DNA from: Lachnospiraceae bacterium | Lineage (GTDB): Bacteria > Bacillota > Clostridia > Lachnospirales > Lachnospiraceae | Direction of reading: 5' to 3' | DNA: 64,000 nucleotides | Assembly: GCA_022800815.1 (NCBI GenBank) | Contig: JAAWRC010000011.1 | Span: 13,587-77,586, forward strand | Shown here: one piece after another, positions 1-64,000 of the stretch | Layout: each line of letters opens with the position of its first letter | Position numbering within the stretch: position 1 is the stretch's first letter | Position numbers and translations under genes: made by a program | The notes under the pieces: generated by a model | The model's database searches: none | The model's input: only the letters and a program-made list of their open reading frames with translations | Told to the model about the DNA's origin: nothing

Positions 1-728
1 TCTGCAACATCGACTCTTTCATATCTATATAAAAGATCCTCATAATCTACAAAGCCAATTTTATCAGCCTCCAGCCAATAGTCACCTCCACTTTGTACCC
101 ATTCACCACGCACAGTAACAGTAGTACCACGTTCAGGAATCTTTTCCAATGCCCTCCCATCCACAATCACCCAGTCAGAATCGTGGGATGGCGTGTCGTA
201 AACCAAGAAAAACCCATCCTCTTTTGATCTCACCACCCATCCCTCAACATAAATTTCATCTCCCACATAAGCCCCAGAAAAATTGACCAAATTTCCGATA
301 ATCGCCTCTTGATATCTGTTTTTTAGATATCCATATACCACAATACAAACTATTGACAAAACCAACAGTGAACTTACCACCACAGCCTGTTTATCTTCCG
401 ACCATTTCCTCTTCCAGAAGTCTTTGAATCTGCTCTGCCATGCAGCAACAGACGTGTTCTGAACAGGTGTTTGCTCGACTGTTTTTGAAGGAATTGCCCG
501 CTCTGCACTACCGCAATAAGGGCAAAAGGCACTATTCTCCCCTATCGCTTTTCCACAATTAGGACAAAACTTAAATACTTTGGAGCCATTCTTCTTTACA
601 GAAACAGAGGTATCTTGAACTGGCGTTTGCTTGACTGTCTCTGAAGGAATTGCCCTCTTTACAACACCGCAATAAGGACAAAAGTTACTGTTATCCCTGA
701 TTTCTTTTCCGCAATTAGAACAAAACAT
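1..728 (-). CDS. Double zinc-ribbon membrane protein, partial (runs off the window start)
   Basis: Not in the ORF track; translated by hand from ATG at 728: MFCSNCGKEIRDNSNFCPYCG...FCPNCGKAIGENSAFCPYCG, then a hydrophobic helix (VVVSSLLVLSIVCIVVYGY). Frame stays open to base 1. Confidence 0.85.
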   Translation of the reverse strand, partial: MFCSNCGKEIRDNSNFCPYCGVVKRAIPSETVKQTPVQDTSVSVKKNGSKVFKFCPNCGKAIGENSAFCPYCGSAERAIPSKTVEQTPVQNTSVAAWQSRFKDFWKRKWSEDKQAVVVSSLLVLSIVCIVVYGYLKNRYQEAIIGNLVNFSGAYVGDEIYVEGWVVRSKEDGFFLVYDTPSHDSDWVIVDGRALEKIPERGTTVTVRGEWVQSGGDYWLEADKIGFVDYEDLLYRYERVDVA

Positions 729-805
729 AAATGTTATCCCCCTTGTATCTCCCTCATTGTATTCAGGCCAGACATGATACTGGCATTCTCTCTTCCCCTG
801 CCGTT

Positions 806-1831
806 TCACCATCCAAGAGCATTTTCAAGCTCATTATAATCCAGCTTTTTCAAATCCTCCTCTGTGAGGTCCATATTATCCAATTCCTTCCAAAAGCTGC
901 GCATTTGTGCCCTTACGACTTCCATTAAGCCATAATCCTGCATATACCCCACAAATTCATCTGACGGTTCATAATACTGCCCATCTACCAACAGATAAAA
1001 TTCTCCCTGATCCATGCTATAAACAACTGCATTCAGTTCCCCTTCCGGAAGCCGGACGTCATAAAATCCGAAGACAATGGTTTCTTCGTTCGGGTTATAG
1101 CTAAAGGAATCCGCATTTCCCTCATTCCCGCCGAGAATCTGGTCAAAACAGTCCTTGATGTTATCATCCGACGGGAAGTTCACAGACAACTGCCCTTCTC
1201 TAATCAGAATCCACCAATAACCACTGTCAAATACATAAGCTTCCTTCTTATGATCTCTGGAAGTCCCGCTCGACAGTTTCTCAGTAATTTCCCCTAATTC
1301 TATAAACGGCAGGAGACGGATCATCCCGTCTTCCCCGACGATAAGACCTTCTGCACAAACGGATCCGTCATACGGGTAACCGTTTTCAAGGCAAACATAC
1401 TCAGAATACTCGTCCAGCGCATTACCATTCCGGTCTACAACCATTGCGTCACGCACAAAAAGCTGTTGATTTTTTACATCCTCATAGATATCGCCTGTAA
1501 TCACAATGTCTTCCGTCGTCTCTTCAGGCTCCGGCATGAACCCCGCCTCTTTTTCCGCTTCCGATATCGAAGCCATTTTATCTTCTGAAGCGGCCTTTTC
1601 GGCTTCGATTTCTGTCTGTGTATTTTCTTTTGCTGTTTCCGCCGCAGGAGCCCTTTCCGTTTCCGCTGCAGAATCCCTTTGCTGGGACATGTATAACTCC
1701 CGGATTGATTCTATGTCACTGTCATCTACTGCTTCTTTTCTCCCCGAAGCGGAATCCGACCCGCAGGAAGTGACCGACATTGCCATGAGGACAAAAATTG
1801 TCACAATCATTATTTTTTTCATTCTCTGCAT
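806..1831 (-). CDS. Uncharacterised lipoprotein with acidic low-complexity linker
   Basis: Signal peptide with lipobox VTSC. AGGAGG RBS favours the start at 1831 (MQRMKKIM) over the track start at 1918. Confidence 0.75.
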   Translation of the reverse strand: MQRMKKIMIVTIFVLMAMSVTSCGSDSASGRKEAVDDSDIESIRELYMSQQRDSAAETERAPAAETAKENTQTEIEAEKAASEDKMASISEAEKEAGFMPEPEETTEDIVITGDIYEDVKNQQLFVRDAMVVDRNGNALDEYSEYVCLENGYPYDGSVCAEGLIVGEDGMIRLLPFIELGEITEKLSSGTSRDHKKEAYVFDSGYWWILIREGQLSVNFPSDDNIKDCFDQILGGNEGNADSFSYNPNEETIVFGFYDVRLPEGELNAVVYSMDQGEFYLLVDGQYYEPSDEFVGYMQDYGLMEVVRAQMRSFWKELDNMDLTEEDLKKLDYNELENALGW

Positions 1832-1859
1832 ATTCATCCTCCTATTGATCCCCACCCGA

Positions 1860-2861
1860 TCAAAATTGACTCTCCGTAAAATAAACTCTCTCCTGATAAG
1901 TATTATCCTGATAATCATCCGATACGATCAGCGTGATCTTCTCCGTGTGATTTTCGAGAACCTGTGGAATCTCCCCGCTCCCCTTCTTTTTCAGATGATA
2001 ATACCCGGCGATCCCCCTGGCATCCGCCTGAGCCAGTCGGTCAATTTTATCAGAATCCGCAAAAAACGCCTGGTAATCTGCTTCATTGTCAAGAAATGCA
2101 TGCTCCACGATAATCCCCGGAATCCCGGCCTTCACCGAATTCCGGACAATGCTGTAATAGTCGCAGAGGGAACCGTCGTCATAATACAGTTCGTCCTGGG
2201 TCACCCGGAACATCAGTCCCTGATTTTCGCTCCCCGCCTTTTCCAGCTCTTTCAGAATATAACAGCCGAGCTCCTGGGTAATCTCTGCAAGCTCCGGGTT
2301 CCCGGCGCCCCTGGCTGCTAAGACCGTACAGCCATTGTAGTAATCGCAGATACTTCCGGCCGCATTGTTATGAAGGCTGATCAAAACATCCGCCCCATCG
2401 TCCACGGCTTTTTTGACCCGGTCCGTAAGCTCCACGTCAAGGGCTCCATCCCTTGTCAGATACACCGTGACATTCTCATAGGCTTCCAGCTCTTCTTTCA
2501 GTTTCAATGCGATCTGCAGATTCACATCCCGCTCCAGGACTCCGTGCTTCTCATTTTCCGCCCCACCTGTTTTCCCGTGCCCGGCATCCAGCTCAATAAC
2601 AAGCGGCTCTTCCCGGAACACATAGTCGGAAGCTGTCTCCCCATCCTCCTCCGTGGTCGGTGTCAGGGGCTCCTTCGCAGTGGCTGGTTCCAGGGCTCCT
2701 TTTGCCTCTGCCTTTTCTGTCTCCGTCTTTTCTGCCGTTGTCTCTGTAACTGCCCTGTCCGCTTCCGTGGCTCCTGCAACCTCCGTTTTCTCACTGCATC
2801 CGGCAACCAGACAGAGAGCCGCCAACATGCCCGCAGCCACCTGATATGCCCGCTTCTTCAT
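1860..2861 (-). CDS. N-acetylmuramoyl-L-alanine amidase (Amidase_3), lipoprotein
   Basis: Lipobox VAGC. Amidase_3 motifs LDAGHG, E(R)DVNL, ISLHNNA, IIVEHAF. Confidence 0.9.
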   Translation of the reverse strand: MKKRAYQVAAGMLAALCLVAGCSEKTEVAGATEADRAVTETTAEKTETEKAEAKGALEPATAKEPLTPTTEEDGETASDYVFREEPLVIELDAGHGKTGGAENEKHGVLERDVNLQIALKLKEELEAYENVTVYLTRDGALDVELTDRVKKAVDDGADVLISLHNNAAGSICDYYNGCTVLAARGAGNPELAEITQELGCYILKELEKAGSENQGLMFRVTQDELYYDDGSLCDYYSIVRNSVKAGIPGIIVEHAFLDNEADYQAFFADSDKIDRLAQADARGIAGYYHLKKKGSGEIPQVLENHTEKITLIVSDDYQDNTYQERVYFTESQF

Positions 2862-3943
2862 TACGATTCCCCCGGCTTCTTCGAGCCCATGTCGTCCGCC
2901 AGGTATTGGTCATAGGTCCGGATCGCATAGGTCGAGCCGCTGAGGGACCACCCCCGGTACAGGCAGTCCAACAGATATCCGGTCTGCGTGAAGTCCACGC
3001 CGATTCCGATATAGTCTTCCGTCGGATACACCACCTGCATCATATAAGTGGTCGTATCATTGGACACGACGCAGCAGTATTTCGCCTGGGACGGATCACC
3101 GGCCAAAGGGCCTCCGATGATCATCCTGGAATAGCCGTCGTCGGCAACACCTTTGCTTTCATGGACATACGGGCATTTTTCCCCTTCCAGAAAATCCCCT
3201 TTCAGGGCCTCGCATATTTCGTTTGAGCACCTATAGGGATCCCCCTGAACAGGAGAGTCCATTTCAGTAAAGGAAAGGGTAACACTGCCGTCCGATGTCG
3301 CAAGCTCATAACCTTGTCCCTCTTCATCGTAAACAGCTTTATAAAAGTAGTCCTCCGGATACATAAAACTATAGGTACCATCCGGTCTGGCGGCCATAAT
3401 GAAATCATCTTCGGAGTACAGGTCTCTCGGCGATCCGGCCAGGGCGCCCTCCAGCTCCTGCAGTTTTTCCGGTTCCGTTTCCTCTGGTGTGGGCTCTGTT
3501 ACAGGCTCTGTCGTTTTCTCACTTTCTTTGGTCGTTTCTGCAGCCGCAGGGCTGCTCTCCGTCCGGTATTCATTCTTCGTCTCCCCCGGCGCTTCTTCTG
3601 ATGACTCCTGAACTTCCGCCACGACATCCGCAGGCGGGCCTGTTTTCTTCATCCGGGAAGGCTGTTCGGTTTTGTCATTTTCACCCAAAATCCGAAATCC
3701 GAGAACCGCCGCTGTCACTGCCAGCGCAGCAACGAAAAAGATCATGGCAATAACCAGAACATTTGGCTTATTCTTCTTTTCCGGCCTCCCGGCCGTAAAC
3801 GAATGTTCCTCCGGTATCGCCACTTTCACCGGGTCACTCTCATCCTCCGAAAAGGACGACACCTCCGCCCCGCAATATTCACAGAATCTCGTATCATCAT
3901 CTAATCGTTCTCCACAGTTTTCGCAATACATACATACCTCCAC
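2861..3943 (-). CDS. Zinc-ribbon domain membrane protein with extracellular C-terminal domain
   Basis: N-terminal CENCG...CEYCG, one TM helix, E/T/P-rich linker, folded C-terminal domain; GGAGG RBS. Confidence 0.8.
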   Translation of the reverse strand: MEVCMYCENCGERLDDDTRFCEYCGAEVSSFSEDESDPVKVAIPEEHSFTAGRPEKKNKPNVLVIAMIFFVAALAVTAAVLGFRILGENDKTEQPSRMKKTGPPADVVAEVQESSEEAPGETKNEYRTESSPAAAETTKESEKTTEPVTEPTPEETEPEKLQELEGALAGSPRDLYSEDDFIMAARPDGTYSFMYPEDYFYKAVYDEEGQGYELATSDGSVTLSFTEMDSPVQGDPYRCSNEICEALKGDFLEGEKCPYVHESKGVADDGYSRMIIGGPLAGDPSQAKYCCVVSNDTTTYMMQVVYPTEDYIGIGVDFTQTGYLLDCLYRGWSLSGSTYAIRTYDQYLADDMGSKKPGES

Positions 3944-4026
3944 ATTTTAATTATTCAGACACACCTGACCCATAGGACAGAAGCAGGTACTCCTTCGGTT
4001 TCTATACGCATTTATCGAAAAAGTTA

Positions 4027-4779
4027 TTAGCTCCCCCGTCTTTCAAATAGTGCGCCAACATGCTCTTCTCCCAGAAACAGGGTATCACCCCTGCATTCCC
4101 CCATCACATTTCCTTCGACATCCATTAAAATAAGGGCCGTCCCGTCATAGTTCCAACTTCCCTCTGTGCGTTCATTCTCTGCATCTATATAATAAGTCCC
4201 GTCTGCCTCAAGTCTCTAGGTTCCTTCTCCGGCCACTCCCAGAAATGTATCTATAGAAAGAGTTCCATCCGCTTTAAATGTCAGTTCCAATTCGCCGATG
4301 TTCACGCCGTATATGCTCAAATATTCCTCAGTCGGGAAAGAAAGGCCCCCGATCTGGATCTCCGTCAGTTCCCAATGTCCGACCAGGATCCGCTCTGCCT
4401 CCCGCCGCATCTGCAAGATCTGAATCTCTTCCAGGGTCGCCTGCACATAATCATCGTCCCAAAAATCCCCCCTCGCTTTCAGGTTCTTTTCCGCATCCTG
4501 GTATGTCATGGATTCAGCAATGTACGCTTCCCTTAACGTATCTACGGCTTCATACAAAGTTTCATTCGCCCGTTCTTCTCTTTTTTCATTTCCTTTGATT
4601 CGTTTTTCCCACAGTTTCCCTGTAGCTGTCCAGTCTCTTTTCTCGACATATCTCGTAAAATTTTTTTCCCAGTTTAAAATAGACAAAAAAATACATATGG
4701 CCACCATCAACGCTGCAGTTATGCTGCCCAGCACGATAAGCGGTATTTTATCTTCCTTTCGGAATATCCGATCCATCAC
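4027..4779 (-). pseudogene. Membrane-anchored protein with lipocalin-like beta C-terminus, interrupted by an in-frame TAG at 4216-4218
   Basis: Frame continues for 62 sense codons after the TAG (RLEADGTYY...ERRGS) to TAA at 4027-4029. Context GEGT*RL fits a lost Trp codon. Confidence 0.7.
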
Positions 4780-5570
4780 CTAAAATCCCCCCTTATGAAA
4801 CAAACGCCATCTTTCTTGTGTTTTTCACGCACGATCGTGAGCAATCCAATGACAAAGACAACAATACTGATCACCTGCGATGTGGAAAACAGATAGAAAC
4901 TTCCACGCACAGAATCCCCCCGCAAATATTCCAAGAAAAACCTCATGATGGAATATAAAACCATATACATGGCGATTGCAGAGGCTCCGTTTCGCCTTTT
5001 ACAGGAATACAATAAATAAAATCCGATCATAAATTCACCAAATGCTTCCAGTAATTGAACCGGAAATAGCCGAATATCATTTGGAGCGTATAAAGAATTG
5101 GAATAGATCACTGCAAACCTTCCATTATATGGAATCCCATGACAACATCCCACCAAATGGCAGCCGATCCTTCCAAAGCCATGTACGATCGGGATACAGC
5201 CTGTACCATATTGGAGATATTCCGAAACATGAATCTTAAATTTCTTCCGGCAAAAATACAGCGCCGGAAAGATCCCCAGAAAGCCTCCATAGAAGACAAA
5301 GCCTCCGCTCATAAGCATGCCGATGTAAGAAAGATCATTTAACCTGGCAAAGTCAATGGTATGGATGGAAACGAGCAGATAAAGAATTTTGGCTCCTGCC
5401 ATGCCAAATAATCCTGACATTGCGCTGAGGATCACAAAATCGTTCCAGTCCAAATGAAACCGTTTCACCTGGACATATGCGATACCTGCCGCAGCCATGA
5501 TGCCAATGACGATCATGAAACCATAATATGGTACAAAACGAGAAAATAAATGGAATCCCAATGCCCCCAT
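4776..5570 (-). CDS. lgt: Prolipoprotein diacylglyceryl transferase paralogue
   Basis: Multi-TM protein with GGFVFYGG, GRIGC..GCCHG, PVQLLE and RFFLEYLRGD motifs. Confidence 0.88.
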   Translation of the reverse strand: MGALGFHLFSRFVPYYGFMIVIGIMAAAGIAYVQVKRFHLDWNDFVILSAMSGLFGMAGAKILYLLVSIHTIDFARLNDLSYIGMLMSGGFVFYGGFLGIFPALYFCRKKFKIHVSEYLQYGTGCIPIVHGFGRIGCHLVGCCHGIPYNGRFAVIYSNSLYAPNDIRLFPVQLLEAFGEFMIGFYLLYSCKRRNGASAIAMYMVLYSIMRFFLEYLRGDSVRGSFYLFSTSQVISIVVFVIGLLTIVREKHKKDGVCFIRGDFR

Positions 5571-5618
5571 GTAAACTTGACCCTTTTTAAGATGAACAGC
5601 CTCCGTTTTACCGTCCCC

Positions 5619-6587
5619 TTAAACCTGAGAAGCTACCGCACCTGCACATGCGATACACGCAACATAAAACAGGAGATTTAAAGAGGTACCAATAATAGAA
5701 CATATCCAACCGGCCTTTGCAGTCCCGCTTTCTCCTCCCAGTGAATTTTTTCTGTCATTTGCCCCAAGAATAATCCCGATAATCCCAACGATCGCACCGG
5801 CCCATCCCAGTATTGCAGCACTGAAAACGGCAATAACAATAGAGATAATGCCTAATACTAAGGATGCGGTTCCTGTCGGCCCTCCTTTTTCCGGTACTTG
5901 ATTCACTACCGGTGGAATATAATTTTCTGTATTTCTTTTTTGTTCTGGCGCATCTAAATCACACCGCTTCCCACAATATGGACAAAATTCTTCCGTTCCT
6001 TTTAGTTCTTTGCCACATACACGGCAGATCTTTTTTGGGGCATTTTCTTTTGAATCCTTCGTTACGTCTGCTCCGCACCGTGGACAGAATCTCATATTCT
6101 CTTCCATTTCGAAATTGCATTTTATACATTTAACTCTGCCATTTGACGTCACCATGTTTTGGTTAAGATCATCACCGTTATATTCCACTGCATCTTTCTC
6201 CTTTTGATTATTTAAATTCACATGATCCCTTCCTGTGCCATAAAAAATTTTATAGCTATCTTCTTCCTCTGATTGATAATTTTGAGTTGTATACTCCCGC
6301 CCCACGTCCGACACATCGGCAGCTTCCAGACGTCTTTCCTCTTGAACATTGGAATTTACGCAATCTTTCCCTACATCCGGCATATCGGCAGCCGCTACTT
6401 GTTCGGCATCTTGAACGTTGGAATTCATGCGATCCTGGTCTGCATCTGATACCTCAGTATTTGTCACACTTTCCACATTTTGAACACTCCGCTTCACAGG
6501 CACTCCGCATGTAGCACAAAATAAAGCTCCCGAATCCAACGGGCTTCCACAGTACCTGCAAAATTTAGGAATCTTTTTCTCCTCCAT
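5619..6587 (-). CDS. Triple zinc-ribbon protein with DUF4190-like C-terminal membrane domain
   Basis: Three CxxC...CxxC pairs. C-terminus ASLVLGIISI...GIILG...AKAGWICSIIG matches the DUF4190 pattern. Confidence 0.78.
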   Translation of the reverse strand: MEEKKIPKFCRYCGSPLDSGALFCATCGVPVKRSVQNVESVTNTEVSDADQDRMNSNVQDAEQVAAADMPDVGKDCVNSNVQEERRLEAADVSDVGREYTTQNYQSEEEDSYKIFYGTGRDHVNLNNQKEKDAVEYNGDDLNQNMVTSNGRVKCIKCNFEMEENMRFCPRCGADVTKDSKENAPKKICRVCGKELKGTEEFCPYCGKRCDLDAPEQKRNTENYIPPVVNQVPEKGGPTGTASLVLGIISIVIAVFSAAILGWAGAIVGIIGIILGANDRKNSLGGESGTAKAGWICSIIGTSLNLLFYVACIACAGAVASQV

Positions 6588-6894
6588 ACTCTTCCCCCAT
6601 ACAATTACCTCCAGATAACATTTCTGAAAGCTTCTAATTTTCTTTTTGCTCTTTTGAAATCCACTACATCACCTTCGAACTACTTTTATAACTAATATTA
6701 TTATATCTATAATAAATATTACCATGGCTATAATTATATTTCAATCAGTAAAGTTTCATTTTTCGACTTTTTCTGGCATAATTATTTTTTTACGTTAAAG
6801 TCTCTATTACTAATAGTTTTATATTGATAGATTATTCCTCTGACGCTATATGAATTTTACAATTAAAGCGATTTTATTAGAAAGGAATCAGTCT

Positions 6895-7215
6895 ATGAAG
6901 AATCTGGATTTTGTGAAGATCGGAAGGAAGTTAAAGGAAATCCGTATTTCCAGAGGCTTAACCCAGGAATATGTCGCCAACATGGCCGATGTAAACACCA
7001 GCCATATCAGCAACATCGAGAACAACCGGGTCAAGATCTCCCTGTCCACGCTGGTGCATGTGTGCAATGCCTTGAGCACCACCGTCGATTACATCCTCGC
7101 CGATGAATATGTCTCCCCTTCCTCCGTTCTGGAGCAGGAGATCCTACATGAACTGAAATCTTGTTCCGACGGGACGAAGGAGCAGATCTTGAAGATTGTC
7201 AAGGCTCTGCAGTGA
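6895..7215 (+). CDS. XRE-family helix-turn-helix transcriptional regulator
   Basis: IGRKLKEIR...GLTQEYVA...SHISNIENN pattern; RBS GAAAGGA before ATG 6895. Confidence 0.9.
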   Translation: MKNLDFVKIGRKLKEIRISRGLTQEYVANMADVNTSHISNIENNRVKISLSTLVHVCNALSTTVDYILADEYVSPSSVLEQEILHELKSCSDGTKEQILKIVKALQ

Positions 7216-7501
7216 ATCCCTGACCGGACAAGGCCATTTCCATGACCAGGATGGCCCCATAGCGGAATCCCTTTACAAAGCCTTCCTCCTCCGCCACGGA
7301 AGCGGCAGAAAAGAGCTTATCCCTGAGGGCCTCATACTTCTTCCTGTCTAAGACGTCCTCTTCTTCTTTTAACAGCTCTCTTGTCTCTTCCTCCACCCTG
7401 CGGTTTGCCTCCTCCATGTATCCGGTCCCCTGGATGATCTCATGATAGATTTCCCTGATCCTCTTATCCATGTCTGTTTTTGGAGCGTCCCCACGCCCCA
7501 T
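7199..7501 (-). CDS. Small acidic hypothetical protein typical of clostridial mobile elements
   Basis: 100-aa ORF ending in E(E)GFxxGFRYG; start codon uncertain. Confidence 0.6.
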   Translation of the reverse strand: MGRGDAPKTDMDKRIREIYHEIIQGTGYMEEANRRVEEETRELLKEEEDVLDRKKYEALRDKLFSAASVAEEEGFVKGFRYGAILVMEMALSGQGFTAEP

Positions 7502-7852
7502 TCCTCCTTTCTTGGTGCTTTCTTTTTTGTGATTCTGCGTTTCGACTGTCTGTACTTCTTCAAAGACCTGCCTGTGTTATGGTTCTCTTCATCTGTCGTC
7601 CATGGAATGTCCTCCTTTCCCGTAAGGGATCCGGTCTAAACGGCCCTTTATAAAACACTGCAGCATACCTTCTGCACAGAGATACATTTTAATGGTTTCT
7701 CCACAAGAAAGAAGACGACAGGTTCTCTTCCCTGTCGCCTTCTTTAATATAATATACAAGTCAAAATGACAATTTTTTCTTTGGGGGAGCTGTTGCAGGC
7801 TCCCCTGTCCGGATCAAAATGTGCCTTGTTTTGTCAACTTTGTTTTCTGTCC

Positions 7853-8191
7853 TCACTCATCCAGAAACTGGAGTAATTCTTCGTTCACTTTTTCCATATG
7901 TGTGAGAAGCTTCGCAACCTCAAGCGGGTTTCCCGATTCTGCGGCGGAGAATGCTCTGAACTCTAAAAGGCTTGTGTAAAGGTCATGGAGACTGTTGAAA
8001 AATTTACTGATGTTCGAGAACAGGTAAACACGGCCTACCTCGCCGTCCGGCAGCTTCATGTAGACATACCCATCCTTCTGTTCCTCTATTTCCTGTTCTG
8101 CCACCCCCTGATTTGTAAAATTTTCTGTTCCCTCATTGGTATCCGCCTTTTTGATTTTGTGCATTACTTTTGCGTTGGTGATTTTGCTCAT
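7853..8191 (-). CDS. Hypothetical protein
   Basis: 112-aa ORF preceded by a GAAGGAGG RBS. Confidence 0.65.
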   Translation of the reverse strand: MSKITNAKVMHKIKKADTNEGTENFTNQGVAEQEIEEQKDGYVYMKLPDGEVGRVYLFSNISKFFNSLHDLYTSLLEFRAFSAAESGNPLEVAKLLTHMEKVNEELLQFLDE

Positions 8192-8542
8192 GCCTGTTCC
8201 TCCTTCAAATTTGGTCTTTCCGCTGTTACTATTCCTTCACGGTTGCCTGCCGCAATCTCTGCGATCAGGAACTGTCCATTTCTTTCATCTCCTGAGCCTC
8301 CCTCCATAAATCGTGCTGCAATCTTTCGATTACTTCTTGGTTGCCTGCCCGGTAATTTTTTATTTTGCCGAGGAAAACTGCACTTCGATAGAATCAGAAA
8401 CCTTGCACGGATACCAGCCGATGGCATGAATCTTCAATCCATAATTTTTACCGTTCTTTATAAAAAGACCTTGAGAAGCACCGAAGTCCGTCCAGCATTA
8501 TTTCCTTTTTTCGGACATTTTGATATGATCTTACAGAAAAAA

Positions 8543-8800
8543 CTATCCATATAAAAAAGAAAAATCAGGAGGGATTTCATCATGACAGAAGAAGTTTACG
8601 AAAGCCTGATAAGCCGTCCAGAACGTTTCTTTAAACTCTATCGTGAAATAAAGTTTGTTTTTTGTCACTTTAAACGTATATGGATTTGCTTTCAGCAGTT
8701 TCATTTCCCTTGCCGTATACTCCTTCATCACATCCTCTCCAATCTGCCATTTATTGTATCAGATGTCCTTTGGCTTGGAATCATCCAAATGTCCACTTTA
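8543..8800 (-). pseudogene. Truncated IS3-like OrfA (HTH) with probable IS left end
   Basis: MKEYTAREMKLLKANPYTFKVTKNKLYFTIEFKETFWTAYQA resembles the N-terminus of clostridial IS3-family OrfA, then breaks off near 8602. TAAAGTGGAC (8800-8791) resembles an IS end. No transposase follows. Confidence 0.55.
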
Positions 8801-9082
8801 CACTTCTTACACCCTTCACTGCTGTCTACTTTCAGGGATTTCATACCTTTTTTGTATGTCTACTTTTCGGGTACTTCCCCTTTCTCTATCTGTCCACAGT
8901 CTGGTAAGCAAGCCATTCTCCTATTTGTCCATTTCTTTGGATTTATCCCTTTTACAAAGTGTCTACGGTCTGGGATTCCTTCTGTTATTTCAGGCCTAGC
9001 ATTCATATAGTATTTCCCCTGGCGGTAACTAACATTTCAGGCAATCCCTTTCTCTTGCCGTGTCCACCTTATAGGGTACATT
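8790..9082. repeat. Degenerate ~34-bp-period array of TGTCYAC-led units
   Basis: Motif starts at 8790, 8823, 8857, 8891, 8926 (TGTCCAT) and 8960, with spacings 33/34/34/35/34. A further copy sits at 9061. Confidence 0.8.
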
Positions 9083-9389
9083 ATATTTGGAGGCGATCCA
9101 GCGGGAGGAGGCGATTCTGTGGGATGAGGCTCATTACTTTATTCCGGAGACTGTGTTGCGTTCAGCGTGTGCGCCCTTGCTGAAAACGGTATCATTTCCG
9201 GCGATCAAGAGGGAACTCCACGAGACAGGGATACTTTCCTGCAACGATGGAAAACGCATGAATTTTACAACGAAAAAGTTATTGACGGATGTGTACGGCC
9301 AAAGCTTTCGGGCGAGATTTTTAAAAATCAAAAGGGAATTTTTCCAGACGGAGGTTTCGTTTGGATTAGAAGAAAGGAGAGGATTGTGA
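9075..9389 (+). pseudogene. C-terminal remnant of a larger element protein (possibly primase/replication-associated)
   Basis: Protein-like ~100-aa frame with no RBS, closed upstream by TAG at 9072. Its stop overlaps the ATPase start (TGATG), showing it was a translated gene. Confidence 0.45.
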
Positions 9390-10420
9390 TGTATGTAGGA
9401 CGATTCATTGGAAACTGGTGTTATACGGCCGAAAAATCCCCTAATAGCTCCGTATGTATCACCGGATTATCCGGGAGCGGAAAAACGTGCCGGCTGAACC
9501 AGATCGAGCTGGAGGAAGTGAGACTGGGGGCTACGGTTCTGGTCTTTGACCTTCACAGAAGCCATGCGGAAGATCAGGTTTTTGGCGAAATACGAGAGCG
9601 ATATTTGCCGTATGTAAATCGGATTTCAGTCCTCCGGGACGGACTGGCGCTGCCTTTGTTTACGCCGCTCCGTGATGCTTATGGGCGGGAGGAACCCTAT
9701 GTTCACCTGGTAAATTCGGCGGTCCAGGCGCTGGGCGGTACGTTCCGGTCAGCGTCACGTCAGATCGGTGCATTGCGGTCAGCGGTTGAACAGGTGGTGA
9801 AATCGCCTGACGGACGGTATAACCCGGCGGAGGCTTTGTCCTTCTTTCTGGCTGCGCAGGAGACTCAGGCTGCGGATGCCGTCTATGAGAAGTTGTGGAC
9901 GGTGCTCAACTGTAATGCACTGCGTCCGGGTACAAAAAAGATAGAAAACGGAAAGATTAATATCCTGGATTTTTCGGAGGGGGATATGCTCACGCAGAGT
10001 GTCCTCGCAAAATTGACGCTGGCCTGTATCTGGAGGTATGCGCTGTACTCGAGGACCATGGAGGAAAAGCCGAATATTGTTTTGGCACTGGATGAGTTTC
10101 AGCACCTGTCCTTAAAGCCGGATTCCACCCTTTGCCATCTGCTCAGGGAGGGACGGAAGTTCGGGATCAGCTTGTTGCTGGCGACTCAGACGCTGGAGGC
10201 ATTTTCTAAGGAGGCGAAGACCCTGTTAAATCAGACCGCCACAAGGCTGTATTTCCGGCCGACACTTGAAGAAATCCGGAAAATAGCGAAGGGGATCGAC
10301 CAGGAGAAGGTGACGGAATGGGTGAAGATTTTGCAGAGGCTCCAGGTCGGAGAATCACTGGCGGTTGGCAATTTATGTATTGGCGGACGGGATGTCATTC
10401 GCCCGGTCGTGTTGAAATGA
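9389..10420 (+). CDS. HerA/VirB4/TraG-like P-loop ATPase
   Basis: Walker A GLSGSGKT, Walker B LALDEFQ, REGRKFG..LLLATQ motif; RBS AAAGGAG. Confidence 0.85.
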   Translation: MYVGRFIGNWCYTAEKSPNSSVCITGLSGSGKTCRLNQIELEEVRLGATVLVFDLHRSHAEDQVFGEIRERYLPYVNRISVLRDGLALPLFTPLRDAYGREEPYVHLVNSAVQALGGTFRSASRQIGALRSAVEQVVKSPDGRYNPAEALSFFLAAQETQAADAVYEKLWTVLNCNALRPGTKKIENGKINILDFSEGDMLTQSVLAKLTLACIWRYALYSRTMEEKPNIVLALDEFQHLSLKPDSTLCHLLREGRKFGISLLLATQTLEAFSKEAKTLLNQTATRLYFRPTLEEIRKIAKGIDQEKVTEWVKILQRLQVGESLAVGNLCIGGRDVIRPVVLK

Positions 10421-10452
10421 AACCCGAAATAAAAACGAAAAGGAGAAAAATC

Positions 10453-10653
10453 ATGAAAATCGAAGTACCCGTTTGGCAAAAGTATACCTTATCAATTGAA
10501 GAAGCTGCAGAATATTTCCGAATCGGTCAGAAGCGTCTGCGTTGTCTTGCGGATGAAAATCCGGAGGCGGACTTCCTGCTGTTCATTGGGAATCGCGTGC
10601 AGATCAAACGGAAGTTGTTTGAAAAATATATTGATGCCGCAAACGTTGTTTAA
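10453..10653 (+). CDS. xis: Tn916-type excisionase
   Basis: VPVWQKYTLSIEEAAEYFRIG..KLR pattern; RBS AGGAG; lies directly upstream of the integrase. Confidence 0.9.
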   Translation: MKIEVPVWQKYTLSIEEAAEYFRIGQKRLRCLADENPEADFLLFIGNRVQIKRKLFEKYIDAANVV

Positions 10654-10760
10654 GTGAAAAATGAATAGCATAAGAAAATCTGCATGACACAGAGGCCCCG
10701 ATATGGTACACTGGAAGAGTCATGTCGGGGCCTTTCCAAAATGGAAAGGAGTTCGATATT

Positions 10761-11957
10761 TTGTCTGGAAAGAGAAAGGATAAGAGAGGACGAGTTTTAC
10801 GCAATGGGGAAATCCAGAAGTCCGATGGCCGATACCGTTATAAGTATACGGACGCTTTTGGTGAGGTACGGTATGTTTACTCCTGGAGATTGGATAAAAA
10901 TGACCGTATCCCGGTAGGGAAAAAGTGGGAGCCCTCTTTGCGGGAAAAGGAGAAGCAGATCACGGCGGACATGTTTGACCGAATCGTGCCGGAGGGCGGG
11001 GGACTGACCGTCATAGAGCTGGTAAAGAAGTATGTGTCTTTGAAAACCGGAGTGCGTCCCACGACAGAAATGGGATATCAGACTGTCATCAATCTGTTGG
11101 AGCGGGAACGCTTTGGGTGCCAGCGGATTGACAAGGTGAAGCTTTCGGATGCCAAGGCATGGCTGATACAGCTCCAAAAGGATGGGAGAGGATTCAGCTC
11201 GATCCGTACCATCCGGGGCGTACTGCGGCCGGCCTTCCAGATGGCGGTGGATGACGACCTGATCCGCAAGAATCCATTTGGCTTTGAGCTGGCCTCGGTG
11301 ATCTATAACGACAGCGTCACGAGGGAGGCGCTTACCAGAGATCAGGAGCGGAGATTTTTAAAGTTTGTAAAAGAGGATCCACATTTTAAGCGGTATTATG
11401 ACGGGATTTACATTCTTTTTCATACGGGGCTTCGGATTTCTGAATTCGTGGGGCTGACAAAGGCGGATATTGACTTTAAGAACAGAAAGATCCATGTGGA
11501 ACGTCAGTTACAGCGGTATGTAAGGATTGGGTACTGTGTGATTGGGCCGAAGACAGAAAGCGGAGTGCGGCAGGTTCCCATGACCGAAGAGGTGGCAGAA
11601 TGTTTCCGCCGGATCCTGAAAGAGCGGAAGGATCCGAAGGTGGAGCCGATGATTGACGGCCACACAGGATTTTTGTATCTGGATAAAAACGGAATGCCCA
11701 TGGTGGCCTTGCACTGGGAAAAGTATTTTCAGCACATCTGCCAGAAATACAACAGCATTTATAAGCTGCAGATGCCAAGGGTCACTCCCCATGTATGCCG
11801 CCATACCTTCTGCAGCAGGATGGCAGCGGCCAGGATGAATCCCAAGACGCTGCAGTACATCATGGGACATGCGGATATCGGTGTCACGCTGAACACCTAT
11901 ACACATTTTGAATTTGAGGAAATCAGTGAAGAGATGTACAGGGTGTCGGGCGAGTAG
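10761..11957 (+). CDS. int: Tn916-family tyrosine integrase
   Basis: TTG start after GAAAGGAG. N-terminal arm-binding domain KRKDKRGRVLRNGE; catalytic TGLRISE, PKT, HVCRH, GH, TYTH all intact. Confidence 0.95.
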   Translation: MSGKRKDKRGRVLRNGEIQKSDGRYRYKYTDAFGEVRYVYSWRLDKNDRIPVGKKWEPSLREKEKQITADMFDRIVPEGGGLTVIELVKKYVSLKTGVRPTTEMGYQTVINLLERERFGCQRIDKVKLSDAKAWLIQLQKDGRGFSSIRTIRGVLRPAFQMAVDDDLIRKNPFGFELASVIYNDSVTREALTRDQERRFLKFVKEDPHFKRYYDGIYILFHTGLRISEFVGLTKADIDFKNRKIHVERQLQRYVRIGYCVIGPKTESGVRQVPMTEEVAECFRRILKERKDPKVEPMIDGHTGFLYLDKNGMPMVALHWEKYFQHICQKYNSIYKLQMPRVTPHVCRHTFCSRMAAARMNPKTLQYIMGHADIGVTLNTYTHFEFEEISEEMYRVSGE

Positions 11958-12149
11958 CCGAAGAGAAGGGGTGGAAATTCCGGGTGCACGGCCGGGGTGC
12001 ATGCACCTGGATTTACACCTTTCCGGGAATGGGATATGCCGCAGGCTGCCGCTTTATACCAGAAATAGAAAAAGCGATAGCTTCTGCCAAAAGCCAGAGA
12101 GAACAGGCTTTGCAGGGCCATGAGAAAGAATGAAAGGATAGGAAAAAGG

Positions 12150-12620
12150 ATGATAAAAGTATTGTTTGTCTGTCATGGCAACATTTGCCGTTCCCCAATG
12201 GCCCAGTACGTGTTACAGTACATGGTAGGTAAGCGGGGCCTTTCGGACCTGTTCGAGATCGACTCGGCGGCGACCAGCTACGAGGAGATCGGGAACGGGA
12301 TCCATCACGGGACCAGAAGCAAGCTGCGTTCCCTGGGAATTCCCGTGGGAAACCACAGGGCCAGGAGGATGGAGAGGGGCGACTATGAGAGATATGACTA
12401 TCTGATCGGGATGGAGAAATACAATATCTCCAACATGTACCGGATCCTGGGGATGCGGCCGGAGGAGGACGAGGAACACAAGGTTTGGAGGCTGCTGGAT
12501 TTCGGGCGGCGGCCCAGGGACATTGCGGACCCATGGTACACGGGGAATTTTGACGTGACCTACGAGGATATCGTGGAAGGGTGCGAGGCCCTTCTCGAAT
12601 ACGTTCTCAGGGATGCCTGA
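12150..12620 (+). CDS. Low-molecular-weight protein-tyrosine phosphatase
   Basis: P-loop CHGNICRS and DIADPWY motifs. Confidence 0.95.
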   Translation: MIKVLFVCHGNICRSPMAQYVLQYMVGKRGLSDLFEIDSAATSYEEIGNGIHHGTRSKLRSLGIPVGNHRARRMERGDYERYDYLIGMEKYNISNMYRILGMRPEEDEEHKVWRLLDFGRRPRDIADPWYTGNFDVTYEDIVEGCEALLEYVLRDA

Positions 12621-12705
12621 CCGAAAGGATGTCTGTATGGTCTGCGGCCGCTTTAAGGAAATCCGAAAGGATACCTGTATGGCCGTGGAGCCGTATTAAG
12701 GAAAT
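12621..12705 (+). repeat. Imperfect 42/43-bp tandem duplication
   Basis: ccgaaaggatgtctgtatgg...taaggaaat (12621-12662) followed by ccgaaaggatacctgtatgg...taaggaaat (12663-12705). Confidence 0.8.
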
Positions 12706-13041
12706 CTTAAGGGAAAAAGTACGTCATGTAACGGGCGGGAAAGGCCCGGAAACGGAGATTTCATGCGTGGCTTGAAGGAAGCGATGCATGGAATCTTTAT
12801 TTTTTGGAAAAAAATATTAAGAAAGGATGGAATGTGGCAAGGAAATTTTAAAACTTTGGACACATAATGGACATAACCTTTTTCGTATACTGGCAGGAGA
12901 CGAAGGGGGAAAGGGCGAGGACGAGGGAGCCGAAACGGAGAATCCGGGACGGGGCCGGGACAAGACGTCCGGAGTGACGGAGTGAAAAAGCGACGGAGTG
13001 AAAAGCGGAGGATGGAATGACAGGAAAGGAATGGACAGCTT

Positions 13042-14298
13042 ATGATGGGATGGATTCGGGGCTTTAACTTTGCGGTGCTGGCGCTTCTCAGCCTCTCTTA
13101 CTTTTATCAGATCGTTTACGTGTTTGTCCGGTGGTTTTCCCGGACGAAGGAATTTGGGGCGGCGAAGCCCGGGCGCTATGCGGTGGTGATCTCTGCGAGG
13201 AATGAGAGTGCGGTGATCGGCGAGCTTCTGGAGAGCGTCCGGAAGCAGGATTACCCGCAGGAGCTTTTGGATGTCTACGTGGTGGCGGACAACTGCACGG
13301 ACAATACGGCACAGGTGGCGAGGAACCACAGGGCCGTCGTGTTCGAGCGTTTTGACCGCACGCAGGTGGGAAAGGGCTACGCCCTCAATTACCTGTTCGC
13401 CCAGATCGAGACCATGACCGGAATCGAGGCCTATGACGGGTATCTGGTGCTGGATGCGGACAACGTGCTGGACGAGAATTATATGAAGGAGATGAACAAG
13501 GTGTTTGCGGAGGGATATCCGGTGGTGACCAGCTACCGGAATTCCAAGAATTATGGCTCCAACTGGATTTCCGCCGGCTACGCCCTCTGGTTCCTTCGGG
13601 AATCGAAATACCTGAACGGGGCGAGGATGCAGTGCAAAACGAGCTGCGCCATTTCGGGCACGGGTTTTCTCATGTCCAGCAAGATCGTGCGGGCCAACAA
13701 CGGCTGGAAGCATCATCTCCTCACCGAGGACATTGAATTTTCCGTGGACAATGCCATCCGGGGAGAGGTGATCGGCTACTGCGAGAAGGCGGTGCTTTAC
13801 GACGAGCAGCCGGTGAATTTCAGGGAGTCCTGGCATCAGAGGATGCGCTGGACCAAGGGCTTTTATCAGGTGTTTGGCAAATACGGCGGGGAGTTGATCC
13901 GCAGCGCCATAAAAGAACACTGTTTTTCCAGCTATGACATGCTGATGACGGTGGCGCCGGCCACGCTGCTGACCCTTTTGACGCTCCTCGGAAACGGAAT
14001 GTTTGCTTTGGCGGGGATTCTTGTCGGGAGGCCCGCATGGACGGGGGCGACCCTGGCGGCCATGGGCGGCAATTTTTTCGGAATCTACCTGTCGTTGTTT
14101 TTCTTCGGGCTGGTCACGACTGTCAGCGAGTGGAGGCAGATTCACTGTGGAACGGGAAAAAAGCTGTTTTACATGTTCACGTTTCCGGTCTTCATCTTTA
14201 CCTATATTCCGATTGCGGTGGCGGCCTTGTTTCAGAGGGTCACCTGGGTGCCCATTCATCATACGATCGTAAAGAGCGTGAGCCAGATCAGGGGATGA
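13042..14298 (+). CDS. Processive family-2 glycosyltransferase (membrane-bound polysaccharide/glycolipid synthase-like)
   Basis: ARNE, DADN (DxD), TED and QRMRW (QxxRW) motifs plus C-terminal TM helices. Confidence 0.9.
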   Translation: MMGWIRGFNFAVLALLSLSYFYQIVYVFVRWFSRTKEFGAAKPGRYAVVISARNESAVIGELLESVRKQDYPQELLDVYVVADNCTDNTAQVARNHRAVVFERFDRTQVGKGYALNYLFAQIETMTGIEAYDGYLVLDADNVLDENYMKEMNKVFAEGYPVVTSYRNSKNYGSNWISAGYALWFLRESKYLNGARMQCKTSCAISGTGFLMSSKIVRANNGWKHHLLTEDIEFSVDNAIRGEVIGYCEKAVLYDEQPVNFRESWHQRMRWTKGFYQVFGKYGGELIRSAIKEHCFSSYDMLMTVAPATLLTLLTLLGNGMFALAGILVGRPAWTGATLAAMGGNFFGIYLSLFFFGLVTTVSEWRQIHCGTGKKLFYMFTFPVFIFTYIPIAVAALFQRVTWVPIHHTIVKSVSQIRG

Positions 14299-14373
14299 GG
14301 ATGTGCCTTTTTGAAGCGTGGAGAGAAAGAACCTGTGCGATTTCGGTCCCGAAAAATTTCGGGCCCAAATATA

Positions 14374-14422
14374 TTGACATATGCCAATAATTGCGGTAAA
14401 CTGTTTATAAGCATATGCCAAT
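14374..14422 (+). promoter_or_regulatory. Sigma70-type promoter with two CATATGCCAAT boxes
   Basis: TTGACA 14374-14379, 17-nt spacer, TAAACT 14397-14402. Identical 11-mers at 14378 and 14412. Confidence 0.7.
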
Positions 14423-14439
14423 TATAAGAGAGGATTCCC

Positions 14440-15225
14440 ATGCCAAGACCAAGCAAGAGCAAGTGCGTCAGCCGGATGCCCCGGTTCCGAAGATTTCAGC
14501 CTGCCGAACGGGAGGCACCGTCCGCAGACCGGAACAGGATTATCTTAAATGTGGAGGAATACGAGGTCCTGCGGCTTCTGGATTACGAGGGGCTTACCCA
14601 GGAGGAGTGTGCGGCGCGGATGGACGTGGGCAGGGCCACGGTGCAGGCTCTCTATGCGGAGGCCAGGAAAAAGATGGCCCGCTTTCTGGTGGAGGGCTCC
14701 TGCCTTCAGATCGAAGGGGGAAGCTACCGTCTGGCGGAAATGGGAAGGGCACGGGCGAAAGGAGAACAGGTTATGAAGATTGCGGTAACTTATGAAAACG
14801 GACAGATTTTCGGACATTTCGGGCACACGGAGCAGTTCAAGATCTATGAGACGGAGGACGGAAAGATTCTGTCATCCGAGATCGTGGACACCAATGGAAC
14901 GGGGCACGGAGCCCTGGCCGGATTTTTGAGGGAACACGGGGTGGAAACCCTGATCTGCGGCAACATCGGGGGCGGTGCGAGGAACGCCCTTGCGGAGGCA
15001 GGGATCCGCCTGTTCCCCGGCGCAGCGGGCGATGCGGATGCCCAGGTGGAATCTTTCCTGGCAGGCTCCCTGTCCTACGACCCGGATGCCATGTGCAGCC
15101 ACCACGGAGCGGACCACGTCTGCGGGGACCATGATCATCACGGAGAAGGGCATGGCGGCTGCGGCGGACACGGCCATCACGGAGAGGGGCATCATGGCGG
15201 ATGTGGCGGCCACGGCTGTCACTGA
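14440..15225 (+). CDS. DUF134 HTH fused to a NifB/NifX-family domain with His/Cys-rich tail
   Basis: MPRPSK...EEYEVLRLLDYEGLTQEECA (DUF134); MKIAVTYENGQIFGHFGH...LICGNIG (NifX-like); tail CSHH...CGGHGCH. Confidence 0.88.
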   Translation: MPRPSKSKCVSRMPRFRRFQPAEREAPSADRNRIILNVEEYEVLRLLDYEGLTQEECAARMDVGRATVQALYAEARKKMARFLVEGSCLQIEGGSYRLAEMGRARAKGEQVMKIAVTYENGQIFGHFGHTEQFKIYETEDGKILSSEIVDTNGTGHGALAGFLREHGVETLICGNIGGGARNALAEAGIRLFPGAAGDADAQVESFLAGSLSYDPDAMCSHHGADHVCGDHDHHGEGHGGCGGHGHHGEGHHGGCGGHGCH

Positions 15226-15240
15226 GACGGATAAAAGTAG

Positions 15241-15266
15241 GGGGCTGTCGAGAAAGAGACAGCCCC
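15241..15266. terminator. Hairpin between convergent genes
   Basis: ggggctgtc / gacagcccc 9-bp stem. Confidence 0.65.
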
Positions 15267-15287
15267 TGAATTGCGTGTGTCAGCCCG

Positions 15288-15926
15288 TTATTTTAAAAGC
15301 TCCTGCATGGAATCTGCGATGGAGGTCAGCATCAGGTAGCAGCTGGTGGCGCCTGCGTCCAGCACGCCCCGGCTTCTCTCGCCCAGACGGCTCGCACGGC
15401 CGATCTTTGCCACCATGTTCTCCGTGGCCTGCCAGCCCTCTTTGGCGGCTGCCTTCATATCGTCCAGGGCGGCGGCGAAATCCTTGCCGTCCTCCAGGGC
15501 CTTGCAGAAGGCGTCCCTTGCTGGAACCATGGCGTCCAGGAGGCATTTGTCGCCGGGTTTGGCGCCGCCGATGTCCATGACGCCGTCCACGGCGTTGCAG
15601 ATCATCTCCTTGAACACGTTCTCGTCGATGTCCTCCGCATCCTCGCAGGCCATGGACATCTCATCGAAAAACACGCCGTACAGAGGTCCCATGGAGCCGC
15701 CGATGTCCTCCATCAGGGTGGAGCTGAGGACGCTCAAGCCCTCGGACATGTTGTATTCTTTTCCGGCCAGCTTGTCGCCGGTCATGGTGAAGCCCTTGTT
15801 CATGTTGATGCCGTGGTCGCCGTCACCGATTTTTCCGTCGACCTCGCTCAAAAAGTCCTTGTTGGTCTGGATGGTCTTTATCAGGCCCGTTACGACCGAG
15901 GCGGCCGCACTGTTTTTAAATGACAT
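15288..15926 (-). CDS. dhaL: Dihydroxyacetone kinase family, L subunit
   Basis: GDGDHG, GGSMGPLYG, KIGRASRLG, DAGA motifs. Confidence 0.92.
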   Translation of the reverse strand: MSFKNSAAASVVTGLIKTIQTNKDFLSEVDGKIGDGDHGINMNKGFTMTGDKLAGKEYNMSEGLSVLSSTLMEDIGGSMGPLYGVFFDEMSMACEDAEDIDENVFKEMICNAVDGVMDIGGAKPGDKCLLDAMVPARDAFCKALEDGKDFAAALDDMKAAAKEGWQATENMVAKIGRASRLGERSRGVLDAGATSCYLMLTSIADSMQELLK

Positions 15927-15953
15927 AGTCGTTCTCCTTTTCGTCTCTTTCCC

Positions 15954-16952
15954 TTAAAGCTGCTTTAACCCAACGGAATCGGCGGGCATGTCGATGCACT
16001 CCTTAAGCTCGTCGTCCAGCTTCATGACGGTCAGGGTGACGCCCATCATCTCCAGGGAGGTGAAGTAATTGCCCACGTAAGCCTTGTAGACCTTGATTCC
16101 CTTTTCCGCCAGAAGCTCTTCCACCTTATTGTATACGATGTACTGTTCCATGACGGGGGTGGCGCCCAGTCCGGACAGGAGAACCACGACCTCGTCGCTG
16201 GAGGTGAAGGGCAGGTCGGGGAGAATGATGTCCACCATCTCCGCCGCCATCTCGTCGGCCGTCTTCAGAGGTTCCACCTTGATGCCGGGCTCGCCGTGGT
16301 GGCCGATGCCGACCTCCATGTTGCCGTCCTCAATGGTGAAGTTGGGATGTCCCACGGCGGGAATGGTGCAGGGGGCTGTGCCTATCCCTACGGAACGGGT
16401 GTTGTCAATGGCCTTCTGGGCGGCCGCAATGACGCCGTCCAGGTCCGCACCCATGGCGGCCTTGGCACCGCCGACTTTCCACATCAGGACCTCGCCGGCC
16501 ACGCCGCGCCGCTTCTCCAGCTCCGTCTTGGGGGCGGAAGCGCAGTCGTCATTGGCGACCACCGTCTTCACGGTGATGCCCTCCTTCTTTGCGCTGCGGA
16601 TGGCCATCTTGACATTCATGTTGTCGCCGGCATAGTTTCCGTAGAGGCAGGCAACGCCCTTTCCGGAGTCGGCGGCCTTCATGGCGTCCAGGAACGCCTT
16701 GGCGGTGGGGGAGGAGAAGATCTCCCCGGCGGCCACGGCGTCACAGAGGTTTTTGCCGATATAGCCGATGAATGCGGGCTTGTGGCCGGAGCCGCCGCCG
16801 GTCACGATGCCGACCTTGCCCTCCACGGGAGCGTTCACGTATTTCAGCACTCTGGGGTTGTCCGTGGCGGCAACCAGATCCTTGTTGGCCTTCACAAAGC
16901 CCTTTAACATATCCTCAACCACGAAATTGGGGTCGTTCACGATTCTGTTCAT
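15954..16952 (-). CDS. dhaK: Dihydroxyacetone kinase family, K subunit
   Basis: GGGSGH, GEIFSSP, NYAGD, RRGVAG, GHHGEPG; start MNRIVN at 16952. Confidence 0.92.
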   Translation of the reverse strand: MNRIVNDPNFVVEDMLKGFVKANKDLVAATDNPRVLKYVNAPVEGKVGIVTGGGSGHKPAFIGYIGKNLCDAVAAGEIFSSPTAKAFLDAMKAADSGKGVACLYGNYAGDNMNVKMAIRSAKKEGITVKTVVANDDCASAPKTELEKRRGVAGEVLMWKVGGAKAAMGADLDGVIAAAQKAIDNTRSVGIGTAPCTIPAVGHPNFTIEDGNMEVGIGHHGEPGIKVEPLKTADEMAAEMVDIILPDLPFTSSDEVVVLLSGLGATPVMEQYIVYNKVEELLAEKGIKVYKAYVGNYFTSLEMMGVTLTVMKLDDELKECIDMPADSVGLKQL

Positions 16953-16974
16953 AGATAAACTCCTTTTGTCAATG

Positions 16975-17427
16975 TTATTTCCGATAAGAAGCGTCCACCT
17001 CGTTGATTCTGGCGACCTTGGGAGTGGAGCCGCCGCCGGCGAAGTCACACTTTAACCAGATGTCCACCAGATATTTCGCCAGTTCCACGCCGATCACCCG
17101 CTCGCCCATGCACATGATCTGGGCGTCGTTGCTCTTTCTGGAGCGCTCGGTGGAGAAGGGGTCGTGGCAGACGGCCGCCCGGATGCCGGGCACCTTGTTG
17201 GCCGTAATGCACATGCCGATGCCGGTTCCGCACACCAGGATGCCCCGATCGTATTCCCCCCTGGCCACGGCTTCCGCCACCTTCTGCGCCACGTCGGGAT
17301 AGAGGATCACCTCGCCCTCGTCCGCTCCAAAGTCATGGTATTCAATGTCCTCTTTCGTATCCAGGTGTTTCATGACGGCCACTTTCAAAGCGTAAGCGGC
17401 CTCGTCACAGCCGATAGCAATCTTCAT
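16975..17427 (-). CDS. rpiB: RpiB/LacA/LacB family sugar-phosphate isomerase
   Basis: IAIGCD, CGTGIG, SRKSNDAQIMCMG motifs. Confidence 0.9.
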   Translation of the reverse strand: MKIAIGCDEAAYALKVAVMKHLDTKEDIEYHDFGADEGEVILYPDVAQKVAEAVARGEYDRGILVCGTGIGMCITANKVPGIRAAVCHDPFSTERSRKSNDAQIMCMGERVIGVELAKYLVDIWLKCDFAGGGSTPKVARINEVDASYRK

Positions 17428-17535
17428 TGTCAGATCTCACTTTCCTTTTGATGGGGACGAACCGTCCCCGCATATTTTGCGATGCATTTTGAAATGGCCC
17501 GCAGCGTCCCGCGGGCCGTAATAGCTTCCTATCAT

Positions 17536-18393
17536 TTACATGGCGTCGGCGATGGCTTTCAGGTTGGCCAGACCGTCCCGGGCCAGGTCCTCACCGGTGG
17601 GGGCGAAGCTGCGCCAGATCGCACAGTTGCCGGAAAGCTCCTCGAAGCTGGGATCGAAGGACTCGATGACCAGGGGGCCGTCGTAGCCGACCTCGTGGAC
17701 CGCCTGGAAGAATTCCCTGAAAGGAACCAGGCCGGTACCGGGAATGCCCCTGTCGTTCTCGTTTACATGGATGTAACCCAGATATTCCTTGCCGCAGGTC
17801 TTCACTGCACCCGCAAAGCTCTTCTCCTCCCGGATCATGTGGAAGCAGTCCAGATGAACCTTGATGTTGTCGCCGCCCACGTCCTTGCAGAACTTCACGG
17901 CATCCTCTGCGATGTTGAGGAAATGGGTCTCAAACCGGTTGACGCATTCCACGCAGATGGTCACGTTTCCGGTCTCTTTTGCGTAAGCCGTGTTCTCCTT
18001 CATGCATTCCACGGCCCAGGCCCACTCCTGCTCCGTGCGGGGTTTCTTGGTGAGATATCCCCACCCCGCATAGTTTACGCCGCCCAGAATGGGAGCGCCC
18101 AGGTAATTGCAGATGTCCACGCATTTCTTCATGGCGGCCACGGAAGCTTTCCGGATTTCCGGGTCGGGAGAAATGGGGTTGGTCTCCGGCGTCAGGGTCG
18201 TCGTGCACACGCAGTCGATGCCGACCTTGTCCAGTTCCGCCTTGACGGCTTCCGTGGGGAAGGTGAAGGGATTGGAGATGGCGAAGTCGATGACCTCAAA
18301 GCCCATCTCCTTGGCCTTGGGGATGACCCAGAGGTCCTTCTCGCTGAAGCTTTCCGCCCAGATAAAGCTGTCCACACCAAATTTAAAATACAT
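17536..18393 (-). CDS. Ketose 3-epimerase family (D-psicose/D-tagatose/L-ribulose 3-epimerase-like) TIM-barrel enzyme
   Basis: Metal ligands in ECVNRFE, LDCFH, HVNEND, IESF; GGAGG RBS before 18393. Confidence 0.85.
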   Translation of the reverse strand: MYFKFGVDSFIWAESFSEKDLWVIPKAKEMGFEVIDFAISNPFTFPTEAVKAELDKVGIDCVCTTTLTPETNPISPDPEIRKASVAAMKKCVDICNYLGAPILGGVNYAGWGYLTKKPRTEQEWAWAVECMKENTAYAKETGNVTICVECVNRFETHFLNIAEDAVKFCKDVGGDNIKVHLDCFHMIREEKSFAGAVKTCGKEYLGYIHVNENDRGIPGTGLVPFREFFQAVHEVGYDGPLVIESFDPSFEELSGNCAIWRSFAPTGEDLARDGLANLKAIADAM

Positions 18394-18457
18394 AAAATAT
18401 CCTCCATATGATTGACGGGCCGGTTCGCATTCGACGCACCGGCCCGTGCGCTGCGGA

Positions 18458-19660
18458 TTAAACGGTTGCAGGTACGTCAGGATTGTTGTTGGCAAAGTTC
18501 TGCAGGACGACCAGGGGTTCGTAGGAGCTTCCGTTGGTGATCTTCACACCCTTCTTTGCGGCCGCTTCGGAGACGAAGAACTCGTCCGCAGTCAGATCCT
18601 CGTAACGGACCATCTCGGGAGCCTGGCACTCGAATTTGCCGAAGGTCCCGTGGCCTTGGGAGATCACCGCACAGTAGCAGGCGGCATCCGTGAGCACGTA
18701 GCTCTGTCCCGGAAGGACGGTGACTTCCTTTGCGGCGACCCACTCGTTGGCGTAGGCGACCCATTTCTCGACGGCCGCTTCGGACTCGCAGCGAACCTTC
18801 GGTGCCCGGAAGTAGGTCTCCTTGTAGTCGGGACGGGTGCTCTCCTCCCAGTCGATCTGATTGAAGATGGCCTCCAGGTCGTCCTTCTCCTCCTCGGGAG
18901 CGCAGTCGGTGAGCATGTTGTGGGGGTTCACCTCGCCCATGGTGACGTTCTCCATGATGGTGTTCACGTCGCTGTTCCACTGGGGCTCGTAGGTCACCAG
19001 GGAGGCGGGGGCGTGAATGACGCCGGCGGGGGTGTACCAGCCGGTACCAAGCTGGATCCGGTAGGCTCTGGAAAGCTCGGTGATCCTGGTGTCCTTCACG
19101 TCATAATTCTTCAGGCATTCCATGACCTCTTCCTTGGTGGTGGAGGGGTCGAAGCCGAAATAGGTGAGCGGGAATCTACCCAAATAAGAGGCATTGTACT
19201 GGGGCGGGAAGTAATAAGCTTCGGGCTTTCCGTGCATGCCGATCTTATTGGCCTTCTCCTCCGTCAAATGAAGGTGATGAAACAAAGGCTTGTCATAGTC
19301 ATACAGCTTGGCGAAGGTGGGCCAGGTGCCGTACTTCTCCATCAGGGAATCGCCGATTAAATCAGCACCCAGCTCTTCCACGAAATCCTTGAAAAGCTGT
19401 TTCGCCTTGGAGGTGCGGTCCACGAGGACGTAGCTCATGCCCTCCGTCTCACCGGTCTTGGGACCGTTTAACGCCTTGGCGAGGGAGCCAAGCCACCGCT
19501 CGCAGATGCCGCCGCGGTCCATGCCCAGGGCAAAATAATCATCGGGATGCAGTCTCAGCCTGCGGCCGGGCTCGTTGAATCCACGGGGAACCCAGGTGGG
19601 GGTGAGCTGAAGGACGCCCTCACCGTCTTCAAACACTTTGCGAATCGTTTCTTTTGACAA
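18458..19660 (-). CDS. Cupin-fold phosphomannose-isomerase-like protein
   Basis: HHLH...KPEAYYF...GVIHA metal-binding pattern; TTG start after AAAGGAGG. Confidence 0.65.
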   Translation of the reverse strand: MSKETIRKVFEDGEGVLQLTPTWVPRGFNEPGRRLRLHPDDYFALGMDRGGICERWLGSLAKALNGPKTGETEGMSYVLVDRTSKAKQLFKDFVEELGADLIGDSLMEKYGTWPTFAKLYDYDKPLFHHLHLTEEKANKIGMHGKPEAYYFPPQYNASYLGRFPLTYFGFDPSTTKEEVMECLKNYDVKDTRITELSRAYRIQLGTGWYTPAGVIHAPASLVTYEPQWNSDVNTIMENVTMGEVNPHNMLTDCAPEEEKDDLEAIFNQIDWEESTRPDYKETYFRAPKVRCESEAAVEKWVAYANEWVAAKEVTVLPGQSYVLTDAACYCAVISQGHGTFGKFECQAPEMVRYEDLTADEFFVSEAAAKKGVKITNGSSYEPLVVLQNFANNNPDVPATV

Positions 19661-19948
19661 AACAGTACCCTCCTTTATTGATGAAAAGTTATATTGTGAA
19701 CATTGTGAACGGAAAAAACAGACGGCTGTGCGGTTTGTTGATACCATGGGCCGATCTACCTATAGATTACACTCTCAAAAAAAATTTGTCAAGGCAAAAC
19801 TGTCATTTTTCACATGAAACAGATGAAAAAATTGGTGATTATGACCATTATTATTAATGAGAATTTTACTTGCCTAAAACAGTTTTTAGGAGTATTCTAA
19901 ATATGTAAGTAACAGATCGGGAAGAGCGTTCAGAGGGGGAAGAGTAAA

Positions 19949-20383
19949 ATGGTAAGATGGTTGGTAATTGGAATTGTCAGTGCGATGGCGGTCGGAATGG
20001 AAGCGGCGGCACCCCGGGAGGAGCCCCGGACGGAAATCAGGGCGGAGACGCCGACGGAGGCCGACAGGGAGGCTTCGGCGGCACCCCGGCTTGTCGATTC
20101 GGAAGAGGCGCCTGCGGAGATTCCGGAGGTGCCTTCCGCAGAGGCCGTGGAGACGCCGGCGGAAGTCCCGGTGGAGGCTGTTGCGGAAGTCCCGGTGGAA
20201 GTTCCGACGGAGCCCCAGGTCGCCCCGGGCGGCTGCTATAACGGCGGCCCCGGTTACTGCGTGAACCACTGCGACTACAATTACGACGGATACTGTGATT
20301 ATTGCAATATCGCATGGGGGTCCGCAGGTCAGGGATGGCATCATTCCGGACACCATGGACATGGTGGAAGGCATTGCAGATGA
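19949..20383 (+). CDS. Small exported protein with E/A/P linker and Cys/His-rich tail
   Basis: Hydrophobic N-terminus, AEVPVE repeats, tail CYN..CVNHCDYNYDGYCDYC...HHSGHHGH. Confidence 0.7.
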   Translation: MVRWLVIGIVSAMAVGMEAAAPREEPRTEIRAETPTEADREASAAPRLVDSEEAPAEIPEVPSAEAVETPAEVPVEAVAEVPVEVPTEPQVAPGGCYNGGPGYCVNHCDYNYDGYCDYCNIAWGSAGQGWHHSGHHGHGGRHCR

Positions 20384-20568
20384 GAGACTGGAAACGATGA
20401 ATGCGGCAGAAAGGGCCGGGTCTTCGACGGTGAAGGCCCGGTCCTTCACGTCGAAAACGGTCTGTTTCGTGAAGCGGATCATGGAAATTGACTCTTGTCA
20501 AGAGGTAAGTTATAATTATTAGTATTGTATCTTAAGCCTTAAAATGAGGGGCCCGACGGGAGAGACAT

Positions 20569-21273
20569 ATGAAGGAAATACAGAGAATATCGATTACGGA
20601 CGCGGTTGTGGAGACGATCAAAGAGGCTGTTGAGACAGGAGAGTACGCACGGGGGCAGAAACTGCCCACGGAGGCGGTTTTATGCAGTGAGATGAAGGTG
20701 AGTCGTACCAGCGTCCGGGAGGCACTGCGGGTGCTTCAGGCGTTGGGATATGTCACGATTAAGCCGGGAAAGGGGGCCTTCGTGTCCGAAACGGCGGCGG
20801 AGACGCAGACGATCAGGCCCTGGTATGGGTCGGAGGGGGCTCAATATGACGATTTCATGGAAGTGCGGCTCGTGCTGGAAACGCTTGCGGTGCGCCTTGC
20901 TGTGGAACGGGCGACTTCCAAACAGGTGAGAGAATTGGAAGAGGTTCACTCTTCTTTCTGCGAGGCCTGCGAAAACCACGATCTGACGAAACTGATCATG
21001 CTGGATGAAACCTTCCATCTGAAAATCATGGCCTGTACTGGAAACTCTCTCCTTGTCAATATGAACAGGCAGCTTTTGAAGGCGTACCGGGTTTACAGGG
21101 GCGAATCCTTCGTCAACGAAAAATTGTATGACAGGGCCGTGGAACCACATGGGAGGATATTGGATTGTTTTCGAAGCGGGGATGCGAATCAGGCGGTGGC
21201 GGAGATGGAACGCCATATGAGAATCACCCGGCAGGACATGGTGGAGCTGCACAGGCTGCCAAGTGAGAAATAG
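20569..21273 (+). CDS. FadR/GntR-family transcriptional regulator
   Basis: LPTE...VSRTSVREAL wHTH plus FCD domain. Confidence 0.93.
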   Translation: MKEIQRISITDAVVETIKEAVETGEYARGQKLPTEAVLCSEMKVSRTSVREALRVLQALGYVTIKPGKGAFVSETAAETQTIRPWYGSEGAQYDDFMEVRLVLETLAVRLAVERATSKQVRELEEVHSSFCEACENHDLTKLIMLDETFHLKIMACTGNSLLVNMNRQLLKAYRVYRGESFVNEKLYDRAVEPHGRILDCFRSGDANQAVAEMERHMRITRQDMVELHRLPSEK

Positions 21274-21286
21274 AAGACGTTTTCCC

Positions 21287-22081
21287 TTACCGCAGCCTCC
21301 GCCATTCAGAAACCATGGCGTCTGTCAACGAATAGATGACGCCATCCCCCGCATAGATCCAAAATTCCTGATTTTTGACCGTAGATGGATGTTCCGGATA
21401 ACGGAAGGTTAAAAGGGGGCAGCCCGTATAATCCCTGAGTTTAAAATCCGTATCTGCAAAATACTCCTCATCTCCTGCGGACCAATCCGCAAAATCCACA
21501 GAACCCCCGTCCGCATCAAATTCTTTCCCCCACCTCCTGTTCATTTCTTCCAGAACCTCCTCGGTCAGAACTGATGCGGTCAATACGGGCCGTGATTCCT
21601 GAATCAGGTGTTCATATTTATAATCTGCAAAGATTTCCGCCTGATACTTCCGGTCAACGCCTGAATACCGGTATACCGATTCCGGTGTCAGCGAAACGAT
21701 TTCTTCCTTTTCCAAACGGATCCGATATTCCAATTGCTCATGATCAGGGCACGGCGTATAATTCTGATGCGGACGGACATATCCGACAAATTGATAATCG
21801 CCATACCAGTCTTCAAGATCGTTCATTGTTTCTGGAAACACGGCCTCCGCCTCTTCCGAACATACCGATTCATACCGTTCATCCGGATCGTCCCGCCGTG
21901 TCTGTTCAGTTTCCGACGTCTCTTCGATGCATGCTCCGGACGAGCCCGGGGCGGTGCTGCCGTGTTCCGGGCGGGCAGCTTTGCCGTCCTCGGTCTTTTC
22001 GGCTGTGCAGGCGCAGAAAACTGTCAGCAGGACGGTGACGAGGCATAAAATTGTTTTTTGGGATCCATACGGTTTTTTCAT
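21287..22081 (-). CDS. Uncharacterised lipoprotein
   Basis: Signal peptide with lipobox-like FCAC; acidic mature region. Confidence 0.7.
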   Translation of the reverse strand: MKKPYGSQKTILCLVTVLLTVFCACTAEKTEDGKAARPEHGSTAPGSSGACIEETSETEQTRRDDPDERYESVCSEEAEAVFPETMNDLEDWYGDYQFVGYVRPHQNYTPCPDHEQLEYRIRLEKEEIVSLTPESVYRYSGVDRKYQAEIFADYKYEHLIQESRPVLTASVLTEEVLEEMNRRWGKEFDADGGSVDFADWSAGDEEYFADTDFKLRDYTGCPLLTFRYPEHPSTVKNQEFWIYAGDGVIYSLTDAMVSEWRRLR

Positions 22082-22288
22082 GGTTTTTCCTCCAACCGCT
22101 GATTGTTTCTAAAACACGTTCAGTAATCTCGGAACCTGCCAGCTACATCATATCATAGTTCTAAAAAAGGGACAATAAATAATGTTGAATTTTAGCAGCG
22201 CTATCAACGGACCGCTGCACGACGGGGAGGGAAGCGAGCTCTTATGGCGGCAGCGCACACAATGCTGGCAGCAATCTGTCATATGGGA

Positions 22289-22314
22289 ATAAGCCCGCCA
22301 AAAGGCGGGCTTAT
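22289..22314. terminator. Hairpin downstream of the malic enzyme gene
   Basis: ataagcccgcc / ggcgggcttat perfect 11-bp stem. Confidence 0.65.
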
Positions 22315-22369
22315 CAAAGATGCATATTTATAATTTGCCATTAAAATTCCGGAAATCGGAGGCTTCCGG

Positions 22370-23545
22370 TCAGATCCTGGCGACCCCGGTGTCCCTGGCG
22401 GCCTTCGCCACGGCGGCGGCCACGGTTTTGCCCACCCTGGGGTCGAACGCCCTGGGAATGATGTAGTCCGCGGACAGCTCCTCCTCGGAGATCAGTCCGG
22501 CCAGTGCATAGGCGGCGGCCAGCTTCATTTCGTCATTGATGTCGCTGGCCCGCACGTCGAAGGCGCCCCGGAACACGCCGGGGAAGGCGAGGACGTTGTT
22601 GATCTGGTTGGGGAAATCGCTTCTCCCGGTGGAGACCACCTTTGCGCCGCCGGCCTTTGCGTCATCCGGGAAGATCTCGGGGGTCGGGTTTGCGCAGGCG
22701 AAGACGATGGCGTCCCGGTTCATGGTCCGCACCATGTCCGTCGTGACCATGCCGGGGGCGCTCACGCCGATGAACACGTCCGCACCCACCAGCATGTCGG
22801 CCAGGGTTCCGGCTTTCTTATCCAGATTGGTGATCTTCGCCATCTCGTCCTTGATGGCGTTCATGCCTTCCTTTCTGCCCTCGTAAATGGCGCCGTGCCG
22901 GTCGCAGAGGGTGATGTCCTTGATGCCGTCCTTTAAGAGAAGGCGGGCGATGGAGATGGCGGCGGCACCCGCGCCGTTCATCACGACCCGGATCTCCTCC
23001 TTCTTCTTGTCCACGACCTTCAGTGCATTGGTAAGCCCCGCCAGGGTGATGATGGCGGTTCCGTGCTGGTCGTCGTGGAAGATCGGAATGTCGCACTTTT
23101 CCTTTAATTTTTTCTCAATCTCGAAGCAGCGGGGGGCGGAAATGTCCTCTAGGTTGACGCCGCCGAAGGAGCCGGAGATCATGTAGATGGTGTTGACAAT
23201 CTCGTCCACGTCCTTGCTCTTAATGCAGAGCGGGAAGGCATCCACGTCCCCGAAGGCCTTGAACAGCACGCATTTTCCCTCCATGACCGGCATGCCGGCC
23301 TCCGGGCCGATATCACCGAGGCCCAAAACAGCGGTTCCGTCCGTCACCACCAGGCACATGTTGTGGCGGCGAGTCAGTTCATAGCTTTTTTCCACGTCTT
23401 TCTGAATCTCCAGGCAGGGTTCGGCGACACCGGGGGTGTAAGCTAAGGACAGGTCGTCCTTGGTCTTCACCGGCACGGTGGCGACCACCTCGATTTTTCC
23501 TTTCCATTCGCCGTGAAGGCGCAGAGACTCTTTTGCGTAATCCAT
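22370..23545 (-). CDS. NAD(P)-dependent malic enzyme
   Basis: YTPGVA, DGTAVLGLG, EGK, LEDI, FHDDQHGT, GAGAA, NNVLAFPG. Confidence 0.95.
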   Translation of the reverse strand: MDYAKESLRLHGEWKGKIEVVATVPVKTKDDLSLAYTPGVAEPCLEIQKDVEKSYELTRRHNMCLVVTDGTAVLGLGDIGPEAGMPVMEGKCVLFKAFGDVDAFPLCIKSKDVDEIVNTIYMISGSFGGVNLEDISAPRCFEIEKKLKEKCDIPIFHDDQHGTAIITLAGLTNALKVVDKKKEEIRVVMNGAGAAAISIARLLLKDGIKDITLCDRHGAIYEGRKEGMNAIKDEMAKITNLDKKAGTLADMLVGADVFIGVSAPGMVTTDMVRTMNRDAIVFACANPTPEIFPDDAKAGGAKVVSTGRSDFPNQINNVLAFPGVFRGAFDVRASDINDEMKLAAAYALAGLISEEELSADYIIPRAFDPRVGKTVAAAVAKAARDTGVARI

Positions 23546-23614
23546 AATATCCTCCTTTTATTTGAGTAATCCCGGGCAATTGCCCGAAGCAATCCTGTTG
23601 ATCAGATGCCGCAG

Positions 23615-24508
23615 TCATTTGACGGAGTCCAGATACCGGATGAGCACCTGGCGGCATTGGGCCTTCTGGGCGTCGCCGGGACGCAGGCCGAAACAGAAAT
23701 CGTAAATCTCCGTCATCTGGGAGATCATCATGTCCAGTCCGTGGACGAGGGGCAGACCGCATTCCCTTGCCTTTGCGAGAAGCGGGGTAAATCTCGGGTT
23801 GACGACGGCGTCCATGACGAGGCAGGATTTCCTCATTTTTTCCACAAATCCCAGATAGGCGTGGGTGGCGGGGAAGCCGTACATGCCGAGGGGGGAGGCG
23901 TGGATAAAAATGTCGGCCTGGGCCGCATAGAGGTCCAGAAGCTCCGGGACCGCCTCATAGGTCTCCACGGAAAAGCCCCAGTGCTCCCTGATGAGGGCGG
24001 CTACCTTTTCCCCGTTGGCGAGGGTCCTGTTTAACAGGATGATCCGTCCGGCCTTTCTCTGCACCAGCTCGTAGATGATGGCGCCGCTGATGCTTCCGGC
24101 TCCATAGAGGACGATGGTGCTGCCCTCAATGACGGCTCCGGCGCCGAGAAGGGCGCCGATGCAGCCCTTCCCGTCCATGCCGGCCCCGTAGGTTTCCCCA
24201 TCGACCGTTTTCACGATGTTGACGGAATGGAAGGTTCGGGAACAGGGTTCCACATGGTCCAAAAGAGGAATGACCGCCTTTTTCAGGGGCATGGTGAGGC
24301 AGAAGGTATCAATTTTAAACAATTTTGCGGCCGCCATGAAATCAGGAAGTTCCTCCGGTTGAATCTCGATGGGGAACATGATGCGGTTGAGGCCGTAGAT
24401 TTCAAACAGCTTGTTGTAAACTTGGGCGGAACTGGACTGCGCCATGGGATATCCGATAATGGGCATCAGCCGGGTTTCCACATTGCAGATTAAATTAGAA
24501 AATGCCAT
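23615..24508 (-). CDS. Shikimate dehydrogenase-like (AroE-family) oxidoreductase, divergent
   Basis: IIGYP, TMPLK, GAG, LLNRT, GLDMM; start MAFSN at 24508. Confidence 0.8.
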   Translation of the reverse strand: MAFSNLICNVETRLMPIIGYPMAQSSSAQVYNKLFEIYGLNRIMFPIEIQPEELPDFMAAAKLFKIDTFCLTMPLKKAVIPLLDHVEPCSRTFHSVNIVKTVDGETYGAGMDGKGCIGALLGAGAVIEGSTIVLYGAGSISGAIIYELVQRKAGRIILLNRTLANGEKVAALIREHWGFSVETYEAVPELLDLYAAQADIFIHASPLGMYGFPATHAYLGFVEKMRKSCLVMDAVVNPRFTPLLAKARECGLPLVHGLDMMISQMTEIYDFCFGLRPGDAQKAQCRQVLIRYLDSVK

Positions 24509-24536
24509 AAAAACCTCCCTGAAAACGTGTTTCCGA

Positions 24537-25751
24537 TCAATAGCGGCAGGGGACCACCTGACGGGGGTTCTGATAATTGAAGAACAGCGTGCCCTCCCGG
24601 TGTCCGACGCATTCGGCCAGAACGGGCCTTCCGGAGCAGGTCTCACACACCAGCCCCCACAGACGGTCGGCGGTCTCCTCCTTCGTCTCCTCGCCGGAGA
24701 GTACGCTGCCGGCCAGAAAGTCGATGTCCTCCTTCAGTTTGTCGTAGACCTCCCGGTTTCCGGTCAGCTTGAGGACCGGTGCGACTGGCGTGCCGCCCAC
24801 GTGGCCGCGTCCCGTGTTGAACAGGAGAAGGTGGCAGCCGCAGGCAATCTGGTCGAGGAGCCCGGTGGTGTCGCCGCCGTAGAGGAAGGCTGGCTCCACG
24901 GCATAATCCGGGATGACGTCGAGGATCCAGAAACCGCTGCGGGAAGGGCGCTGGGCAATCTTCAGGACGCCTTCGATGCGGCAGTTCCCCATCTTGACGA
25001 CGGCACCCATGCTTTTTTCTTCGATGGTGGTGAGGCCGCCGACGAAGTTTCCGGGAGAAATCGAGTAATGTCCCAGCTGCTTGCAGAAGGCGACGGTCTT
25101 GTCATAGGTCATGGCGATATCCTTGGCGGCCTTTTCGTTGGCGGTGCGGGACACCAGATGTTTTTTGAGGCCGATCGCCTCGGCCATCTCCTCCATCATG
25201 GCAGTGCCGCCCTCCTCCACATGCCGTTCAAAGAGACAGCCGATCACCGCGTTCCCCGCCAGGCCGGAGGTGAAATCAGAACCTCCGCACTTGGCACCGA
25301 TGATCAGCTCGTGCCGGTACATGGGCCCCCTCGGCGTAAGGGAGAGCTCCTCAAGCATTTCCGTCACCAATTTTTTCCCCAACTCAATGCCGGAGATGGT
25401 TCCACCAACCTCCTGGAGAAGAAACGACTCCGCCATCCTTCCGTGCTCCCTCGCAAAATCACGGATTTTGGCGGCTTCAATGTATTCGCAGCCGTGGCCG
25501 ACGACCAGCACGGCCCCCACGTTTGGATGGACGCAGAAAGCCAACAGCCGGTGCACGACGGCCTGATTGTCCAGACAGGCCAGGGAACCGGTCACGTCCA
25601 CGTCTTTCTTCCGGTCCTGAAAGTACCGGGCGATGGATTCGGCGGCGTGTTTGCTGCATTCCACGGTGTATATGATCAGAATTTTGTTGCGAATGCCTTT
25701 CCCCCCGTCGGGACGCAGAAAAGCCTGACAAATGGGTGTCTCGCCGTTCAT
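24537..25751 (-). CDS. UxaA/GarD-family dehydratase, large subunit
   Basis: GIRN, GHGCE, KCGGSD, TIEEKS.G, FNTGRG motifs. Confidence 0.88.
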   Translation of the reverse strand: MNGETPICQAFLRPDGGKGIRNKILIIYTVECSKHAAESIARYFQDRKKDVDVTGSLACLDNQAVVHRLLAFCVHPNVGAVLVVGHGCEYIEAAKIRDFAREHGRMAESFLLQEVGGTISGIELGKKLVTEMLEELSLTPRGPMYRHELIIGAKCGGSDFTSGLAGNAVIGCLFERHVEEGGTAMMEEMAEAIGLKKHLVSRTANEKAAKDIAMTYDKTVAFCKQLGHYSISPGNFVGGLTTIEEKSMGAVVKMGNCRIEGVLKIAQRPSRSGFWILDVIPDYAVEPAFLYGGDTTGLLDQIACGCHLLLFNTGRGHVGGTPVAPVLKLTGNREVYDKLKEDIDFLAGSVLSGEETKEETADRLWGLVCETCSGRPVLAECVGHREGTLFFNYQNPRQVVPCRY

Positions 25752-26110
25752 ATGGAATCCTCCCCAAAGCTGTGAAGCCGGTATTCGATATCGGTGGGGA
25801 CGGCGCTCTCCACGTCCAAGGTGCCTGAGCGCTCGTCAAAATCGCTTGACATGTTATGCAGGTGAACGTGGGCCCCCTTCCTGATCTCTACCGTGGCAGT
25901 ACCGATCCGGGCCCCGTATTTTAAGATTGCGTCCCCCGCATGGATGTCGGTCAGGGCGAATTTGTGGCCGCGGGGGATGTCCTGCAGCGCACAGGCACTG
26001 AGATCTTTTGCGGAGCCGAGGAGCCGGATGGGGCCGGGAATCAGGTTTTCCAGTGCGGTCCCCACGTTGTCGGTGTCGTAGACCACGTATCCGGGTTGCT
26101 GCAAGGCCAT
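25748..26110 (-). CDS. UxaA-family dehydratase small (SAF) subunit
   Basis: DNVGTAL, IPRGHKFAL, KYGARIG, HVHLHN. Confidence 0.88.
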   Translation of the reverse strand: MALQQPGYVVYDTDNVGTALENLIPGPIRLLGSAKDLSACALQDIPRGHKFALTDIHAGDAILKYGARIGTATVEIRKGAHVHLHNMSSDFDERSGTLDVESAVPTDIEYRLHSFGEDSI

Positions 26111-26155
26111 GGAAATTGTCACCTCCTGCCATATATTTTTCCAAAAACCAATTTT

Positions 26156-26202
26156 AATATAACAAAGTATCATATATTTGTCAATGCTTATTGTATGATG
26201 TC
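26156..26202 (-). promoter_or_regulatory. Promoter of the uxaA operon with ATGAT-core operator-like boxes
   Basis: Minus strand: TTGACA (26184-26179), 17 nt, TATATT (26161-26156). ttgtatgatgtc at 26191-26202. Confidence 0.6.
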
Positions 26203-26250
26203 GTTAAATATGATATATTAGCGTCAAACAAGACTGGGAGGGTGCCTATT

Positions 26251-27177
26251 ATGCTGAACAATATTTTGACAACGGGAAATCAGGTGTTGGTTCTGCTCGT
26301 TTTGATCGGGGTGGGATTCGTGTGCGGGAAGATTCATATGTTCGACGAGAAGTCCATCAGCCACCTGTCGGCTTTTCTGTTCAAGGTGGTGGCGCCCTGT
26401 GCGATCATCGATTCCTTCTGCCGTCCCTTCGATGCGGGGATGCTCCGGACCATGGCGGCCATTGCCGGCTCGGCCTTCTGCTATTATGTGGTCGGGGCGT
26501 TTCTGGCGAGGCTTTTGATCCGGAAGGGGGAGGCGCCCACGAGGCGGGTGATGCGGTTCGGGGCCATGTTCGGCAACTGCGGGTACATGGGACTGCCGTT
26601 GCAGCAGGTTTTGTTCGGGGATTACGGCGTGTTCTGCGGCGCCATTTTCATCGCCGTGTACAATATCGTGCAGTGGACCTACGGGCTGGTCCTGATCAGC
26701 GGCGATAAAAAGGAGGTCTCGGTTCGCAAACTGATCAATCCGGGAATCGCAGGGGTAATTGTCGGCATGTTCATTTTCTTTTTTTCGGTGGAGCTTCCGC
26801 CGCTGATCGGAAGTCCAATCACGTATCTTGCCGGTCTGAACGTCCCGGTGCCGATGGTGATCAGCGGATATTTTCTGTCGAAGGCGGACTTGAGGACGAT
26901 CTGGAGGCATGCCAGCTATTACAAGACGATCCTGCTGCGGCTGGTCGTGCTGCCGCTCCTTGGAATCCTGGCCTTTTCTTTTACGAACTGGGATTCCACC
27001 CTCTTAGCCTGCTACGTCATCGACATGGCGGTCCCTGTCGCGGCGGCGACCACCATGTTTTCCACCCAGTACGGGCAGGACAGCGAGACTGCGGCAAACC
27101 TGGTGTCCATCAGCACGGTGTTGTCCGTGGTCACCCTGCCCCTGATGGTGGCGCTGGCGCAGAGTCTGTTTTCCTGA
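26251..27177 (+). CDS. AEC-family (malate permease-like) transporter
   Basis: Multi-TM protein with NCGYMGLP and P(V)AAATTMF motifs. Confidence 0.9.
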   Translation: MLNNILTTGNQVLVLLVLIGVGFVCGKIHMFDEKSISHLSAFLFKVVAPCAIIDSFCRPFDAGMLRTMAAIAGSAFCYYVVGAFLARLLIRKGEAPTRRVMRFGAMFGNCGYMGLPLQQVLFGDYGVFCGAIFIAVYNIVQWTYGLVLISGDKKEVSVRKLINPGIAGVIVGMFIFFFSVELPPLIGSPITYLAGLNVPVPMVISGYFLSKADLRTIWRHASYYKTILLRLVVLPLLGILAFSFTNWDSTLLACYVIDMAVPVAAATTMFSTQYGQDSETAANLVSISTVLSVVTLPLMVALAQSLFS

Positions 27178-27224
27178 AAAGGACATGAAAGTTGTATACA
27201 TTATTAAGAAAGAGAGATAGAAGC

Positions 27225-27787
27225 ATGAAGAGAGAAAGCGTGACGCACGTATTGGCGACGGGCCGTCAGGGGAATCCGGAATTTTTTGGGTCGCTGGAAC
27301 GGCTTTTGGAGGGGGATCCGGAGAAGGGGAGCGTGGTCATGGTCGGGCCGCGCAGGGAAACTGGTCGGCGGCGGACGTATTCGCCCTGTCCAAACTGCAG
27401 CTTGCTCATGTGCGGGCGCAACAAGTTTTTTGCGGAACGGAGCGGACTGTGCGGACGGCTCGACGTATCGGAAGAAGGGACGGGGCGGGCGCATGGGAGA
27501 CCCTGAACATTTTCAGGGAGATGAGCGGAAGGGAGCCGTTGGAAAGAGGGAAGCTCGATTTTTCCAGGTTTCCTTTTTGGGGAATCCCCCTGGAAAAGGA
27601 ACGGGTGATCAAGACGCCGGACGTATGGTTCTGGGAGGGACGACTTCCGGAAAAAGAAGGAGAGCTCCCGCAGTATTTTGCATGGGCGCCGGGAATGGAA
27701 CACTGCCTGTACTATGGTTATGCCTCTCTGGTGTGGGAATTCTTTCGCCGCTTCAGGAGAACGGAGGGAACTGGTGAAGTTATATAG
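27225..27787 (+). pseudogene. Possible frameshifted esterase/PHB-depolymerase-like gene fragment
   Basis: Two overlapping frames (27225.. and ..27787). The C-terminus GMEHC...SLVWEFFRRF resembles esterase C-termini. Confidence 0.35.
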
Positions 27788-27888
27788 ATAATGATGTGGG
27801 AACAGGGAAAAAATCAACAGAAAAACGAATTTGAGCATAACTGACAAAAAATATTTGTGTAATTTGTGCAAAACAACGATTTTGGAAT

Positions 27889-27938
27889 GATATCATACAA
27901 TATGTTGACATAACTAAGAAATTAGGATATCATACAAT
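27889..27938 (+). promoter_or_regulatory. Promoter flanked by two identical GATATCATACAAT boxes
   Basis: 13-mers at 27889 and 27926; TTGACA 27905-27910, 17 nt, TATCAT 27928-27933. Confidence 0.75.
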
Positions 27939-28058
27939 CGTAACAGGGGAGCGGGAGAGGAAATCTTTCTTTTCGGACCCGGAAACTAAAAAACGCCCTT
28001 CGGGCAAAATAAAACAGCCGGCATCTGTGCAGGATAAGCAGAAAAGACGGTCGGCGGA

Positions 28059-28973
28059 ATGGAGAGTAAAATGAGAGAGTTCAAGAAGGCTTATGGTATC
28101 TGCCCCGCAGCCAGAACGATTTGGAATGCGGACGAGAGCTACAACAAGAAAGGGATGGAAGCGTATCTGACATGGCTGCTTGATAACGGTGCACAGTCCC
28201 TGTCCATCGTCGGATCCACCGGTGAGAACATGGCCATGAGCGAGGTGGAGCAGAAAGAGGTGCTCGGCCACGTGGCGAGCTTCATTGACGGACAGGTTCC
28301 GCTGGTCGGCGGCACGGGCAAGTATGACACCCATACCACGCTGGACCTGAGCAAGTATGCGGAGAGCGTTGGATACGATGCGCTGCTGGTTCTGCTTCCT
28401 TTTTATTATACCCCTCATAAGAAATCCGTGCTTCAGCACTATCGCAATCTGAGAAAAGAACTGGAAATCCCCATGTTCATCTACAACAATCCTTGGTTTG
28501 CGGGCTACGAGCTCAACACGCAGGAAGTGAAATCCCTGATCGACGACGGGACCATTTCCGGCATCAAGGCGGCCCATGGCGATCCCAACAGAGTCCATGA
28601 CCTGAAATATTACATGGGCGACAAGATCACCGTGTTCTACGGACATGACTACTGTGGTCTGGAAGCTTACTGTGCGGGAGCGGACGGCTGGCTGTCCGGG
28701 ATTCCGGCGATCCTTCCGAAGCAGTGCCGGGCGATCCAGGATGCGGTGCAGGCGAAGGATCTGGATGCGGCGAGGAAGGCGCAGAACAACATCATTCCTT
28801 TCCTGAATTACTTCCTGTATGACAAGGAGAACGGCGTGCCCCATTGGCTCGAGATCTGCAACTACACGCTGGAGGCCCAGGGCCTGAACGTGGGACTTCC
28901 CAGAAGACCTGCGGGAGAGCTGGATGCCGCCAATAAGAAGAAGGTCGAGAAGCTGCTTGCCGACATGGACTGA
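28059..28973 (+). CDS. DapA/NanA-family class I aldolase or dehydratase
   Basis: GSTGE, IYNNP and Schiff-base Lys in GIKAA. Confidence 0.88.
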   Translation: MESKMREFKKAYGICPAARTIWNADESYNKKGMEAYLTWLLDNGAQSLSIVGSTGENMAMSEVEQKEVLGHVASFIDGQVPLVGGTGKYDTHTTLDLSKYAESVGYDALLVLLPFYYTPHKKSVLQHYRNLRKELEIPMFIYNNPWFAGYELNTQEVKSLIDDGTISGIKAAHGDPNRVHDLKYYMGDKITVFYGHDYCGLEAYCAGADGWLSGIPAILPKQCRAIQDAVQAKDLDAARKAQNNIIPFLNYFLYDKENGVPHWLEICNYTLEAQGLNVGLPRRPAGELDAANKKKVEKLLADMD

Positions 28974-29027
28974 CTTGAAGGTACGAGCGGTGGCACAAAA
29001 CAAGAAAAATAAATTGGGAGGCGTTTT

Positions 29028-30287
29028 ATGAAGATTAAAAAAGCGTTGGCAATGTTATGTACGGCGGCGTTGATCGGATCCCTGGCCGGATGCGGAGGCT
29101 CTGCGGAGGAGACGAAGGCACCGGAGAAGGAGACGGAGAAGGCAACCGAGGCTGCGAAGGAAGAAACCACGGGCGGCTCCGGGGAGCAGGAGACGGGCGG
29201 CGGTTCCGAGGCGGCTTCCGGCGACACGATTTATTTGGGACTGAGTGCAAAGATTACCGGGGCGGACGCCGCCAACGGCGACCGCATGGTGAAGGCGGCG
29301 ACCATGGCCGTGGACGAGATCAACGCCAACGGCGGCCTTCTGGGCGGACGGAAGGTGGAGCTGGTGATCGAGGATGACCAGACGGACAATGCGGCCGCCC
29401 TGAACGTGGCGAACCTGTTCATCGCCAATGACGACATCTGTGCGGTTGTCGGCCCTTGGAACAGCGGACAGATCCTTGCGGTGGAGGAAGCTTACGAGAC
29501 GGCGGGGATTCCCTTCATGGGACTGGGAACCAATCCTTCCCTTCTGGAACTGGACAACGAGTACTGCTTCCTGGTCCGCGCCAACGACACTATCATGGCG
29601 AGCGCCGCGGCAAACCTGATCATCAATGAGATCGGTGCCAAGAAGGTCGGCATCATGTACACCACCAACGAGTTCGGTACCGGCGCCATGGAGATCGTGA
29701 AGGCGGCCTGCGAGGCGGAGAATATCGAAGTGCTTCCGGAGGCGATCAATCTCGGAGATACGGACGTGACCGGACAGATCCTGGAGCTTTCCACGGCGGG
29801 CGTCGACTGCATGGTCGTGTGGGCCAGCGATGCGGAGTACGTGATCACGGCGCGCCAGGCATATGAGCTTGGGCTGGATGTGGAGGTGGTGGCTTCCCCC
29901 GCAGTCACCATGGACCAGGTGAGGGAACTGTGCGAGCCGGAGTGGGTGGAAGGCTGGTATTCCGTGACGGACTTCGTGTCCCAGCAGGACGATGCCACTG
30001 TTAAGGAATTCTGTGAGAGATACGCTTCTGATTACGGCGAGGGCCAGAATGCGGAGCTCTACGTGGCTGACGTCTACAGCTCCGTGATGCTCATGGCCGA
30101 CGCCATCGAGCGGGCGGGCAGCACGGACCGGGCCGCCATCAAGGATGCGCTGGCTGAAACAAAGGGCTTTGCCATGCTCCAGGGCGTTGCCAACTGCGAC
30201 GACAGCAATGCGTTTATCCACTCTGCGGCCGTTGCCCAGATCAAGGATTACACCCCTACCATGTACAAGACGGTGGAGGCGGAATAA
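29028..30287 (+). CDS. livK: LIV-type ABC transporter substrate-binding lipoprotein
   Basis: Lipobox LAGC; EINANGG..G and EDDQ motifs. Confidence 0.88.
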   Translation: MKIKKALAMLCTAALIGSLAGCGGSAEETKAPEKETEKATEAAKEETTGGSGEQETGGGSEAASGDTIYLGLSAKITGADAANGDRMVKAATMAVDEINANGGLLGGRKVELVIEDDQTDNAAALNVANLFIANDDICAVVGPWNSGQILAVEEAYETAGIPFMGLGTNPSLLELDNEYCFLVRANDTIMASAAANLIINEIGAKKVGIMYTTNEFGTGAMEIVKAACEAENIEVLPEAINLGDTDVTGQILELSTAGVDCMVVWASDAEYVITARQAYELGLDVEVVASPAVTMDQVRELCEPEWVEGWYSVTDFVSQQDDATVKEFCERYASDYGEGQNAELYVADVYSSVMLMADAIERAGSTDRAAIKDALAETKGFAMLQGVANCDDSNAFIHSAAVAQIKDYTPTMYKTVEAE

Positions 30288-30414
30288 TTCCGGCGCAGTA
30301 TCATGCAGATTTTCTGAATTAAAAGACGCCGCAGGACCGGAACTACCTGGTTGGTTGATGGTTCTGCGGTGTTTTTATCAGAAATTCGTCCATAAAGAAA
30401 GAAGGGAGAAGATC

Positions 30415-31284
30415 ATGCTTCAATCGATCATTCAGCTTTTGGTGACCGGAGTGGCGCTTGGCTTCGTATACGCTCTGGTCGGAGTGGAGTACACGTTGAT
30501 TTGGCAGTCTTCCGGCCTCCTGAACGTTGCCCATAACATGCTTATCACCACGGCGGCGTACGTGTTTGCCGGGACGTTCATCCTGGGTCTCGGCTGGCCG
30601 GTCTGGCTCGGCGTCCTTGCGACGTTGGTCGTCATGTTTATTCTTGGCTATCTGATTTCGGCAATTATTTTCAATCCGCTGCGCAGCATGCCCCTGACCA
30701 TGTATTCCATCGTCGGCACGATGATTTTCGCCAAGGTCATCAACGAGGCCCTGCGTCTGATTTACGGACCTTATACATTTACCATCAACGGATTCATGAC
30801 GGGGGTGATCCGCCTGGGCAACGTGGTTTTTGCCAAGGCATACGGCGTGATCATCGTGGTGGCGGTCGTCATCATCGTCCTGCTGCAGTCTTTTTTGAAG
30901 CTGACGAAACCGGGCAAGGCGATCCGCTGCGTCTCGCAGAATAAGAATGCCGCCTCCATCATGGGGATCAACGTGGACGTGAGCATCAACGTCTCCACGG
31001 GCTTAAGCTGCGTCATCTGCGGGATCATCGGCATCCTGGTGATTCCCCTCTACACGGTCAGCCTGACCATGTCCAACATGATCGGCCTGAAGGGATGGGC
31101 GGCCGGCATCGTGGGCGGCTTTGGCTATATCCCTGGAACGATCGTGGGCGGTCTGTTGATCGGCATCGTGGAATCCATGTCGGTGCTTGCGATTCCCAGT
31201 ACTTACAAGGATATCGTGGCATTCGTGCTGCTGATCGTTGTCCTGTTGATTCGTCCCGGCGGCATCATGCGGCACCGCATTTGA
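30415..31284 (+). CDS. livH: LIV-type ABC permease
   Basis: YALVGV...LN.AH, TKPGKAIR, A..MGIN. Confidence 0.88.
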   Translation: MLQSIIQLLVTGVALGFVYALVGVEYTLIWQSSGLLNVAHNMLITTAAYVFAGTFILGLGWPVWLGVLATLVVMFILGYLISAIIFNPLRSMPLTMYSIVGTMIFAKVINEALRLIYGPYTFTINGFMTGVIRLGNVVFAKAYGVIIVVAVVIIVLLQSFLKLTKPGKAIRCVSQNKNAASIMGINVDVSINVSTGLSCVICGIIGILVIPLYTVSLTMSNMIGLKGWAAGIVGGFGYIPGTIVGGLLIGIVESMSVLAIPSTYKDIVAFVLLIVVLLIRPGGIMRHRI

Positions 31285-31298
31285 TAAGGAGGGAGTGT

Positions 31299-32291
31299 AT
31301 GAATACGAAAAAAAGAAACAGTACTTCCCTTATTCTGGCGGCAATCTGCCTGGCTGCGGCGATCGTCCTGCCGCTTGTCTACAGTGCGACCTATTTCGTT
31401 CAGCTTTTCAGCCAGACGCTGATCAACCTGATCGCAGTCCTCGGCCTGAACGTGGTCATGGGCATGGCCGGGCAGTCGAACCTGGGAACCATCGCACTGG
31501 TGGCCCTCGGCTCCTACACGACGGCGATCATTGCGGACAGGACCGGTTCCACGACGATCGTCGGGCTTCTGGCGGCGCTCGTGGTGGCACTGATCGTCGG
31601 GCTGATGCTGGGCTATCCCAGTCTGCGGGTAAACGGCATCTTCCTGTCGCTTACGACCATGGCCTTTGCGCAGATCGTCTATTCGCTGGCCAATAACATG
31701 GGATGGCTGACGGGCGGCTCCATGGGAATCAAGGGATATCCGAAACCGAACCTCTTTGGATGGGAGATCGGCTCCCAGCGGCAGCTATACTATCTGATTC
31801 TGGTAATCGCAGTCTTGCTCGTCGTCTTGTCGGCCCGTCTCGCAAAATCAAAATACGGGCGCGCGATGAAGGCGGTCCGGGACAACCCGGAAGCGGTGGA
31901 GTCCATCGGGCTCAGCGTGACGAAGCTCAAGATGATGGCGTTTTTGATCGCCACGGTCTTAGGCTGCCTGGCGGGCGTGTTTTACGCTTGGGTCATGCAG
32001 TACGTGGGCCCAACGACCTTCACGACGGATCAGGGAACCAAGTACGTGGTCATGCTGATGCTCGGAGGGATCGGCTCCACGGCCGGCATGGTGATCGGGG
32101 CGATCCTCGTGACCTGCCTGCCCGAGATCCTTCGTTTCATGGGTGATTACTATCAGCTGGTATTTTACAGCATTACCCTGATCATCCTTCTGGTGTATCC
32201 GAAGGGACTCGCAAACCTGTTCATGGAAATCAAGGAAAAATTCAGGCTGCGGGGAACGGCGGGCGCGGCCGGGAAAGGAAAGGAGGACTGA
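31299..32291 (+). CDS. livM: LIV-type ABC permease
   Basis: GLNVVMG.AGQ, SKYGRAM.AVRDN, LGGIG...G..IGA. Confidence 0.88.
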   Translation: MNTKKRNSTSLILAAICLAAAIVLPLVYSATYFVQLFSQTLINLIAVLGLNVVMGMAGQSNLGTIALVALGSYTTAIIADRTGSTTIVGLLAALVVALIVGLMLGYPSLRVNGIFLSLTTMAFAQIVYSLANNMGWLTGGSMGIKGYPKPNLFGWEIGSQRQLYYLILVIAVLLVVLSARLAKSKYGRAMKAVRDNPEAVESIGLSVTKLKMMAFLIATVLGCLAGVFYAWVMQYVGPTTFTTDQGTKYVVMLMLGGIGSTAGMVIGAILVTCLPEILRFMGDYYQLVFYSITLIILLVYPKGLANLFMEIKEKFRLRGTAGAAGKGKED

Positions 32292-32293
32292 GC

Positions 32294-33067
32294 ATGTCTG
32301 TATTACGGTTAGAGCACGTGACAAAGCGCTTCGGCGGCCTTGTCGCGGTAAACGATCTTTCCTTTACCGTTGAAGAGCGTTCGATTCATGCCCTGATCGG
32401 GCCCAACGGGTCGGGGAAATCCACTTCGATCAACATGATCAACGGTTCGTTCCAGGCCACCTCCGGCAAGATTTATTTCAACGACCAGGACATTACCACC
32501 ATGTCCATGCATAAGATCGCACGGGCCGGCATGGGGCGCACGTTTCAGAACCTGAAGCTGTTCCACTCCATGACGGCGCTTGAGAACGTCATGCTGGGCG
32601 GGCAGCTTCACACGAAGGTCGGCTTTGGCAGGTTCGTGGTGGATCCTTTTAAAACCCGGAGGGAGGAGGAGGAGCTTAGAGAAAAGGCCCTCGGCATCAT
32701 GAAGTCCATCGGCATTGAAAAATATGCGGACCGAAACGTGGCCAACCTTCCTTACGGCCGTCAGAAGATGACGGAGCTTGCGAGGACGCTGATGATCGAT
32801 CCCTCCCTGATTCTTCTGGACGAACCGGCGGCGGGCCTCAATCCCAGCGAGCGCGCAGAGTTCGTGGAGATCATCAAGCAGGTGTACGAGTCCGGAAAGG
32901 ACATCCTGCTCATCGAGCACAACATGGACATCATCATGAACATCAGTCACAGGATTACCGTGATCAACCATGGCGCCAAGATTGCGGAGGGGGAACCTGC
33001 GGAGATACAGAACAACCCGGACGTCATTCGGGCATATCTTGGCGACCGGTATAAAATCGGCATGTAG
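32294..33067 (+). CDS. livG: LIV-type ABC ATP-binding protein
   Basis: GPNGSGKS, RTFQN, LPYG, LLDEP. Confidence 0.92.
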   Translation: MSVLRLEHVTKRFGGLVAVNDLSFTVEERSIHALIGPNGSGKSTSINMINGSFQATSGKIYFNDQDITTMSMHKIARAGMGRTFQNLKLFHSMTALENVMLGGQLHTKVGFGRFVVDPFKTRREEEELREKALGIMKSIGIEKYADRNVANLPYGRQKMTELARTLMIDPSLILLDEPAAGLNPSERAEFVEIIKQVYESGKDILLIEHNMDIIMNISHRITVINHGAKIAEGEPAEIQNNPDVIRAYLGDRYKIGM

Positions 33068-33081
33068 GGAGGGAGATAATC

Positions 33082-33795
33082 ATGTTTTTTGAAATGGAAC
33101 ATTGTGATACCTACTACGGACAGATCCAGGCGTTGTATGATATCTCCATCAGAATCGAGGCGGATGAGATCATTTCCATCATCGGCGCCAACGGCGCCGG
33201 GAAAACCACCCTGATGAAGTGCATCATGGGGCTGGTCCCTGCCAAAAAGGGAAAGGTCCTGTATCTGGACCAGGAGATCCAGGCCCTGAAAACGCATCAG
33301 ATCGTCCAGAGAGGAATCAGTTACGTGCCGGAGGGCAGAGAAATTTTTCCCAATATGACGGTCCTTGAAAACCTGGAGATGGGGGCTTACACGTTAAAGC
33401 TTTCCGCAAAAGAGAAGGGGAAGAAGCTGGAGGAGATGTACGAGCTTTTTCCCAAATTGAAGGAGAGGAAGGGACAGAAGGCGGGGACCCTTTCCGGCGG
33501 GGAACAGCAGATGGTGGCCATCGCCCGGGGACTGATGCTGAGTCCCAAGCTGCTCATGCTGGACGAACCGTCCCTCGGCCTTGCGCCGGTGATCGTGGAC
33601 GAGGTTTTCGACACGATCGTACATGTAAATAAGGAAGCGAACATTCCGGTTCTCCTGGTGGAGCAGAACGCTTACATGGCGTTGACGGTATCGAACAGAA
33701 GTTACGTCCTGGAAAACGGCGTGATCGTGGACCAGGGGGACAGCAAGGTGCTGCTGGAGAGTGATTCCATCCGCACGGCGTATCTGGGTAAATAA
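33082..33795 (+). CDS. livF: LIV-type ABC ATP-binding protein
   Basis: GANGAGKT, VPEGR, LSGGEQQ, LDEPS. Confidence 0.92.
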   Translation: MFFEMEHCDTYYGQIQALYDISIRIEADEIISIIGANGAGKTTLMKCIMGLVPAKKGKVLYLDQEIQALKTHQIVQRGISYVPEGREIFPNMTVLENLEMGAYTLKLSAKEKGKKLEEMYELFPKLKERKGQKAGTLSGGEQQMVAIARGLMLSPKLLMLDEPSLGLAPVIVDEVFDTIVHVNKEANIPVLLVEQNAYMALTVSNRSYVLENGVIVDQGDSKVLLESDSIRTAYLGK

Positions 33796-33818
33796 ATGGA
33801 AATGGAGGCTTGGACCCT

Positions 33819-34949
33819 ATGGGAGCAAAAGACAGTTACACGAGATATCAGTACAAAAGGCTGAACGAGCTGGCGGTGGAGGTGTTTCGCCGTTACGGTT
33901 TTTCCGACGGGGACAGTGAAAAGATTGCGGACGTGATCCTGACGTCGGACAGACTGGGGATTGAATCCCACGGCGTGAACCGGCTGACCCTGTATCCCTT
34001 TGGCCTTGACATCGGCAGGATCAAGAAGGACGTGAAGATGGAAGTGGTCGAGGACCGCTTAAGCTGTGCGGTGATCGACGCAAAGGACGGCATGGGACAA
34101 CTGGCCGGCATCATGGGAATGGAGCTGGCGATCAAAAAGGCGAGGCAGTACGGAGTCGGAATGGTCAGCGTCCGCAATTCCAACCATTTCGGCATTGCGG
34201 GGTATTATTCCAGGATGGCGGCGAAGGAAGGCCTGATGGGCGTCTCCATGACCAACGCAGAGGCCCTCGTGGTTCCGACCTTCGCCAAGGAGCCCATGTT
34301 CGGCACGAACCCGATTGCGATCACGATCCCCGCAGACCCGCACCCCTTCCACATGGACTTTTCCACCTCGGTCATGACCTGCGGGAAGATGGAGGTGTAT
34401 GCCAAGATCGACCACGAGCTGCTTCCGGGCATGCTGGTGGACGAGAGGGGCGTGTGTTCCACGGACCCCAACAAGTTCCTGACGATCCGGGACAATAAGT
34501 CCAATCCCGCCTACACGGAAAAAACCCTGGGCGGCATCATGCCCATGGGCGGGGAGGGGATGAATTTTGGCGGACACAAGGGCTACGGCATGGCCCTCCT
34601 GGTAGACATTATGTGCGGGATCATGTCCCACGGAGCCGTCTCCAAGGGCGTCCGGGTGACGAAGGACAAGGAAAAATGCTGTCATTTCTTTGCCGCCATC
34701 GATTACAGCCTGTTCGGGGACAAGGCCGAGACGACCCGTCTTCTGTCGGAATACCTGCAGAGCATGCGCGACGCGGAGTCGGCGGAGGGCCAGCCCAGGG
34801 TGTACGTGCACGGGGACAAGGAGGCGGAAGCCGAGAAGGATGTGCTGGCCCACGGCGTCGGCATCAATCCGGCAACCTTTGCGGAGATCGAAAAATACTG
34901 CACGAAGCTTGGAATCAACGCCCACGAATATCTGATTCCGGCGGAGTGA
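33819..34949 (+). CDS. Ldh_2-family (malate/L-lactate/2-hydroxyacid) dehydrogenase
   Basis: GIESHG, RNSNHFG, GTNPIA, GGHKGYG motifs. Confidence 0.9.
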   Translation: MGAKDSYTRYQYKRLNELAVEVFRRYGFSDGDSEKIADVILTSDRLGIESHGVNRLTLYPFGLDIGRIKKDVKMEVVEDRLSCAVIDAKDGMGQLAGIMGMELAIKKARQYGVGMVSVRNSNHFGIAGYYSRMAAKEGLMGVSMTNAEALVVPTFAKEPMFGTNPIAITIPADPHPFHMDFSTSVMTCGKMEVYAKIDHELLPGMLVDERGVCSTDPNKFLTIRDNKSNPAYTEKTLGGIMPMGGEGMNFGGHKGYGMALLVDIMCGIMSHGAVSKGVRVTKDKEKCCHFFAAIDYSLFGDKAETTRLLSEYLQSMRDAESAEGQPRVYVHGDKEAEAEKDVLAHGVGINPATFAEIEKYCTKLGINAHEYLIPAE

Positions 34950-34970
34950 TTCCGGACAGGAGGGAAAAGG

Positions 34971-36248
34971 TTGAATATTTTTGACGAGCTTTTGGAGGAC
35001 AATAAAATTCCGAGATTTTTCCGGGTCCGCCATGAGATGGACCATTCCCACGTCGAGGACATTCCCGCAGCCGTGGCGAAGGCCCTGGAACGGGAAAGCA
35101 CCCTGGACCAGATCCGCCCCGGCGACACGGTATGCGTGACGTCCGGAAGCCGGGACGTGGCCAACGTCGACGTGATCACCAGGGCCGTCTGCGACCAGGT
35201 GAAGGCCGTGGGCGGGAAACCGTTCATCATTCCCGCCATGGGAAGCCATGCGGGGGCCAACGCCGAGGGCCAGAAGGGGATCCTTGCAGGCTACGGCATA
35301 ACGGAGGAGACCATGGGAGTCCCCGTCAGGGCCAGCATGGAGACGGAGGTCCTGGCTTACTCGAAGGACGGTCTGGAGATTCGCATTGACAAATACGCCA
35401 ATGCGGCGGACTACATCATTGCCGTGGGGCGCATCAAGGCTCACACGGATTTTCGCGGCCCGGTGGAGAGCGGCATCTGCAAGATGCTCGTGATCGGGAT
35501 GGGGAAACAGCACGGGGCTTACCAGTGCCATAAGCTGGGATTCAAGAGCATGGCGGCAAACGTGATGGAGTTTGCCGGGGCTATCATTGAAAAGAAGCCG
35601 AACCTGTTTGCGCTGGGACTCATCGAGAACGCCTATCACGAGACCTGCAGGATCGAGGCCGTTCCCGCCGCAAGGATTCTGGAGGAGGAGCCTGGGCTTT
35701 TGGAATATGCGAAATCCCGCATGGCGAGGATCCCTTTTGAGCAGGCGGACATCCTGTTCGTGGATGAAACCGGGAAGGACATCAGCGGTGCGGGGATGGA
35801 CCCCAACATCACGGGGCGCTCCCCGGTTCTCGGCATAAGCGCTCCCTATTTCCAGCGGATCGCCGTGTTTGACCTGACGGATAAGTCCCACGGAAACTTC
35901 GGCGGTCTGGGCAGCGCCGACGTGACGACGAGACGGCTATATGAAAAGGTGGACTTTGAGCAGACCTACCCCAACGGGATCACCTCGGCGGAACCGATTT
36001 CCGTGAAGCTGCCGGTCATCATGCCGAACGACAGAAACGCCATGCAGTTTGCGCTGCGGACGGCCACGGACTGTGACTGGAATAGGGGGCCGAGGATCGT
36101 CTGGCTGAAAAACACCCTCTCCCTCTCGGAGTTTTACATCTCGGAAGCCCTGAGGGAGGATGCGGAAAAGCTGGAGAACGTGGAAATCGTGAGCGGCCCC
36201 CTGGAGGTGGTGTTTGACGAGGAGGGAGCGGTAAAGGGATTTATTTGA
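34971..36248 (+). CDS. LarA/DUF2088-like 2-hydroxyacid racemase/epimerase family protein
   Basis: GSR, PAMGSH, RIK.HT.F, GMD.NI.GR patterns. Confidence 0.75.
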   Translation: MNIFDELLEDNKIPRFFRVRHEMDHSHVEDIPAAVAKALERESTLDQIRPGDTVCVTSGSRDVANVDVITRAVCDQVKAVGGKPFIIPAMGSHAGANAEGQKGILAGYGITEETMGVPVRASMETEVLAYSKDGLEIRIDKYANAADYIIAVGRIKAHTDFRGPVESGICKMLVIGMGKQHGAYQCHKLGFKSMAANVMEFAGAIIEKKPNLFALGLIENAYHETCRIEAVPAARILEEEPGLLEYAKSRMARIPFEQADILFVDETGKDISGAGMDPNITGRSPVLGISAPYFQRIAVFDLTDKSHGNFGGLGSADVTTRRLYEKVDFEQTYPNGITSAEPISVKLPVIMPNDRNAMQFALRTATDCDWNRGPRIVWLKNTLSLSEFYISEALREDAEKLENVEIVSGPLEVVFDEEGAVKGFI

Positions 36249-36301
36249 CATGTCTTGCCGTCATTATAGGAAATTAATTTAAATAAAAAGGAGAAAACAT
36301 C

Positions 36302-37219
36302 ATGACATTTGTGGAAAAGTATGGAAAAATTTTACTTCCCCTGATCACGCCGTACAAGGAAAATGAGGACGTGGATTACGACAGATATGCGGAACTGATC
36401 GAGTACGTGGTGACGAAGGATCTGTGTGACTCCCTGATCGTGACGGGGACGACGGGGGAGGCTTCCCTTCTGACCTTTGACGAGAGGGTGAAGCTGATGG
36501 AGACCGCAGTAAAGGCGGCGGCGGGCCGCAAGCCGGTCATCGCGGGTACAGGCTGCGCTTCCACCAAGGAGACCGTCATGCTGACGAAGAAGGCGGAGGA
36601 GCTTGGCATCGAGCTCTGCCTGATCGTGTGCCCCTTCTACAACAAGCCGACGCAGGAGGGCCTGTATCTGCATTACAAGGCGATCGCAGAGAGCGTGAAG
36701 GTCGACATCATGCTGTACAACATCCCGATCTTCGTCGGTGTCAACCTGGAGGCAGAAACGGTCGGCAGACTGGCGGCCATTCCCAACATCGTCGCCGTCA
36801 AGGACGAGGCCGGCGTGAATCCGACGCAGGTGACGGACTTCATTCTGGCGGCCAGAGCCGTGGACCCCGACTTTGCGGTCTATAACGGCGACGACGTGAT
36901 GCTTCTTCCCACGATCGTTCAGGGGGCCCAGGGACTGGTTTCCGGAGGATCCCACATTTTCGGCCACGAGGTGCGGGCGATTTTTGAAGCTTTTGAAAAG
37001 GGAGACAACGAGAAGGCGAAGGAGCTGTTTGTCCCGATGTACCGTTTCTGCAAATCGACCGGGCAGAACGGCAGGATTCTGCCGAACTCCATTCTGAGGC
37101 CGGCCATCGAGGCGGTCACCGGCGTGAAACTCGGAAACGCCCGTCTGCCCCTGGCACCGCCGACGGAGGACGAGATGAAGGTCACGCTCGGGATCCTGAG
37201 AGAGATTGGCAAGCTGTAA
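36302..37219 (+). CDS. Second DapA-family class I aldolase
   Basis: GTTGE, LYNIP, AVKDE. Confidence 0.88.
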   Translation: MTFVEKYGKILLPLITPYKENEDVDYDRYAELIEYVVTKDLCDSLIVTGTTGEASLLTFDERVKLMETAVKAAAGRKPVIAGTGCASTKETVMLTKKAEELGIELCLIVCPFYNKPTQEGLYLHYKAIAESVKVDIMLYNIPIFVGVNLEAETVGRLAAIPNIVAVKDEAGVNPTQVTDFILAARAVDPDFAVYNGDDVMLLPTIVQGAQGLVSGGSHIFGHEVRAIFEAFEKGDNEKAKELFVPMYRFCKSTGQNGRILPNSILRPAIEAVTGVKLGNARLPLAPPTEDEMKVTLGILREIGKL

Positions 37220-37270
37220 ATACATAGGTTTGGTGGCGGGAGAGCGGCGGTTGCCGCATGCTCCGGAGGT

Positions 37271-37315
37271 TCTGCGGTCAATGTTCGGACAAGGAAAATT
37301 GACCGCAGATTTTTT
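37271..37315 (+). terminator. Intrinsic terminator
   Basis: tctgcggtcaat / attgaccgcaga stem followed by a T-tract. Confidence 0.7.
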
Positions 37316-37460
37316 AAACTTCGATTTTGTTGCGGTGGATGCGGCGGTACACGGCAAAACATTGACAATTTAACCGTGGTATGTGATAATCAACTTGTTG
37401 CCGTCAGAATGTATGATTGTCTGTGTACATGGCCGGGTAGATCATGGATGGAGAATTGGG

Positions 37461-38225
37461 ATGAACATGTTAAATAAAAGACTGGCTGACGGCCGTTTTC
37501 TTCTGGGTGCGCATGTCAACGGGTGCGACCCCTCCCTGACGGAGCTCATGGGCCAGTGCGGTTTTGACTATTTGTGGATCGACACGGAACACACGGCGAT
37601 CGATTATCATACGCTTCAGATGCACTTGATAGCGGCGAAGGCGGCGGGATGTCCGGCGATCGTTCGCGTGCCGTGGAACGAGACCTATCTGGCGAAGCGG
37701 GTGCTGGAGCAGGGGCCGGACGGGATTGTCTTTCCCAGCATCAATTCCGCCGAGGAGGCGAAACGGGCGATGGACGCCTGCTTCTATCCGCCGACGGGGA
37801 TGCGCGGCTATGGCCCGATCCGTGCGACAGGGTACGGGCTTACGCCCATGGCGGAGTATATCGCAAAAGCGGACGACTTCTGCAGGTTTATCCAGGTGGA
37901 GCACGTGTCTGCGGTCTCGCATCTGGAGGAAATTCTGGAGGTGCCGGGGATCGACGGGGTGATCCTGGGACCCTGCGACCTTTCCGGTTCGATCGGAAGG
38001 CTCGGCGAGACGGAATGCTTCGTGATGCGGGAGCTCATAGACCGGACGATCAAAATCTGCGGGGAGAGAAAGGTGCCGGTGGGGGTGTCCCTCGGCCTCT
38101 GCGGTGCGGAGGAGATTTTGGACTGGAGACGCCGGGGCATACAGTTTTTGTCCGCAGGTTCCGAGTACAGTTATATTTTGCAGGGGGCTTCCAGGCTGGC
38201 GGCCTGTGTGAAAAAAAATCTTTAA
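37461..38225 (+). CDS. HpcH/HpaI-family class II aldolase
   Basis: WIDTEH, VRVP, IQVE, GPCDL. Confidence 0.88.
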   Translation: MNMLNKRLADGRFLLGAHVNGCDPSLTELMGQCGFDYLWIDTEHTAIDYHTLQMHLIAAKAAGCPAIVRVPWNETYLAKRVLEQGPDGIVFPSINSAEEAKRAMDACFYPPTGMRGYGPIRATGYGLTPMAEYIAKADDFCRFIQVEHVSAVSHLEEILEVPGIDGVILGPCDLSGSIGRLGETECFVMRELIDRTIKICGERKVPVGVSLGLCGAEEILDWRRRGIQFLSAGSEYSYILQGASRLAACVKKNL

Positions 38226-38244
38226 ATGATTATGGAGAAGCGGA

Positions 38245-38961
38245 ATGAAAGAAATACAGCGAATCTCAGTGACAGACGCAGTGGTGAACAGTATCCGTGA
38301 AATGATTGAGTCGGGGCAATACGAAGTGGGGCACAAACTTCCGGCGGAGGCCGCTTTCTGCGAGCAGATGAAGGTCAGCAGAACCTGCGTCCGGGAGGCC
38401 CTCCGGGTGCTCCAGACGCTCGGATACGTGGAAATCCGGCCCGGAAAGGGCGCCTTTGTCGGAAATTTTCGTCAAAAACAATCGGAAGAAAAGTGGTACG
38501 AGGGAGAAGACGCAAAGTTTTACGATTTCATGGAGGTGAGGATTGCGCTGGAGAGCCTGTCCGTGCGGCTGTCCGTCGAGAGGGCCACGGACGAACAGAT
38601 CAAGGAGCTTGCGGAGGTACATCATGCGTTTGTCGCGGCCACGGAGAAACAGGAGATCGAGCAGATGATCATGTTGGACGAACTGTTCCACTCCCAGATT
38701 GCGCTTTTCAGCAATAACCAGCTGCTGATCAACATCAACCGCCTGCTGTTGAAGGGATTCCGCGCATACCGGGGCAGTACTTTTACCAACAAGGACGTGT
38801 ATCGGAATGCGATAGAGCCTCATGCGAAAATTGTGGAATGTTTTCAAAGGCGCGATTCCGTACAGGCGGTGGCCGAGATGAACCGCCACCTGGGCATTTC
38901 CAAAAATGACATGGAGATCATACATGCGAAGGCGATAGAAAAAGGGGAAGCCGAGGTGTAA
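38245..38961 (+). CDS. FadR/GntR-family regulator (close paralogue of 20569..21273)
   Basis: MKEIQRISVTDAVV...VSRTCVREAL plus FCD domain. Confidence 0.93.
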   Translation: MKEIQRISVTDAVVNSIREMIESGQYEVGHKLPAEAAFCEQMKVSRTCVREALRVLQTLGYVEIRPGKGAFVGNFRQKQSEEKWYEGEDAKFYDFMEVRIALESLSVRLSVERATDEQIKELAEVHHAFVAATEKQEIEQMIMLDELFHSQIALFSNNQLLININRLLLKGFRAYRGSTFTNKDVYRNAIEPHAKIVECFQRRDSVQAVAEMNRHLGISKNDMEIIHAKAIEKGEAEV

Positions 38962-38999
38962 AGGAGAAAAAGAAGAATTTGGCCTGCCTTGCGGTGTGC

Positions 39000-39028
39000 G
39001 AGTAGGGGAAGACACTCCTCCCCTACTC
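39000..39028. terminator. Hairpin after fadR
   Basis: gagtagggga / tcccctactc 10-bp stem. Confidence 0.65.
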
Positions 39029-39040
39029 AATTAAATTTCC

Positions 39041-39247
39041 TTGACAATTCTGGACAAAGAGACTAAAATAAAGCTACATATCCGGGAGCACATCTGAACC
39101 GTTCGGTTACTGATTCCCTGTATGAAATAATAGAAACTATAGCGGAACAGAAACGAAAGGACGTCCCGGTTGGAAGTGTACGCACAGGTAAAGAATAGCC
39201 ACAAGGTATTTTCCTTTCATCTCTGTCCGCAGAAATGGGAGGAGAAT
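39041..39247 (+). promoter_or_regulatory. Near-consensus promoter followed by a ~175-nt structured 5' leader of the rpn gene
   Basis: TTGACA 39041-39046, 17 nt, TAAAAT 39064-39069; two crossing complementary segment pairs in the leader. Confidence 0.65.
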
Positions 39248-40096
39248 ATGTCAAGAAGAACATTACAGGAACTAAACTTGCTGGATGATTTTCTGTTTGG
39301 GGAGATCATGAGGAACCAAAAATGGGGAGAGCTTTTCAGTCGGTTTTTGCTGGAAACGATTTTTCAGAGGAAATTCGGGCCCCTCAGGGTGGTGCCGCAG
39401 AAAGTGTATGGCGGAAAGGATACGGGCCTGCACGGGGCCAGGCTGGATGTGTTCCTGGAAGAGGCGGAGGAAGAAGGGGCGTCCTGCCGGGCTTCGATCT
39501 ATGACGTGGAGCCGGACCAGAAGAAGATGAGTCCCGGGGACATCTCCCGTCGCACCCGTTTCTATCACGCATTGATCGATGCGGATTGTCTGAAATCAGG
39601 GGCGGACTACGAGAGCTTGAAGGACGTGATCGTCATATTTATCCTCTCCGACGATCCATTTGGGGCAGACCGGATGATCTACACGATCCGCAGCATGTGC
39701 AAGGAAGATCCGGAGATGTCTTATGACGACGGGGCGCAAACGTTGTTTCTGTACACAAAGGGGACAAAGGGACAGGCTCCGAAAGCCCTTGGCCAGCTTT
39801 TGCGCTACATGGAAGCGAGTATCGCGGAAAATGCGGTGAATCCGGAGCTTGAGAAGATCCATCACATTGTTGAGTCCGTGAAGCGGAATAAGGAGGTGGA
39901 GATCAGTTATATGAAATCCTGGGAAAGAGATCAAGAATTGGTTAGGCAGGGCCGGGAGGAAGAGCGGGAAAACACGGAGCGGGAGCGGCGCAGGGCGGAT
40001 CAGGCAGAGCGGGAGGCAGAACAGGAAAAACGGAAAGCAGAGGCAAAAATATTGGCATTAGAGGCGGAACTGAGAAAATATAGAGAGAAGGTATGA
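39248..40096 (+). CDS. Rpn / PD-(D/E)XK_2 family nuclease (putative transposase)
   Basis: LNLLDDFLF, RLDV, DVE, RTRFY...ID, VIFI...DPFG, LFLYTKG; coiled-coil tail. Confidence 0.9.
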   Translation: MSRRTLQELNLLDDFLFGEIMRNQKWGELFSRFLLETIFQRKFGPLRVVPQKVYGGKDTGLHGARLDVFLEEAEEEGASCRASIYDVEPDQKKMSPGDISRRTRFYHALIDADCLKSGADYESLKDVIVIFILSDDPFGADRMIYTIRSMCKEDPEMSYDDGAQTLFLYTKGTKGQAPKALGQLLRYMEASIAENAVNPELEKIHHIVESVKRNKEVEISYMKSWERDQELVRQGREEERENTERERRRADQAEREAEQEKRKAEAKILALEAELRKYREKV

Positions 40097-40108
40097 CGAT
40101 TGAAGACA

Positions 40109-40157
40109 TCTGTCAAACGGGATCGGAGTCCCGTGGCAGATGTCTTCGTTTTTTTAT
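40109..40157 (+). terminator. Long intrinsic terminator after rpn
   Basis: gaagacatctg...cagatgtcttc stem followed by a T7 tract. Confidence 0.7.
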
Positions 40158-40269
40158 AAACGTCCTCTATATATTGTTCGAATTTCCGTATTGGTATTTG
40201 GGGCGGAGGAATGTTAGGATGAAAAAAACAGATTCCAGAGGGGGATCGGTGGAGAAGGAGGAGAGAGCG

Positions 40270-41247
40270 ATGAGCCAGACTGTGAAAGAGATGCCGGCGG
40301 GGATCCGGAACCTGTTCACGTCCATCACCCATTACAAAGAGGGAGAAAGGATATTGATCATCACGGACGACAACAAGCTGGAGATCGGGCGGCTGGTGTA
40401 CCGGTATGCGAAGGAGGTGGCGAGGGACGTGGCGATGGCGGTCATGGAGCCGAGAAAGGGGCACGGTTCCGAGCCGCCCCAGGCGGTCGCACAGGCGATG
40501 CTGGCCTGCGACATCTGCCTGGGGGCGACCACCATGTCGCTGTACCATTCCCAGGCGAGGAACATTGCCTGTAAGGAGAGGGGCATGCGCTGGGTCGGCC
40601 TGCAGGACTTCGTGCCGGAAATGTTCGAGCGGGGCGGAATGACGGCGGATTTTGACGAGATCCACAGGGAGATCGACCGGGTCGCCCACCTGTACGAGGG
40701 GAAACGGTTCCGGCTGACGGCGCCCGGCGGGACGGACATGACCTGCAGCGTGGAGGGCAGGAAGGTGGTGGTGGACTACGGGACGGCCATCACGCCCGGT
40801 GCCGCCTGCGGCACGCCCAATGCGGAGATTGCCCTGGGGCCGGTGGAGGGGACGGCGGAGGGCGTCCTCGTCATAGACGGGAGTATTCCCCATCCGCTGC
40901 TCAACGTCATCGAGGAGCCGATCACCTGCAGGGTGGAGAAGGGTTATATTACGGAGATCACGGGGGGACGCCAGGCGGAGATTCTGAGACGGATACTGGA
41001 GGAGTATCACGATCCCACGGTCTATAACGTGGCGGAGCTGGGCCTGGGAATGAATCCTCTCAATGAGATCATCGGGCACATGGCTCCGGACGAGGGTTCC
41101 TACGGAAACATCCATGTGGGGATCGGGAAGAACACGGGTTTTGGCGGCCATGTGACGTCGCCGCTTCACCTGGACATGGTGGTGAAAACCATTACGGCGG
41201 AGATTGACGGGAGATATTTCATGAAAGACGGGGTTTTGATGGTTTGA
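40270..41247 (+). CDS. M29-like (aminopeptidase T / leucyl aminopeptidase-type) metallo-hydrolase
   Basis: EPP, P.AE, DGSIP, AELGLG.NP, HVGIG. Confidence 0.78.
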   Translation: MSQTVKEMPAGIRNLFTSITHYKEGERILIITDDNKLEIGRLVYRYAKEVARDVAMAVMEPRKGHGSEPPQAVAQAMLACDICLGATTMSLYHSQARNIACKERGMRWVGLQDFVPEMFERGGMTADFDEIHREIDRVAHLYEGKRFRLTAPGGTDMTCSVEGRKVVVDYGTAITPGAACGTPNAEIALGPVEGTAEGVLVIDGSIPHPLLNVIEEPITCRVEKGYITEITGGRQAEILRRILEEYHDPTVYNVAELGLGMNPLNEIIGHMAPDEGSYGNIHVGIGKNTGFGGHVTSPLHLDMVVKTITAEIDGRYFMKDGVLMV

Positions 41248-42377
41248 AAAAGTGCATTGTGATTTCGGATTCGTTTAAGGGAACTCTCTCCAGTGTGGAA
41301 ATCTGTGCCATCGCAAAGGAGAGCATTCCCCGCTTCTTCCCGGAGTGCGAGGTGGATGCGATCCCGGTGGCGGACGGCGGGGAGGGGACGGTGGCCTGTT
41401 TTGTGTCGGCCCTCGGCGCAGAGCTGGTGGAGACCACGGTGAGCGGGCCGTATTTTGAGAAGGTCCGGGCTTCCTATGCCAGGATCGGTTCCCGGGCCGT
41501 GATTGAGACGGCGGCGGCCGCCGGGCTTCCCCTGGTGGGGGAGCGGAGGAATCCGGCGGCGACCACCACCTACGGCGTGGGGGAATTGATCCGCCATGCA
41601 CGGACCCACGGGTGCGGGGAAATTTTCCTCGGAATCGGGGGGAGTGCCACCAACGACGGGGGCTGCGGGTGTGCGGCGGCCCTCGGGGTCCGGTTTCTTG
41701 ACCGGGAGGGGAGGGCTTTCGTGCCGACGGGGGAATGCCTTTCCCGGATTGCTTCCATTGACTGCGGGGAGGCGGAACGGCTTCTGGGAGGGGCGAGGAT
41801 CACGGTGATGTGTGACGTGACCAATCCTCTGCACGGGGAACATGGGGCGGCCTTCGTGTTCGGCCCGCAAAAGGGGGCGGACCCGGACATGGTCCGTATG
41901 CTGGACGGAGAGCTGAGGGCCTTCGGCCGGGTGCTCCGTGAGGGTCTTGGCAGGGATGTCTCCGCCCTCCCCGGAGCCGGGGCCGCCGGAGGCATGGGGG
42001 GCGGGATGGCGGCTTTGTTCGGAGCGGAATTAAGGTCCGGCATCGAGGCGATTCTGGACATGGTGGATTTTGACAGACGGCTTTTGGGTGCGGATTTGGT
42101 GATCACCGGGGAGGGCCGGGTCGACGGCCAGAGCATGCAGGGGAAGGTGCTTTCCGGGGTTGCCGGGCGGACGAAAAGGGCCGGAGTGCCCCTGGTGGTC
42201 ATCGCCGGGGGAATCGGTGACGGTGCGGAGGCGGCCTATGAAATGGGGGTGACCGCCATGTTCGGGATCGATCGGCCGGCGGTGGCCTTTGAGGATTACG
42301 GGGCGGAGTCAGGGCGGCATTATCAGGCGGTCCTGGAGGATGTTCTGCGGCTTGGGAAGGCGGCGGGGAAGTGGTGA
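41244..42377 (+). CDS. glxK: Glycerate kinase
   Basis: DSFKGTL, ADGGEGT, GGSATNDGG, GAAGG, TGEG. Confidence 0.93.
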   Translation: MKKCIVISDSFKGTLSSVEICAIAKESIPRFFPECEVDAIPVADGGEGTVACFVSALGAELVETTVSGPYFEKVRASYARIGSRAVIETAAAAGLPLVGERRNPAATTTYGVGELIRHARTHGCGEIFLGIGGSATNDGGCGCAAALGVRFLDREGRAFVPTGECLSRIASIDCGEAERLLGGARITVMCDVTNPLHGEHGAAFVFGPQKGADPDMVRMLDGELRAFGRVLREGLGRDVSALPGAGAAGGMGGGMAALFGAELRSGIEAILDMVDFDRRLLGADLVITGEGRVDGQSMQGKVLSGVAGRTKRAGVPLVVIAGGIGDGAEAAYEMGVTAMFGIDRPAVAFEDYGAESGRHYQAVLEDVLRLGKAAGKW

Positions 42378-42398
42378 AGGGCATCCCGGGCGGGAGGT

Positions 42399-43295
42399 TC
42401 AGAGGTTGTCCGTGAGGTCGGAGTTCAGGATAAATTGGTAAAAGGCTTCGCTGGGTTTCGAGAGTTTTTTGCTTTTGGCCTTTACCAGGTAGAGTTTTCT
42501 GTCCTGGTCGATGTCGGAAAAGGGGATTCGCTTTACCGGGCTGTGGTCCAGAATGGAGACCTCCGGGACGATGGCCACGGCCTGGCTGCCCTCCAGCATG
42601 GCGGCGATGGAGGATTCTTCTTCGAATTCGTAAATGATGTTGGCTTTCACGTTGGCGCCGGAGATGATCTCGTCTACCAGGCGCCTGCTCTCCCCCGTAA
42701 AGCTGTTGTAGGTGATTAACGGGTAGGAGAGGGCTTCCTTTGCGGAGACCTGGGGGCGGGAGGCCAGCGGGTGGTCCGGGGAGACGATGAGGATCAGCCG
42801 CTGCCTGATGATGGGGACGAATTCAATGTCGTATTCTTCCCGGACGAAGGCGCAGATGCCGAGGTCGTAGGTCCCGTTCTTGATCCCCTCGATGATGATG
42901 CGGCTGTGGGCCTGGCCGAAAATAAAGTGGTATTTGCTGTGCCTGGGAAGTTCGATAAAGCTGTTCACCAGCCGGGGGACCAGGGAATGGCCGAGAATGT
43001 ACAGGTAGGCGAAATGGATGATGTCCGGTGTCTCGGTGGAAATCTGCTTCAGAAGCTCCACGCCGGAATTGATCTGTGTGAGGGCGGGGGCCACGTGGTC
43101 GTAAAAGATCTGTCCGTACTGGGTGAGCTTCACGTTCCGGCCGTTTTTCATGAACAGGGAAACGCCCAGTTCTTCTTCCAGCTTCGCAATGGCGTAGCTT
43201 AAGCTGGGCTGTGAAATGTACAGGGCTTCGGAAGCCTGGGTATAATGCTCCAACTGGGCAAGTTTTACAAAATAGGAAAGAAAATTATAAGTCAT
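42399..43295 (-). CDS. LysR-family transcriptional regulator
   Basis: ASEALYISQPSLS..I..LEEELG..LF.K.GR..LT. Confidence 0.93.
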   Translation of the reverse strand: MTYNFLSYFVKLAQLEHYTQASEALYISQPSLSYAIAKLEEELGVSLFMKNGRNVKLTQYGQIFYDHVAPALTQINSGVELLKQISTETPDIIHFAYLYILGHSLVPRLVNSFIELPRHSKYHFIFGQAHSRIIIEGIKNGTYDLGICAFVREEYDIEFVPIIRQRLILIVSPDHPLASRPQVSAKEALSYPLITYNSFTGESRRLVDEIISGANVKANIIYEFEEESSIAAMLEGSQAVAIVPEVSILDHSPVKRIPFSDIDQDRKLYLVKAKSKKLSKPSEAFYQFILNSDLTDNL

Positions 43296-43446
43296 CTGTC
43301 AAAACACCTCGTCTAACCATGATTTTTCTGGATGTTCCCATTATACCATAAAAAAAGAAATGGATTCATTTAGTTTCTCTATGGCTTTCTGGAAAATATG
43401 TATTGGTGTGGAGGGTGTCGGCGGATGCGGGAAGGGGGATTCAGGG

Positions 43447-44214
43447 ATGGAATCAAAAATGGAATCTGAAACGGAACGGGGAGGGTGGAGGCGGCACTTG
43501 CTTTCTCTTGCGGCGGCCGCACATGACGCAGAGGAAATTCGGGCAGAATATTACAGAAGTAAGGCGGAGACGGCGGTCAAAAACCTAAGAAGGAATCTGT
43601 TTGAGGCGCATTATGCCGACTCGCTGGGCCAGGCAAAGGAGCTTCTCCTGAGCCTGATCCCGGAGGGGGCCGTCGTGGGCTGCGGGGATTCCCACACGCT
43701 GTTTGCCATGGACCTGGAAGGGAGTCTTTCGGAGAAGGGGTGCACGGTGATTCCCCATGTCTGCGTCAACCGTCCTTTTATGGAGGAGAACGGAGGGTTC
43801 CGGGACCGGGAGGAGGCGAGACGGGTCACACGGGAGATTATACGGAATTATCTGGCCAGTGACGTGTTTCTTCTGGGGGCCAACGCCATTACCATGGACG
43901 GACAGATCGTCAACGTGGACGGGAGGGGAAACCGGATTGCCGGGAGTCTTTACGGGCCGGAGCGGGTTATCGTTCTGGCCGGGGCCAACAAGCTGGTGCC
44001 GGACGAGCGGGCGGGCCGGGAGCGGGCGGGCTTCGTGTCCGCAGCCATGAACCATGTGAAGTACGGGAAGGGGGAGATGCCCTGCATGAAGGCGGGGGTC
44101 TGTCTGGACTGCCGTCATCCGGAGCGCTCCTGCAGCATCACGACCGTCATCCACAGGAAGCCCCACGATGCGGATTTCCACGTCATTCTGGTGGGGGAGG
44201 AGCTGGGCTTCTGA
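43447..44214 (+). CDS. LUD-domain (LutC/YkgG-like) protein
   Basis: NAITMDGQIVNVDGRGNR, GP..VI..AG.NKLV, Cys cluster PC...G.C.DC....C. Confidence 0.82.
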   Translation: MESKMESETERGGWRRHLLSLAAAAHDAEEIRAEYYRSKAETAVKNLRRNLFEAHYADSLGQAKELLLSLIPEGAVVGCGDSHTLFAMDLEGSLSEKGCTVIPHVCVNRPFMEENGGFRDREEARRVTREIIRNYLASDVFLLGANAITMDGQIVNVDGRGNRIAGSLYGPERVIVLAGANKLVPDERAGRERAGFVSAAMNHVKYGKGEMPCMKAGVCLDCRHPERSCSITTVIHRKPHDADFHVILVGEELGF

Positions 44215-44236
44215 CTGCCTTGCAGGAAAACTCAGC

Positions 44237-44455
44237 CCCGGCAATTGCGCAGCCACGAAACTTGATAAAGATTCTGACGACTGCTTCCAGGAAAAGCCCT
44301 CTGCGCCGTGGAAGCAAGACCAGAGAAGACAGGAGGGATTCTTTCCCGAGTGGCTTCTGCGGTTCTGGGCTTGCTGGAACGCTTGGCGCAGCAGGCTTTG
44401 GATGGACGCAGTCGTCAGAATCTGTTCTGCGATTCTGAGTTGTGCAATTGCCGGG
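44237..44455 (+). repeat. Palindromic intergenic element, copy 1 (candidate structured RNA or REP/MITE-like element)
   Basis: 117-nt core 44291-44407 matches the reverse complement of 50515-50630; perfect 15-bp inner IR plus an outer IR. Confidence 0.85.
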
Positions 44456-44571
44456 AACTCATATAGAATCTCTATGGATTCTTTGTAAGATATGTATTGG
44501 AATTTTGAAATGGGAACGGGTAAACTATTAAAAACAACCAAAAGAAGCAAGACGGTCAGGAGGAAATAACG

Positions 44572-45765
44572 ATGAATGATTTGTATGGGGCGGCCCGCAG
44601 GCTGGATCTGGTGCAGTTCTCGCCGGTCCGCAGGGTGCTGGAGCGGGCCAACGAGCTGGCGGGGCAGGGCAGGGACATCCTGCATGTGGAGATCGGGGAG
44701 CCGGATTTTGATACTCCCTCTGATATCGTGGAGGCGACGGTGCATGCGCTCGCCGTCGAGAAAAGGACCCACTATCCGCCGAACCGGGGGGTCCTAAAGC
44801 TCCGGAACGCCATTTCGGACATGCTTAAGGAGCAGTTCCATGTATCTTATGACGGCGCTTCGGAGGTCCTGGTGACCTGCGGGGCGGCGGAGGCGATCTT
44901 CGACGCCGTCATGGCGTTGGTGAACGAGGGGGACGAGGTGATCGTTATGACTCCCGCTTACATGAATTATGAAAACTGCATCCGCATGGCCGGGGCGTCC
45001 TGTATGAAGGTGGAGCTTTTGGAGAGTACCGGCTACCAGGTGGACGAGGCGGCCCTGGAGGCGGCGGTGACGGAGCGGACCAGGATGATCGTCCTCACGA
45101 ACCCGAACAATCCCACGGGCACGGTCATGAACCGGGAGAGCCTTCAGAAGATTGCGGCGGTGGCCAGGGCCCATGACCTGGTCGTGTTGTCGGACGAGAT
45201 TTATGCGGCCATGCACTACGGGGGGGAATACGTTTCTTTTGCGTCTCTTCCGGGCATGAAGGAGCGCACGGTTCTGGTCAGTGGGTTTTCGAAATGCTTT
45301 GCCATGACCGGGTGGCGGATTGGCTACGTGGCCTGTGATGCCAGGTTCTATTCCCAGATTCTCAAGGTCCATCAGTACGCCACCAACTGTATTCCCACGT
45401 TTATCCAGGAGGGGCTGGCAGCCGGGATGCGGACGGAAAAGACGGCGATGGACGTGAAGGCGATGGTGCTCACCTTTGACGAGAGGCGGCGGATGGTGCT
45501 GGAAATGCTTTCTCAGGTTCCGGGGGTGTCTTGCAGCGGGGCCGATGGCGCTTTTTATGTGTTTGTCAATGTCTCCGGGACGGGCCTTTCTGGAACGGAA
45601 TTTGCCGAACGGCTTTTGGAAGAGCAGGGGGTGGCGCTGGTTCCGGGGGCGGCTTTCGGGGATGGCTGTCGAAACTGTGTCAGGATTTCTTACGGGACTT
45701 CCATAGACGTGCTTGACAAGGCCCTGCAGAGGATCCGGGAATTCGCTGCGGCGCTTTGCAAATAA
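44572..45765 (+). CDS. Class I/II PLP-dependent aminotransferase
   Basis: IGEPDF, NPNNPTG, DEIY, GFSK.FAMTGWRIG. Confidence 0.93.
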   Translation: MNDLYGAARRLDLVQFSPVRRVLERANELAGQGRDILHVEIGEPDFDTPSDIVEATVHALAVEKRTHYPPNRGVLKLRNAISDMLKEQFHVSYDGASEVLVTCGAAEAIFDAVMALVNEGDEVIVMTPAYMNYENCIRMAGASCMKVELLESTGYQVDEAALEAAVTERTRMIVLTNPNNPTGTVMNRESLQKIAAVARAHDLVVLSDEIYAAMHYGGEYVSFASLPGMKERTVLVSGFSKCFAMTGWRIGYVACDARFYSQILKVHQYATNCIPTFIQEGLAAGMRTEKTAMDVKAMVLTFDERRRMVLEMLSQVPGVSCSGADGAFYVFVNVSGTGLSGTEFAERLLEEQGVALVPGAAFGDGCRNCVRISYGTSIDVLDKALQRIREFAAALCK

Positions 45766-45786
45766 AAAAACGAAGGAGGATTCACA

Positions 45787-47127
45787 ATGAAAAAGGTACT
45801 TGCAGTGCTTCTTGCGGCGGCCATGACGTTTTCCCTCGTCGGCTGCGGGGGCGCAGGAGGGGAAGGGAAAGGAACGGAGAAAAAAACGGAAGACGTGGGG
45901 ACGGAGACGGCGGACGTGCCCGGAGACACGAAGGCGGAGTCCTCCGGTCAGGAGGCGGGGGAGACGATCCGGGTCGGCGTCCTCTACCCTCTCACCGGGA
46001 ACAACGCCACGGCGGGAATGGAGTCCGTGAAGTGCCTGGAAACGGCGGCGGAACTGATCAACGGTTCCTATGATATCGACTTCCCGGGGGCGAAGACGGA
46101 GGGTATCCAGAGCATGGGCGGTGCGAAAATCGAGATCATTGCGGCGGACTCCCAGGCCAGTGCGGAGGTTTCCGCCACGGAAGCGGAACGGCTGATCACC
46201 GAGGAGCACGTGGACGCCCTGATCGGCTGTGACATTTCCAGTTGTACCAAGACGGCCAGTGCGGTGGCGGAGCGCTACGGGGTTCCGTTCATCAACGGGG
46301 AGTCTTCCTCCGACAGCCTGGTGGGGCGGGGGCTGGATTATTTCTTCCACGTGGGCCCCAACGACAGTCTTCTGGTGGCTTCCTCCTTTGATTACCTGGA
46401 CAAGATCCGGGAGTCGGCGGGGATCGAGTCGGTGGCGATCTGCGGTGCGGACGACGACTCCGGCACCAATTTCGTGAATTTCTGTGAGAAGGAGGCCAAG
46501 GAGAGGGGCTATACCATTGCCACCCAGTTCACTTACACCCAGGATGCGGCGACCCTCTCTTCGGAGTGCATGAAGCTCAAGGCTTCGGAGGCGGACGCCC
46601 TGATGATCTTTGCCCTGACGGGACCGGCCATCTTGTTCCTCCAGACCATGCAGGACATGGATATCAATTTTAAGACCATGATCACCGCCAGGGGAGGTTT
46701 TATCGCCACGGAGTTCTTTGACACGGTGGGGGATGCGTCTGAGTACATCATGACGGAGAACACCTGGAGTCTGGACAGCGTGTCGGACAAGGCTTTTTCT
46801 GCGGCCATCAATGACCTCTGCATCGAGAAGGCGGGCTGCGGCATGAACGGGAATTATGCCAGGGCCATGCAGGCGTTCTTCGTGCTCTGTGACGCCCTGG
46901 AACGGGCCGGAAGCAAGGACGGGGAAGCCCTTAAGGATGCGCTCTGGGCCACGGACATGGATGGCTCCGCACTGATCTGCCCCTGGGAGGGTGTGAAGTT
47001 TGACGAGGACGGGCAGAATATTTATGCGGGAGGTATCATGACCCAGGTCCAGAACGGGCAGTACGTGACCATTGATCCGGAGGTGGAACAGGCGGTGGTG
47101 CCGGTGCCTGCCTGGAAGGACCGCTGA
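45787..47127 (+). CDS. livK: LIV-type ABC substrate-binding lipoprotein (second system)
   Basis: Lipobox LVGC; PLTG..A..G and periplasmic binding protein type-1 pattern. Confidence 0.86.
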   Translation: MKKVLAVLLAAAMTFSLVGCGGAGGEGKGTEKKTEDVGTETADVPGDTKAESSGQEAGETIRVGVLYPLTGNNATAGMESVKCLETAAELINGSYDIDFPGAKTEGIQSMGGAKIEIIAADSQASAEVSATEAERLITEEHVDALIGCDISSCTKTASAVAERYGVPFINGESSSDSLVGRGLDYFFHVGPNDSLLVASSFDYLDKIRESAGIESVAICGADDDSGTNFVNFCEKEAKERGYTIATQFTYTQDAATLSSECMKLKASEADALMIFALTGPAILFLQTMQDMDINFKTMITARGGFIATEFFDTVGDASEYIMTENTWSLDSVSDKAFSAAINDLCIEKAGCGMNGNYARAMQAFFVLCDALERAGSKDGEALKDALWATDMDGSALICPWEGVKFDEDGQNIYAGGIMTQVQNGQYVTIDPEVEQAVVPVPAWKDR

Positions 47128-47152
47128 GCGCAGACGAAAGGACGGTTGGAGT

Positions 47153-48013
47153 ATGTTAGCATTATTGCCACAGGTGCTCCTCGAGGGCGTTTTTACGGGA
47201 ATGATCATTGCGCTGATCGCCATGAGCGTGTCCCTGACGTGGGGCGTCATGTACATTATCAATTTTGCCCAGGGAGAGATCTTGATGCTGGGAATGTTTT
47301 TGTCCTACTATTTCACTTTGGCGACCGGGCTGGACCCGCTGGTCTGCCTGCCGCTCTGCGGGGTGGTCATGTATTTCTTCGGGGTGCTGATTTATAAGCT
47401 CTTGATCAGGCGGGTCATGAAATCCAGTACTTTGAGCCAGCTTCTTGTCACTTATGCGCTCAGCATCGTGCTGGTGAACGTGGCGCAGATCGCCTTCGGG
47501 CCGGCCTACAAGACGGTGGACACCCAGGTGTTTCAGGGTTCCATCCAGGTGGGAAATGTGCTGATCGCCTGGTCCAGGCTGGTGCCGCTTCTGATCTGTG
47601 TTTTCACGGCCCTGGCCCTCTACATTGTGATCAACAAGACCAACATCGGGCGTTCCATCAAGGCGACCGCCCTGAACCGGGATGCGGCGTCTTTGGTGGG
47701 TGTCAATGCGGAGCGGGCCTACACGGTCTGCATGGGCCTGGCGACGGCGGCTTCCGGCATCGGCGGGGTGGCCCTCACCTATTATTTTTCCATCTATCCC
47801 AGCGTGGGCTCGGTGTTCATGAATTTTGGCTTTACGGCCTGCTGCATCGGGGGGATGGGAAGTATTCCGGGCGCGGTCATCGGAGGGATCCTGATGGGTT
47901 TGATCGACAGCATCGTAGGTACGTTTTTCAATGTGTCGCTCAAGTACGTGGCGGTGTTCGCCCTGTTTATCCTTGTGGTTTATAAACGTCCCAAGGGGCT
48001 GTTTGGGTGGTGA
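47153..48013 (+). CDS. livH: LIV-type ABC permease
   Basis: INFAQGE, TNIGRSIKA, GGMGSIPGA. Confidence 0.88.
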   Translation: MLALLPQVLLEGVFTGMIIALIAMSVSLTWGVMYIINFAQGEILMLGMFLSYYFTLATGLDPLVCLPLCGVVMYFFGVLIYKLLIRRVMKSSTLSQLLVTYALSIVLVNVAQIAFGPAYKTVDTQVFQGSIQVGNVLIAWSRLVPLLICVFTALALYIVINKTNIGRSIKATALNRDAASLVGVNAERAYTVCMGLATAASGIGGVALTYYFSIYPSVGSVFMNFGFTACCIGGMGSIPGAVIGGILMGLIDSIVGTFFNVSLKYVAVFALFILVVYKRPKGLFGW

Positions 48014-48019
48014 TGAGAG

Positions 48020-49039
48020 ATGAATAATTTGATGAAAAAGATGAAGGGGAGCCTGAGGGCGAGCGGGGTCTCGCCGGCCGTTCTGACTGTCTGTGCCGTC
48101 GTGGTCCTGGCTTATCCCCACGTGTTTTCTTCACCGTTTCAGAGAAATCTGGGGATCTTGATCCTGATGTGGGGCTGTCTTGGCAGTGCGTGGAATATTT
48201 TCGGCGGGTACACGGGACAGGTCTGTCTGGGGACGGCCATGTTTTTCGGCATGGGGGCTTACGGCGTGGTGCTTCCTTATTATTACTGGAACGTCACTCC
48301 CTGGCTGGGTATCCTGATCGGCATGGTTCTGGCGGTGGTCCTGGCCCTCCTGGTGGCGATTCCAATCTTTAAGCTGAGCGCCCAGTATTTTTCCATTGCG
48401 ACCATGGCCCTGGGCGAGACGGTGCGGATCATCATGGTGAATCTTCCGTTCACCAGGGGAATGCAGGGGATTGATTTTCTCAACATGAAGGACAGTTTTT
48501 GGTTTACTTTGCAGTCCAGCAGCAAGCTTCCTTATTATTATATGTTTGCGATTCTAATCGGGGGCGTGTTCGTCCTCATGTGCTGGATCAACACCTCCAG
48601 GCTGGGGTATTATTTCCGCACCATCAAGGCGAACCCGACTTCGGCGGAGAGTATCGGCATCAATGTCAGGAAGTATAAGACGTATGCCCTGGTGCTGTGT
48701 GCGGTCATCGCTTCTCTCTGTGGCTCTGTCTACGTGGTCTACCAGGCATACGTGGACCCGGCGACGGTGCTTCTGGGGGCGCTCTCCACCAGGATGATCA
48801 TCATGGCGGTCATCGGGGGCATCGGCACGGTGTACGGTCCCATGGTGGGGGCGCTGATCCTGGTGCCCCTGGGTGAGTATATCCGTGCGGCCAACAGTGG
48901 TTCTCTGCCGGGGATCGATCTGGTCATTTACGGGGTGCTGATCATTCTGGTGATCATGTTCCAGCCGGACGGCGTCGTGGCCATGGGGAGGAAGGCGGCG
49001 GAGCGGATTGGCAGGAGATTCAGAAAGGAGGCCGCCTGA
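48020..49039 (+). CDS. livM: LIV-type ABC permease
   Basis: WNIFGGYTGQ, SRLG, GGIGTVYGP. Confidence 0.88.
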   Translation: MNNLMKKMKGSLRASGVSPAVLTVCAVVVLAYPHVFSSPFQRNLGILILMWGCLGSAWNIFGGYTGQVCLGTAMFFGMGAYGVVLPYYYWNVTPWLGILIGMVLAVVLALLVAIPIFKLSAQYFSIATMALGETVRIIMVNLPFTRGMQGIDFLNMKDSFWFTLQSSSKLPYYYMFAILIGGVFVLMCWINTSRLGYYFRTIKANPTSAESIGINVRKYKTYALVLCAVIASLCGSVYVVYQAYVDPATVLLGALSTRMIIMAVIGGIGTVYGPMVGALILVPLGEYIRAANSGSLPGIDLVIYGVLIILVIMFQPDGVVAMGRKAAERIGRRFRKEAA

Positions 49040-49749
49040 TGGGGATTCTTGAGGTGAAGAACGTGACAAAGCATTTTGGCGGCCTGGTGGCCAACAGTGA
49101 CGTGTCTTTTTCCGTGGAGCGGGGACAGGTGTACGGCATTGTCGGGCCCAACGGCGCCGGAAAGACAACCATGTTCAACATGATCAGCGGGACTTTCCAT
49201 CCCACGTCGGGGCAGATTTTGTTTAAGGGCGAGGACATTACGAGGAAGCCGGCCTATGAGATCTGCAAGCGCCACATCGGCAGGACGTTCCAGATTCCGC
49301 TGGCCCTGGACAAGATGACGGTGCTGGAAAACGTGACCGTGGGCGCCATGGTCCACACGCCGAAGACGGAGACGGCGAAGGAGTTTGCGGCGGAGATTTT
49401 GGCCTACGTGGGCATGGAGGGGCAGCGGGATTTGATGGCGGAGTCCTTGAGCGTAATCCAGAAAAAGAGGCTGGAGATTGCGAGGGCCTTAAGCACGAAG
49501 CCGGAGTTGATTCTTCTTGACGAGTCCATGGCGGGCTTAAACGGCCAGGAGCGGGACGACGCCATAGCCCTGATCAAAAAGATCAACGGGGACGGGATCA
49601 CGGTCCTCATGATCGAGCATGTGATGCGGGTGGTCATGAGTGTCTGTGACCAGGTGCTGGTGCTGCAGAACGGCATGAGGATCGCTGAGGGGACGCCGGA
49701 GGAGATCACGCGGGACGAGAGGGTCATTGCGGCCTATTTGGGGGATTGA
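49039..49749 (+). CDS. livG: LIV-type ABC ATP-binding protein
   Basis: GPNGAGKT, RTFQ, LLDE. Confidence 0.92.
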   Translation: MGILEVKNVTKHFGGLVANSDVSFSVERGQVYGIVGPNGAGKTTMFNMISGTFHPTSGQILFKGEDITRKPAYEICKRHIGRTFQIPLALDKMTVLENVTVGAMVHTPKTETAKEFAAEILAYVGMEGQRDLMAESLSVIQKKRLEIARALSTKPELILLDESMAGLNGQERDDAIALIKKINGDGITVLMIEHVMRVVMSVCDQVLVLQNGMRIAEGTPEEITRDERVIAAYLGD

Positions 49750-49751
49750 TT

Positions 49752-50459
49752 ATGCTGAAAGTATCGAACATAGTGACCGGCTACAACAGCTCCCTGGCAG
49801 TGCTTGGAGGGGTCAGTTTTGACGTGAAGGAGGGGGAGATCGTGGCGATTTTGGGCTCCAACGGGGCGGGGAAGTCGACCACCCTCCGGACGGTGGCGGG
49901 ACTTATGAGACCCTGGGAGGGGAGCGTGGTGTTTTCCGGCGAGGACATTTCCGGGGTGCCGGCCCACGAGGTGGTGAGAAAGGGACTCTCCCTGGTGCCG
50001 GAGGGGCGGCTCCTCTTCGGCAAGCTGACGGTGCACGAAAACCTGACCATGGGGGCGTTCACCAGGAAGGACAGGGCGGAGATCCAGGATTCCCTGGACA
50101 TGGTCTACACCCTGTTTCCCAGGGTGAAGGAGCGGATGCACCAGAAGGCGAACACCCTCTCCGGCGGCGAACAGCAGATGGTCGCCATCGCCAGGGGGCT
50201 GATGTCGAAGCCCAGGCTCCTGATTCTGGACGAGCCTTCCCTGGGGCTGGCGCCGAAGCTGGTGAAAGAGGTGTTCGCCTTCGTGAAGGAGATCAACCGG
50301 AAGGGGATCTCCGTGCTGATCGTGGAGCAGAACGTGAAGGAGACGCTGCTGCTTTCCGACCGGGCCTTTATCATCCAGGACGGAAAGACCACCTTTGACG
50401 GAAGGTCGGAGGAGCTTATGGACGACGACAACGTGCGCAAGGCGTATCTTGGGATGTAA
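49752..50459 (+). CDS. livF: LIV-type ABC ATP-binding protein
   Basis: GSNGAGKS, PEGR, LSGGEQQ. Confidence 0.92.
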   Translation: MLKVSNIVTGYNSSLAVLGGVSFDVKEGEIVAILGSNGAGKSTTLRTVAGLMRPWEGSVVFSGEDISGVPAHEVVRKGLSLVPEGRLLFGKLTVHENLTMGAFTRKDRAEIQDSLDMVYTLFPRVKERMHQKANTLSGGEQQMVAIARGLMSKPRLLILDEPSLGLAPKLVKEVFAFVKEINRKGISVLIVEQNVKETLLLSDRAFIIQDGKTTFDGRSEELMDDDNVRKAYLGM

Positions 50460-50471
50460 GGTGATGGGACA

Positions 50472-50680
50472 GGTAATTGCGGGACCCAAAGCTGAGGGAA
50501 TATTCTGGCAATATGTCCGTCCAAAGCCTGCTGCGCCAAGCGTTCCGGCAAGCCCAGAACCGTAGAAGTCACTCGGGATTCGTCCCTCCTGCCTTCTCTG
50601 GTCTTGCTTCCACGGTGCAGAGGGCTTTTCTCGGAAATATTGCCAGAATATTCAATAAAGTTTTGAGTCCCGCAGTTACC
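50472..50680 (-). repeat. Palindromic intergenic element, copy 2 (inverted relative to copy 1)
   Basis: Same core; perfect 17-bp inner IR gaatattctggcaatat / atattgccagaatattc plus an outer IR. Confidence 0.85.
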
Positions 50681-50743
50681 CATGGGCTTCGGGTGCGGGA
50701 AGCATCCTATAGGAACATATTTGATTGAGAAAAGGAGAATGAA

Positions 50744-51622
50744 ATGAAGATTGGATTTATTGGATTGGGAATCATGGGGACTCCCATGGCGAAAAACCTG
50801 CTGGGGGCGGGACATGAGCTGGTGGTGTACGACAGGTCTGAGGAAAAGATGGGCGAGGTCGTGAAGGCGGGGGCCAGGGGCGCCGCTTCTTCCAGGGAGG
50901 TGGCGGAGAAGTGCCGCCTGGTGATCACCATGGTTCCCAACTCGCCCCACGTGAAGGCGGCGGTCCTCGGGAAGGACGGCGTGCTGGAGGGGGCGAAGGC
51001 GGGGGACATCCTCATTGACATGAGCTCCATCGCCCCCCTGGCTTCCCAGGAGGTTTACAAGGCCTGCCGGGAGAAGGGGGTCCGCATGATCGACGCCCCC
51101 GTGTCCGGCGGGGAGCCGAAGGCCATCGACGGGACGCTCTCCATCATGGTGGGCGGTGACAGGGAGACTTTTGACGAGGTGTATGACGTGCTGATGGTCA
51201 TGGGCGGGAGCGCCGTGTACTGCGGGGACAGCGGGGCCGGAAACATGACGAAGCTGGCCAACCAGATCATCGTGGCCGTGAACATTGCGGCCGTGTCGGA
51301 AGCTTTCATGCTGGCCTCCAAGGCGGGGGTGGACCCGGAGAAGGTCTTTGACGCCATCCGGGGCGGCCTGGCGGGTTCCACGGTCATGGAAGCCAAGGTT
51401 CCCAAGATCCTCGGAAGGGATTTCTCTCCCGGCTTCCGCATTGACTTACATATCAAGGACTTGAACAACGCCATCGAGACGGGCCACGGCGTGGGCGCCC
51501 CGCTGTTTCTGACCACGCAGGTGCAGGAAATGCTGGAACGGCTTCATTTCGACGGCTGCGGCTCCGACGACCACAGCGCCATTGTGAAGTACTATGAGAA
51601 GCTTTGCGGGAGCGAGATTTAG
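50744..51622 (+). CDS. garR: 2-hydroxy-3-oxopropionate (tartronate semialdehyde) reductase
   Basis: GFIGLGIMG, DAPVSGGE, KLANQ, PGFRIDLHIKDL. Confidence 0.9.
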   Translation: MKIGFIGLGIMGTPMAKNLLGAGHELVVYDRSEEKMGEVVKAGARGAASSREVAEKCRLVITMVPNSPHVKAAVLGKDGVLEGAKAGDILIDMSSIAPLASQEVYKACREKGVRMIDAPVSGGEPKAIDGTLSIMVGGDRETFDEVYDVLMVMGGSAVYCGDSGAGNMTKLANQIIVAVNIAAVSEAFMLASKAGVDPEKVFDAIRGGLAGSTVMEAKVPKILGRDFSPGFRIDLHIKDLNNAIETGHGVGAPLFLTTQVQEMLERLHFDGCGSDDHSAIVKYYEKLCGSEI

Positions 51623-51704
51623 GCAGTTGCGAAACGCAAAAACAGAATCCGCTTTGCAATTTCGAGTTTCGCAATTGCCTATGAGTACAAATAAAAGGTG
51701 AGAG

Positions 51705-52508
51705 GTGGTCAGAATGTTAAAGAAGGACGAGGTTTTATTTAACAAAGTAAAATGGATGTTAAAGGAGGGGAAGCGGACCGTCGGCTCCTGGCTGCAGCTT
51801 GGAAGCCCGATTTCTGCGGAGATCTTGGCGAAGGCGGGGCCGGACTGGCTGATGGTGGACTGTGAGCACGGGCCCTACGACATCCCGACGCTGACGAGCG
51901 AGCTCCAGGCCATGGCAAAATATGACGTGGTGCCCCTTGCGAGGGCGCCCTGGAATGACTTTGTGATGATCAAGCAGATCCTGGACACGGGCGTCATGGG
52001 GATCCTGGTGCCCTACGTGAGCACCAGGGAGGAGGCGGAGCGGGCGGTGAAAGCCTGCAAGTATCCGACTCTCGGCATCCGGGGCGTGGCGGGAAGCCCC
52101 AGGGGTTCCGGCTACGGGATGGACGGGAAGCGGTATCTGGCGAATGCCAACGACCAGATTTTGGTCATGACCCAGGTGGAGACTCCGGAGGCGGTGAGGA
52201 ACATCGAGGAGCTGGTGACGGTGGAGGGGCTGGACGGCATCTTCATCGGGCCCATGGATCTGAGCTGTTCCATGGGACACTTCGCCGATCCCGGCGCACC
52301 TAAGGTGCAGGAGGCGATCCACCATGTGGAGGAGGTGGTATTCGCCAGCGACAAGTTCCTGGGGACGGTGGCGGCGGACATGGAGGCGGCCAGAAAGCTT
52401 TATGACAGGGGCTATGGCCTGGTGGTGCCCATGTCCGACAGCACGGCCCTCGGGAAGCTGGCGAAGAATACCTTCGACCGGTTCCGAGAGCTGTATCCGG
52501 AAGGATAG
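51705..52508 (+). CDS. HpcH/HpaI-family aldolase (GarL-like)
   Basis: WL.VD.EH, QVET, FIGPMDLS.S.G; adjacent to garR. Confidence 0.88.
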   Translation: MVRMLKKDEVLFNKVKWMLKEGKRTVGSWLQLGSPISAEILAKAGPDWLMVDCEHGPYDIPTLTSELQAMAKYDVVPLARAPWNDFVMIKQILDTGVMGILVPYVSTREEAERAVKACKYPTLGIRGVAGSPRGSGYGMDGKRYLANANDQILVMTQVETPEAVRNIEELVTVEGLDGIFIGPMDLSCSMGHFADPGAPKVQEAIHHVEEVVFASDKFLGTVAADMEAARKLYDRGYGLVVPMSDSTALGKLAKNTFDRFRELYPEG

Positions 52509-52660
52509 GAAATCGGTTTTGGTTGTAAGCGGGCAGGGGAGGATTCTTTTCCCCTGCCTGTGCATTTTTTGTCGAAAAATGACAATTTATGCTTTTTATA
52601 GCATAAAATTGATTATTTCGAAAGTTTATGCTATGATAAGGGCGACGGGAGGAATGCGCC

Positions 52661-53980
52661 ATGATCGGATCACATGAACTTAAGAAACGGGATCAATACT
52701 TGAGAAAGCTGATCGGCTTTCGGGACACACAACCGGTAAAGGTTATTACCGGTATCCGCCGCTGCGGAAAATCCAGCCTGTTAAAGCTGATGGTCCGGCA
52801 TTTGCAGGAAACGGGCATCAAACCGGAGCAGATCGTGGAGATGAACTTTGAGTCCCACGATTTTCGGAATATGACCTCGGATGAGATATATCATTATGTA
52901 AAGGAACGGATCGTCCCGGGCAAGCGGACGTACCTTTTTTTTGACGAGCTGCAGAGGATCCATGCGTGGGAGGATGCGGTCAATTCCTTCCGTGTGGACT
53001 TTGACTGCGACATTTATATCACCGGGTCCAATGCCTTCCTGCTGTCCTCCGAGTATTCCACCTACCTTTCGGGCCGTTGCGTGGAGATCAAAATGCTGCC
53101 GTTATCGTTTCGGGAATTTCTTGATTTCCACGGCTTTCACCTGCGGGAAACCGGCAGCGTCCTGGGCGGAATGCGCCGGCAGGCATTTGATCAGAATGGA
53201 GAGCGCTATGACATGCGGAAGGTGTTTGAAGCCTACATGCGTTTTGGAGGGATGCCGGGAATTGCGGATCTGGGGCTGGATCAGGAAAAAGCCCTGGCTC
53301 TCCTGGACGGCATTTACTCCACGGTAGTGGTGCGGGACATCCTGGAGCGTGAAAGACGGCGAGGACAGAGACAGATTACCGACTCTGCGCTTCTGCGCAA
53401 GATTGTTCTGTTCCTGGCAGACAATATCGGCAGCAGCGTTTCCGTTTCTTCGATCGGCAATACGCTGATGAACGAGGGGCTTCTGGAGGGGGGGAAGCGA
53501 AAGGGGACGCCCAGCACTCACACGGTTCAGGCATATATCGGTGCACTGCTGGAGAGCTGCTTCTTCTATGAGATCAAACGTTTTGACATCAAGGGAAGGG
53601 AGTACCTGCGCACCCTCGGCAAGTATTATATCGTGGACATCGGGCTTCGGAATTATCTGCTGGGTTTCCGCAACCGTGACAGCGGCCATGCCATTGAAAA
53701 TGTGGTCTACTTCGAATTGCTCCGCAGGGGGTATGATGTGGCCATTGGAAAGATCGACAACCAGGAAGTAGATTTTATCGCCACGACTGCGGATGATAAA
53801 CAGTATATCCAGGTCACGGAATCCATGCGGAGTGAGGATGTCCGCCAAAGGGTGCTTTCCCCCCTTCGGAAAATCCGGGACAACTACGAGAAGAGCGTGC
53901 TGTCGCTGGAACCCGGCCTCGATTCCTCCTATGACGGCATCAAGTCGCTGAACCTCATTGACTGGCTGCTTGCCGATTGA
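52661..53980 (+). CDS. AAA_14 ATPase with C-terminal DUF4143 (restriction-endonuclease-like) domain
   Basis: GIRRCGKS, FDELQ, ITGS, KYY.VD.G, EN.VY.EL, EVDF, QV. Confidence 0.9.
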   Translation: MIGSHELKKRDQYLRKLIGFRDTQPVKVITGIRRCGKSSLLKLMVRHLQETGIKPEQIVEMNFESHDFRNMTSDEIYHYVKERIVPGKRTYLFFDELQRIHAWEDAVNSFRVDFDCDIYITGSNAFLLSSEYSTYLSGRCVEIKMLPLSFREFLDFHGFHLRETGSVLGGMRRQAFDQNGERYDMRKVFEAYMRFGGMPGIADLGLDQEKALALLDGIYSTVVVRDILERERRRGQRQITDSALLRKIVLFLADNIGSSVSVSSIGNTLMNEGLLEGGKRKGTPSTHTVQAYIGALLESCFFYEIKRFDIKGREYLRTLGKYYIVDIGLRNYLLGFRNRDSGHAIENVVYFELLRRGYDVAIGKIDNQEVDFIATTADDKQYIQVTESMRSEDVRQRVLSPLRKIRDNYEKSVLSLEPGLDSSYDGIKSLNLIDWLLAD

Positions 53981-54026
53981 CCAACGCTTTGCCGGGCCGA
54001 CGGCGCCTGGGAGACGTGGGAGACCG

Positions 54027-54240
54027 TCAGAACTGACACTTTGAAAAGTCGATTTCCAGACGGTCATAAATGTCGACTTTGACGACGTCGGAAAAGGAGT
54101 AAATGGCGGGGGCTGCAGCCTGTTCCATGTTGTACACGAGGACGGTCTGCTTCATCGGGTCAACGATCCAGTATTCCCGGACGCCGGCTTCCCGGTACAG
54201 GGAAAGCTTCGTGTAGTAGTCCATGGCTCTGCTTCCGGAG
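54027..54240 (-). pseudogene. C-terminal fragment of a Uma2 (DUF820) endonuclease
   Basis: SGSRAMDYYTKLSLYREAGVREYWIVDP is the C-terminal third of Uma2 proteins; the N-terminal part is absent. Confidence 0.8.
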
Positions 54241-54783
54241 ACAGAAGAGGAAATGTATGAGGTTTACGGAAGGTATGGGAATCAGTTGATTTATAGGATT
54301 GTCTCAAGGGAGGATGGACATGGGATTCTGGAAAGCCTGAATTTGGAGACGGGGGAGATTACCAGGCCGCTTGGCGAGAGGAACGTGAACAGCCGCATAA
54401 GCATGGACGGGGATCTGGCGGCATGTGCCATTCTGGAAAACGGAGACCGCAGAGTGGTAGAACTGGGTTTGGATACCGGGGAATGGCGTGAGACTGCGCC
54501 GGAGCTCGGGGAGGCGGCGATACTTTTCTGGAGTTTGGAAATGAAGACGGCGACGGTGTACGAGGACGGAGGCCGCTACAAAGTCTATCAATACCTGGAC
54601 GACGGTACCTGCAGACTGGTCCGGGACGAAGATGATTCTTCTTACCGGGAGGTGATCGCAGTAAAAGACGGCCGGGGCGTCGGAGTGTCATATAAAGATA
54701 TGGGAGCGCAGTTTCGTATGGCGTTTCAGGAGAAAGAGGATTATCTTGCCGGGAAAAATAACTGGACGGTGATGGAGTATTAG
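54235..54783 (+). pseudogene. 5'-truncated gene, possibly a beta-rich surface protein
   Basis: Protein-like frame fused head-to-head with the Uma2 fragment, with no intergenic or promoter space. Confidence 0.5.
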
Positions 54784-54800
54784 GAGATTCCGGGGAGAAC

Positions 54801-54920
54801 ATGAAGAGAAAAGTGATTGTTGTTTTTATGATATTACTGTTTGCACTGTTTGACGGTTTGATATCTGGCTGCGGGACGAAAAAAATTACTCTGACCTGGG
54901 CTCTATTCAATGCTCTTTGA
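54801..54920 (+). pseudogene. Lipoprotein signal-peptide stub (39 aa)
   Basis: GGGGAG RBS; MKRKVIVVFMILLFALFDGLISGC lipobox followed by a stop 15 codons later. Confidence 0.5.
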
Positions 54921-55049
54921 TGTGACTGGATTGTCAAGACATGTATTTTTATACCTGATATCGGATAAGCATGGCACTTCCGAAGTGCAAAGCTTCGGGC
55001 GTTATAGAAAGCGAGGAGGGGAAAGCCCCTCCTCGAATTTTTGGTAACC

Positions 55050-56306
55050 TTATTCGTGTCGTAGTGCGTCAATCGGATTTAGGTTGGCTGCCTTCACCGA
55101 GGGGATGATCCCGAAGATGATCCCGATCAGGGTGGAGAACACCACGGCGATGATGATGGCCGGGACGCTGATGGCCACCGGTGCCTGGGAGATCCGGGAG
55201 ATCGCATAGGCCAGGCCGATGCCGCCCCCGATGCCCAGGATACCGCCCATGCCGGTCAGCACCGCCGCCTCGGTCAGGAACTGTCCCAGGATACGGGTCT
55301 TTCTGGCGCCGAGGGCTTTTTTCAGGCCGATCTCCCGGGTGCGCTCCGTGACAGACACCAGCATGATGTTCATGACGCCGATGCCGCCCACCAACAGGGA
55401 GATGCTGGCGATCCAGATGAGCTGCTGGTTGGTGGAGGAGGAGAGTTCCTGGAGCTTGGCGGCCTGTTCCAGAAGGTCCTCGCCCTTGTACTTGATGGTC
55501 TCGTCGGAGACCGTCAGATAGCTGTTGAGGATGTCTGCGGATTTTTCACCGGCGGCGGTCATATCGTCGGTGGTGACGGCCCGGACCACCAGGTTCTGGG
55601 GCTCGTCGAAGCGGTACAGGATGGGCCAGACGCTGTCCGGCACGCAGATCATGCCGCTGGAATTGTTGGCGGCGTAGCGCTCATAATCCTCCAGGGAGTT
55701 GATGACCGGCTCGAAACCCGCTTTCTGGGCGATGGTGCCGATGACCGTGAAGGGCTCGCCCTTGATCTCGATGGTCTTGCCGATGGGGTCCTCCCCCTGG
55801 AACAGGTTGGATGCGGCGATCTTGTCGAGGAGCGCCACCTTCCTGTTGCCGGAGAAGTCCTTCTCGGCGAAGCCCCGTCCGCTGGTGACCTGGTAGCCGT
55901 AGACGTTGCAGTAGTGGGCGTCGATCCCCAGGATGTTTCCGCCGTTTAAGGTCTTGTTGCCATTGAAAACGGCGTCGTACTCATTTCTCGTGTAATAGAG
56001 GGAGGCGTCGGCCACCTCCGAGAGGTTCTTGATCTCCTCCAGCACGTCTCCGCTGATGACCGGAACTCCGTCCGGGGGATTCTGCCAGGTCATGTCAAGA
56101 GGCCAGTCGCCCTGGTAAAGCTGAATGTTCACCGCATTGTTTCCGGCGCCCACCAGATTCTGCTTAATCTGTTCGTTGGTGCCCTTGATGGTGGACACGA
56201 TGGCGATGATGGAGCCGATGCCGATGATGATGCCCAGCATGGTTAAAATGGAACGGAGCTTGTGAGCCCAGATTCCCTGAAAAGACAGTCTTATATTTTC
56301 AAGCAT
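55050..56306 (-). CDS. MacB/FtsX-like ABC permease
   Basis: KLRSILTMLGIIIG, GGIGVMNIM, ERTREIG, QFL.EA. Confidence 0.92.
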   Translation of the reverse strand: MLENIRLSFQGIWAHKLRSILTMLGIIIGIGSIIAIVSTIKGTNEQIKQNLVGAGNNAVNIQLYQGDWPLDMTWQNPPDGVPVISGDVLEEIKNLSEVADASLYYTRNEYDAVFNGNKTLNGGNILGIDAHYCNVYGYQVTSGRGFAEKDFSGNRKVALLDKIAASNLFQGEDPIGKTIEIKGEPFTVIGTIAQKAGFEPVINSLEDYERYAANNSSGMICVPDSVWPILYRFDEPQNLVVRAVTTDDMTAAGEKSADILNSYLTVSDETIKYKGEDLLEQAAKLQELSSSTNQQLIWIASISLLVGGIGVMNIMLVSVTERTREIGLKKALGARKTRILGQFLTEAAVLTGMGGILGIGGGIGLAYAISRISQAPVAISVPAIIIAVVFSTLIGIIFGIIPSVKAANLNPIDALRHE

Positions 56307-56317
56307 GAGCCCACCTC

Positions 56318-58309
56318 CTAGAATCCATAATTATAAAGCGTGTCAGTCGGTTCCGTCTTGGCGCCTTCCTTCACGTCCCTGCCGTAGGGGAAGGCGATCT
56401 CGTCGTCCTGGGTCAGGCCGGAGGTGATCTCCAGGCTGCCGTAGACGATCTTGCCCACGTCCACATATTGCTTGGTCAATCTGTCATCCTCGCCCTTTTT
56501 GTAGACGTAATAGCGGGCGCCCTCCTCCCGGACGAAAGCTTGGGAGAGATAGATGGCGTCGGGATCATAGGAGGAGGAATTTAAGCCCTCCACGGAAAGA
56601 TCCACGCCCTCGCCGTTGGAGAGTTCCGCATCTTCCCGGATCACGGCGGTGAAGGGATAGTAGGACATGTTGGGATTGCCGCCGTAATAATTGCCGGAGG
56701 AGGGGGAGTTGCTGATGCTGGTGATCTCCGCCTCGTAGCTCATCCCCGTATTCCAGGAGCTCACGTTGACGGCCATGCCCTTCTCAATTTTGTCCAAAGC
56801 CGTCTCCGCCACGGAGCCGGTGATGTAGAAGCCTTCCTCTCCCGTGACCCGGATCAGGGGGGAGCCCTCCAGCTTGGCGGTATCCTCGTCCAGCACGGAT
56901 TTCACGGTGCCGTCCACGGTGCTCTCGATGACGCCGTCGTCCACCTGCCGCTTCAACTGTTTTAACTCCAGCTCCGCCGTCCGTTTGTTCAGTTCCAGAT
57001 TTTTGAGGGTCTCTTCCTTTTCCTTGATCTGCTGGGTGAGTTCCTCCTTGGTGGGGCCCGTGGGGATCTCCAAGCCGGGATCGACGAATCCCGGGTCATC
57101 CATGCCGGGATCTTCGGGGTCCTCCACCACGGCGCCGTTTAAAAGCCAGGAATGGCGGATATAATTGGGAGCGCTTCTGTCGTCCACCACGTCAAACTGG
57201 TATACGAGCTGGCTCTCCAGGGCAGCCTCCAGGAAGCTTCGCTCGATCGCCGCACCCTGAATGCAGAGGATTCGGTAAGGGCTTTCCTTGCTGCCGTCCC
57301 CGGCGGGAATTCCTGCGACCTCCTCCAGGTTGTAGGGGACGGTATTTTCGTCGATGGTGTCGTAGACCGTCTCTCCCCGCAGCTCTTCCGGAAGCCTGGT
57401 TCCGCCGGTGCCTTCCATGATTTCGGCAATGGAATTCCAATCCATCTGGAAGCTGCTCACGATGGCGGCAGGGGCGGACGGATTGTCGACCGTGTCAAAA
57501 ATGGAATAGGCTCGGTTCTCAAGGCAGAGAGCCAGATATCCGTGGCTGGCCATAACCGGCTTTCCGTCCATGGGATAAATATAATACCGGAAGGGATTTT
57601 CCTTGGAGCCGTCACCTGTGTAGGGCTCCGACGCCTCTGTGATTTCTCCGTAAACCTTCCCGTTGGGATCGATGACGGTCGGAGGCTCCGTATTTCCCGG
57701 ATCTGTAGGCTCCGTCGGATTTGTGGGCTCTGTCGGATTTGCAGGCTCCGTCGGATTTGTGGGCTCCGTCGGGTCCGCAGGCTGGTCGGGGACACTGGGA
57801 CTTTCCGGGGCCGTGGGAGCCGCAGGGCTTTCCGACGGAGAGGCTTCTCCCGTGGCCAGTGCCATTCCGGAAAGGGCGTTAGGGGAAGCCGAAGCCACGG
57901 GCTTGGTCTTCTTTAGCTGGTCAAGCTCCGCCTGAACGTTCTGGATGTTCAAGCCGATGCCCTCAACTTCCATCTCCTTCATCTCCAATTCCAGGGAGGC
58001 CAGGGTGGTGTCGTAGGCGATCAGGGGATCCCCCACCTTGACGGTGTCCCCCTCCTTCACGTAGATTTCGGTGATGACCAGGCTTTCGTTGTAGGCGATC
58101 TCCTGGTTCAAATTGGTGGTCACGTTGCCGTAGGGGGCCAGGTCGGAGCCGTTATCCCAGTAACCGCCGTTGTTCATGTTGCTGACGGGGGCCACTTTCA
58201 CAGGCTTTCCGCTGTTTTTAACGGCATAGGAAATCCCGCCGGCGGCCAGGGCGATCACGAGAACGATCGAGACCAGGGCGATGATCAGCTTTTTTTTCGA
58301 GGATTTCAT
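56318..58309 (-). CDS. Efflux periplasmic-adaptor (HlyD/MacA-like) protein with a large internal insertion
   Basis: Lipoyl halves VKEGD.VK.GD.L and I.STVDG.V flank a coiled coil interrupted by Pro-rich repeats and a duplicated module. Confidence 0.8.
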   Translation of the reverse strand: MKSSKKKLIIALVSIVLVIALAAGGISYAVKNSGKPVKVAPVSNMNNGGYWDNGSDLAPYGNVTTNLNQEIAYNESLVITEIYVKEGDTVKVGDPLIAYDTTLASLELEMKEMEVEGIGLNIQNVQAELDQLKKTKPVASASPNALSGMALATGEASPSESPAAPTAPESPSVPDQPADPTEPTNPTEPANPTEPTNPTEPTDPGNTEPPTVIDPNGKVYGEITEASEPYTGDGSKENPFRYYIYPMDGKPVMASHGYLALCLENRAYSIFDTVDNPSAPAAIVSSFQMDWNSIAEIMEGTGGTRLPEELRGETVYDTIDENTVPYNLEEVAGIPAGDGSKESPYRILCIQGAAIERSFLEAALESQLVYQFDVVDDRSAPNYIRHSWLLNGAVVEDPEDPGMDDPGFVDPGLEIPTGPTKEELTQQIKEKEETLKNLELNKRTAELELKQLKRQVDDGVIESTVDGTVKSVLDEDTAKLEGSPLIRVTGEEGFYITGSVAETALDKIEKGMAVNVSSWNTGMSYEAEITSISNSPSSGNYYGGNPNMSYYPFTAVIREDAELSNGEGVDLSVEGLNSSSYDPDAIYLSQAFVREEGARYYVYKKGEDDRLTKQYVDVGKIVYGSLEITSGLTQDDEIAFPYGRDVKEGAKTEPTDTLYNYGF

Positions 58310-58992
58310 ACAAGCACCTCCCCTTTGGTATTGCTTAAGATGCCGTCCCGGATCAACACGGTGCGTCCCGCATGGGCGGCAATTTCTGAGTCATGGGTGA
58401 TCATGATCACGGTCATTCCCTCGTCGTTTAGCTGCCTGAAAAGGTCCATGACCTGGAGGCCGGAGGCCGAATCGAGGGCGCCGGTGGGCTCGTCGGCCAG
58501 CAGAATGTCCGGCTCCCCCACGATGGCCCGGGCGATGGCGACCCGCTGCTTTTGGCCGCCGGAAAGCTGGGTGGGTTTGAAGTTCATCCGCTCCTCCAGG
58601 CCTACTTTCCTGAGGGCCTGCGCCGCCCGCTCTTTTCTCTCTTTCCTGGAAACGCCGGCATAGAGCAGGGGAAGGGCCACGTTGTCCAGGGCGCTCTGCC
58701 TGGGCAGAAGGTTGAAGCTCTGGAACACGAAGCCGATGGAGCGGTTCCGCACCCGGGACATCTCCTTGTCCTTGTGGTGGAGCAGATCGTTCCCGTTGAG
58801 TTTGTAGGTGCCGGAGGTGGGAACGTCCAGGCAGCCGATGATGTTCATCAGTGTGGTTTTTCCGGAGCCGGAAGGTCCCATGATGGCGACGTATTCGCCC
58901 TTTTCCACATGGAGGGTTACATCCTTTAAAACAGGAACCGTCAGTTTTCCCTGTAAATAATCTTTAAAAATATGGTCGAGTTCAAGAATCAT
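58306..58992 (-). CDS. LolD/MacB-type ABC ATP-binding protein
   Basis: GPSGSGKT, LSGGQKQR, ADEPTG. Confidence 0.93.
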   Translation of the reverse strand: MILELDHIFKDYLQGKLTVPVLKDVTLHVEKGEYVAIMGPSGSGKTTLMNIIGCLDVPTSGTYKLNGNDLLHHKDKEMSRVRNRSIGFVFQSFNLLPRQSALDNVALPLLYAGVSRKERKERAAQALRKVGLEERMNFKPTQLSGGQKQRVAIARAIVGEPDILLADEPTGALDSASGLQVMDLFRQLNDEGMTVIMITHDSEIAAHAGRTVLIRDGILSNTKGEVLV

Positions 58993-60434
58993 GAAGCAGC
59001 CTCCGTTTCCGGCGCCCCGTCTGCGGGAGCCTCTCCTGCGTCGCCGGGAACAGTTTCATCTGCGCCGCCGGGAATTTCTTCATCCAGGGGAGCAATATTT
59101 TCCTCGTCGCCCATCATGTCTCCCTCACCGCCTTCCGGCAGCAGGTCCTCACCGCCGTCAGGGGTAATGATGTCCTCGTCGAATCCGTCCGGTGAGATGG
59201 GCTCTTCGCCGCCCATGGGGATCATATCCACGTCCCCGCCCGTCATGCCGCCGGAGACGCCGCCGATGTTTTTCTGAACGGGAGCGCCTTTCCTGCAGTC
59301 GTCGCTGGGCCAGACGATGTAATCGGAAGCTTTTAAGCCGTCCGTGATCTCCCAGGTGTCGGAGTCCTCGTCGTAGCCGCCCAGGGTGACCGCCCGTTTT
59401 TCCAGCTTGTCGCCTTCCCCGGCCGCCCACACGTAAGGGTCGCCGTCGCCCTGAACGATGTAGGGAGACATGAGCCACATGCCCTCCTTCTTCTCCAGGC
59501 CAAGATCCGGCTCCAGGTAGACGTGCTGGCCCAGCATCAGGCCGTCGCTGGAATCCAGGGTGACGTAGAAGGGATATTTGGAAGCCTGGGCGCTGCTGTC
59601 CATGCCGTCGATCATTACCCCGCTGTTATTGCCGGAAATGGGTTTCTCCGTGTCGATGCTGTCCACCGTGCCGAGCCAGGTAAGGTCCTCGTCCACCCTG
59701 GAGTGGACCACGATGGGAGTGCCGGGAGTGAGGTTCTGCATGTTCTGCTCGCTGATGGTTCCCTTGACCCGGTATTTCCCAACGCCCAGGATGCTCATAA
59801 AGGGCTGCATCTCCCCGCTATAATTGTCATAGGAGGGTTTTTCGTTGATCTCCTGGACAATGCCCGCAATGGTGGAGGTCACCACCGAGGACTCCATGGA
59901 TTTTTGCAGCCGTTCGATCTCCAGCTGCTTCACCTTATAATTATATTCCTCCTGCTTGGCACTCATCTGGGCTTCCTGAATCTGGGTCGTGTAGGAAAGC
60001 TGCTCGCTGGACGGAGCCTTTTTCTTGGCCTTGGTAAGCTCGTCAATCTGGGCATTAATGGTATCAATGCTGTTGGAAATTTTCTCCAGCTCCAGATTGG
60101 CCTGTTCCAGCTTTAAGCTCATGTCCTCGGTGTCATATTCAAAAAGGGGCGTGCCGACCTCCACGGCCTGTCCCTTCTCCACCAGGATGTCCTTGACCGT
60201 CTGGTCGGATTCCAACTGGATTTTCAAGGTGTTTTGCGCCTCGACCACGCCGGAGAATCGGTTCTGGGCACCGAGTCCGGTGCCGGTCAGAAGGCCTACG
60301 GAATCTGCATAAAGCATGGTCTCCTCGCCGCTTGCGGAGCTTTCGTCTGAGGAAGAAAATTTCCAGACGACCCCGACGACTATGGCGGCGATCACAAGGA
60401 TGCAGACCACTGCCGTAATAATCTTTTTCTTCAT
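58989..60434 (-). CDS. Second efflux periplasmic-adaptor (MacA-like) protein
   Basis: TM anchor, VEKGQ.V..G..LF, coiled coil, V.S.IAG.V, acidic tail. Confidence 0.85.
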   Translation of the reverse strand: MKKKIITAVVCILVIAAIVVGVVWKFSSSDESSASGEETMLYADSVGLLTGTGLGAQNRFSGVVEAQNTLKIQLESDQTVKDILVEKGQAVEVGTPLFEYDTEDMSLKLEQANLELEKISNSIDTINAQIDELTKAKKKAPSSEQLSYTTQIQEAQMSAKQEEYNYKVKQLEIERLQKSMESSVVTSTIAGIVQEINEKPSYDNYSGEMQPFMSILGVGKYRVKGTISEQNMQNLTPGTPIVVHSRVDEDLTWLGTVDSIDTEKPISGNNSGVMIDGMDSSAQASKYPFYVTLDSSDGLMLGQHVYLEPDLGLEKKEGMWLMSPYIVQGDGDPYVWAAGEGDKLEKRAVTLGGYDEDSDTWEITDGLKASDYIVWPSDDCRKGAPVQKNIGGVSGGMTGGDVDMIPMGGEEPISPDGFDEDIITPDGGEDLLPEGGEGDMMGDEENIAPLDEEIPGGADETVPGDAGEAPADGAPETEAAS

Positions 60435-60660
60435 GGTTACCCTCCAATTTGTTTGACATTATCTATATTTTAGCAAATATGGGCGAAGATATAAACAGGG
60501 AAATTCTTAAGAATTCTTGAGGAAATTGTAACGTTTGTGAAGACCGGGGAAATTTGATATTTTTTTGGCAAAAAATAACCGAAGGAGGGCAGTGGGAGAT
60601 TGCCATCGGTGAAAAAAAATGCTATGATAGAACCAACTACAGAAAACGGAGGGGATACCC

Positions 60661-61572
60661 ATGGAAGAGCGTGTGGAAACGATGGATGATTACAAGAAGG
60701 AACTGGATGCTTCTTTTAAGAAAGCAGAGGTCGGCGATGTACTGACAGGGACGGTGATCGGAGTCGATGACGATCAGATTACCGTGGACCTGCAGTCCTA
60801 TGCGGAAGGCATTATCAAGAAAGAGCATTTCAGCAACAACCCGGACTGCGTGCTTAAAGACGAGGTTCAGAAGGGCGACGAGGTCACGGCCACGGTTATA
60901 AAAGCAGATGACGGCCATGGACACGTATTATTGTCGAAGAAAGAGGCCAACGACATGGCGGCCTGGGACCGGATGGAGAAATGTCTGGAGGATAAGAGCG
61001 CCATTGAGGTGAAGGTGGACGGCGTGGTCAAGGGCGGCGTGGTCGCTTATGTGGATGGACTTCGGGGCTTTATTCCGGCCTCCAAGCTGGATGTTTCCTA
61101 TGTGGAGAATCTGGAGGACTGGCTTGGAAAGGAGCTTTCCGTGCAGGCGGTCACCGTGGACCGTGAGGCGAAGAAGCTAGTGCTCTCCGCCAGGGACCTG
61201 GCCTTTGCAAAGCGGCGGGAGGAGAGGAAGAAGAAGATCGCCGCCTGCGAGGTGGGAGCCGTCGTGGAGGGCGTGGTGGAGACCATCCAGGATTACGGAG
61301 CTTTTGTGAAGCTGGACAACGGCGTGACCGGCCTTCTTCACGTGTCTCAGATCAGCGATAAGCGGATTAAGACGCCGGCGGCAGTCTTAAGCGAGGGACA
61401 GAAGGTCACGGTGAAGATCACGGCGGTGAAGGACAGCCGTGTCAGCCTCAGCATGAAGGCGCTTCTCGGCAGGGGCGAGCCGGAGGAGGCGGGAAGCCAC
61501 GGCGATTATATTGAAGAAGGCAGGGCGTTTACAAGCCTGGGCTCCCTCCTCAAGGGGATCAAACTGGATTAA
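60661..61572 (+). CDS. rpsA: S1 RNA-binding domain protein (ribosomal protein S1-like, three S1 domains)
   Basis: Three S1 repeats (GD.L.GTV, GFIPAS, YGAFV...GLLHVSQIS). Confidence 0.82.
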   Translation: MEERVETMDDYKKELDASFKKAEVGDVLTGTVIGVDDDQITVDLQSYAEGIIKKEHFSNNPDCVLKDEVQKGDEVTATVIKADDGHGHVLLSKKEANDMAAWDRMEKCLEDKSAIEVKVDGVVKGGVVAYVDGLRGFIPASKLDVSYVENLEDWLGKELSVQAVTVDREAKKLVLSARDLAFAKRREERKKKIAACEVGAVVEGVVETIQDYGAFVKLDNGVTGLLHVSQISDKRIKTPAAVLSEGQKVTVKITAVKDSRVSLSMKALLGRGEPEEAGSHGDYIEEGRAFTSLGSLLKGIKLD

Positions 61573-61599
61573 GGCGGACAGTCTGGGGGAAAAGCTTTT

Positions 61600-62247
61600 A
61601 TGGACATACCGAATTTACCGGAAGAGTACGACCAGCTGGACCAGTGGAAGACGCTGATGCTTCTTTATAATGCGGCTCTTCAGGAGGTTCAGGCGAGGGT
61701 TAACGTGCTGAATGATGAGTTTCATCACATCAATAATTACAATCCCATTGAGCATGTGAAGGCCAGGATCAAGTCGCCGGAGAGTATTGTGAAAAAGCTG
61801 AAACGACTGGGGTTTGAGGCGACGATCGACAATATGTACCGGGAGCTTCACGACATCGCCGGCATTCGGATTATCTGTTCATTTACGTCGGACATCTATT
61901 ATCTGGCGGCGGCCATTGCCAGGCAGGACGACATGCAGGTGGAGATGGTGAAGGACTACATCGCAAACCCCAAGCCCAACGGTTACCGCAGCTACCACAT
62001 GGTGGTCGTGGTGCCGATCTACCTGTCCAGCGGCCGGGTGCAGATACGGGTGGAGATTCAGATTCGGACCATCGCCATGGATTTCTGGGCCAGCCTGGAG
62101 CATAAGATCCATTACAAATTTGAGGGGGCGGCTCCGGCGCACATGCAGGAGCGCTTAAAGGAATGCGCCGACATGGCGGCTCTTTTGGATGAACAGATGC
62201 TGTCGCTGAATGAATCGTTACAGAGAGCGGAGGAGAAGGGGAAATGA
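61600..62247 (+). CDS. Small alarmone synthetase (RelA/SpoT synthetase domain)
   Basis: RIKS, DIAGIR, GYRSYH, EIQIRT, WASLEH. Confidence 0.92.
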   Translation: MDIPNLPEEYDQLDQWKTLMLLYNAALQEVQARVNVLNDEFHHINNYNPIEHVKARIKSPESIVKKLKRLGFEATIDNMYRELHDIAGIRIICSFTSDIYYLAAAIARQDDMQVEMVKDYIANPKPNGYRSYHMVVVVPIYLSSGRVQIRVEIQIRTIAMDFWASLEHKIHYKFEGAAPAHMQERLKECADMAALLDEQMLSLNESLQRAEEKGK

Positions 62248-63101
62248 ACGGATTGAGCATATGGATCGCAGGTGCCGGGGGGCAGCTCGGCAGTGCGGTT
62301 CATGAGATTCTGCGTCAGGATGCGGACGTGCGCATCCTGACCTCGGACCAGGACGTGGACGTGACCAGTCTGGAGGCGGTGGTTTCCTTTGCGGAGGAGA
62401 ACCGGCCGGACGTGGTCGTAAACTGTGCGGGGATGACGGATCTGGCGAAATGCGAGAGGAACGAGGAGAAAGCTTATCGGGTCAATGCATTGGGCGCCAG
62501 GAATCTTGCCCTTGCCGCCAGGAAGGTAGATGCCAAGCTCATTCATCTCTCGACGGATGATGTCTTTGACGGCACGGCGAAGCGGCCTCTGACGGAGTTC
62601 GACCAGGTGAATCCCCGTACCGTGTACGGAAAGTCCAAGCTGGCCGGCGAGAATTTCGTCCGGGAACTGGCGCCCCGGCACATGATCGTGAGAAGCTCCT
62701 GGCTTTACGGAAAGACAAAAAATAATTTTGTCAGTTATATTCTGGAAGGTCTCCTGACGGAGGACACCATTTACGTGCCGGTGGACCAGATCAGCACGCC
62801 CACCAGTGCCCTGGAGCTGGCCAAGTTTATTGTGAAGCTGATCGATTCGGAGGAATATGGCGTTTACCACGCTTCCTGTGAGGGCATGTGCAGCCGTTAT
62901 GAATTTGCCAAGGAGATTGTGAGGCTGTCGGGGAAAAAGGTGAATATTGAGCCCCATGCGGCGGGAGAGAATCCGTCTGTGGTCAATCGGCCCAGATATA
63001 CGCTTCTGGACAACTTTATGCTGCGGGTGTCCGGTATGTATCAGATGCCGGAATGGAAGGAAGCCCTCGCCGCCTTTATGGCAGAGCGGGTGTCCGAATA
63101 A
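62244..63101 (+). CDS. rfbD: dTDP-4-dehydrorhamnose reductase
   Basis: GAGGQLG, STD.VFDG, YGKSK. Confidence 0.88.
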   Translation: MNGLSIWIAGAGGQLGSAVHEILRQDADVRILTSDQDVDVTSLEAVVSFAEENRPDVVVNCAGMTDLAKCERNEEKAYRVNALGARNLALAARKVDAKLIHLSTDDVFDGTAKRPLTEFDQVNPRTVYGKSKLAGENFVRELAPRHMIVRSSWLYGKTKNNFVSYILEGLLTEDTIYVPVDQISTPTSALELAKFIVKLIDSEEYGVYHASCEGMCSRYEFAKEIVRLSGKKVNIEPHAAGENPSVVNRPRYTLLDNFMLRVSGMYQMPEWKEALAAFMAERVSE

Positions 63102-63135
63102 GAGCGGGACAGGATAAAAACCGAACAGAATAGAA

Positions 63136-63180
63136 AAGGAGCCACTTAACAATCTATGGTTTAGGTGGCTCTTTTTTTAT
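63136..63180 (+). terminator. Intrinsic terminator
   Basis: gagccac...gtggctc stem followed by a T-tract. Confidence 0.7.
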
Positions 63181-63341
63181 ATTCTTTCGTCGAAATTACC
63201 AAAAAGTGTGTTTTTTTTGAAATACACTTTGGGTGTTGACAGACGGGGGATTCTGCGAAATAATGAGGACAGACGGTAACGCTACATGGGGGTGTAGAGG
63301 ATACCTGATACTACTAAATTCCTTAAAAGGAGGATCTTGTT

Positions 63342-64000
63342 ATGGGAAATTATAATCCTTATGACAACGTGCTGCAGGTTGTGGAAAATGCAGCGAAGGT
63401 ACTGGGATACGATGAGACCGAGTATGAGGCGCTCAAGTATCCGGAGAGAGAATTAAAGGTTGCCATCCCGGTGCAGATGGACGATGGAAGTGTTAAGGTA
63501 TTCGAGGGCTTCCGTGTACAGCATTCCACCAGCCGCGGCCCGGCCAAGGGCGGTGTCCGCTTCCATCCGAATGTAAACCAGGACGAGGTGAAGGCCCTGG
63601 CCGCATGGATGACCTTCAAGTGTGCCGTGGTGAACATTCCTTACGGCGGCGCCAAGGGCGGCGTGATCTGTGATCCCACGACCCTGTCCGAGGGCGAGAT
63701 GAGAAGGATTACCAGAAGGTTTACAGCCATGATCGCTCCCATCATCGGGCCGGAGCAGGATGTTCCAGCTCCCGACGTAGGAACCAATCCCAAGGTCATG
63801 GGCTGGATGATGGATACATACAGCATGTTAAAGGGTCACTGCGTACCCGGTGTCGTGACCGGCAAGCCCATCGAGATCGGCGGAGCTCTGGGCCGCAGCG
63901 AAGCCACCGGCCGGGGCGTAATGATCACCACCAAGAACACCCTTGCAAAGCTCGGCATGGAGATGGCCGGAACACCTGTTGTAGTACAGGGTATGGGTAA
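63342..64000 (+). CDS. gdh: Glu/Leu/Phe/Val (glutamate) dehydrogenase, partial (runs off the window end)
   Basis: Hand-translated from ATG 63342 after AAAGGAGG: RVQH...GPAKGG.RF, GGAKGG, PAPDVG, VVTGKP. Confidence 0.93.
   Translation, partial: MGNYNPYDNVLQVVENAAKVLGYDETEYEALKYPERELKVAIPVQMDDGSVKVFEGFRVQHSTSRGPAKGGVRFHPNVNQDEVKALAAWMTFKCAVVNIPYGGAKGGVICDPTTLSEGEMRRITRRFTAMIAPIIGPEQDVPAPDVGTNPKVMGWMMDTYSMLKGHCVPGVVTGKPIEIGGALGRSEATGRGVMITTKNTLAKLGMEMAGTPVVVQGMG

Follow-up and report, generated by a model that had tools for sequence, protein, structure and literature searches.

An accessory Lgt homologue and its Cys-tailed membrane partner in a mosaic Tn916-type element of a Lachnospiraceae bacterium

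One clade of prolipoprotein diacylglyceryl transferase (Lgt) homologues in Clostridia is nearly always preceded by a gene for a DUF4190-type membrane protein that ends in a cysteine-bearing tail. The copy described here, Lgt2, is an accessory second copy, a paralogue and not the core gene of its genome, and it travels with its partner on an integrated mobile element. We favor, with a probability of roughly 0.55, the reading that the two proteins form a two-component lipidation unit within a mosaic Tn916-type element, and that a neighboring amidase trio was captured by the element and is not tied to Lgt2.

The element and its gene set

The window (the whole stretch of DNA analysed, 64,000 nucleotides) begins within the cargo of an integrated element of the Tn916-integrase type, and its host is a mouse-gut Lachnospiraceae bacterium. 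This assignment rests on a Tn916-type tyrosine integrase (10722-11957) and an FtsK/TraG-like ATPase (9167-10420), along with the near-identical copies of the stretch that are present in other assemblies. Both genes lie on the plus strand at the mobility end of the element (9167-11957), a region with TrwB_AAD_bind, Integrase_DNA (PF02920, 103 bits) and Phage_integrase domains. Host genes begin at 12120, past the integrase, and a related integrase occupies the same host site in a same-genus genome that has no Lgt2 (G129). Across positions 1-9000 the GC content runs from 0.37 to 0.56, and six of the nine 1-kb bins there stay under 0.46; the host part has about 0.50-0.63.

The original description of this low-GC region as a run of seven co-directional genes is borne out: all seven reading frames lie on the minus strand. 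Three of them code for membrane proteins with zinc ribbons and two for lipoproteins with a lipobox, one of these being an Amidase_3 protein; the remaining two encode a small membrane protein and the Lgt homologue. Domains were assigned with Pfam and NCBIfam profiles, while transmembrane (TM) segments, lipoboxes and CxxC pairs were located separately in the proteins. The set extends past the window: upstream of it are two further genes, one for a zinc-ribbon paralogue of 296 aa and one for a TM protein of 247 aa (TM247). At the other end of the set is a control region (6588-7215) with a divergent gene for an XRE-family HTH regulator (6850-7215, plus strand; HTH_3, 47 bits) and back-to-back promoter-like sites at 6744-6716 (minus) and 6685-6713 (plus). 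A divergent XRE gene also flanks the Lgt2/partner pair at three other loci (L043, L044 and L081).

Lgt2 and its partner across Clostridia

Lgt2 (4776-5570, minus strand; PF01790, 124 bits) was identified as a paralogue from the letters of the window, and the genome as a whole agrees. There are two lgt genes, so this is not the only or core copy: the housekeeping gene lies on another contig (C37), scores 203 bits against 124 for Lgt2, and encodes a protein 32% identical to it, and G129 has a single lgt, of the housekeeping type, and no partner gene. The housekeeping copy passes TIGR00544, whereas Lgt2 falls below the NCBIfam equivalog cut-offs. A canonical Lgt is likewise present in 25 of 27 pair-bearing genomes; in Lachnospiraceae, each of the seven genomes with the pair has an additional Lgt of higher score, and at least two Lgts were found in 18 of 20 further pair-bearing genomes. 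In two small genomes (G600 and G679) the partner-linked Lgt is the sole Lgt.

The reading frame of Lgt2 is intact, and the protein belongs to the same family and length class as the housekeeping Lgt of E. coli (PDB 5AZB/5AZC; PF01790), sharing the equivalents of Y26, R143, G154, Y235, R239, E243 and R246. The substitutions N146C and E151C, which also occur in the host's housekeeping copy, and H103Y are common to Lgt2 and clostridial housekeeping Lgts and set Lgt2 apart from the E. coli enzyme. Conservation assessed over 143 sequences revealed residues particular to the Lgt2 clade (H130, P127, F93, V171, E175 and A176), of which H130, P127 and E175 distinguish it from housekeeping Lgt. The clade is split from housekeeping Lgts with 97% SH-aLRT support. 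This branch has every one of the 24 partner-linked Lgts on the same side, and none of the 31 sequences on the opposite side has the partner. The partner label requires only 3 changes on the tree, compared to 19 expected from shuffling. Four Lachnospiraceae Lgts on the Lgt2 side have no partner; in a fifth partner-less case (L006), the place upstream is taken by a membrane protein with a zinc ribbon and a Cys tail.

The pairing is also evident when approached from the gene neighborhoods. Among the 29 best partner matches in 401 Clostridia genomes, 26 lie directly upstream of an Lgt, one directly downstream and one within 0.9 kb; of the 20 strongest partner matches in 300 Lachnospiraceae genera, 16 abut an Lgt match. 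The small gene was immediately upstream in every look-up, whether made with Lgt2 relatives (6/6) or with partner proteins (2/2). The pair was seen in at least 16 families, and at more than 40 other loci it sits amid unrelated genes that differ from locus to locus. No sampled housekeeping Lgt is linked to a small Cys-tailed membrane protein, whereas Lgt2 nearly always is. Chromosomal copies of the pair outnumber mobile ones; plasmid matches at E <= 1e-10 were confined to Monoglobus, Lachnospira/Eubacterium eligens and Acinetobacter records, with none from Listeria, Enterococcus or Bacillus. The suggestion that the Cys-tailed protein is a partner or substrate of the Lgt has therefore proved the best-supported part of the original prediction.

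In the window, the partner (5619-6587, minus strand) consists of three N-terminal zinc ribbons (Pfam Zn_Ribbon_1, three times, and DZR) and a C-terminal multi-TM domain ending ...YVACIACAGAVASQV. This DUF4190-type 3-TM domain (about residues 238-322, nt 5619-5876) bears the motif Y-V-A-C311-I-A-C314 (nt 5646-5660) toward its C-terminus. The DUF4190 score is weak (14 bits, E 0.043; 23-37 bits in relatives, with a cut-off of 35), and many relatives of the partner carry the DUF4190 tag. Over its C-terminal 85 aa the window protein shares 61-63% identity with free-standing proteins of 85 aa whose genes lie upstream of Lgt2 relatives, and zinc-ribbon fusions recur in 7 of 43 partners. All 48 unique adjacent partners have a Cys within the last 30 residues, 43 of them as C-x-x-C, and neither C74 nor C77 varies in a diverse alignment. 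The tail follows a positively charged loop by one membrane span, the last K/R being 20-34 residues ahead of the first tail Cys, and that Cys is preceded by A or S in 36/43 partners. The strict Gram-positive lipobox pattern fits 5 of the 48, and the window protein fails it with Y at position -3; the tail is lipobox-like only. The motif was not found in DUF4190 paralogues away from lgt.

The amidase trio and the variable cargo

The genes downstream of Lgt2 have a different history. Immediately adjacent is TM187 (4216-4779, minus strand), a membrane protein predicted to span the membrane once, whose outer domain is helical and which also has a small beta region (AF2 pLDDT 75). Its predicted structure has no significant PDB match. 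Its start overlaps the lgt2 stop by 4 nt, an arrangement that points to translational coupling. TM187 is 80% identical to the copy in L081 and 40% identical to the C-terminal part of a protein of locus L083 (ZnR311), and is homologous to the third gene of a chromosomal amidase trio, which comprises a PsbP-like zinc-ribbon protein, an amidase lipoprotein and TM187.

The first of these (2861-3943, minus strand; Pfam Zn_Ribbon_1) has a zinc ribbon, a TM segment, a disordered linker and an extracellular domain of PsbP/Mog1-like fold, modeled by AF2 with a pLDDT of about 90 for residues 160-350; the top Foldseek matches are PsbP (probability 1.0, TMt up to 0.63). The fold is shared with E. coli DcrB, a lipoprotein that aids the maturation of Lpp (PMC13712963), yet DcrB ranks only 20th among the matches (TM 0.42), and the anchor here is a TM helix with a zinc ribbon on the cytoplasmic side, the genetic tie being to the amidase, not to Lgt. 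The amidase itself (1860-2861, minus strand; N-acetylmuramoyl-L-alanine amidase, PF01520, 90 bits) is a lipoprotein with the lipobox VAGC at residues 19-22. In L081, L082 and L083 the PsbP-like gene is always followed by an overlapping Amidase_3 gene, with amidases 68-85% identical to that of the window, and the host genome has a chromosomal amidase paralogue (contig C45, 70% identical). Beside rsmA, the trio occurs on chromosomes without Lgt2, at L083 and, as a decayed copy, on C45 of this very genome.

Genes beyond the pair and the trio are variable surface-protein cargo. A lipoprotein with the lipobox VTSC (806-1837, minus strand; frame open to 1918, likely start MNMQRMKK) gave no match to Pfam, PHROG or PADLOC. 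It has a domain in common with TM247 and matches TM247-like genes in L005 (44%) and L081 (36%), and the lipoprotein gene itself is absent from the L081 variant. The gene at 3-812 (minus strand), cut by the window start, encodes a membrane protein with two zinc ribbons (Pfam), a single TM segment and an outer domain that is beta-rich and repeated; its full frame of 360 aa (C55:13316-14398, locus L003) is accompanied by a tandem paralogue just outside the window (12410-13300), and in L005 this tandem pair is replaced by one gene, 62-72% identical.

The element family consists of the window, L005 and L081; at Lgt2 loci outside it, the genes for the zinc-ribbon proteins, the lipoprotein and the amidase are always missing. 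What had been proposed as one module is thus a mosaic of independently inherited units: the partner is kept beside the Lgt2 clade, but the other genes have no such link.

Possible roles of the pair

The conserved core would be a two-gene cassette under a divergent XRE regulator, gene 1 encoding a three-helix membrane protein of DUF4190 type, fused here to three cytoplasmic zinc ribbons, and gene 2 Lgt2. Lgt moves diacylglycerol from phosphatidylglycerol onto a thiol at the outer-leaflet face. The N-terminus of the partner is probably cytoplasmic, which would place its Cys tail at the outer-leaflet face, where Lgt acts, and this location suggests that the two may operate as a lipidation unit. 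The tail could enter the Lgt2 active site as a dedicated substrate, receiving S-diacylglycerylation near the C-terminus, or as part of a subunit that sets the activity or specificity of Lgt2. Since the first two helices of the partner are conserved as strongly as the tail, a subunit role fits better than that of a mere substrate; adjacency itself shows linkage, not the direction of the interaction.

The original model, in which a private Lgt lipidates the amidase and the 370-aa lipoprotein as part of a trans-envelope, exclusion or defence system, now seems improbable. Two genuine lipobox proteins are indeed encoded on the same strand less than 3 kb downstream, the order of zinc-ribbon DUF4190 protein, Lgt2, TM protein, zinc-ribbon protein and amidase is kept in the 75-85% diverged variant L081, and plasmid-borne second lgt genes are reported to accompany conjugation lipoproteins in the B. 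cereus group (PMC13251419). At the more than 40 other loci, however, the pair is found without these proteins, and no module protein matches a defence family in PADLOC. A private enzyme is not required by the data, because the amidase trio exists without Lgt2 at L083 and on the host's own chromosome, where the housekeeping Lgt must serve.

A back-up Lgt induced under envelope, metal or redox stress, its unlipidated CxxC partner guarding or reducing lipobox thiols or binding metal at the membrane surface to keep lipidation going, is unlikely, though it has somewhat more to recommend it. CxxC is a classic metal and redox motif, and regulators often adjoin the pair: XRE in the window, L043, L044 and L081, PadR at L007, an ArsR-type protein at L049 and MerR near L052. 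At L049, the commonest relative, the pair comes last in an operon whose other genes encode an HMA protein, a P-type ATPase, the ArsR-type regulator and a Cu/Zn-SOD; a P-type ATPase is also found upstream in Monoglobus. Precedent exists in the copper-induced lgt2-lit2 operons of Listeria and Enterococcus mobile elements (PMC8275575), which L049 resembles in its metal-efflux/SodC setting. That said, the window has no lit2 and no copper or redox genes, most contexts lack metal genes (neighbors include ribosomal operons, purH, glutamate synthase, transglutaminase and FeoAB), and the conserved small residue before the first Cys is of lipobox type and not needed by a metal site. That Lgt2 is a redundant, decaying duplicate hitch-hiking on the element, with the small gene adjacent by chance, is strongly disfavored. 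The sub-threshold NCBIfam scores and the replacement of N146 and E151 might suggest as much, a comparable N146C second copy in M. smegmatis being presumed weakly active (PMC13251419). The same substitutions, however, occur in the housekeeping copy and in the only Lgt of G129, the other essential and clade-specific residues are conserved, the frames are intact, and adjacency persists in at least 16 families.

Compared to known mobile accessory lgt genes (PMC13251419, PMC8275575), the window offers the same combination of a second lgt, a mobile element, adjoining lipoprotein genes and a local regulator; no mention of a DUF4190 partner was found in the available portions of these two papers, nor was the pairing found in the literature searched. 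S. aureus LnsA/LnsB, a two-component lipoprotein N-acyl transferase (PMC7387801), sets a precedent for lipoprotein modification that depends on a pair of membrane proteins; those proteins are unrelated, their chemistry is N-acylation and their genes are non-contiguous, so the resemblance is conceptual only.

In the two-component reading that we prefer, the trio would be a captured copy of a chromosomal cell-wall module with no functional tie to Lgt2. Ordinary lipoproteins could still be lipidated by Lgt2-type enzymes, because G600 and G679 have no other Lgt, so that a single private substrate is not all that this enzyme type serves. Accessory lgt genes on mobile DNA had been described before; it is the obligate partner that appears to be new.

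The module and its mobile element

All seven co-directional open reading frames of the original prediction are present on the minus strand, in a window drawn from an assembly of 3.4 Mb and 75 contigs. From the window edge inward they encode a membrane protein with two zinc ribbons (3-812, truncated by the edge), the second of two lipoproteins (806-1918), an Amidase_3 lipoprotein (1860-2861), a zinc-ribbon/TM protein with a Pfam domain (2861-3943), a 187-aa single-pass protein (TM187, 4216-4779) whose start and the lgt stop share 4 nt, an Lgt homologue (Lgt2, 4776-5570), and a 322-aa protein, here called the partner (5619-6587), that combines three zinc ribbons with a C-terminal multi-TM domain and ends in YVACIACAGAVASQV. 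The amidase carries a lipobox, VAGC, at residues 19-22, which fits [LVI][ASTVI][GAS]C after an N-terminal signal peptide. That of the second lipoprotein, VTSC, also conforms to the lipobox pattern; it occupies residues 49-52 when the long ORF is counted in full and 22-25 when counting begins at the likely start. To the left of the window the gene set gains two members, a zinc-ribbon paralogue of 296 aa and a TM protein of 247 aa akin to the second lipoprotein. GC content ranges from 0.37 to 0.56 in the module region, falling below 0.46 in six of nine 1-kb bins, and is about 0.50-0.63 in the host part.

To the right of the module lie, in order, a divergent XRE regulator (6850-7215), a DUF6809 protein, an FtsK/TraG-like ATPase (9167-10420) and an integrase (10722-11957; PF02920, 103 bits, and PF00589, 107 bits), after which host genes begin. 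With its Tn916-type N-terminal DNA-binding and tyrosine recombinase domains and its place at the element edge, this integrase marks a Tn916-family integrative element. To the left of the window the contig holds an AAA-ATPase/PD-(D/E)XK gene, RadC, DUF932, YqaJ, DUF5688, a partial integrase and the Septu genes PtuA/PtuB. A search for direct repeats of at least 12 nt between the integrase end and the 22 kb on the left found none; no att repeat was found, and the element's left end may lie off the contig.

Comparison with other genomes places the module within a shifting part of this element. In another MAG (locus L005) an 8-kb stretch is 99.3% identical, with adjoining parts merely 86-91% identical, and a further variant (L081) has the same backbone with shared proteins 63-85% identical. 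In a genome of the same genus (G129) the corresponding host site is occupied by a related integrase, and neither Lgt2 nor the partner gene is present. Because of these two copies and the G129 integrase site without Lgt2, the module stretch is read as variable cargo of an integrative element. The source contig, in the stretch that reaches left of the window (L003), has tandem zinc-ribbon paralogues (12410-14398) where L005, otherwise 99% identical over the element, has one gene 62-72% identical to them (7556-8640), which suggests that a surface-protein gene was recently duplicated or recombined.

Several other features of the flanking DNA may be recorded here. The Septu-type defence pair is complete and sits at the far left of the contig (G000:C55:765-2911, the same positions in L003; PtuA 458 bits, PtuB 209 bits). 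An AAA-ATPase_like/PDDEXK_9 gene adjoins the module (L003 9744-11477), and another (L044 7027-8709) adjoins an XRE/partner/Lgt2 cassette in an unrelated Lachnospiraceae genus. Outside the window, in the region L003 8352-9631, the RadC gene is flanked by a 75-aa YgiT/MqsA-type zinc-finger ORF and a candidate 83-aa HTH-like ORF, which may be a toxin-antitoxin remnant.

Composition of the module

The original prediction treated the seven genes as one system that would recur in other genomes. When all module proteins were compared by tblastn with every related locus, none of the remaining module proteins was found at the loci of Lgt2 relatives, and a single co-inherited seven-gene system was thereby ruled out. 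The accessory, non-core status of the lgt gene survives from that interpretation; the co-occurring system does not. A proposed defence function fared no better. PADLOC defence models gave just two chance-level matches to module proteins (E ~1e-4), PtuA/PtuB being separate, and PHROGs matched solely the zinc ribbons and the amidase (as an endolysin), so a defence or phage role for the module was set aside.

The protein encoded at 2861-3943 has only 14 relatives among 5.8 billion proteins, and its outer domain is predicted to adopt a PsbP/Mog1-like fold (model pLDDT ~90; Foldseek probability 1.0). In the three loci L081, L082 and L083, the gene of such a relative is followed each time by an overlapping Amidase_3 lipoprotein gene. 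The L083 pair is chromosomal, lying between rsmA and trkA without Lgt2, and the next gene encodes a zinc-ribbon protein with an outer domain 40% identical to TM187; the predicted fold of TM187 itself, of moderate confidence, has no significant PDB match. The same chromosomal locus, with TatD, RsmA, the PsbP-like protein and the amidase, is found on contig C45 of the source genome (67900-69200; L116 7902-9172). There the amidase lipoprotein is intact and 70% identical to the element's copy, and of the PsbP-like gene only a C-terminal part is left, with a deletion inside it and a TGA in frame, the intact copy being on the mobile element. In L082 (1-11102) a 46-69% identical PsbP-like/amidase pair closes a gene cluster, possibly for secretion or conjugation, that also encodes a double-zinc-ribbon protein and two ATPases, one AAA and one DUF87 (HerA/VirB4-like).

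Copies of the element differ in the second lipoprotein and in the tandem zinc-ribbon paralogues. Since these surface-protein genes vary and the trio of PsbP-like protein, amidase and TM187 is found without Lgt2 in L083 and on C45, the module is a mosaic that combines Lgt2 and its partner with this captured cell-wall trio and with variable surface proteins. The picture of the locus is corrected to this extent: what had looked like a single envelope system contains a chromosomal amidase module in captured copy, and in the source genome the PsbP-like partner gene of the chromosomal version has decayed.

Lgt2 and its cysteine-tailed partner

Lgt catalyses the first, committing step of bacterial lipoprotein synthesis. 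The source genome has a single LspA and two Lgt homologues, 32% identical to each other: the window copy (124 bits) and one on contig C37 (203 bits) that groups as sister with the only Lgt in G129. Because the higher-scoring C37 gene exists, the window lgt is an accessory copy, neither the genome's only lgt nor its core one. Lgt2 matches PF01790 at 124.1 bits (gathering cut-off 24.9) over model positions 9-239 of 240. It falls under the NCBIfam equivalog cut-offs (80.4 against 118.9 for TIGR00544, 181.2 against 334 for NF000778), as do its relatives P0010 and P0018; the housekeeping copy passes TIGR00544 at 140.7 and reaches 321 for NF000778 (cut-off 334).

The catalytic set of Lgt2 is intact. 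Alignment to 5AZB shows that the equivalents of E. coli Y26, R143, G154, Y235, R239, E243 and R246 are kept, and these seven essential residues are invariant or nearly so across 143 sequences of the Lgt2 clade. At the positions of E. coli H103, N146 and E151 Lgt2 has Y, C and C, replacements that also occur in the source genome's housekeeping Lgt and are conserved in its clade. Since that clade includes the sole Lgt of G129, the replacements are evidently no mark of a dead enzyme; Lgt variants with such signature-residue replacements are documented in a survey (PMC13251419). The Lgt2 clade also has conserved residues of its own over the 143 sequences, H130 (Q in housekeeping copies), P127, F93, V171, E175 and A176, which points to a function that is maintained but shifted.

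Mobile accessory lgt genes are in themselves already known, since they are on record from B. cereus-group plasmids, where an extra lgt adjoins conjugation lipoproteins (PMC13251419), and from mobile elements of Listeria and Enterococcus, where a copper-induced lgt2 is co-transcribed with lit2 (PMC8275575). The survey puts extra lgt copies at ~1,300 of ~13,000 genomes, about a tenth, and describes their roles as mostly unexplained. Unlike the copper-inducible lit2-lgt2 operon, the window and upstream ORFs include no Lit or copper gene, and among the relatives only L049, a metagenome contig, has HMA, P-type ATPase and Sod_Cu genes.

What sets Lgt2 apart is the gene next to it. All six relatives at 70, 67, 53, 52, 49 and 45% identity have an 81-87-aa gene 60-110 nt upstream on the same strand. 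Three of these small products, once translated, proved to be homologues of the last 85 residues of the 322-aa window protein, the partner profile matches the rest of the small upstream ORFs, and the same pairing was recovered when look-ups began from the small protein. Among 300 Lachnospiraceae genera (one genome each), 16 of the 20 strongest small-protein matches abut an Lgt match. A profile of 16 diverse partners was also run against 401 Clostridia genomes, where the pair is present in at least 16 families. Directly upstream of an Lgt lay 26 of the 29 best non-self matches assessed; the other three were directly downstream (Monoglobus), 0.9 kb off, and without an Lgt nearby. Another, higher-scoring Lgt is present in 25 of 27 pair-bearing genomes tested. 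In two small Clostridia genomes, G600 and G679 (1.1 and 1.7 Mb; L100 and L108), the partner-linked gene is the sole Lgt homologue, and this DUF4190-linked type is apparently able to serve as sole Lgt.

A maximum-likelihood tree places 24 of 24 partner-linked Lgts on one side of a branch with SH-aLRT 97%, and none of the 31 Lgts on the other side has the partner; the partner label changes 3 times on the tree, as against 19 expected by shuffling. The neighbours of the pair differ from locus to locus: PadR with an ABC transporter, an arabinofuranosidase, an integrase, FeoAB, a transglutaminase, hemerythrin with ribosomal genes, purH, or glutamate synthase. All told, the upstream Cys-tailed partner looks almost obligatory for Lgt2, and a local regulator is present. 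None of the long open frames inspected was a natural Lgt-partner fusion. Lgt2-like genes are rare in plasmid and phage collections, where a Monoglobus megaplasmid and one unverified 66-kb faecal "phage" contig carry the pair; the small partner protein had no match in the plasmid collection. An analogous pair may exist beyond Clostridia: in a Bacillales MAG (L006, 9343-10480) a divergent Lgt-like gene overlaps at its start with the gene for a 146-aa zinc-ribbon multi-TM protein, which ends in WCYVTCSNMDTSGCS with a C-x-x-x-C tail.

Against DUF4190 (PF13828; gathering cut-off 35 bits) the C-terminal domain of the window's partner scores 14 bits (E 0.043); its relatives score 23.5-37.5 bits, many with a precomputed DUF4190 tag. 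N-terminal zinc ribbons occur in 7 of 43 partners, the window protein included. The domain has three Gly-rich hydrophobic helices, the second and third joined by an R/K-rich loop, and a tail of consensus Y-[IV]-A-C-x-A-C-[VI]-G-G in which both cysteines are invariant even among partners of 35-80% identity. A Cys falls within the last 30 residues of all 48 unique Lgt-adjacent partners, as C-x-x-C in 43 of them, and the first Cys follows A or S in 36 of 43. DUF4190 paralogues near lgt that do not directly precede it lack the Cys motif.

The last basic residue stands 20-34 residues ahead of the first tail Cys, about one membrane span. Since the zinc ribbons come without a signal peptide, the N-terminus is probably cytoplasmic, and three spans with the basic loop inside would put the Cys tail at the outer-leaflet face, the site of Lgt action. 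The tail is lipobox-like, but for the most part it does not conform to a canonical lipobox in the pattern test: the strict Gram-positive G+LPP-type pattern fits 5 of 48 tails and a relaxed one 25 of 48, and the window tail, with Y at -3, fails the strict form.

Possible roles of the pair

We know of no accessory protein or dedicated substrate of Lgt. DUF4190 turned up in one paper, unrelated, in the literature searched, and the available part of the Lgt survey mentions no neighbour or partner of Lgt (PMC13251419). The arrangement suggests that Lgt2 and its partner would work together as a two-component unit for lipidation, with the tail of the partner reaching the active site of Lgt2. The partner could be a dedicated substrate, a role favoured by the small residue kept before the Cys and by the one-span geometry, or a subunit that tunes Lgt2, favoured by the equal conservation of helices 1-2 and by the two genomes without another Lgt. 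In its specific form, the proposal is that Lgt2 S-diacylglycerylates the first Cys of the partner's C-terminal A-C-x-A-C tail, as a dedicated enzyme-substrate pair; we give this roughly one chance in five.

Other explanations have to be set beside it. The original prediction had Lgt2 as a private enzyme that lipidates the element's own cargo; the module does hold two lipobox proteins, and the pair recurs elsewhere with none of them. Lgt2 might also be a stress back-up with a thiol or metal guard. In L049 (2858-8224) the pair ends what looks like an operon with genes for an HMA protein, a P-type ATPase, an ArsR-type regulator and a Cu/Zn-SOD, followed downstream by two further DUF4190 proteins, both without a Cys tail. 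This is a very common gut relative, its small protein being indexed in 1723 blocks of the collection, and there are hints of the same kind in L052, L055, L057 and Monoglobus. However, most contexts of the pair show no tie to metal or copper, and the idea of a general link was dropped except in this rival role. Nor does the locus look like a decaying lgt duplicate, given that Lgt2 keeps its catalytic residues together with its own conserved set in 143 sequences.

If Lgt2 does lipidate the partner, a polytopic membrane protein would be modified near its C-terminus, not at a cleaved N-terminus. Should signal peptidase II then cut before the modified Cys, a diacyl lipopeptide of ~9-26 residues (mostly 11-16) would be made on purpose, and gut Clostridia that release such a peptide would offer host innate lipopeptide receptors a candidate ligand. 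What lasts from the analysis is the cassette of Lgt2 and Cys-tailed partner, which is directly testable: a sharply defined Lgt clade, tied to a small Cys-tailed membrane protein, occurs in many families of gut Clostridia and moves on mobile elements. Its study could uncover either a regulator that acts on lipoprotein maturation or a novel mode of protein lipidation.

Follow-up and report, generated by a model that had tools for sequence, protein, structure and literature searches.

What is a row of short, evenly spaced repeats doing beside the recombination genes of an integrative element in a Lachnospiraceae genome? The window, by which we mean the whole 64-kb stretch of DNA analysed here, contains such a row next to a gene that has lost its head, followed by genes for an ATPase, an excisionase homologue and a Tn916-type integrase. 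A sequence-only reading of the locus took the repeats for an iteron-like replication origin of this element or for an array loaded by recombination proteins. Here we describe the repeats, trace them to an insertion sequence of which a fragment is left at this locus, follow them through its intact relatives and propose what they may do.

A non-random array of repeats

Exact matches to TGTCYAC (TGTCCAC or TGTCTAC) start at six positions, 8790, 8823, 8857, 8891, 8960 and 9061, and the sequence at 8926, TGTCCAT, differs from the pattern by a single mismatch. The start-to-start spacings are 33, 34, 34, 35 and 34 bp, followed by 101 bp, which amounts to three periods. The array described in the sequence-only reading, with a period of ~34 bp and a seventh unit three periods on, is present except for the mismatch at 8926. 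So is the second motif that it had placed 12-14 nt downstream of the units (GGGATT or GGGTAC), and its estimate of about three helical turns per period is roughly correct, 34 bp corresponding to ~3.2 turns.

Among 20,000 dinucleotide-preserving shuffles of positions 8700-9100, none held more than three TGTCYAC hits against the six observed, and the whole 64-kb window has 24 matches on its two strands against 9.5 expected. The array is therefore genuine and non-random, and the earlier claim stands up to shuffling. Tandem Repeats Finder did not report it, the units being less than 70% alike, as conservation is limited to about half of each 34-bp unit.

The array lies in an insertion-sequence fossil

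Read from 9085 down to 8604, the tract has 92.9% identity to L017 and L018, two intact copies of 1,974 bp that lie in a mouse-gut Lachnospiraceae MAG. A DNA search of related genomes yielded another intact copy (G030), 73% identical to the tract, in which the leader precedes an intact 141-aa OrfA (HTH_Tnp_2) and a 322-aa OrfB of the rve type. The fossil in the window measures 482 bp, with the tip of its left inverted repeat (IRL) at 9085 and a leader of ~357 bp, and it ends within orfA: the first ~40 residues of a minus-strand open reading frame at 8543-8731 match PF20310 (HTH_Tnp_2; E = 4.6e-6; profile positions 4-43 of 131) and align with the intact 141-aa OrfA proteins. The remainder of orfA, the whole of orfB and the right end are missing. 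Searches of the window's own genome returned neither a second copy of the tract nor an intact relative of orfA, and blastn of the tract against plasmids gave no match. The tract is the left end of an IS3-family insertion sequence and, the element being truncated at this locus, a fossil that has no cognate transposase in the window's genome (Table 1).

Table 1. Features of the fossil, its array and the adjoining genes, with positions in the window and array units numbered from the tip of the left inverted repeat.
Feature	Position	Strand	Basis or remark
Excisionase-like HTH gene head, 8-9 codons (MTEEVYESL)	8582..8609	+	joined to fossil by microhomology
IS3-family fossil (IRL, non-coding leader, first ~40 orfA codons)	8604..9085	-	92.9% identity to L017/L018
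orfA remnant (ATG at 8728; MKEYTAREMKLLKANPYTFKVTKNKLYFTIEFKETFWTAYQA), then fused out of element	8604..8728	-	PF20310, OrfA alignment
Predicted resident orfA promoter	8753..8770	-	read from sequence; conserved in most long-leader relatives
Unit 6 core GTGGACA, last full unit	8790..8796	-	position 290 from tip
Unit 5 core GTAGACA, after AAAGGTATGAAATCCC TGAAA	8823..8829	-	position 257 from tip
Unit 4 core GTAGACA, after AAAGGGGAAGTACCC GAAAA	8857..8863	-	position 223 from tip
Unit 3 core GTGGACA	8891..8897	-	position 189 from tip
Unit 2 core ATGGACA (plus strand TGTCCAT)	8926..8932	-	position 154 from tip
Unit 1 core GTAGACA, after GGAATCCC AGACC	8960..8966	-	position 120 from tip
Conserved ~100-bp module, IRL to first internal unit, exactly three periods	8967..9060	-	24-leader alignment
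IRL: TATAAT GTACCC TATAAG GTGGACA	9061..9085	-	shared left-end boundary
Decapitated gene, C-terminal 100 residues of ~373-aa protein	9087..9389	+	56% identity to L091 protein
ATPase, after decapitated gene	9389-10420		Pfam
Xis homologue, after ATPase	10453-10641		tblastn E 5e-15
Tn916-type integrase, after Xis homologue	10722-11957		Pfam

The inner break of the fossil falls at ~8604-8609, inside orfA after ...FWTAYQA, and a microhomology, AGCCTGA (8603-8609), marks its join with the head of an excisionase-like gene. Positions 8304-8612 are 99.7% identical to G001:C20:54-362, where the intact gene continues TTPEELSEILAVGKNTAYRLLK; the HTH_17 match of this gene is weak and below threshold. At the other junction, the tip borders on the final 100 codons of a gene whose product has 373 aa in related Tn916-like integrative elements. 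The sequence-only reading was right to call this gene decapitated: what remains of it has 56% identity to residues 263-358 of the product of L091:3919-5040. A search for its tail in 151 genomes belonging to the same family returned the copy in the window and no other, and the intact form was located via the ATPase neighbours in relatives. The fossil is the product of an insertion followed by a deletion. In this genome it is a scar, at which one gene of a Tn916-like integrative element was deprived of its head.

The sequence-only reading had given first place to an iteron-type origin of the integrative element next to the array. Direct phased repeats adjoining an ATPase, an excisionase and an integrase do speak for such an origin, or for a partition site. 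Yet the tract falls within the boundaries of an insertion sequence and shares 93% identity with IS copies inserted at unrelated places, complete relatives carry the array inside their terminal repeats, the tract is single-copy in the window's genome, and no initiator (Rep) gene lies nearby. Four related integrative elements with an intact gene set also have no such array and no blastn match to the tract. We reject an origin or partition site as extremely unlikely; the tract is not part of the integrative element.

The other half of the earlier proposal, an array for recombination proteins or phased sites at a transposon end, fits the evidence. The array does not, however, lie beside an IS end: it is itself the IS end, and the unit at 9061 falls inside the terminal inverted repeat. 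Among related elements, phased sites are present in most of the IS3 relatives with a readable left end and absent from the four integrative elements with the intact neighbour gene. Arm-type sites for the Tn916-type integrase were rejected as a candidate, related integrative elements being without the motif. For annotation, the tract should not be entered as an origin or regulatory region of the integrative element.

Intact relatives are assigned to the IS3 family

The OrfB of an intact relative (L005:8167-9135) matches NF033516, the NCBIfam model for the IS3 family transposase, with 256.8 bits (cutoff 160), and carries rve, rve_2, rve_3 and HTH_21 domains. orfB is in the -1 frame, and a slippery A7-8 run sits inside the conserved LKKI motif of OrfA. 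This run has the form TAAAAAAAATT in 24 of 26 loci, and a predicted -1 shift at it would give an OrfAB of 444-503 aa in 21 of the 26. Among 35 copies with both flanks readable, 22 have 3-bp target duplications (including L006, L016, L018, L064, L054, L058, L068, L070 and L079-L082), 12 have none, and L069 has a duplication of ~15 bp instead.

The left end reads 5'-TATAATGTACCCTATAAGGTGGACA and the right end, its inverted counterpart, TGTCCTTGACAAGGGGTACAGTTTA-3'; the right end lies at a distance of ~40 bp from the orfB stop and has a single site. Of the 24 left ends with a long leader (defined below), 22 have a shared sequence that starts exactly at TATAATG, the exceptions being L022 with TAAACTG and L027 with TAAAATG. 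The conserved ends, 5'-TATAATGTACCC ... GGGGTACAGTTTA-3', have TA at both tips and TG/CA 5 bp inside, and so do not show the 5'-TG ... CA-3' tips usual in IS3. This is variation within the family and no ground for excluding the element from IS3, because the IRL of IS2 also ends in TA-3' (PMC3219604). By its transposase model, frameshift plan, target duplication and end organisation, we assign the element to the IS3 family, from which the TA tips in place of TG/CA are its sole formal departure.

A structural model of OrfA (pLDDT 82) comprises an N-terminal helical and beta-hairpin region that resembles DNA-binding folds, a linker and a long C-terminal helix (residues 104-140). Compared with the PDB, the model had no significant structural match (best E 0.55). 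The long C-terminal helix is consistent with oligomerisation.

Units resemble the terminal repeat and are conserved in phase

In element orientation, the 34-bp unit can be written AAAGG - N5 - (A)ATCCC or GTACCC - N5 - RTRGACA, and the units and the terminal repeat have in common a two-part motif, (A/G)TNCCC-N5-6-RTRGACA. In the IRL this motif is the subterminal site GTACCC-N6-GTGGACA, which the sequence-only reading had counted as its seventh unit (9061), preceded by the tip hexamer TATAAT, the predicted -10 of a circle-junction promoter discussed below. The right repeat, inverted, has GTACCC-N6-AAGGACA. The ~100-bp module between the IRL and the first internal unit shows the highest conservation in an alignment of 24 leaders; its first period resembles a decayed unit (AAAGGGATTGCC..ATGTTAG), and it holds a CTAG:CTAG mini-stem, 4 bp long and kept by compensatory change in three lineages. 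Right after the last unit comes the predicted resident orfA promoter, with an extended -10, TGATACAAT (8753-8761, minus strand), and in its spacer, just upstream of the extended -10, the half-site AAGGACAT (8763-8770), which the right repeat has in identical form. A promoter and terminator scan of the window gave nothing above shuffle expectation.

We fetched 80 OrfA relatives from genome contigs and screened all of them; ~70 have a readable left end, and most of these carry phased sites. Short leaders of ~150 bp have 3 sites at spacings of 32 and 34 bp and occur in Enterococcus, Treponema ruminis, Kineothrix and many Lachnospiraceae. Long leaders of 357-395 bp, including that of the window's element, have 7-9 sites at ~34 bp, and more distant members have leaders of 156-315 bp with 2-7 sites spaced by 31-58 bp. 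Isolates that carry intact copies include Lachnospiraceae bacterium NC2004 (L016), 62-26, Kineothrix MSJ-39 and Treponema ruminis RU1, and Enterococcus sp. AZ128 has a copy of the short-leader class (L058). In a tree of OrfA, the long-leader class is strongly clustered, with weak support for a single clade, and may share one origin.

Scanned along both strands of 13 complete elements (~47 kb of strand), the pattern [AT][AC]CC-N5-7-N[AG]GACA is found at the IRL and in the array on the same strand and at the right inverted repeat (IRR) on the opposite strand, with three off-target matches, isolated and interior. Because the two-part motif occurs at IRL, array and IRR with only these three off-target hits, we read the units as direct copies, inside the element, of the inverted repeat's subterminal part; the tip is not copied. 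The GACA core is invariant across the family, and the CCC-GACA spacing is 6 in the terminal repeats and mostly 5 in the internal units. A 28-nt matrix built from the internal units did not place the terminal repeats among its top hits, partly because the upstream block falls outside the element at the IRL.

In most of the 24 long-leader elements, whose OrfA identity goes down to 59%, the sites lie at distances of 19, 120, 154, 189, 223, 257 and 290/291 from the tip, and the sequence between the sites has diverged freely across the 24 leaders. Where spacings deviate, the next interval offsets the change (35 then 33; 36 then 32), and larger insertions or deletions come close to a full unit (+34 bp in L006 and L023; about -30 bp in L021). 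The alignment columns that hold the motif reach 1.49 bits as against 0.86 for the other array columns. The strongest period of the conservation profile is 11.5 bp, with a power that none of 3,000 permutations reached, and each unit contains three conserved blocks ~11.3 bp apart; about one helical turn from one another, the blocks therefore lie roughly on one face of the DNA.

These patterns bear on the possibility that the array is a neutral minisatellite, in which copies of the inverted repeat were spread by replication slippage and persist without function. In its favour, the number of units depends on the clade (3 versus 7-9), L006 has two near-identical adjacent units indicating a recent 34-bp tandem duplication, and array-less relatives are viable. 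Neutral repeats, however, would lose register and decay evenly, whereas here positions are kept in most of the 24 elements though the spacers have diverged beyond recognition, conservation is limited to the three short blocks per unit with their 11.5-bp recurrence, and one-base changes in spacing are compensated in the following unit. We consider neutral persistence unlikely.

Tracts bound by architectural proteins likewise tend to show A-rich and GG blocks phased along one helical face, and the units might be bound by a nucleoid-associated or regulatory protein of the host and not by the element's own proteins. But the motif accompanies the element into hosts that are only distantly related (Lachnospiraceae, Selenomonadaceae, Enterococcus, Treponema and an actinomycete MAG), and it is the same as that of both inverted repeats, the sequences to which the transposase binds in elements of the IS3 family (PMC7780238). 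Both points make a host protein a very unlikely ligand of the array.

The array as a candidate docking track for OrfA and OrfAB

In the IS3 family, the catalytic domain of the transposase handles the tip of the element's ends and the N-terminal domain binds their subterminal part. Transposition proceeds through a figure-of-eight and then a circle, in which the abutted ends form a strong junction promoter. The ends are bipartite, and an N-terminal fragment of IS911 OrfAB protects the subterminal part only (PMC7780238). Because the units copy this subterminal part, which the N-terminal domain of OrfA/OrfAB binds in IS3-family ends, we infer that they are docking sites. The array is thus most likely (we would put the probability at about 0.7) a docking track for OrfA and OrfAB, set between a predicted junction promoter and the resident orfA promoter.

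In IS2, the TA-3' end of the IRL forms the -10 of the junction promoter, the spacer has to be 17 bp long, and the resident promoter belongs to the extended -10 type (PMC3219604). Fourteen elements of the clade described here all have TTGACA at 14 nt from the right tip, and the left tip is TATAAT. Since a 3-bp spacer, the length of the target duplication, would bring these 14 nt to a promoter spacing of 17 bp, joined ends would be predicted to carry a circle-junction promoter, TTGACA-N17-TATAAT, that points into the array. Two scans of metagenome contigs for abutted IRR-spacer-IRL gave no junction with a full left end; in two contigs, the right end is followed by 2-3 bp and then by a 12-nt sequence resembling the left tip.

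We propose that, after copy-out, the abutted ends of the circle would create this consensus promoter (TTGACA from the right end, the 17-bp spacer and TATAAT from the left tip), from which transcription would have to cross the whole array before reaching orfA. Newly made OrfA/OrfAB would then fill the array. Once filled, it would load several protomers beside the left end and so mark this end as different from the single-site right end; it would also throttle both the junction promoter and the weak resident promoter, a form of negative feedback. The array is not essential to the chemistry of transposition, because ISBce14 and ISClte1, whose inverted repeats are of this type too, work without one.

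A transcript from the predicted junction promoter would include the entire array, which might then act as RNA, as a 5' leader whose purine-rich modules bind a protein or control the translation or stability of orfA. Folding of the leader RNA is marginally better than that of shuffles (z -1.8), and the compensatory changes in the stem of the 100-nt module point in the same direction. Against this, the sense strand is purine-rich and has little potential for pairing, the fold of the alignment over the first 134 nt is weak (-6 kcal/mol, with a covariation term of +0.27 kcal/mol, that is, no bonus), and an Rfam search of 8200-9500 gave a chance-level match only. The conserved blocks also match the DNA of both inverted repeats, of which the right one is 3' of orfB. 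The array comes before the resident promoter, so that orfA mRNA made in the integrated state would not contain it. A role as RNA is distinctly unlikely, and docking of OrfA/OrfAB on the DNA remains our preferred reading.

A more detailed version of this docking model is speculative, and we hold it only tentatively. A single DNA-binding module of the transposase might read a helically phased code, AAAGG/TCCC/GACA with a block at each turn, and polymerise along it, the array being its loading strip for both asymmetry and feedback. A similar reading of AAGG-type sequence might steer short-leader members, in one orientation, into target repeats that code for G-I/L-E-K/Q-G, and the expansion from 3 to 7-9 units might have come with the loss of this target preference. 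The target genes of the short-leader elements matched no Pfam family, and among NCBIfam models only the Rpn family, below threshold.

Comparison with known systems

The clade shares with elements of the IS2/IS911/IS150 type an OrfA and a predicted OrfAB made by -1 frameshifting at an A-run, the rve DDE domain, bipartite inverted repeats with a putative binding part in subterminal position and 3-bp duplications. It also resembles them in its predicted junction promoter, with the -35 in the right end, the -10 in the left tip and 17 bp between the two. Like the IRL of IS2, its ends finish in TA-3', and the resident promoter is a weak one of the extended -10 type. Elements of the IS2/IS911/IS150 type, however, are described as having one binding site per end and a short leader, whereas the left end here has 3 to 9 direct phased sites over 150-395 bp and the right end a single one. 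Both ends here also finish in TA-3', and the usual TG/CA is found 5 bp inside.

The closest annotated relatives are ISBce14 (Bacillus) and ISClte1 (Clostridium), with 47-51% OrfB identity. Their inverted repeats (TAAAATGTACCCTATAGAATAGACA ... TGTCCTTGACAAAGGGTACATTTTA) are of the type found in the array-bearing clade, their gene plan also agrees with it, and their leader measures ~85-105 bp. These two and an element of Clostridium estertheticum lack the array; after the left repeat comes the repeat again in inverted orientation, forming a hairpin. A blastn comparison of a short-leader element with plasmids gave no named match.

Ends with multiple sites are known from the IS21 family, Tn7 (TnsB sites), phage Mu (L1-L3 and R1-R3) and Tn402/Tn5053. 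They carry subterminal copies of the transposase site, unequal between the two ends, that are thought to build an asymmetric nucleoprotein complex. These systems differ from the clade in transposase lineage and in pathway, and both of their ends carry sites, spaced by 20-25 bp. The array described here is like theirs in that internal repeats copy the binding part of the terminal repeat, as predicted from its sequence, and unlike theirs in being confined to the left end, in its 34-bp period with three sub-blocks and in its place between two promoters. Plasmid iterons, such as those of the R6K gamma origin with its 22-bp repeats, are also direct, phased and of a size to suit a protein. In contrast to these, the array has no initiator gene, lies inside a transposable element, has a 34-bp period and is absent from related host elements.

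Literature searches turned up no description of such arrays in IS3-family elements, and an ISfinder entry may exist; subterminal arrays of sites are well known in other families, and a phased array at the left end is apparently undescribed for this one. A widespread IS3 clade of gut Firmicutes thus builds its left end from phased sites that resemble its terminal repeat. The clade offers a testable system for the question of how copy-out/paste-in elements make their two ends unequal, and it suits equally the question of how the burst of transposase that follows circle formation is shut down. Natural variants with 0, 3 and 7-9 sites exist for comparison.

Possible target preference of short-leader relatives

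The short-leader relatives, whose leader of about 150 bp carries three sites, are hosted in constant orientation by periodic GAAGGNATAGAACAAGG-type DNA, as seen in the left flanks of loci L033-L073. This target DNA forms the last part of a gene, where it codes for G-I/L-E-K/Q-G repeats; at least two such repeats were found in 14 of the 30 short-leader left flanks, compared with none of 22 long-leader ones. A Pfam search with the target gene returned no match, and its matches to the Rpn-family model TIGR01784 were all sub-threshold. Because the target-site repeats resemble the short-leader element's own AAGAAGAAGG block, their sequence suggests that a single DNA-binding domain, the one that would serve this block, also chooses the target.

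Locations of the features in the window and in loci or contigs of relatives
Feature	Location	Strand	Remarks
Example short-leader left flanks	L054:1260-1350; L040; L043; L050; L062		
Conserved module with a pair of GCTAGG motifs (spaced by about 24 nt)	window 8967-9060	minus	motifs at columns 58-61 and 82-85 of alignment A2
18-bp tandem repeat GGAGGCGATCCAGCGGGA	window 9089-9130		2.3 copies, 83% matches; directly at IS tip
Right end of this IS type, then left-tip-like 12-nt sequence	L096:3485-3518; L097:1091-1125		two metagenome contigs
Left inverted repeat and its own inverted copy	L087:~670-760; L088:~610-712; L089:~660-810		ISBce14, ISClte1 and C. estertheticum relative

A paired motif in the conserved leader module

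Within the conserved 100-bp module that separates the terminal repeat from the first unit, the GCTAGG motif pair has undergone complementary changes in three lineages (CCAG/CTGG, CTGG/CCAG and CCGG/CCGG). Such changes are the pattern expected if the pair formed a stem of 4 bp or a palindromic site for protein binding; two direct repeats would not give it.

Flanks, junctions and left ends

On the inner side of the fossil, window positions 8304-8612 (309 bp) are 99.7% identical to G001:C20:54-362, on a contig from another species in this genus. There the matching segment leads into a small HTH gene that is excisionase-like and intact; the window keeps just the first 8-9 codons of such a gene, fused to the IS fossil. 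On the outer side, the GGAGGCGATCCAGCGGGA tandem repeat coincides with the start of the decapitated gene's surviving tail; the corresponding place in the homologous protein of the Tn916-like element L091 has no such repeat.

The nearest intact relatives of the fossil (L017 and L018) are longer than their sister elements: they measure 1,974 bp, about 190 bp more than the other long-leader elements with their length of about 1,783 bp. One Treponema ruminis copy (L069) is flanked by a 15-bp direct repeat (ATTGCTAACGCGAAG) rather than the usual 3 bp.

In the two metagenome contigs, a gap of 2-3 bp separates the right end from the left-tip-like 12 nt (TAAACTGTACCC / TAAAATGTACCC), beyond which lies unrelated DNA. 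These arrangements may be what is left of abutted-end junctions, or the element may have inserted beside end-like sequences.

In ISBce14, ISClte1 and the C. estertheticum relative, the left repeat is followed by its inverted copy (GTACCCTATAGAATAGACA ... TGTCTATTCTATAGGGTA), giving a long hairpin. The array-bearing clade has direct repeats at the place of the hairpin.

Follow-up and report, generated by a model that had tools for sequence, protein, structure and literature searches.

What acid is taken up and broken down by a gene cluster that combines a LIV-type ABC importer, a LarA-like epimerase and three aldolase-fold enzymes in a Lachnospiraceae bacterium? The cluster lies at 28059-38225 of the window, which is the whole 64-kb stretch of DNA analysed. 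Pfam and NCBIfam scans found its eleven genes in a single operon, all on the + strand with intergenic gaps of 2-163 bp, and bore out the gene content given in the original prediction (DapA-like, LivKHMGF, Ldh_2, LarA-like, a second DapA-like and HpcH). That prediction recognised no pathway in this combination, and the literature searched contained neither a characterised counterpart nor a characterised orthologous cluster with a known substrate. On the results below, the locus is very probably a catabolic unit, conserved and co-regulated, that has at its core a nickel-pincer-nucleotide (NPN)-dependent C2 epimerase paired with an Ldh_2 dehydrogenase, and its substrate is likely to be a carboxylate-bearing acid.

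The LarA-like enzyme (34971-36248, + strand, 425 aa) gave only 28.8 bits with Pfam Lar_N and 500.6 bits (cut-off 400) with NF052515, the NCBIfam model for "NPN isomerase, group 22", a group listed as "unknown function" (Desguin 2020). Its AlphaFold model (pLDDT 85.7) showed the LarA fold, and the top 19 Foldseek matches were all LarA-superfamily structures, confirming its predicted place in the NPN-dependent racemase/epimerase superfamily. Residues H93, H158 and K171 align with H108, H174 and K184 of LarA, so that both catalytic histidines are kept. R61, H93, H158, K171 and H187 are invariant across 88 family members, and K171, H187 and R61 match cofactor residues of LarA. The enzyme is thus a putative NPN-dependent 2-hydroxyacid epimerase. 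As had been noted, larB, larC and larE are absent from the 64-kb window; the genome search that had been proposed located larC-larE-larB together elsewhere in the genome, on contig C45, which settles the question of cofactor supply. LarB was present in 8 of 9 other genomes of the family with a group-22 LarA, versus 75 of 141 without it.

Directly upstream of the LarA homologue is a gene for an Ldh_2-family NAD(P) 2-hydroxyacid/2-oxoacid dehydrogenase (33819-34949, alternative start 33810, + strand; Pfam Ldh_2, 350 bits), whose closest solved structure, 1v9n, is named malate dehydrogenase. Ldh_2 adjoins group-22 LarA in 13 of 80 loci, and also in L012-L014 and L095-L096. In the phylogeny, the Ldh_2-linked LarA copies all grouped in a single clade (local support 99%), and the positions separating this clade from the other group-22 clades include two lost arginines (N197 and W378).

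The three aldolase-fold enzymes of the original prediction are all real, but they are unequally conserved: the two DapA-like enzymes are widespread and HpcH occurs in few loci. DapA-like 1 (28059-28973, + strand; Pfam DHDPS, 181 bits) is a class I (Schiff-base) pyruvate lyase of the DHDPS/NanA family with a GSTGE motif and the Schiff-base lysine in GIKAAHG; it lacks the DapA arginine, and all NCBIfam equivalogs were under their cut-offs. Its orthologues (55-91% identity) were found in L011, L012, L013 and L095. DapA-like 2 (36302-37219, + strand), also a DHDPS-family class I enzyme, scored 236 bits with TIGR00674 (cut-off 206). Although this exceeds the dapA cut-off, assignment as DapA was rejected, since F occupies the position of DapA R138 (motif YNIPIFVG) and the substrate-binding arginine is missing, indicating a DapA paralogue. 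A better dapA, with 339 bits, is encoded on contig C29. Orthologues of DapA-like 2 (72-82% identity) were found in L016, L017, L021, L022, L024, L026, L040, L095 and L096. The third enzyme is a class II pyruvate aldolase of the HpcH/HpaI family (37461-38225, alternative start 37383, + strand; Pfam HpcH_HpaI, 92 bits). It is preceded by a promoter-like site of its own (37362-37390) and has homologues only in L017 (43%) and L032 (38%). Against NCBIfam it scored 152 bits with HpaI and 132 bits with GarL, both far under the cut-offs. HpaI and GarL, as well as TIGR02313, are aldolases of dicarboxylic 2-keto-3-deoxy acids.

The LIV-type importer (29028-33795, + strand) consists of a binding protein (29028-30287; Peripla_BP_6), two permeases (about 30415-31284 and 31299-32291, likely starts; BPD_transp_2) and two ATPases (32294-33067 and 33082-33795; ABC_tran). 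TRAP DctPQM stands in for it in L013, L016, L017 and L021, and TctC is present in wider relatives.

The functional unit extends beyond the operon, since one operator, GATATCATACAAT, is common to the operon promoter and the promoters of a divergent pair upstream, the AEC permease gene and the dehydratase operon. The operon promoter (TTGACA, 17 nt, TATCAT; 27905-27933, + strand, within the region 27889-27938) is flanked and overlapped by two exact copies at 27889-27901 and 27926-27938. The divergent control region (26156-26202) contains a further copy, GACATCATACAAT, at 26190-26202 of the - strand, together with a promoter on that strand (TTGACA, 17 nt, TATATT; 26184-26156). The operator covers the -35/-10 elements of both promoters. 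There were 6 matches to the motif versus 0.88 expected, 3 of the 6 in promoters, and the operator 10-mer also precedes malic enzyme, transporter and DHDPS genes in L016, L017, L022, L026 and L096, including the malic enzyme orthologues of L016 and L017. A GntR/FCD regulator (38245-38961, + strand; Pfam GntR and FCD), encoded directly 3' of HpcH, probably binds this operator; it shares 50-57% identity with its counterparts in L016, L017 and L096, loci that all carry the 10-mer. The regulator is missing from the earlier gene listing. A GntR/FCD paralogue with 55% identity is encoded at 20569-21273.

The AEC-family permease (26251-27177, + strand; Pfam Mem_trans, 126 bits) has counterparts that adjoin malic enzyme in L016, L018 and L095 and adjoin the module in L012. 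The UxaA-type dehydratase that had been placed next door lies upstream on the - strand (24537-26173) and is split into two subunits. The large subunit (24537-25751; GD_AH_C, 228 bits; GD_AH_second, 93 bits) has orthologues (64-75% identity) adjoining group-22 LarA in L030, L095, L096 and L097, and its best NCBIfam match was galactarate dehydratase (128 bits, cut-off 731). The small SAF-domain subunit (25748-26110; Pfam SAF) was listed as an open reading frame running to 26173; the in-frame ATG after GGAGGTGA and the promoter position suggest 26110 as the likely start, and SAF homologues of 112-118 aa precede the large subunit in L095-L097. Next is a shikimate-dehydrogenase-like NAD(P) dehydrogenase (23615-24646, - strand; Shikimate_dh_N, 51.8 bits), for which all NCBIfam aroE models were under their cut-offs. 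Its open reading frame overlaps the upstream gene at the start, so that the real start is probably later; homologues were found in none of the 80 related loci, and it is not conserved in sister loci. Last in the divergent operon is a 391-aa malic enzyme (22370-23545, - strand; Pfam malic and Malic_M), followed by a terminator-like hairpin (22369-22349). Malic enzyme orthologues (80-86% identity) adjoin group-22 LarA in L015-L018, L023 and L095.

Other genomes share the combination, also in other genera. Other gut Clostridia yielded at least a dozen loci with the module, its transporter being LIV or TRAP, and it is conserved but patchily distributed among them. In the recurrent set, Ldh_2 stands beside group-22 LarA and is accompanied by one or two enzymes of the DHDPS family, by malic enzyme and an AEC permease, by the split dehydratase and by a regulator of the GntR/FCD type; the recurrence of this set in many genomes indicates that the arrangement is not due to chance. 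In the closest syntenic locus, L095, SAF, GD_AH, DapA1, LIV, Ldh_2, LarA and DapA2 form one operon, with the dehydratase directly ahead of DapA1, and this operon faces GntR, AEC and malic enzyme genes.

Our best explanation is that the locus forms one GntR/FCD-controlled regulon that serves to take up a hydroxy-carboxylic (sugar-type) acid and to break it down fermentatively. From the chemistry of the families involved, the acid would be imported by the LIV system (TRAP in sister loci), and group-22 LarA, with its LarB/C/E-made cofactor, would invert the 2-hydroxyl by transient oxidation and re-reduction at C2, converting stereoisomers that are not directly usable into the isomer accepted by the next enzyme. 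Ldh_2 would be an NAD(P) dehydrogenase, stereospecific at C2, whose substrate is the same 2-hydroxy/2-oxo acid or one derived from it, and the split UxaA/GarD-type dehydratase would form a 2-keto-3-deoxy acid or, for a C4 substrate, oxaloacetate. The DHDPS-family enzymes, here together with HpcH, would then cut C3-C4 to yield pyruvate plus CO2, glyoxylate or tartronate semialdehyde, and malic enzyme with the AEC permease would serve a C4-dicarboxylate branch from malate/oxaloacetate to pyruvate.

Several observations favour a carboxylic acid and, with less force, a diacid: the replacement of LIV by TRAP in sister loci and TctC in wider relatives; malic enzyme and the AEC permease within the regulon; FAH-family proteins next to LarA in L021, L026 and L040; malate and sulfolactate dehydrogenases as the nearest named relatives of Ldh_2; galactarate dehydratase as the only NCBIfam match of the dehydratase; HpaI, GarL and TIGR02313 as the nearest models of HpcH and DapA-like 2; and the known malate racemase groups 5 and 6, which likewise adjoin a UxaA-type dehydratase, malic enzyme and FAH (PMC7583248 Table S1). 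A dicarboxylate or aldarate (tartrate, a pentarate, or glucarate/galactarate) is the favoured substrate, though a provisional choice. The conserved genes by themselves complete only the C4 case, tartrate via oxaloacetate to pyruvate, which weakly favours a diacid; isomers of tartrate arise in the inflamed gut of mice, and Salmonella degrades them via oxaloacetate (bioRxiv 10.1101/2023.12.08.570695). Against this C4 route, two or three enzymes of pyruvate-lyase fold are more than it needs. The DHDPS-type enzymes would presumably decarboxylate oxaloacetate, an assumption by analogy with other class I aldolases and not by homology to a known oxaloacetate decarboxylase. Against C5/C6 aldarates, the genes that would consume tartronate semialdehyde or glyoxylate lack conservation; glycerate kinase adjoins LarA in 1 of 80 loci. 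Further points against a diacid are that the dehydratase was not found in the 20 kb around L016, L017 and L011-L014; that the arginine losses at N197 and W378 would run counter to what a more anionic substrate predicts; and that sugar-type genes in some sister loci fit a monocarboxylic sugar acid equally. Scores stayed under the cut-offs of all equivalog models for malate racemase, sulfolactate dehydrogenase, GarD, GarL and KdgD.

That monocarboxylic sugar acid, an aldonate or deoxy-aldonate, is the strongest competitor, although an unlikely one. LarA would flip C2, as GntE does with mannonate/gluconate, and UxaA-type dehydration and DHDPS-type cleavage of the 2-keto-3-deoxy-aldonate would give pyruvate and an aldehyde (glycolaldehyde, glyceraldehyde or lactaldehyde), with Ldh_2 and malic enzyme peripheral. 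UxaA-type dehydratase, DHDPS-type aldolase and GntR/FCD regulator are the usual non-phosphorylative sugar-acid trio; the group 22 context described by Desguin includes SDR, IlvD-type dehydratase, sugar kinases and TRAP; other group-22 clades accompany PdxA and a DUF1537 kinase (C4 acid-sugar route); a glucose-1-dehydrogenase-like SDR, a ribokinase-like PfkB and a xylose-isomerase-like gene with an FGGY kinase are spread over L011-L013 and L016; and, among solved structures, the L013 TRAP binding protein best matches 4pf6, then sialic-acid binders. However, this route leaves without a function the two partners with the tightest linkage, namely Ldh_2, which adjoins LarA throughout the clade, and malic enzyme, which shares the operator together with the AEC permease, and its aldehyde product is left without any conserved enzyme to handle it. 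In another scheme, which has no dehydratase step, a 3-deoxy-2-hydroxy acid (a 2,4-dihydroxy acid such as 2,4-dihydroxyglutarate, 2,4-dihydroxybutyrate or a saccharinic-type acid) would be imported, and LarA and Ldh_2 would convert both C2 epimers to a 4-hydroxy-2-oxo acid cleaved directly by DHDPS/HpcH; malic enzyme would again be unexplained. The constant Ldh_2-LarA adjacency, the DHDPS gene as next most constant partner, the many sister loci without a nearby dehydratase and the racemisation of 2,4-dihydroxybutyrate by other LarA homologues (PMC11770544) fit this scheme. We consider it improbable, as the dehydratase carries the shared operator in the window and belongs to the same operon in L095.

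Two further readings are highly unlikely. In sulfolactate degradation, Ldh_2 would be a ComC-like sulfolactate dehydrogenase, LarA a sulfolactate racemase, and SAF with GD_AH a SuyAB-type sulfo-lyase releasing pyruvate and sulfite. The known route does require sulfolactate racemisation, and SuyAB, too, belongs to the UxaA family and is made up of a small and a large subunit (bioRxiv 10.1101/2023.08.01.551581). L-sulfolactate dehydrogenase is also the best NCBIfam match of Ldh_2, but at 241 bits, short of the cut-off of 500; sulfite exporter, sulfite reductase and sulfosugar genes are lacking in the cluster and its sister loci, and this reading assigns no function to the DHDPS enzymes or malic enzyme. 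For an acid that contains nitrogen, either a hydroxy-amino acid or a cyclic imino acid, with Ldh_2 as imine reductase/dehydrogenase, a DHDPS-family deaminase and LIV as amino-acid importer, the case is that amino acids are the usual ligands of LIV-type binding proteins and of the nearest solved structures here (~100 bits), that pyrroline- and piperideine-2-carboxylate reductases belong to the Ldh_2 family, and that DapA-like 2 is a close DapA paralogue. Yet DapA-like 2 lacks the aspartate semialdehyde-binding arginine, known LarA chemistry is limited to 2-hydroxy acids, the dehydratase and malic enzyme fit poorly, the regulon lacks an aminotransferase or deaminase, and sister loci carry TRAP instead of LIV. 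Because of this transporter exchange, the hydroxy-amino acid half of the original substrate guess has little support. The aldonate/aldarate half is still the best guess.

Downstream of the operon, a glycerate kinase gene (41244-42377, + strand; Gly_kinase, 435 bits; TIGR00045, 407 bits) is possibly linked to the pathway. It adjoins group-22 LarA in a single one of the 80 loci, sister loci do not conserve it, and here an Rpn-like gene stands between it and the operon.

ORF listing together with Pfam and NCBIfam scans confirmed an operon of eleven genes on the + strand, with likely start codons placed by means of ribosome-binding sites. It begins with a DHDPS-family gene (DapA1; 28059-28973), followed by a LIV-type importer consisting of a binding protein, two permeases and two ATPases (29028-33795), an Ldh_2 dehydrogenase (33819-34949), a LarA-like gene detected by NCBIfam NF052515 and Pfam Lar_N (LarA22; 34971-36248), a second DHDPS-family gene (DapA2; 36302-37219), an HpcH/HpaI aldolase gene (about 37461-38225) with a promoter-like site of its own upstream, and, as the last gene, a GntR/FCD regulator (38245-38961). 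The genes named in the original prediction (DapA-like, LIV importer, Ldh_2, LarA-like, second DapA-like and HpcH) were all found by these scans, but the cluster had been drawn too small, since the GntR/FCD regulator was omitted and the regulon extends beyond the proposed boundaries. Upstream of the operon lies an AEC-family permease (26251-27177, + strand). The - strand carries another operon, in which a domain scan detected the SAF subunit (25748-26110) and the GD_AH subunit (24537-25751) of a split UxaA/GarD-type dehydratase, and which also encodes a shikimate-dehydrogenase-like protein and a malic enzyme (22370-23545) with a terminator-like hairpin 3' of the gene.

A 13-mer, GATATCATACAAT, occurs in two exact copies (27889 and 27926) that flank or overlap the operon promoter, TTGACA-17-TATCAT. 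Another copy, with one mismatch, is at 26190, where it lies over the divergent promoter that separates the AEC permease from the dehydratase operon. The window contains 6 matches to it, against 0.88 expected, and 3 of the 6 are in promoters. Exact copies of the core 10-mer, ATCATACAAT, precede malic-enzyme, transporter and DHDPS genes in loci of Muricoprocola aceti (L016) and bacterium 1XD8-76 (L017), and the 10-mer is also present in three further loci with group-22 LarA relatives (L022, L026 and L096). The window contains two GntR paralogues, with which the regulators of L016, L017 and L096 share 50-57% identity. We infer that GATATCATACAAT/ATCATACAAT is a candidate operator common to both promoters, and because of this common operator and its recurrence in loci that carry the same module (sister loci), the malic enzyme, the AEC permease and the dehydratase are placed with the LarA operon. 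The two GntR/FCD paralogues of the window (20569-21273 and 38245-38961) are 55% identical to each other and bracket the regulon, and each is equally near (56-57%) to the lone regulator of L016 and L017.

Several neighboring genes were considered as module members and dropped, having neither a counterpart in the sister loci nor an operator: the shikimate-dehydrogenase-like gene, a 264-aa ORF (21287-22081), a second LIV/GarR/HpcH cluster (43360-52508), and two genes located between the regulator and a glycerate kinase (39170-42377), which encode an Rpn-family nuclease-like protein and a 384-aa protein with a weak M29-peptidase match. The ~0.7 kb that separates the operon promoter from the AEC permease (27180-27880) contains overlapping ORFs on both strands, such as 27266-27871 (- strand) and 27286-27777 (+ strand), the former of which gave no match in the Pfam and NCBIfam scan. 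This region may be the remnant of a decayed gene or a small gene that escaped annotation.

LarA22 scored 500.6 bits against NF052515 ("nickel pincer cofactor-dependent isomerase, group 22"), for which the curated cut-off is 400. It matched Pfam Lar_N weakly (28.8 bits) and reached 21 bits against the malate racemase model NF052593 (LarAH5/LarAH6), far under the equivalog cut-off of 500. We took "group 22" to refer to the classification of Desguin et al. 2020 (PMC7583248), in which the LarA superfamily comprises 25 groups and group 22, with 20 members, is listed as "unknown function" and has SDR, IlvD-type dehydratase, LarE, TRAP transporters and sugar kinases as neighbors; two other papers (PMC11770544 and PMC12611868) concern LarA groups other than 22. 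Searching solved structures with LarA22 by phmmer gave no match, and a 17-sequence LarA22 profile gave a marginal LarA match (E 0.19), so it took a predicted fold to confirm the family assignment. The AlphaFold model, built from 17 homologues, had a pLDDT of 85.7, and its best 19 Foldseek matches among solved structures were all members of the LarA superfamily (E 4e-13 to 4e-9). As modeled, LarA22 has the two-domain LarA fold.

HMM-to-PDB and hhalign alignments matched H93 and H158 of LarA22 with the catalytic histidines H108 and H174 of LarA (in GFHRG and PHF), and K171 with K184, the cofactor-tethering lysine of LarA (SGGRK lysine). H187 and R61 were paired with the LarA nickel ligand H200 and with R75 by spacing and invariance only, H187 lying 16 residues after K171 and R61 32 residues before H93, as in LarA. 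R61, H93, H158, K171 and H187 are invariant in 88 family members. From these alignments and invariant residues, LarA22 is a two-histidine LarA homologue, as expected of a 2-hydroxyacid racemase/epimerase, and is not of the single-histidine type (PMC12611868). As a family member it is a putative NPN-dependent 2-hydroxyacid racemase/epimerase. The HTD motif, in which T-D follows the second histidine, is invariant among the 17 closest relatives.

The other proteins encoded by the module miss the equivalog cut-offs of characterized enzymes, and by score DapA2 alone passes one, with 236 bits against the dapA model TIGR00674 (cut-off, 206). DapA2 was nevertheless rejected as a true DapA, since its motif YNIPIFVG has F at the position of R138 of E. 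coli DapA (YNxPxRT) and the genome encodes a better dapA on another contig (C29; 339 bits). R138 of DapA binds aspartate semialdehyde. DapA2 and its gut-Clostridia orthologues, which are 72-82% identical, look like a systematic mis-annotation risk, as they may receive the DapA label despite the missing key arginine. The dehydratase, with SAF and GD_AH domains over two genes, scored 128 and 36 bits against galactarate dehydratase TIGR03248 (cut-off, 731), a superfamily-level membership. The HpcH protein matched at the Pfam family level and scored 152 bits against HpaI (cut-off, 369) and 132 bits against GarL (cut-off, 407), and Ldh_2 scored 241 bits against the ComC-type sulfolactate dehydrogenase model NF040650, under the cut-off of 500. 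ESM Atlas look-ups of DapA1 and the dehydratase returned family names only.

The original prediction had proposed a genome search for larBCE. This search located larC, larE and larB, all above cut-offs, side by side outside the window on another contig of the 3.4-Mb genome (C45:40665-43298). The genome contains a single group-22 LarA copy. It also encodes a canonical lactate racemase (NF033504, 612 bits; C6:3988-7602), directly after the gene for the Etf alpha-subunit, an order also found in lactate-utilizing butyrate producers. Among 150 sampled genomes, each from a different genus of the same family as the window, 9 carried group-22 LarA, and it was absent from a complete genome belonging to the same genus as the window. 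The module therefore shows the patchy distribution of an accessory trait. LarB was present in 8 of the 9 carriers and in 75 of the 141 genomes without group-22 LarA, counts that fit cofactor dependence, although they come from genomes related to each other and are not a formal test.

A scan of ~185,000 species genomes, one per species, detected a LarA22 relative in at least 591, the nearest relatives being Lachnospiraceae MAGs. Cultured bacteria among the carriers include Muricoprocola aceti, Hungatella hathewayi WAL-18680 and Faecousia intestinalis. We compared 80 of these loci, plus metagenomic contigs, by tblastn, clustering and Pfam checks. Across the module loci, Ldh_2 recurs directly beside group-22 LarA, the importer is either a LIV-type ABC system or a TRAP system, and one or two DHDPS genes are present, including in some cases a third DHDPS type. 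DapA1-type orthologues are 55-91% identical, malic enzyme orthologues, which are paired with an AEC permease, are mostly 80-86% identical, and split dehydratase orthologues (L030 and L095-L097) are 64-75% identical. The GntR/FCD regulator also recurs, and an FAH-family protein, SDR or HpcH is sometimes encoded. In the closest relative, L095, a single operon comprising SAF, GD_AH, DapA1, LIV, Ldh_2, LarA and DapA2 faces GntR, AEC and malic enzyme genes, and L017 contains the set of the window, down to HpcH and the two DHDPS genes, with TRAP replacing LIV. The locus is a conserved but uncharacterized catabolic module of known enzyme families around a catalogued LarA group.

In a FastTree phylogeny of 88 sequences, all 21 Ldh_2-linked copies grouped together in a single 33-member clade (local support, 99%). 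Other group-22 clades are accompanied by PdxA and a DUF1537 kinase (Treponema), by Zn-ADH and TRAP, by a D-2-hydroxyacid dehydrogenase and SDR, or by an unknown 346-aa protein. All of the group-22 clades pass the NF052515 cut-off, with ten relatives from different gene contexts scoring 478-567 bits, so this "equivalog" spans several probable specificities. In Treponema and other spirochaetes (L044, L057, L065, L070, L093 and L094), the order DUF1537 kinase (-), LarA (+), PdxA-like (+) is fixed, which suggests that LarA of the spirochaete clade is a C2 epimerase feeding a threonate/erythronate kinase-dehydrogenase route. PdxA with a DUF1537 kinase is reportedly the signature of the C4 acid-sugar routes (Zhang et al. 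2016).

Family membership, a co-regulation signal and conservation are what was observed; the substrate and chemistry of the module are drawn from family chemistry. LarA22 would act on an imported hydroxy acid by inverting its C2 hydroxyl, and Ldh_2 would be a C2-stereospecific dehydrogenase for the imported or a derived acid, which fits the presence of different dehydrogenases, one of them a D-specific 2-hydroxyacid dehydrogenase, beside LarA in other group-22 clades. The UxaA-type dehydratase would make a 2-keto-3-deoxy acid, and the DHDPS-type Schiff-base enzymes and HpcH would cleave it to yield pyruvate. The occurrence of TRAP and TctC systems in relatives argues for a carboxylate substrate. 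The TRAP binding proteins of sister loci were too distant from their nearest solved structures (~150 bits) for a ligand to be named.

We tentatively favor a dicarboxylic acid of the aldarate series, which has a reasonable though less than even chance of being the substrate. This reading is favored by the malic enzyme and AEC permease in the regulon, by FAH proteins in variant loci, by the nearest named Ldh_2 relatives, which are malate and sulfolactate dehydrogenases, and by the nearest models of the dehydratase (GarD), HpcH (GarL/HpaI) and DapA2 (heptenedioate aldolase). The aldarate reading is further favored by the known malate racemase groups, LarA groups 5 and 6, whose neighbors (UxaA-type dehydratase, malic enzyme and FAH; PMC7583248) resemble those of the window locus, and by the fact that conversion of tartrate to oxaloacetate and then pyruvate could proceed within the conserved genes alone. 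Isomers of tartrate arise in the inflamed mouse gut (bioRxiv 10.1101/2023.12.08.570695). On the other hand, a C4 acid would not need multiple lyases, and the loci do not share genes for using up the C2/C3 fragments that longer aldarates would leave. The dehydratase is absent within 10 kb at several sister loci, which also speaks against this reading. Likewise, sugar-type genes are present in some sister loci, and two clade-specific positions of the Ldh_2-linked clade have lost arginine. Clade-specific residues were discarded as a guide to substrate charge, their signal being ambiguous and, if anything, contrary. Among the rival routes, one for a monocarboxylic aldonate is an unlikely but serious competitor, one for a 3-deoxy-2-hydroxy acid is rated as quite improbable, and one for a nitrogen-containing acid appears highly improbable.

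Sulfolactate was also considered. The SlcC/ComC-SuyAB route of Chromohalobacter and Paracoccus shares with the window an Ldh_2-family dehydrogenase, a two-subunit UxaA-family lyase and the need for C2 inversion, but inversion is there carried out by two dehydrogenases instead of a LarA enzyme, sulfite-handling genes were not found in the window, and the model scores are under cut-offs, making this route very unlikely here. Within the favored aldarate reading, a bolder and rather improbable proposal is that the Ldh_2-linked clade of group 22 supplies the missing tartrate/aldarate epimerase and that the regulon is one stereochemistry-normalizing route. We know of no gene assigned to the tartrate epimerase activity (EC 5.1.2.5). 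Strict gut anaerobes would then be able to ferment C4-C6 sugar diacids whatever their stereochemistry, even the non-enzymatic products of inflammatory oxidants, by means of the split UxaA-type dehydratase, the malic enzyme and class I lyases releasing CO2, glyoxylate or tartronate semialdehyde.

By analogy, the locus may work like the GntE- and Mar-type LarA systems and like the GarD/GarL or GarD/KdgD aldarate routes. GntE1/GntE2 (LarAH19/LarAH20; D-gluconate/D-mannonate 2-epimerases) and Mar1/Mar2 (LarAH5/LarAH6; malate racemases) have the same two-domain LarA fold (PMC7583248), two catalytic histidines, an NPN-tethering lysine and a Ni-binding histidine, which in LarA22 are assigned from sequence. 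They are likewise found in acid-catabolic gene clusters and, as LarA22 presumably does, depend on larBCE located elsewhere in the genome. LarA22, in group 22, is very distant from them in sequence; it has T-D after the second histidine, where GntE has E-V, and its constant partner, Ldh_2, is unreported for any characterized LarA group. E. coli GarD/GarL/GarR/GarK and B. subtilis ycbCDEFGHJ (GarD, KdgD and GntR/FCD) resemble the window in having a UxaA/GarD-family dehydratase, an HpcH-family aldolase and/or DHDPS-family enzyme acting on a 2-keto-3-deoxy diacid (predicted by family for the window) and a GntR/FCD regulator, and in the window a glycerate kinase is found nearby. In contrast, the dehydratase of the window is split in two subunits, the GarD, GarL and KdgD equivalog cut-offs are not reached, and the regulon lacks tartronate-semialdehyde reductase and ketoglutarate-semialdehyde dehydrogenase while adding the putative NPN epimerase, Ldh_2, malic enzyme, AEC permease and a binding-protein-dependent importer.

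Tartrate fermentation by enterobacteria, in which a stereospecific dehydratase leads to oxaloacetate and then pyruvate/malate, follows the logic proposed here for the C4 case; its dehydratases, TtdAB and DtuAB, were recognized from their resemblance to the E. coli tartrate dehydratase (bioRxiv 10.1101/2023.12.08.570695). The tartrate fermenters live in the gut, the probable habitat of the window organism too. Unlike the window, their TtdAB/DtuAB systems include neither an epimerase nor class I lyases, and tartrate is a hypothesis in our case. TtdAB and DtuAB are fumarase-type iron-sulfur dehydratases, not UxaA-type. In the literature searched, no characterized orthologue of the cluster was found and no paper contained the combination of Ldh_2, group-22 LarA, DHDPS and malic enzyme, in agreement with the original view that the genes match no recognized pathway.

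Group 22 is among the larger branches of the nickel-pincer superfamily without an assigned function. It is now split into context-defined clades, and for the Ldh_2-linked clade the fixed partner Ldh_2, the regulon, the candidate operator and a shortlist of candidate substrates make an "unknown function" entry directly testable. Should the module prove to use an aldarate or tartrate, commensal Clostridia, besides Enterobacteriaceae, would use gut sugar-oxidation products. For annotation, the NF052515 "equivalog" takes in several gene contexts.

Two different group-22 LarA genes were found in L018 (2101-4561 and 10470-12871), each with an adjoining Ldh_2, and in L096 (2163-4605 and 11283-12602), where a single Ldh_2 lies by the first copy, suggesting that genes were duplicated or that related routes were stacked within an island. 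An AXE1 (CE7-type) esterase is encoded in two sister loci (L013, 7850-8821; L014, 16848-17822), which hints that an esterified or O-acetylated form of the acid may be what reaches these bacteria.
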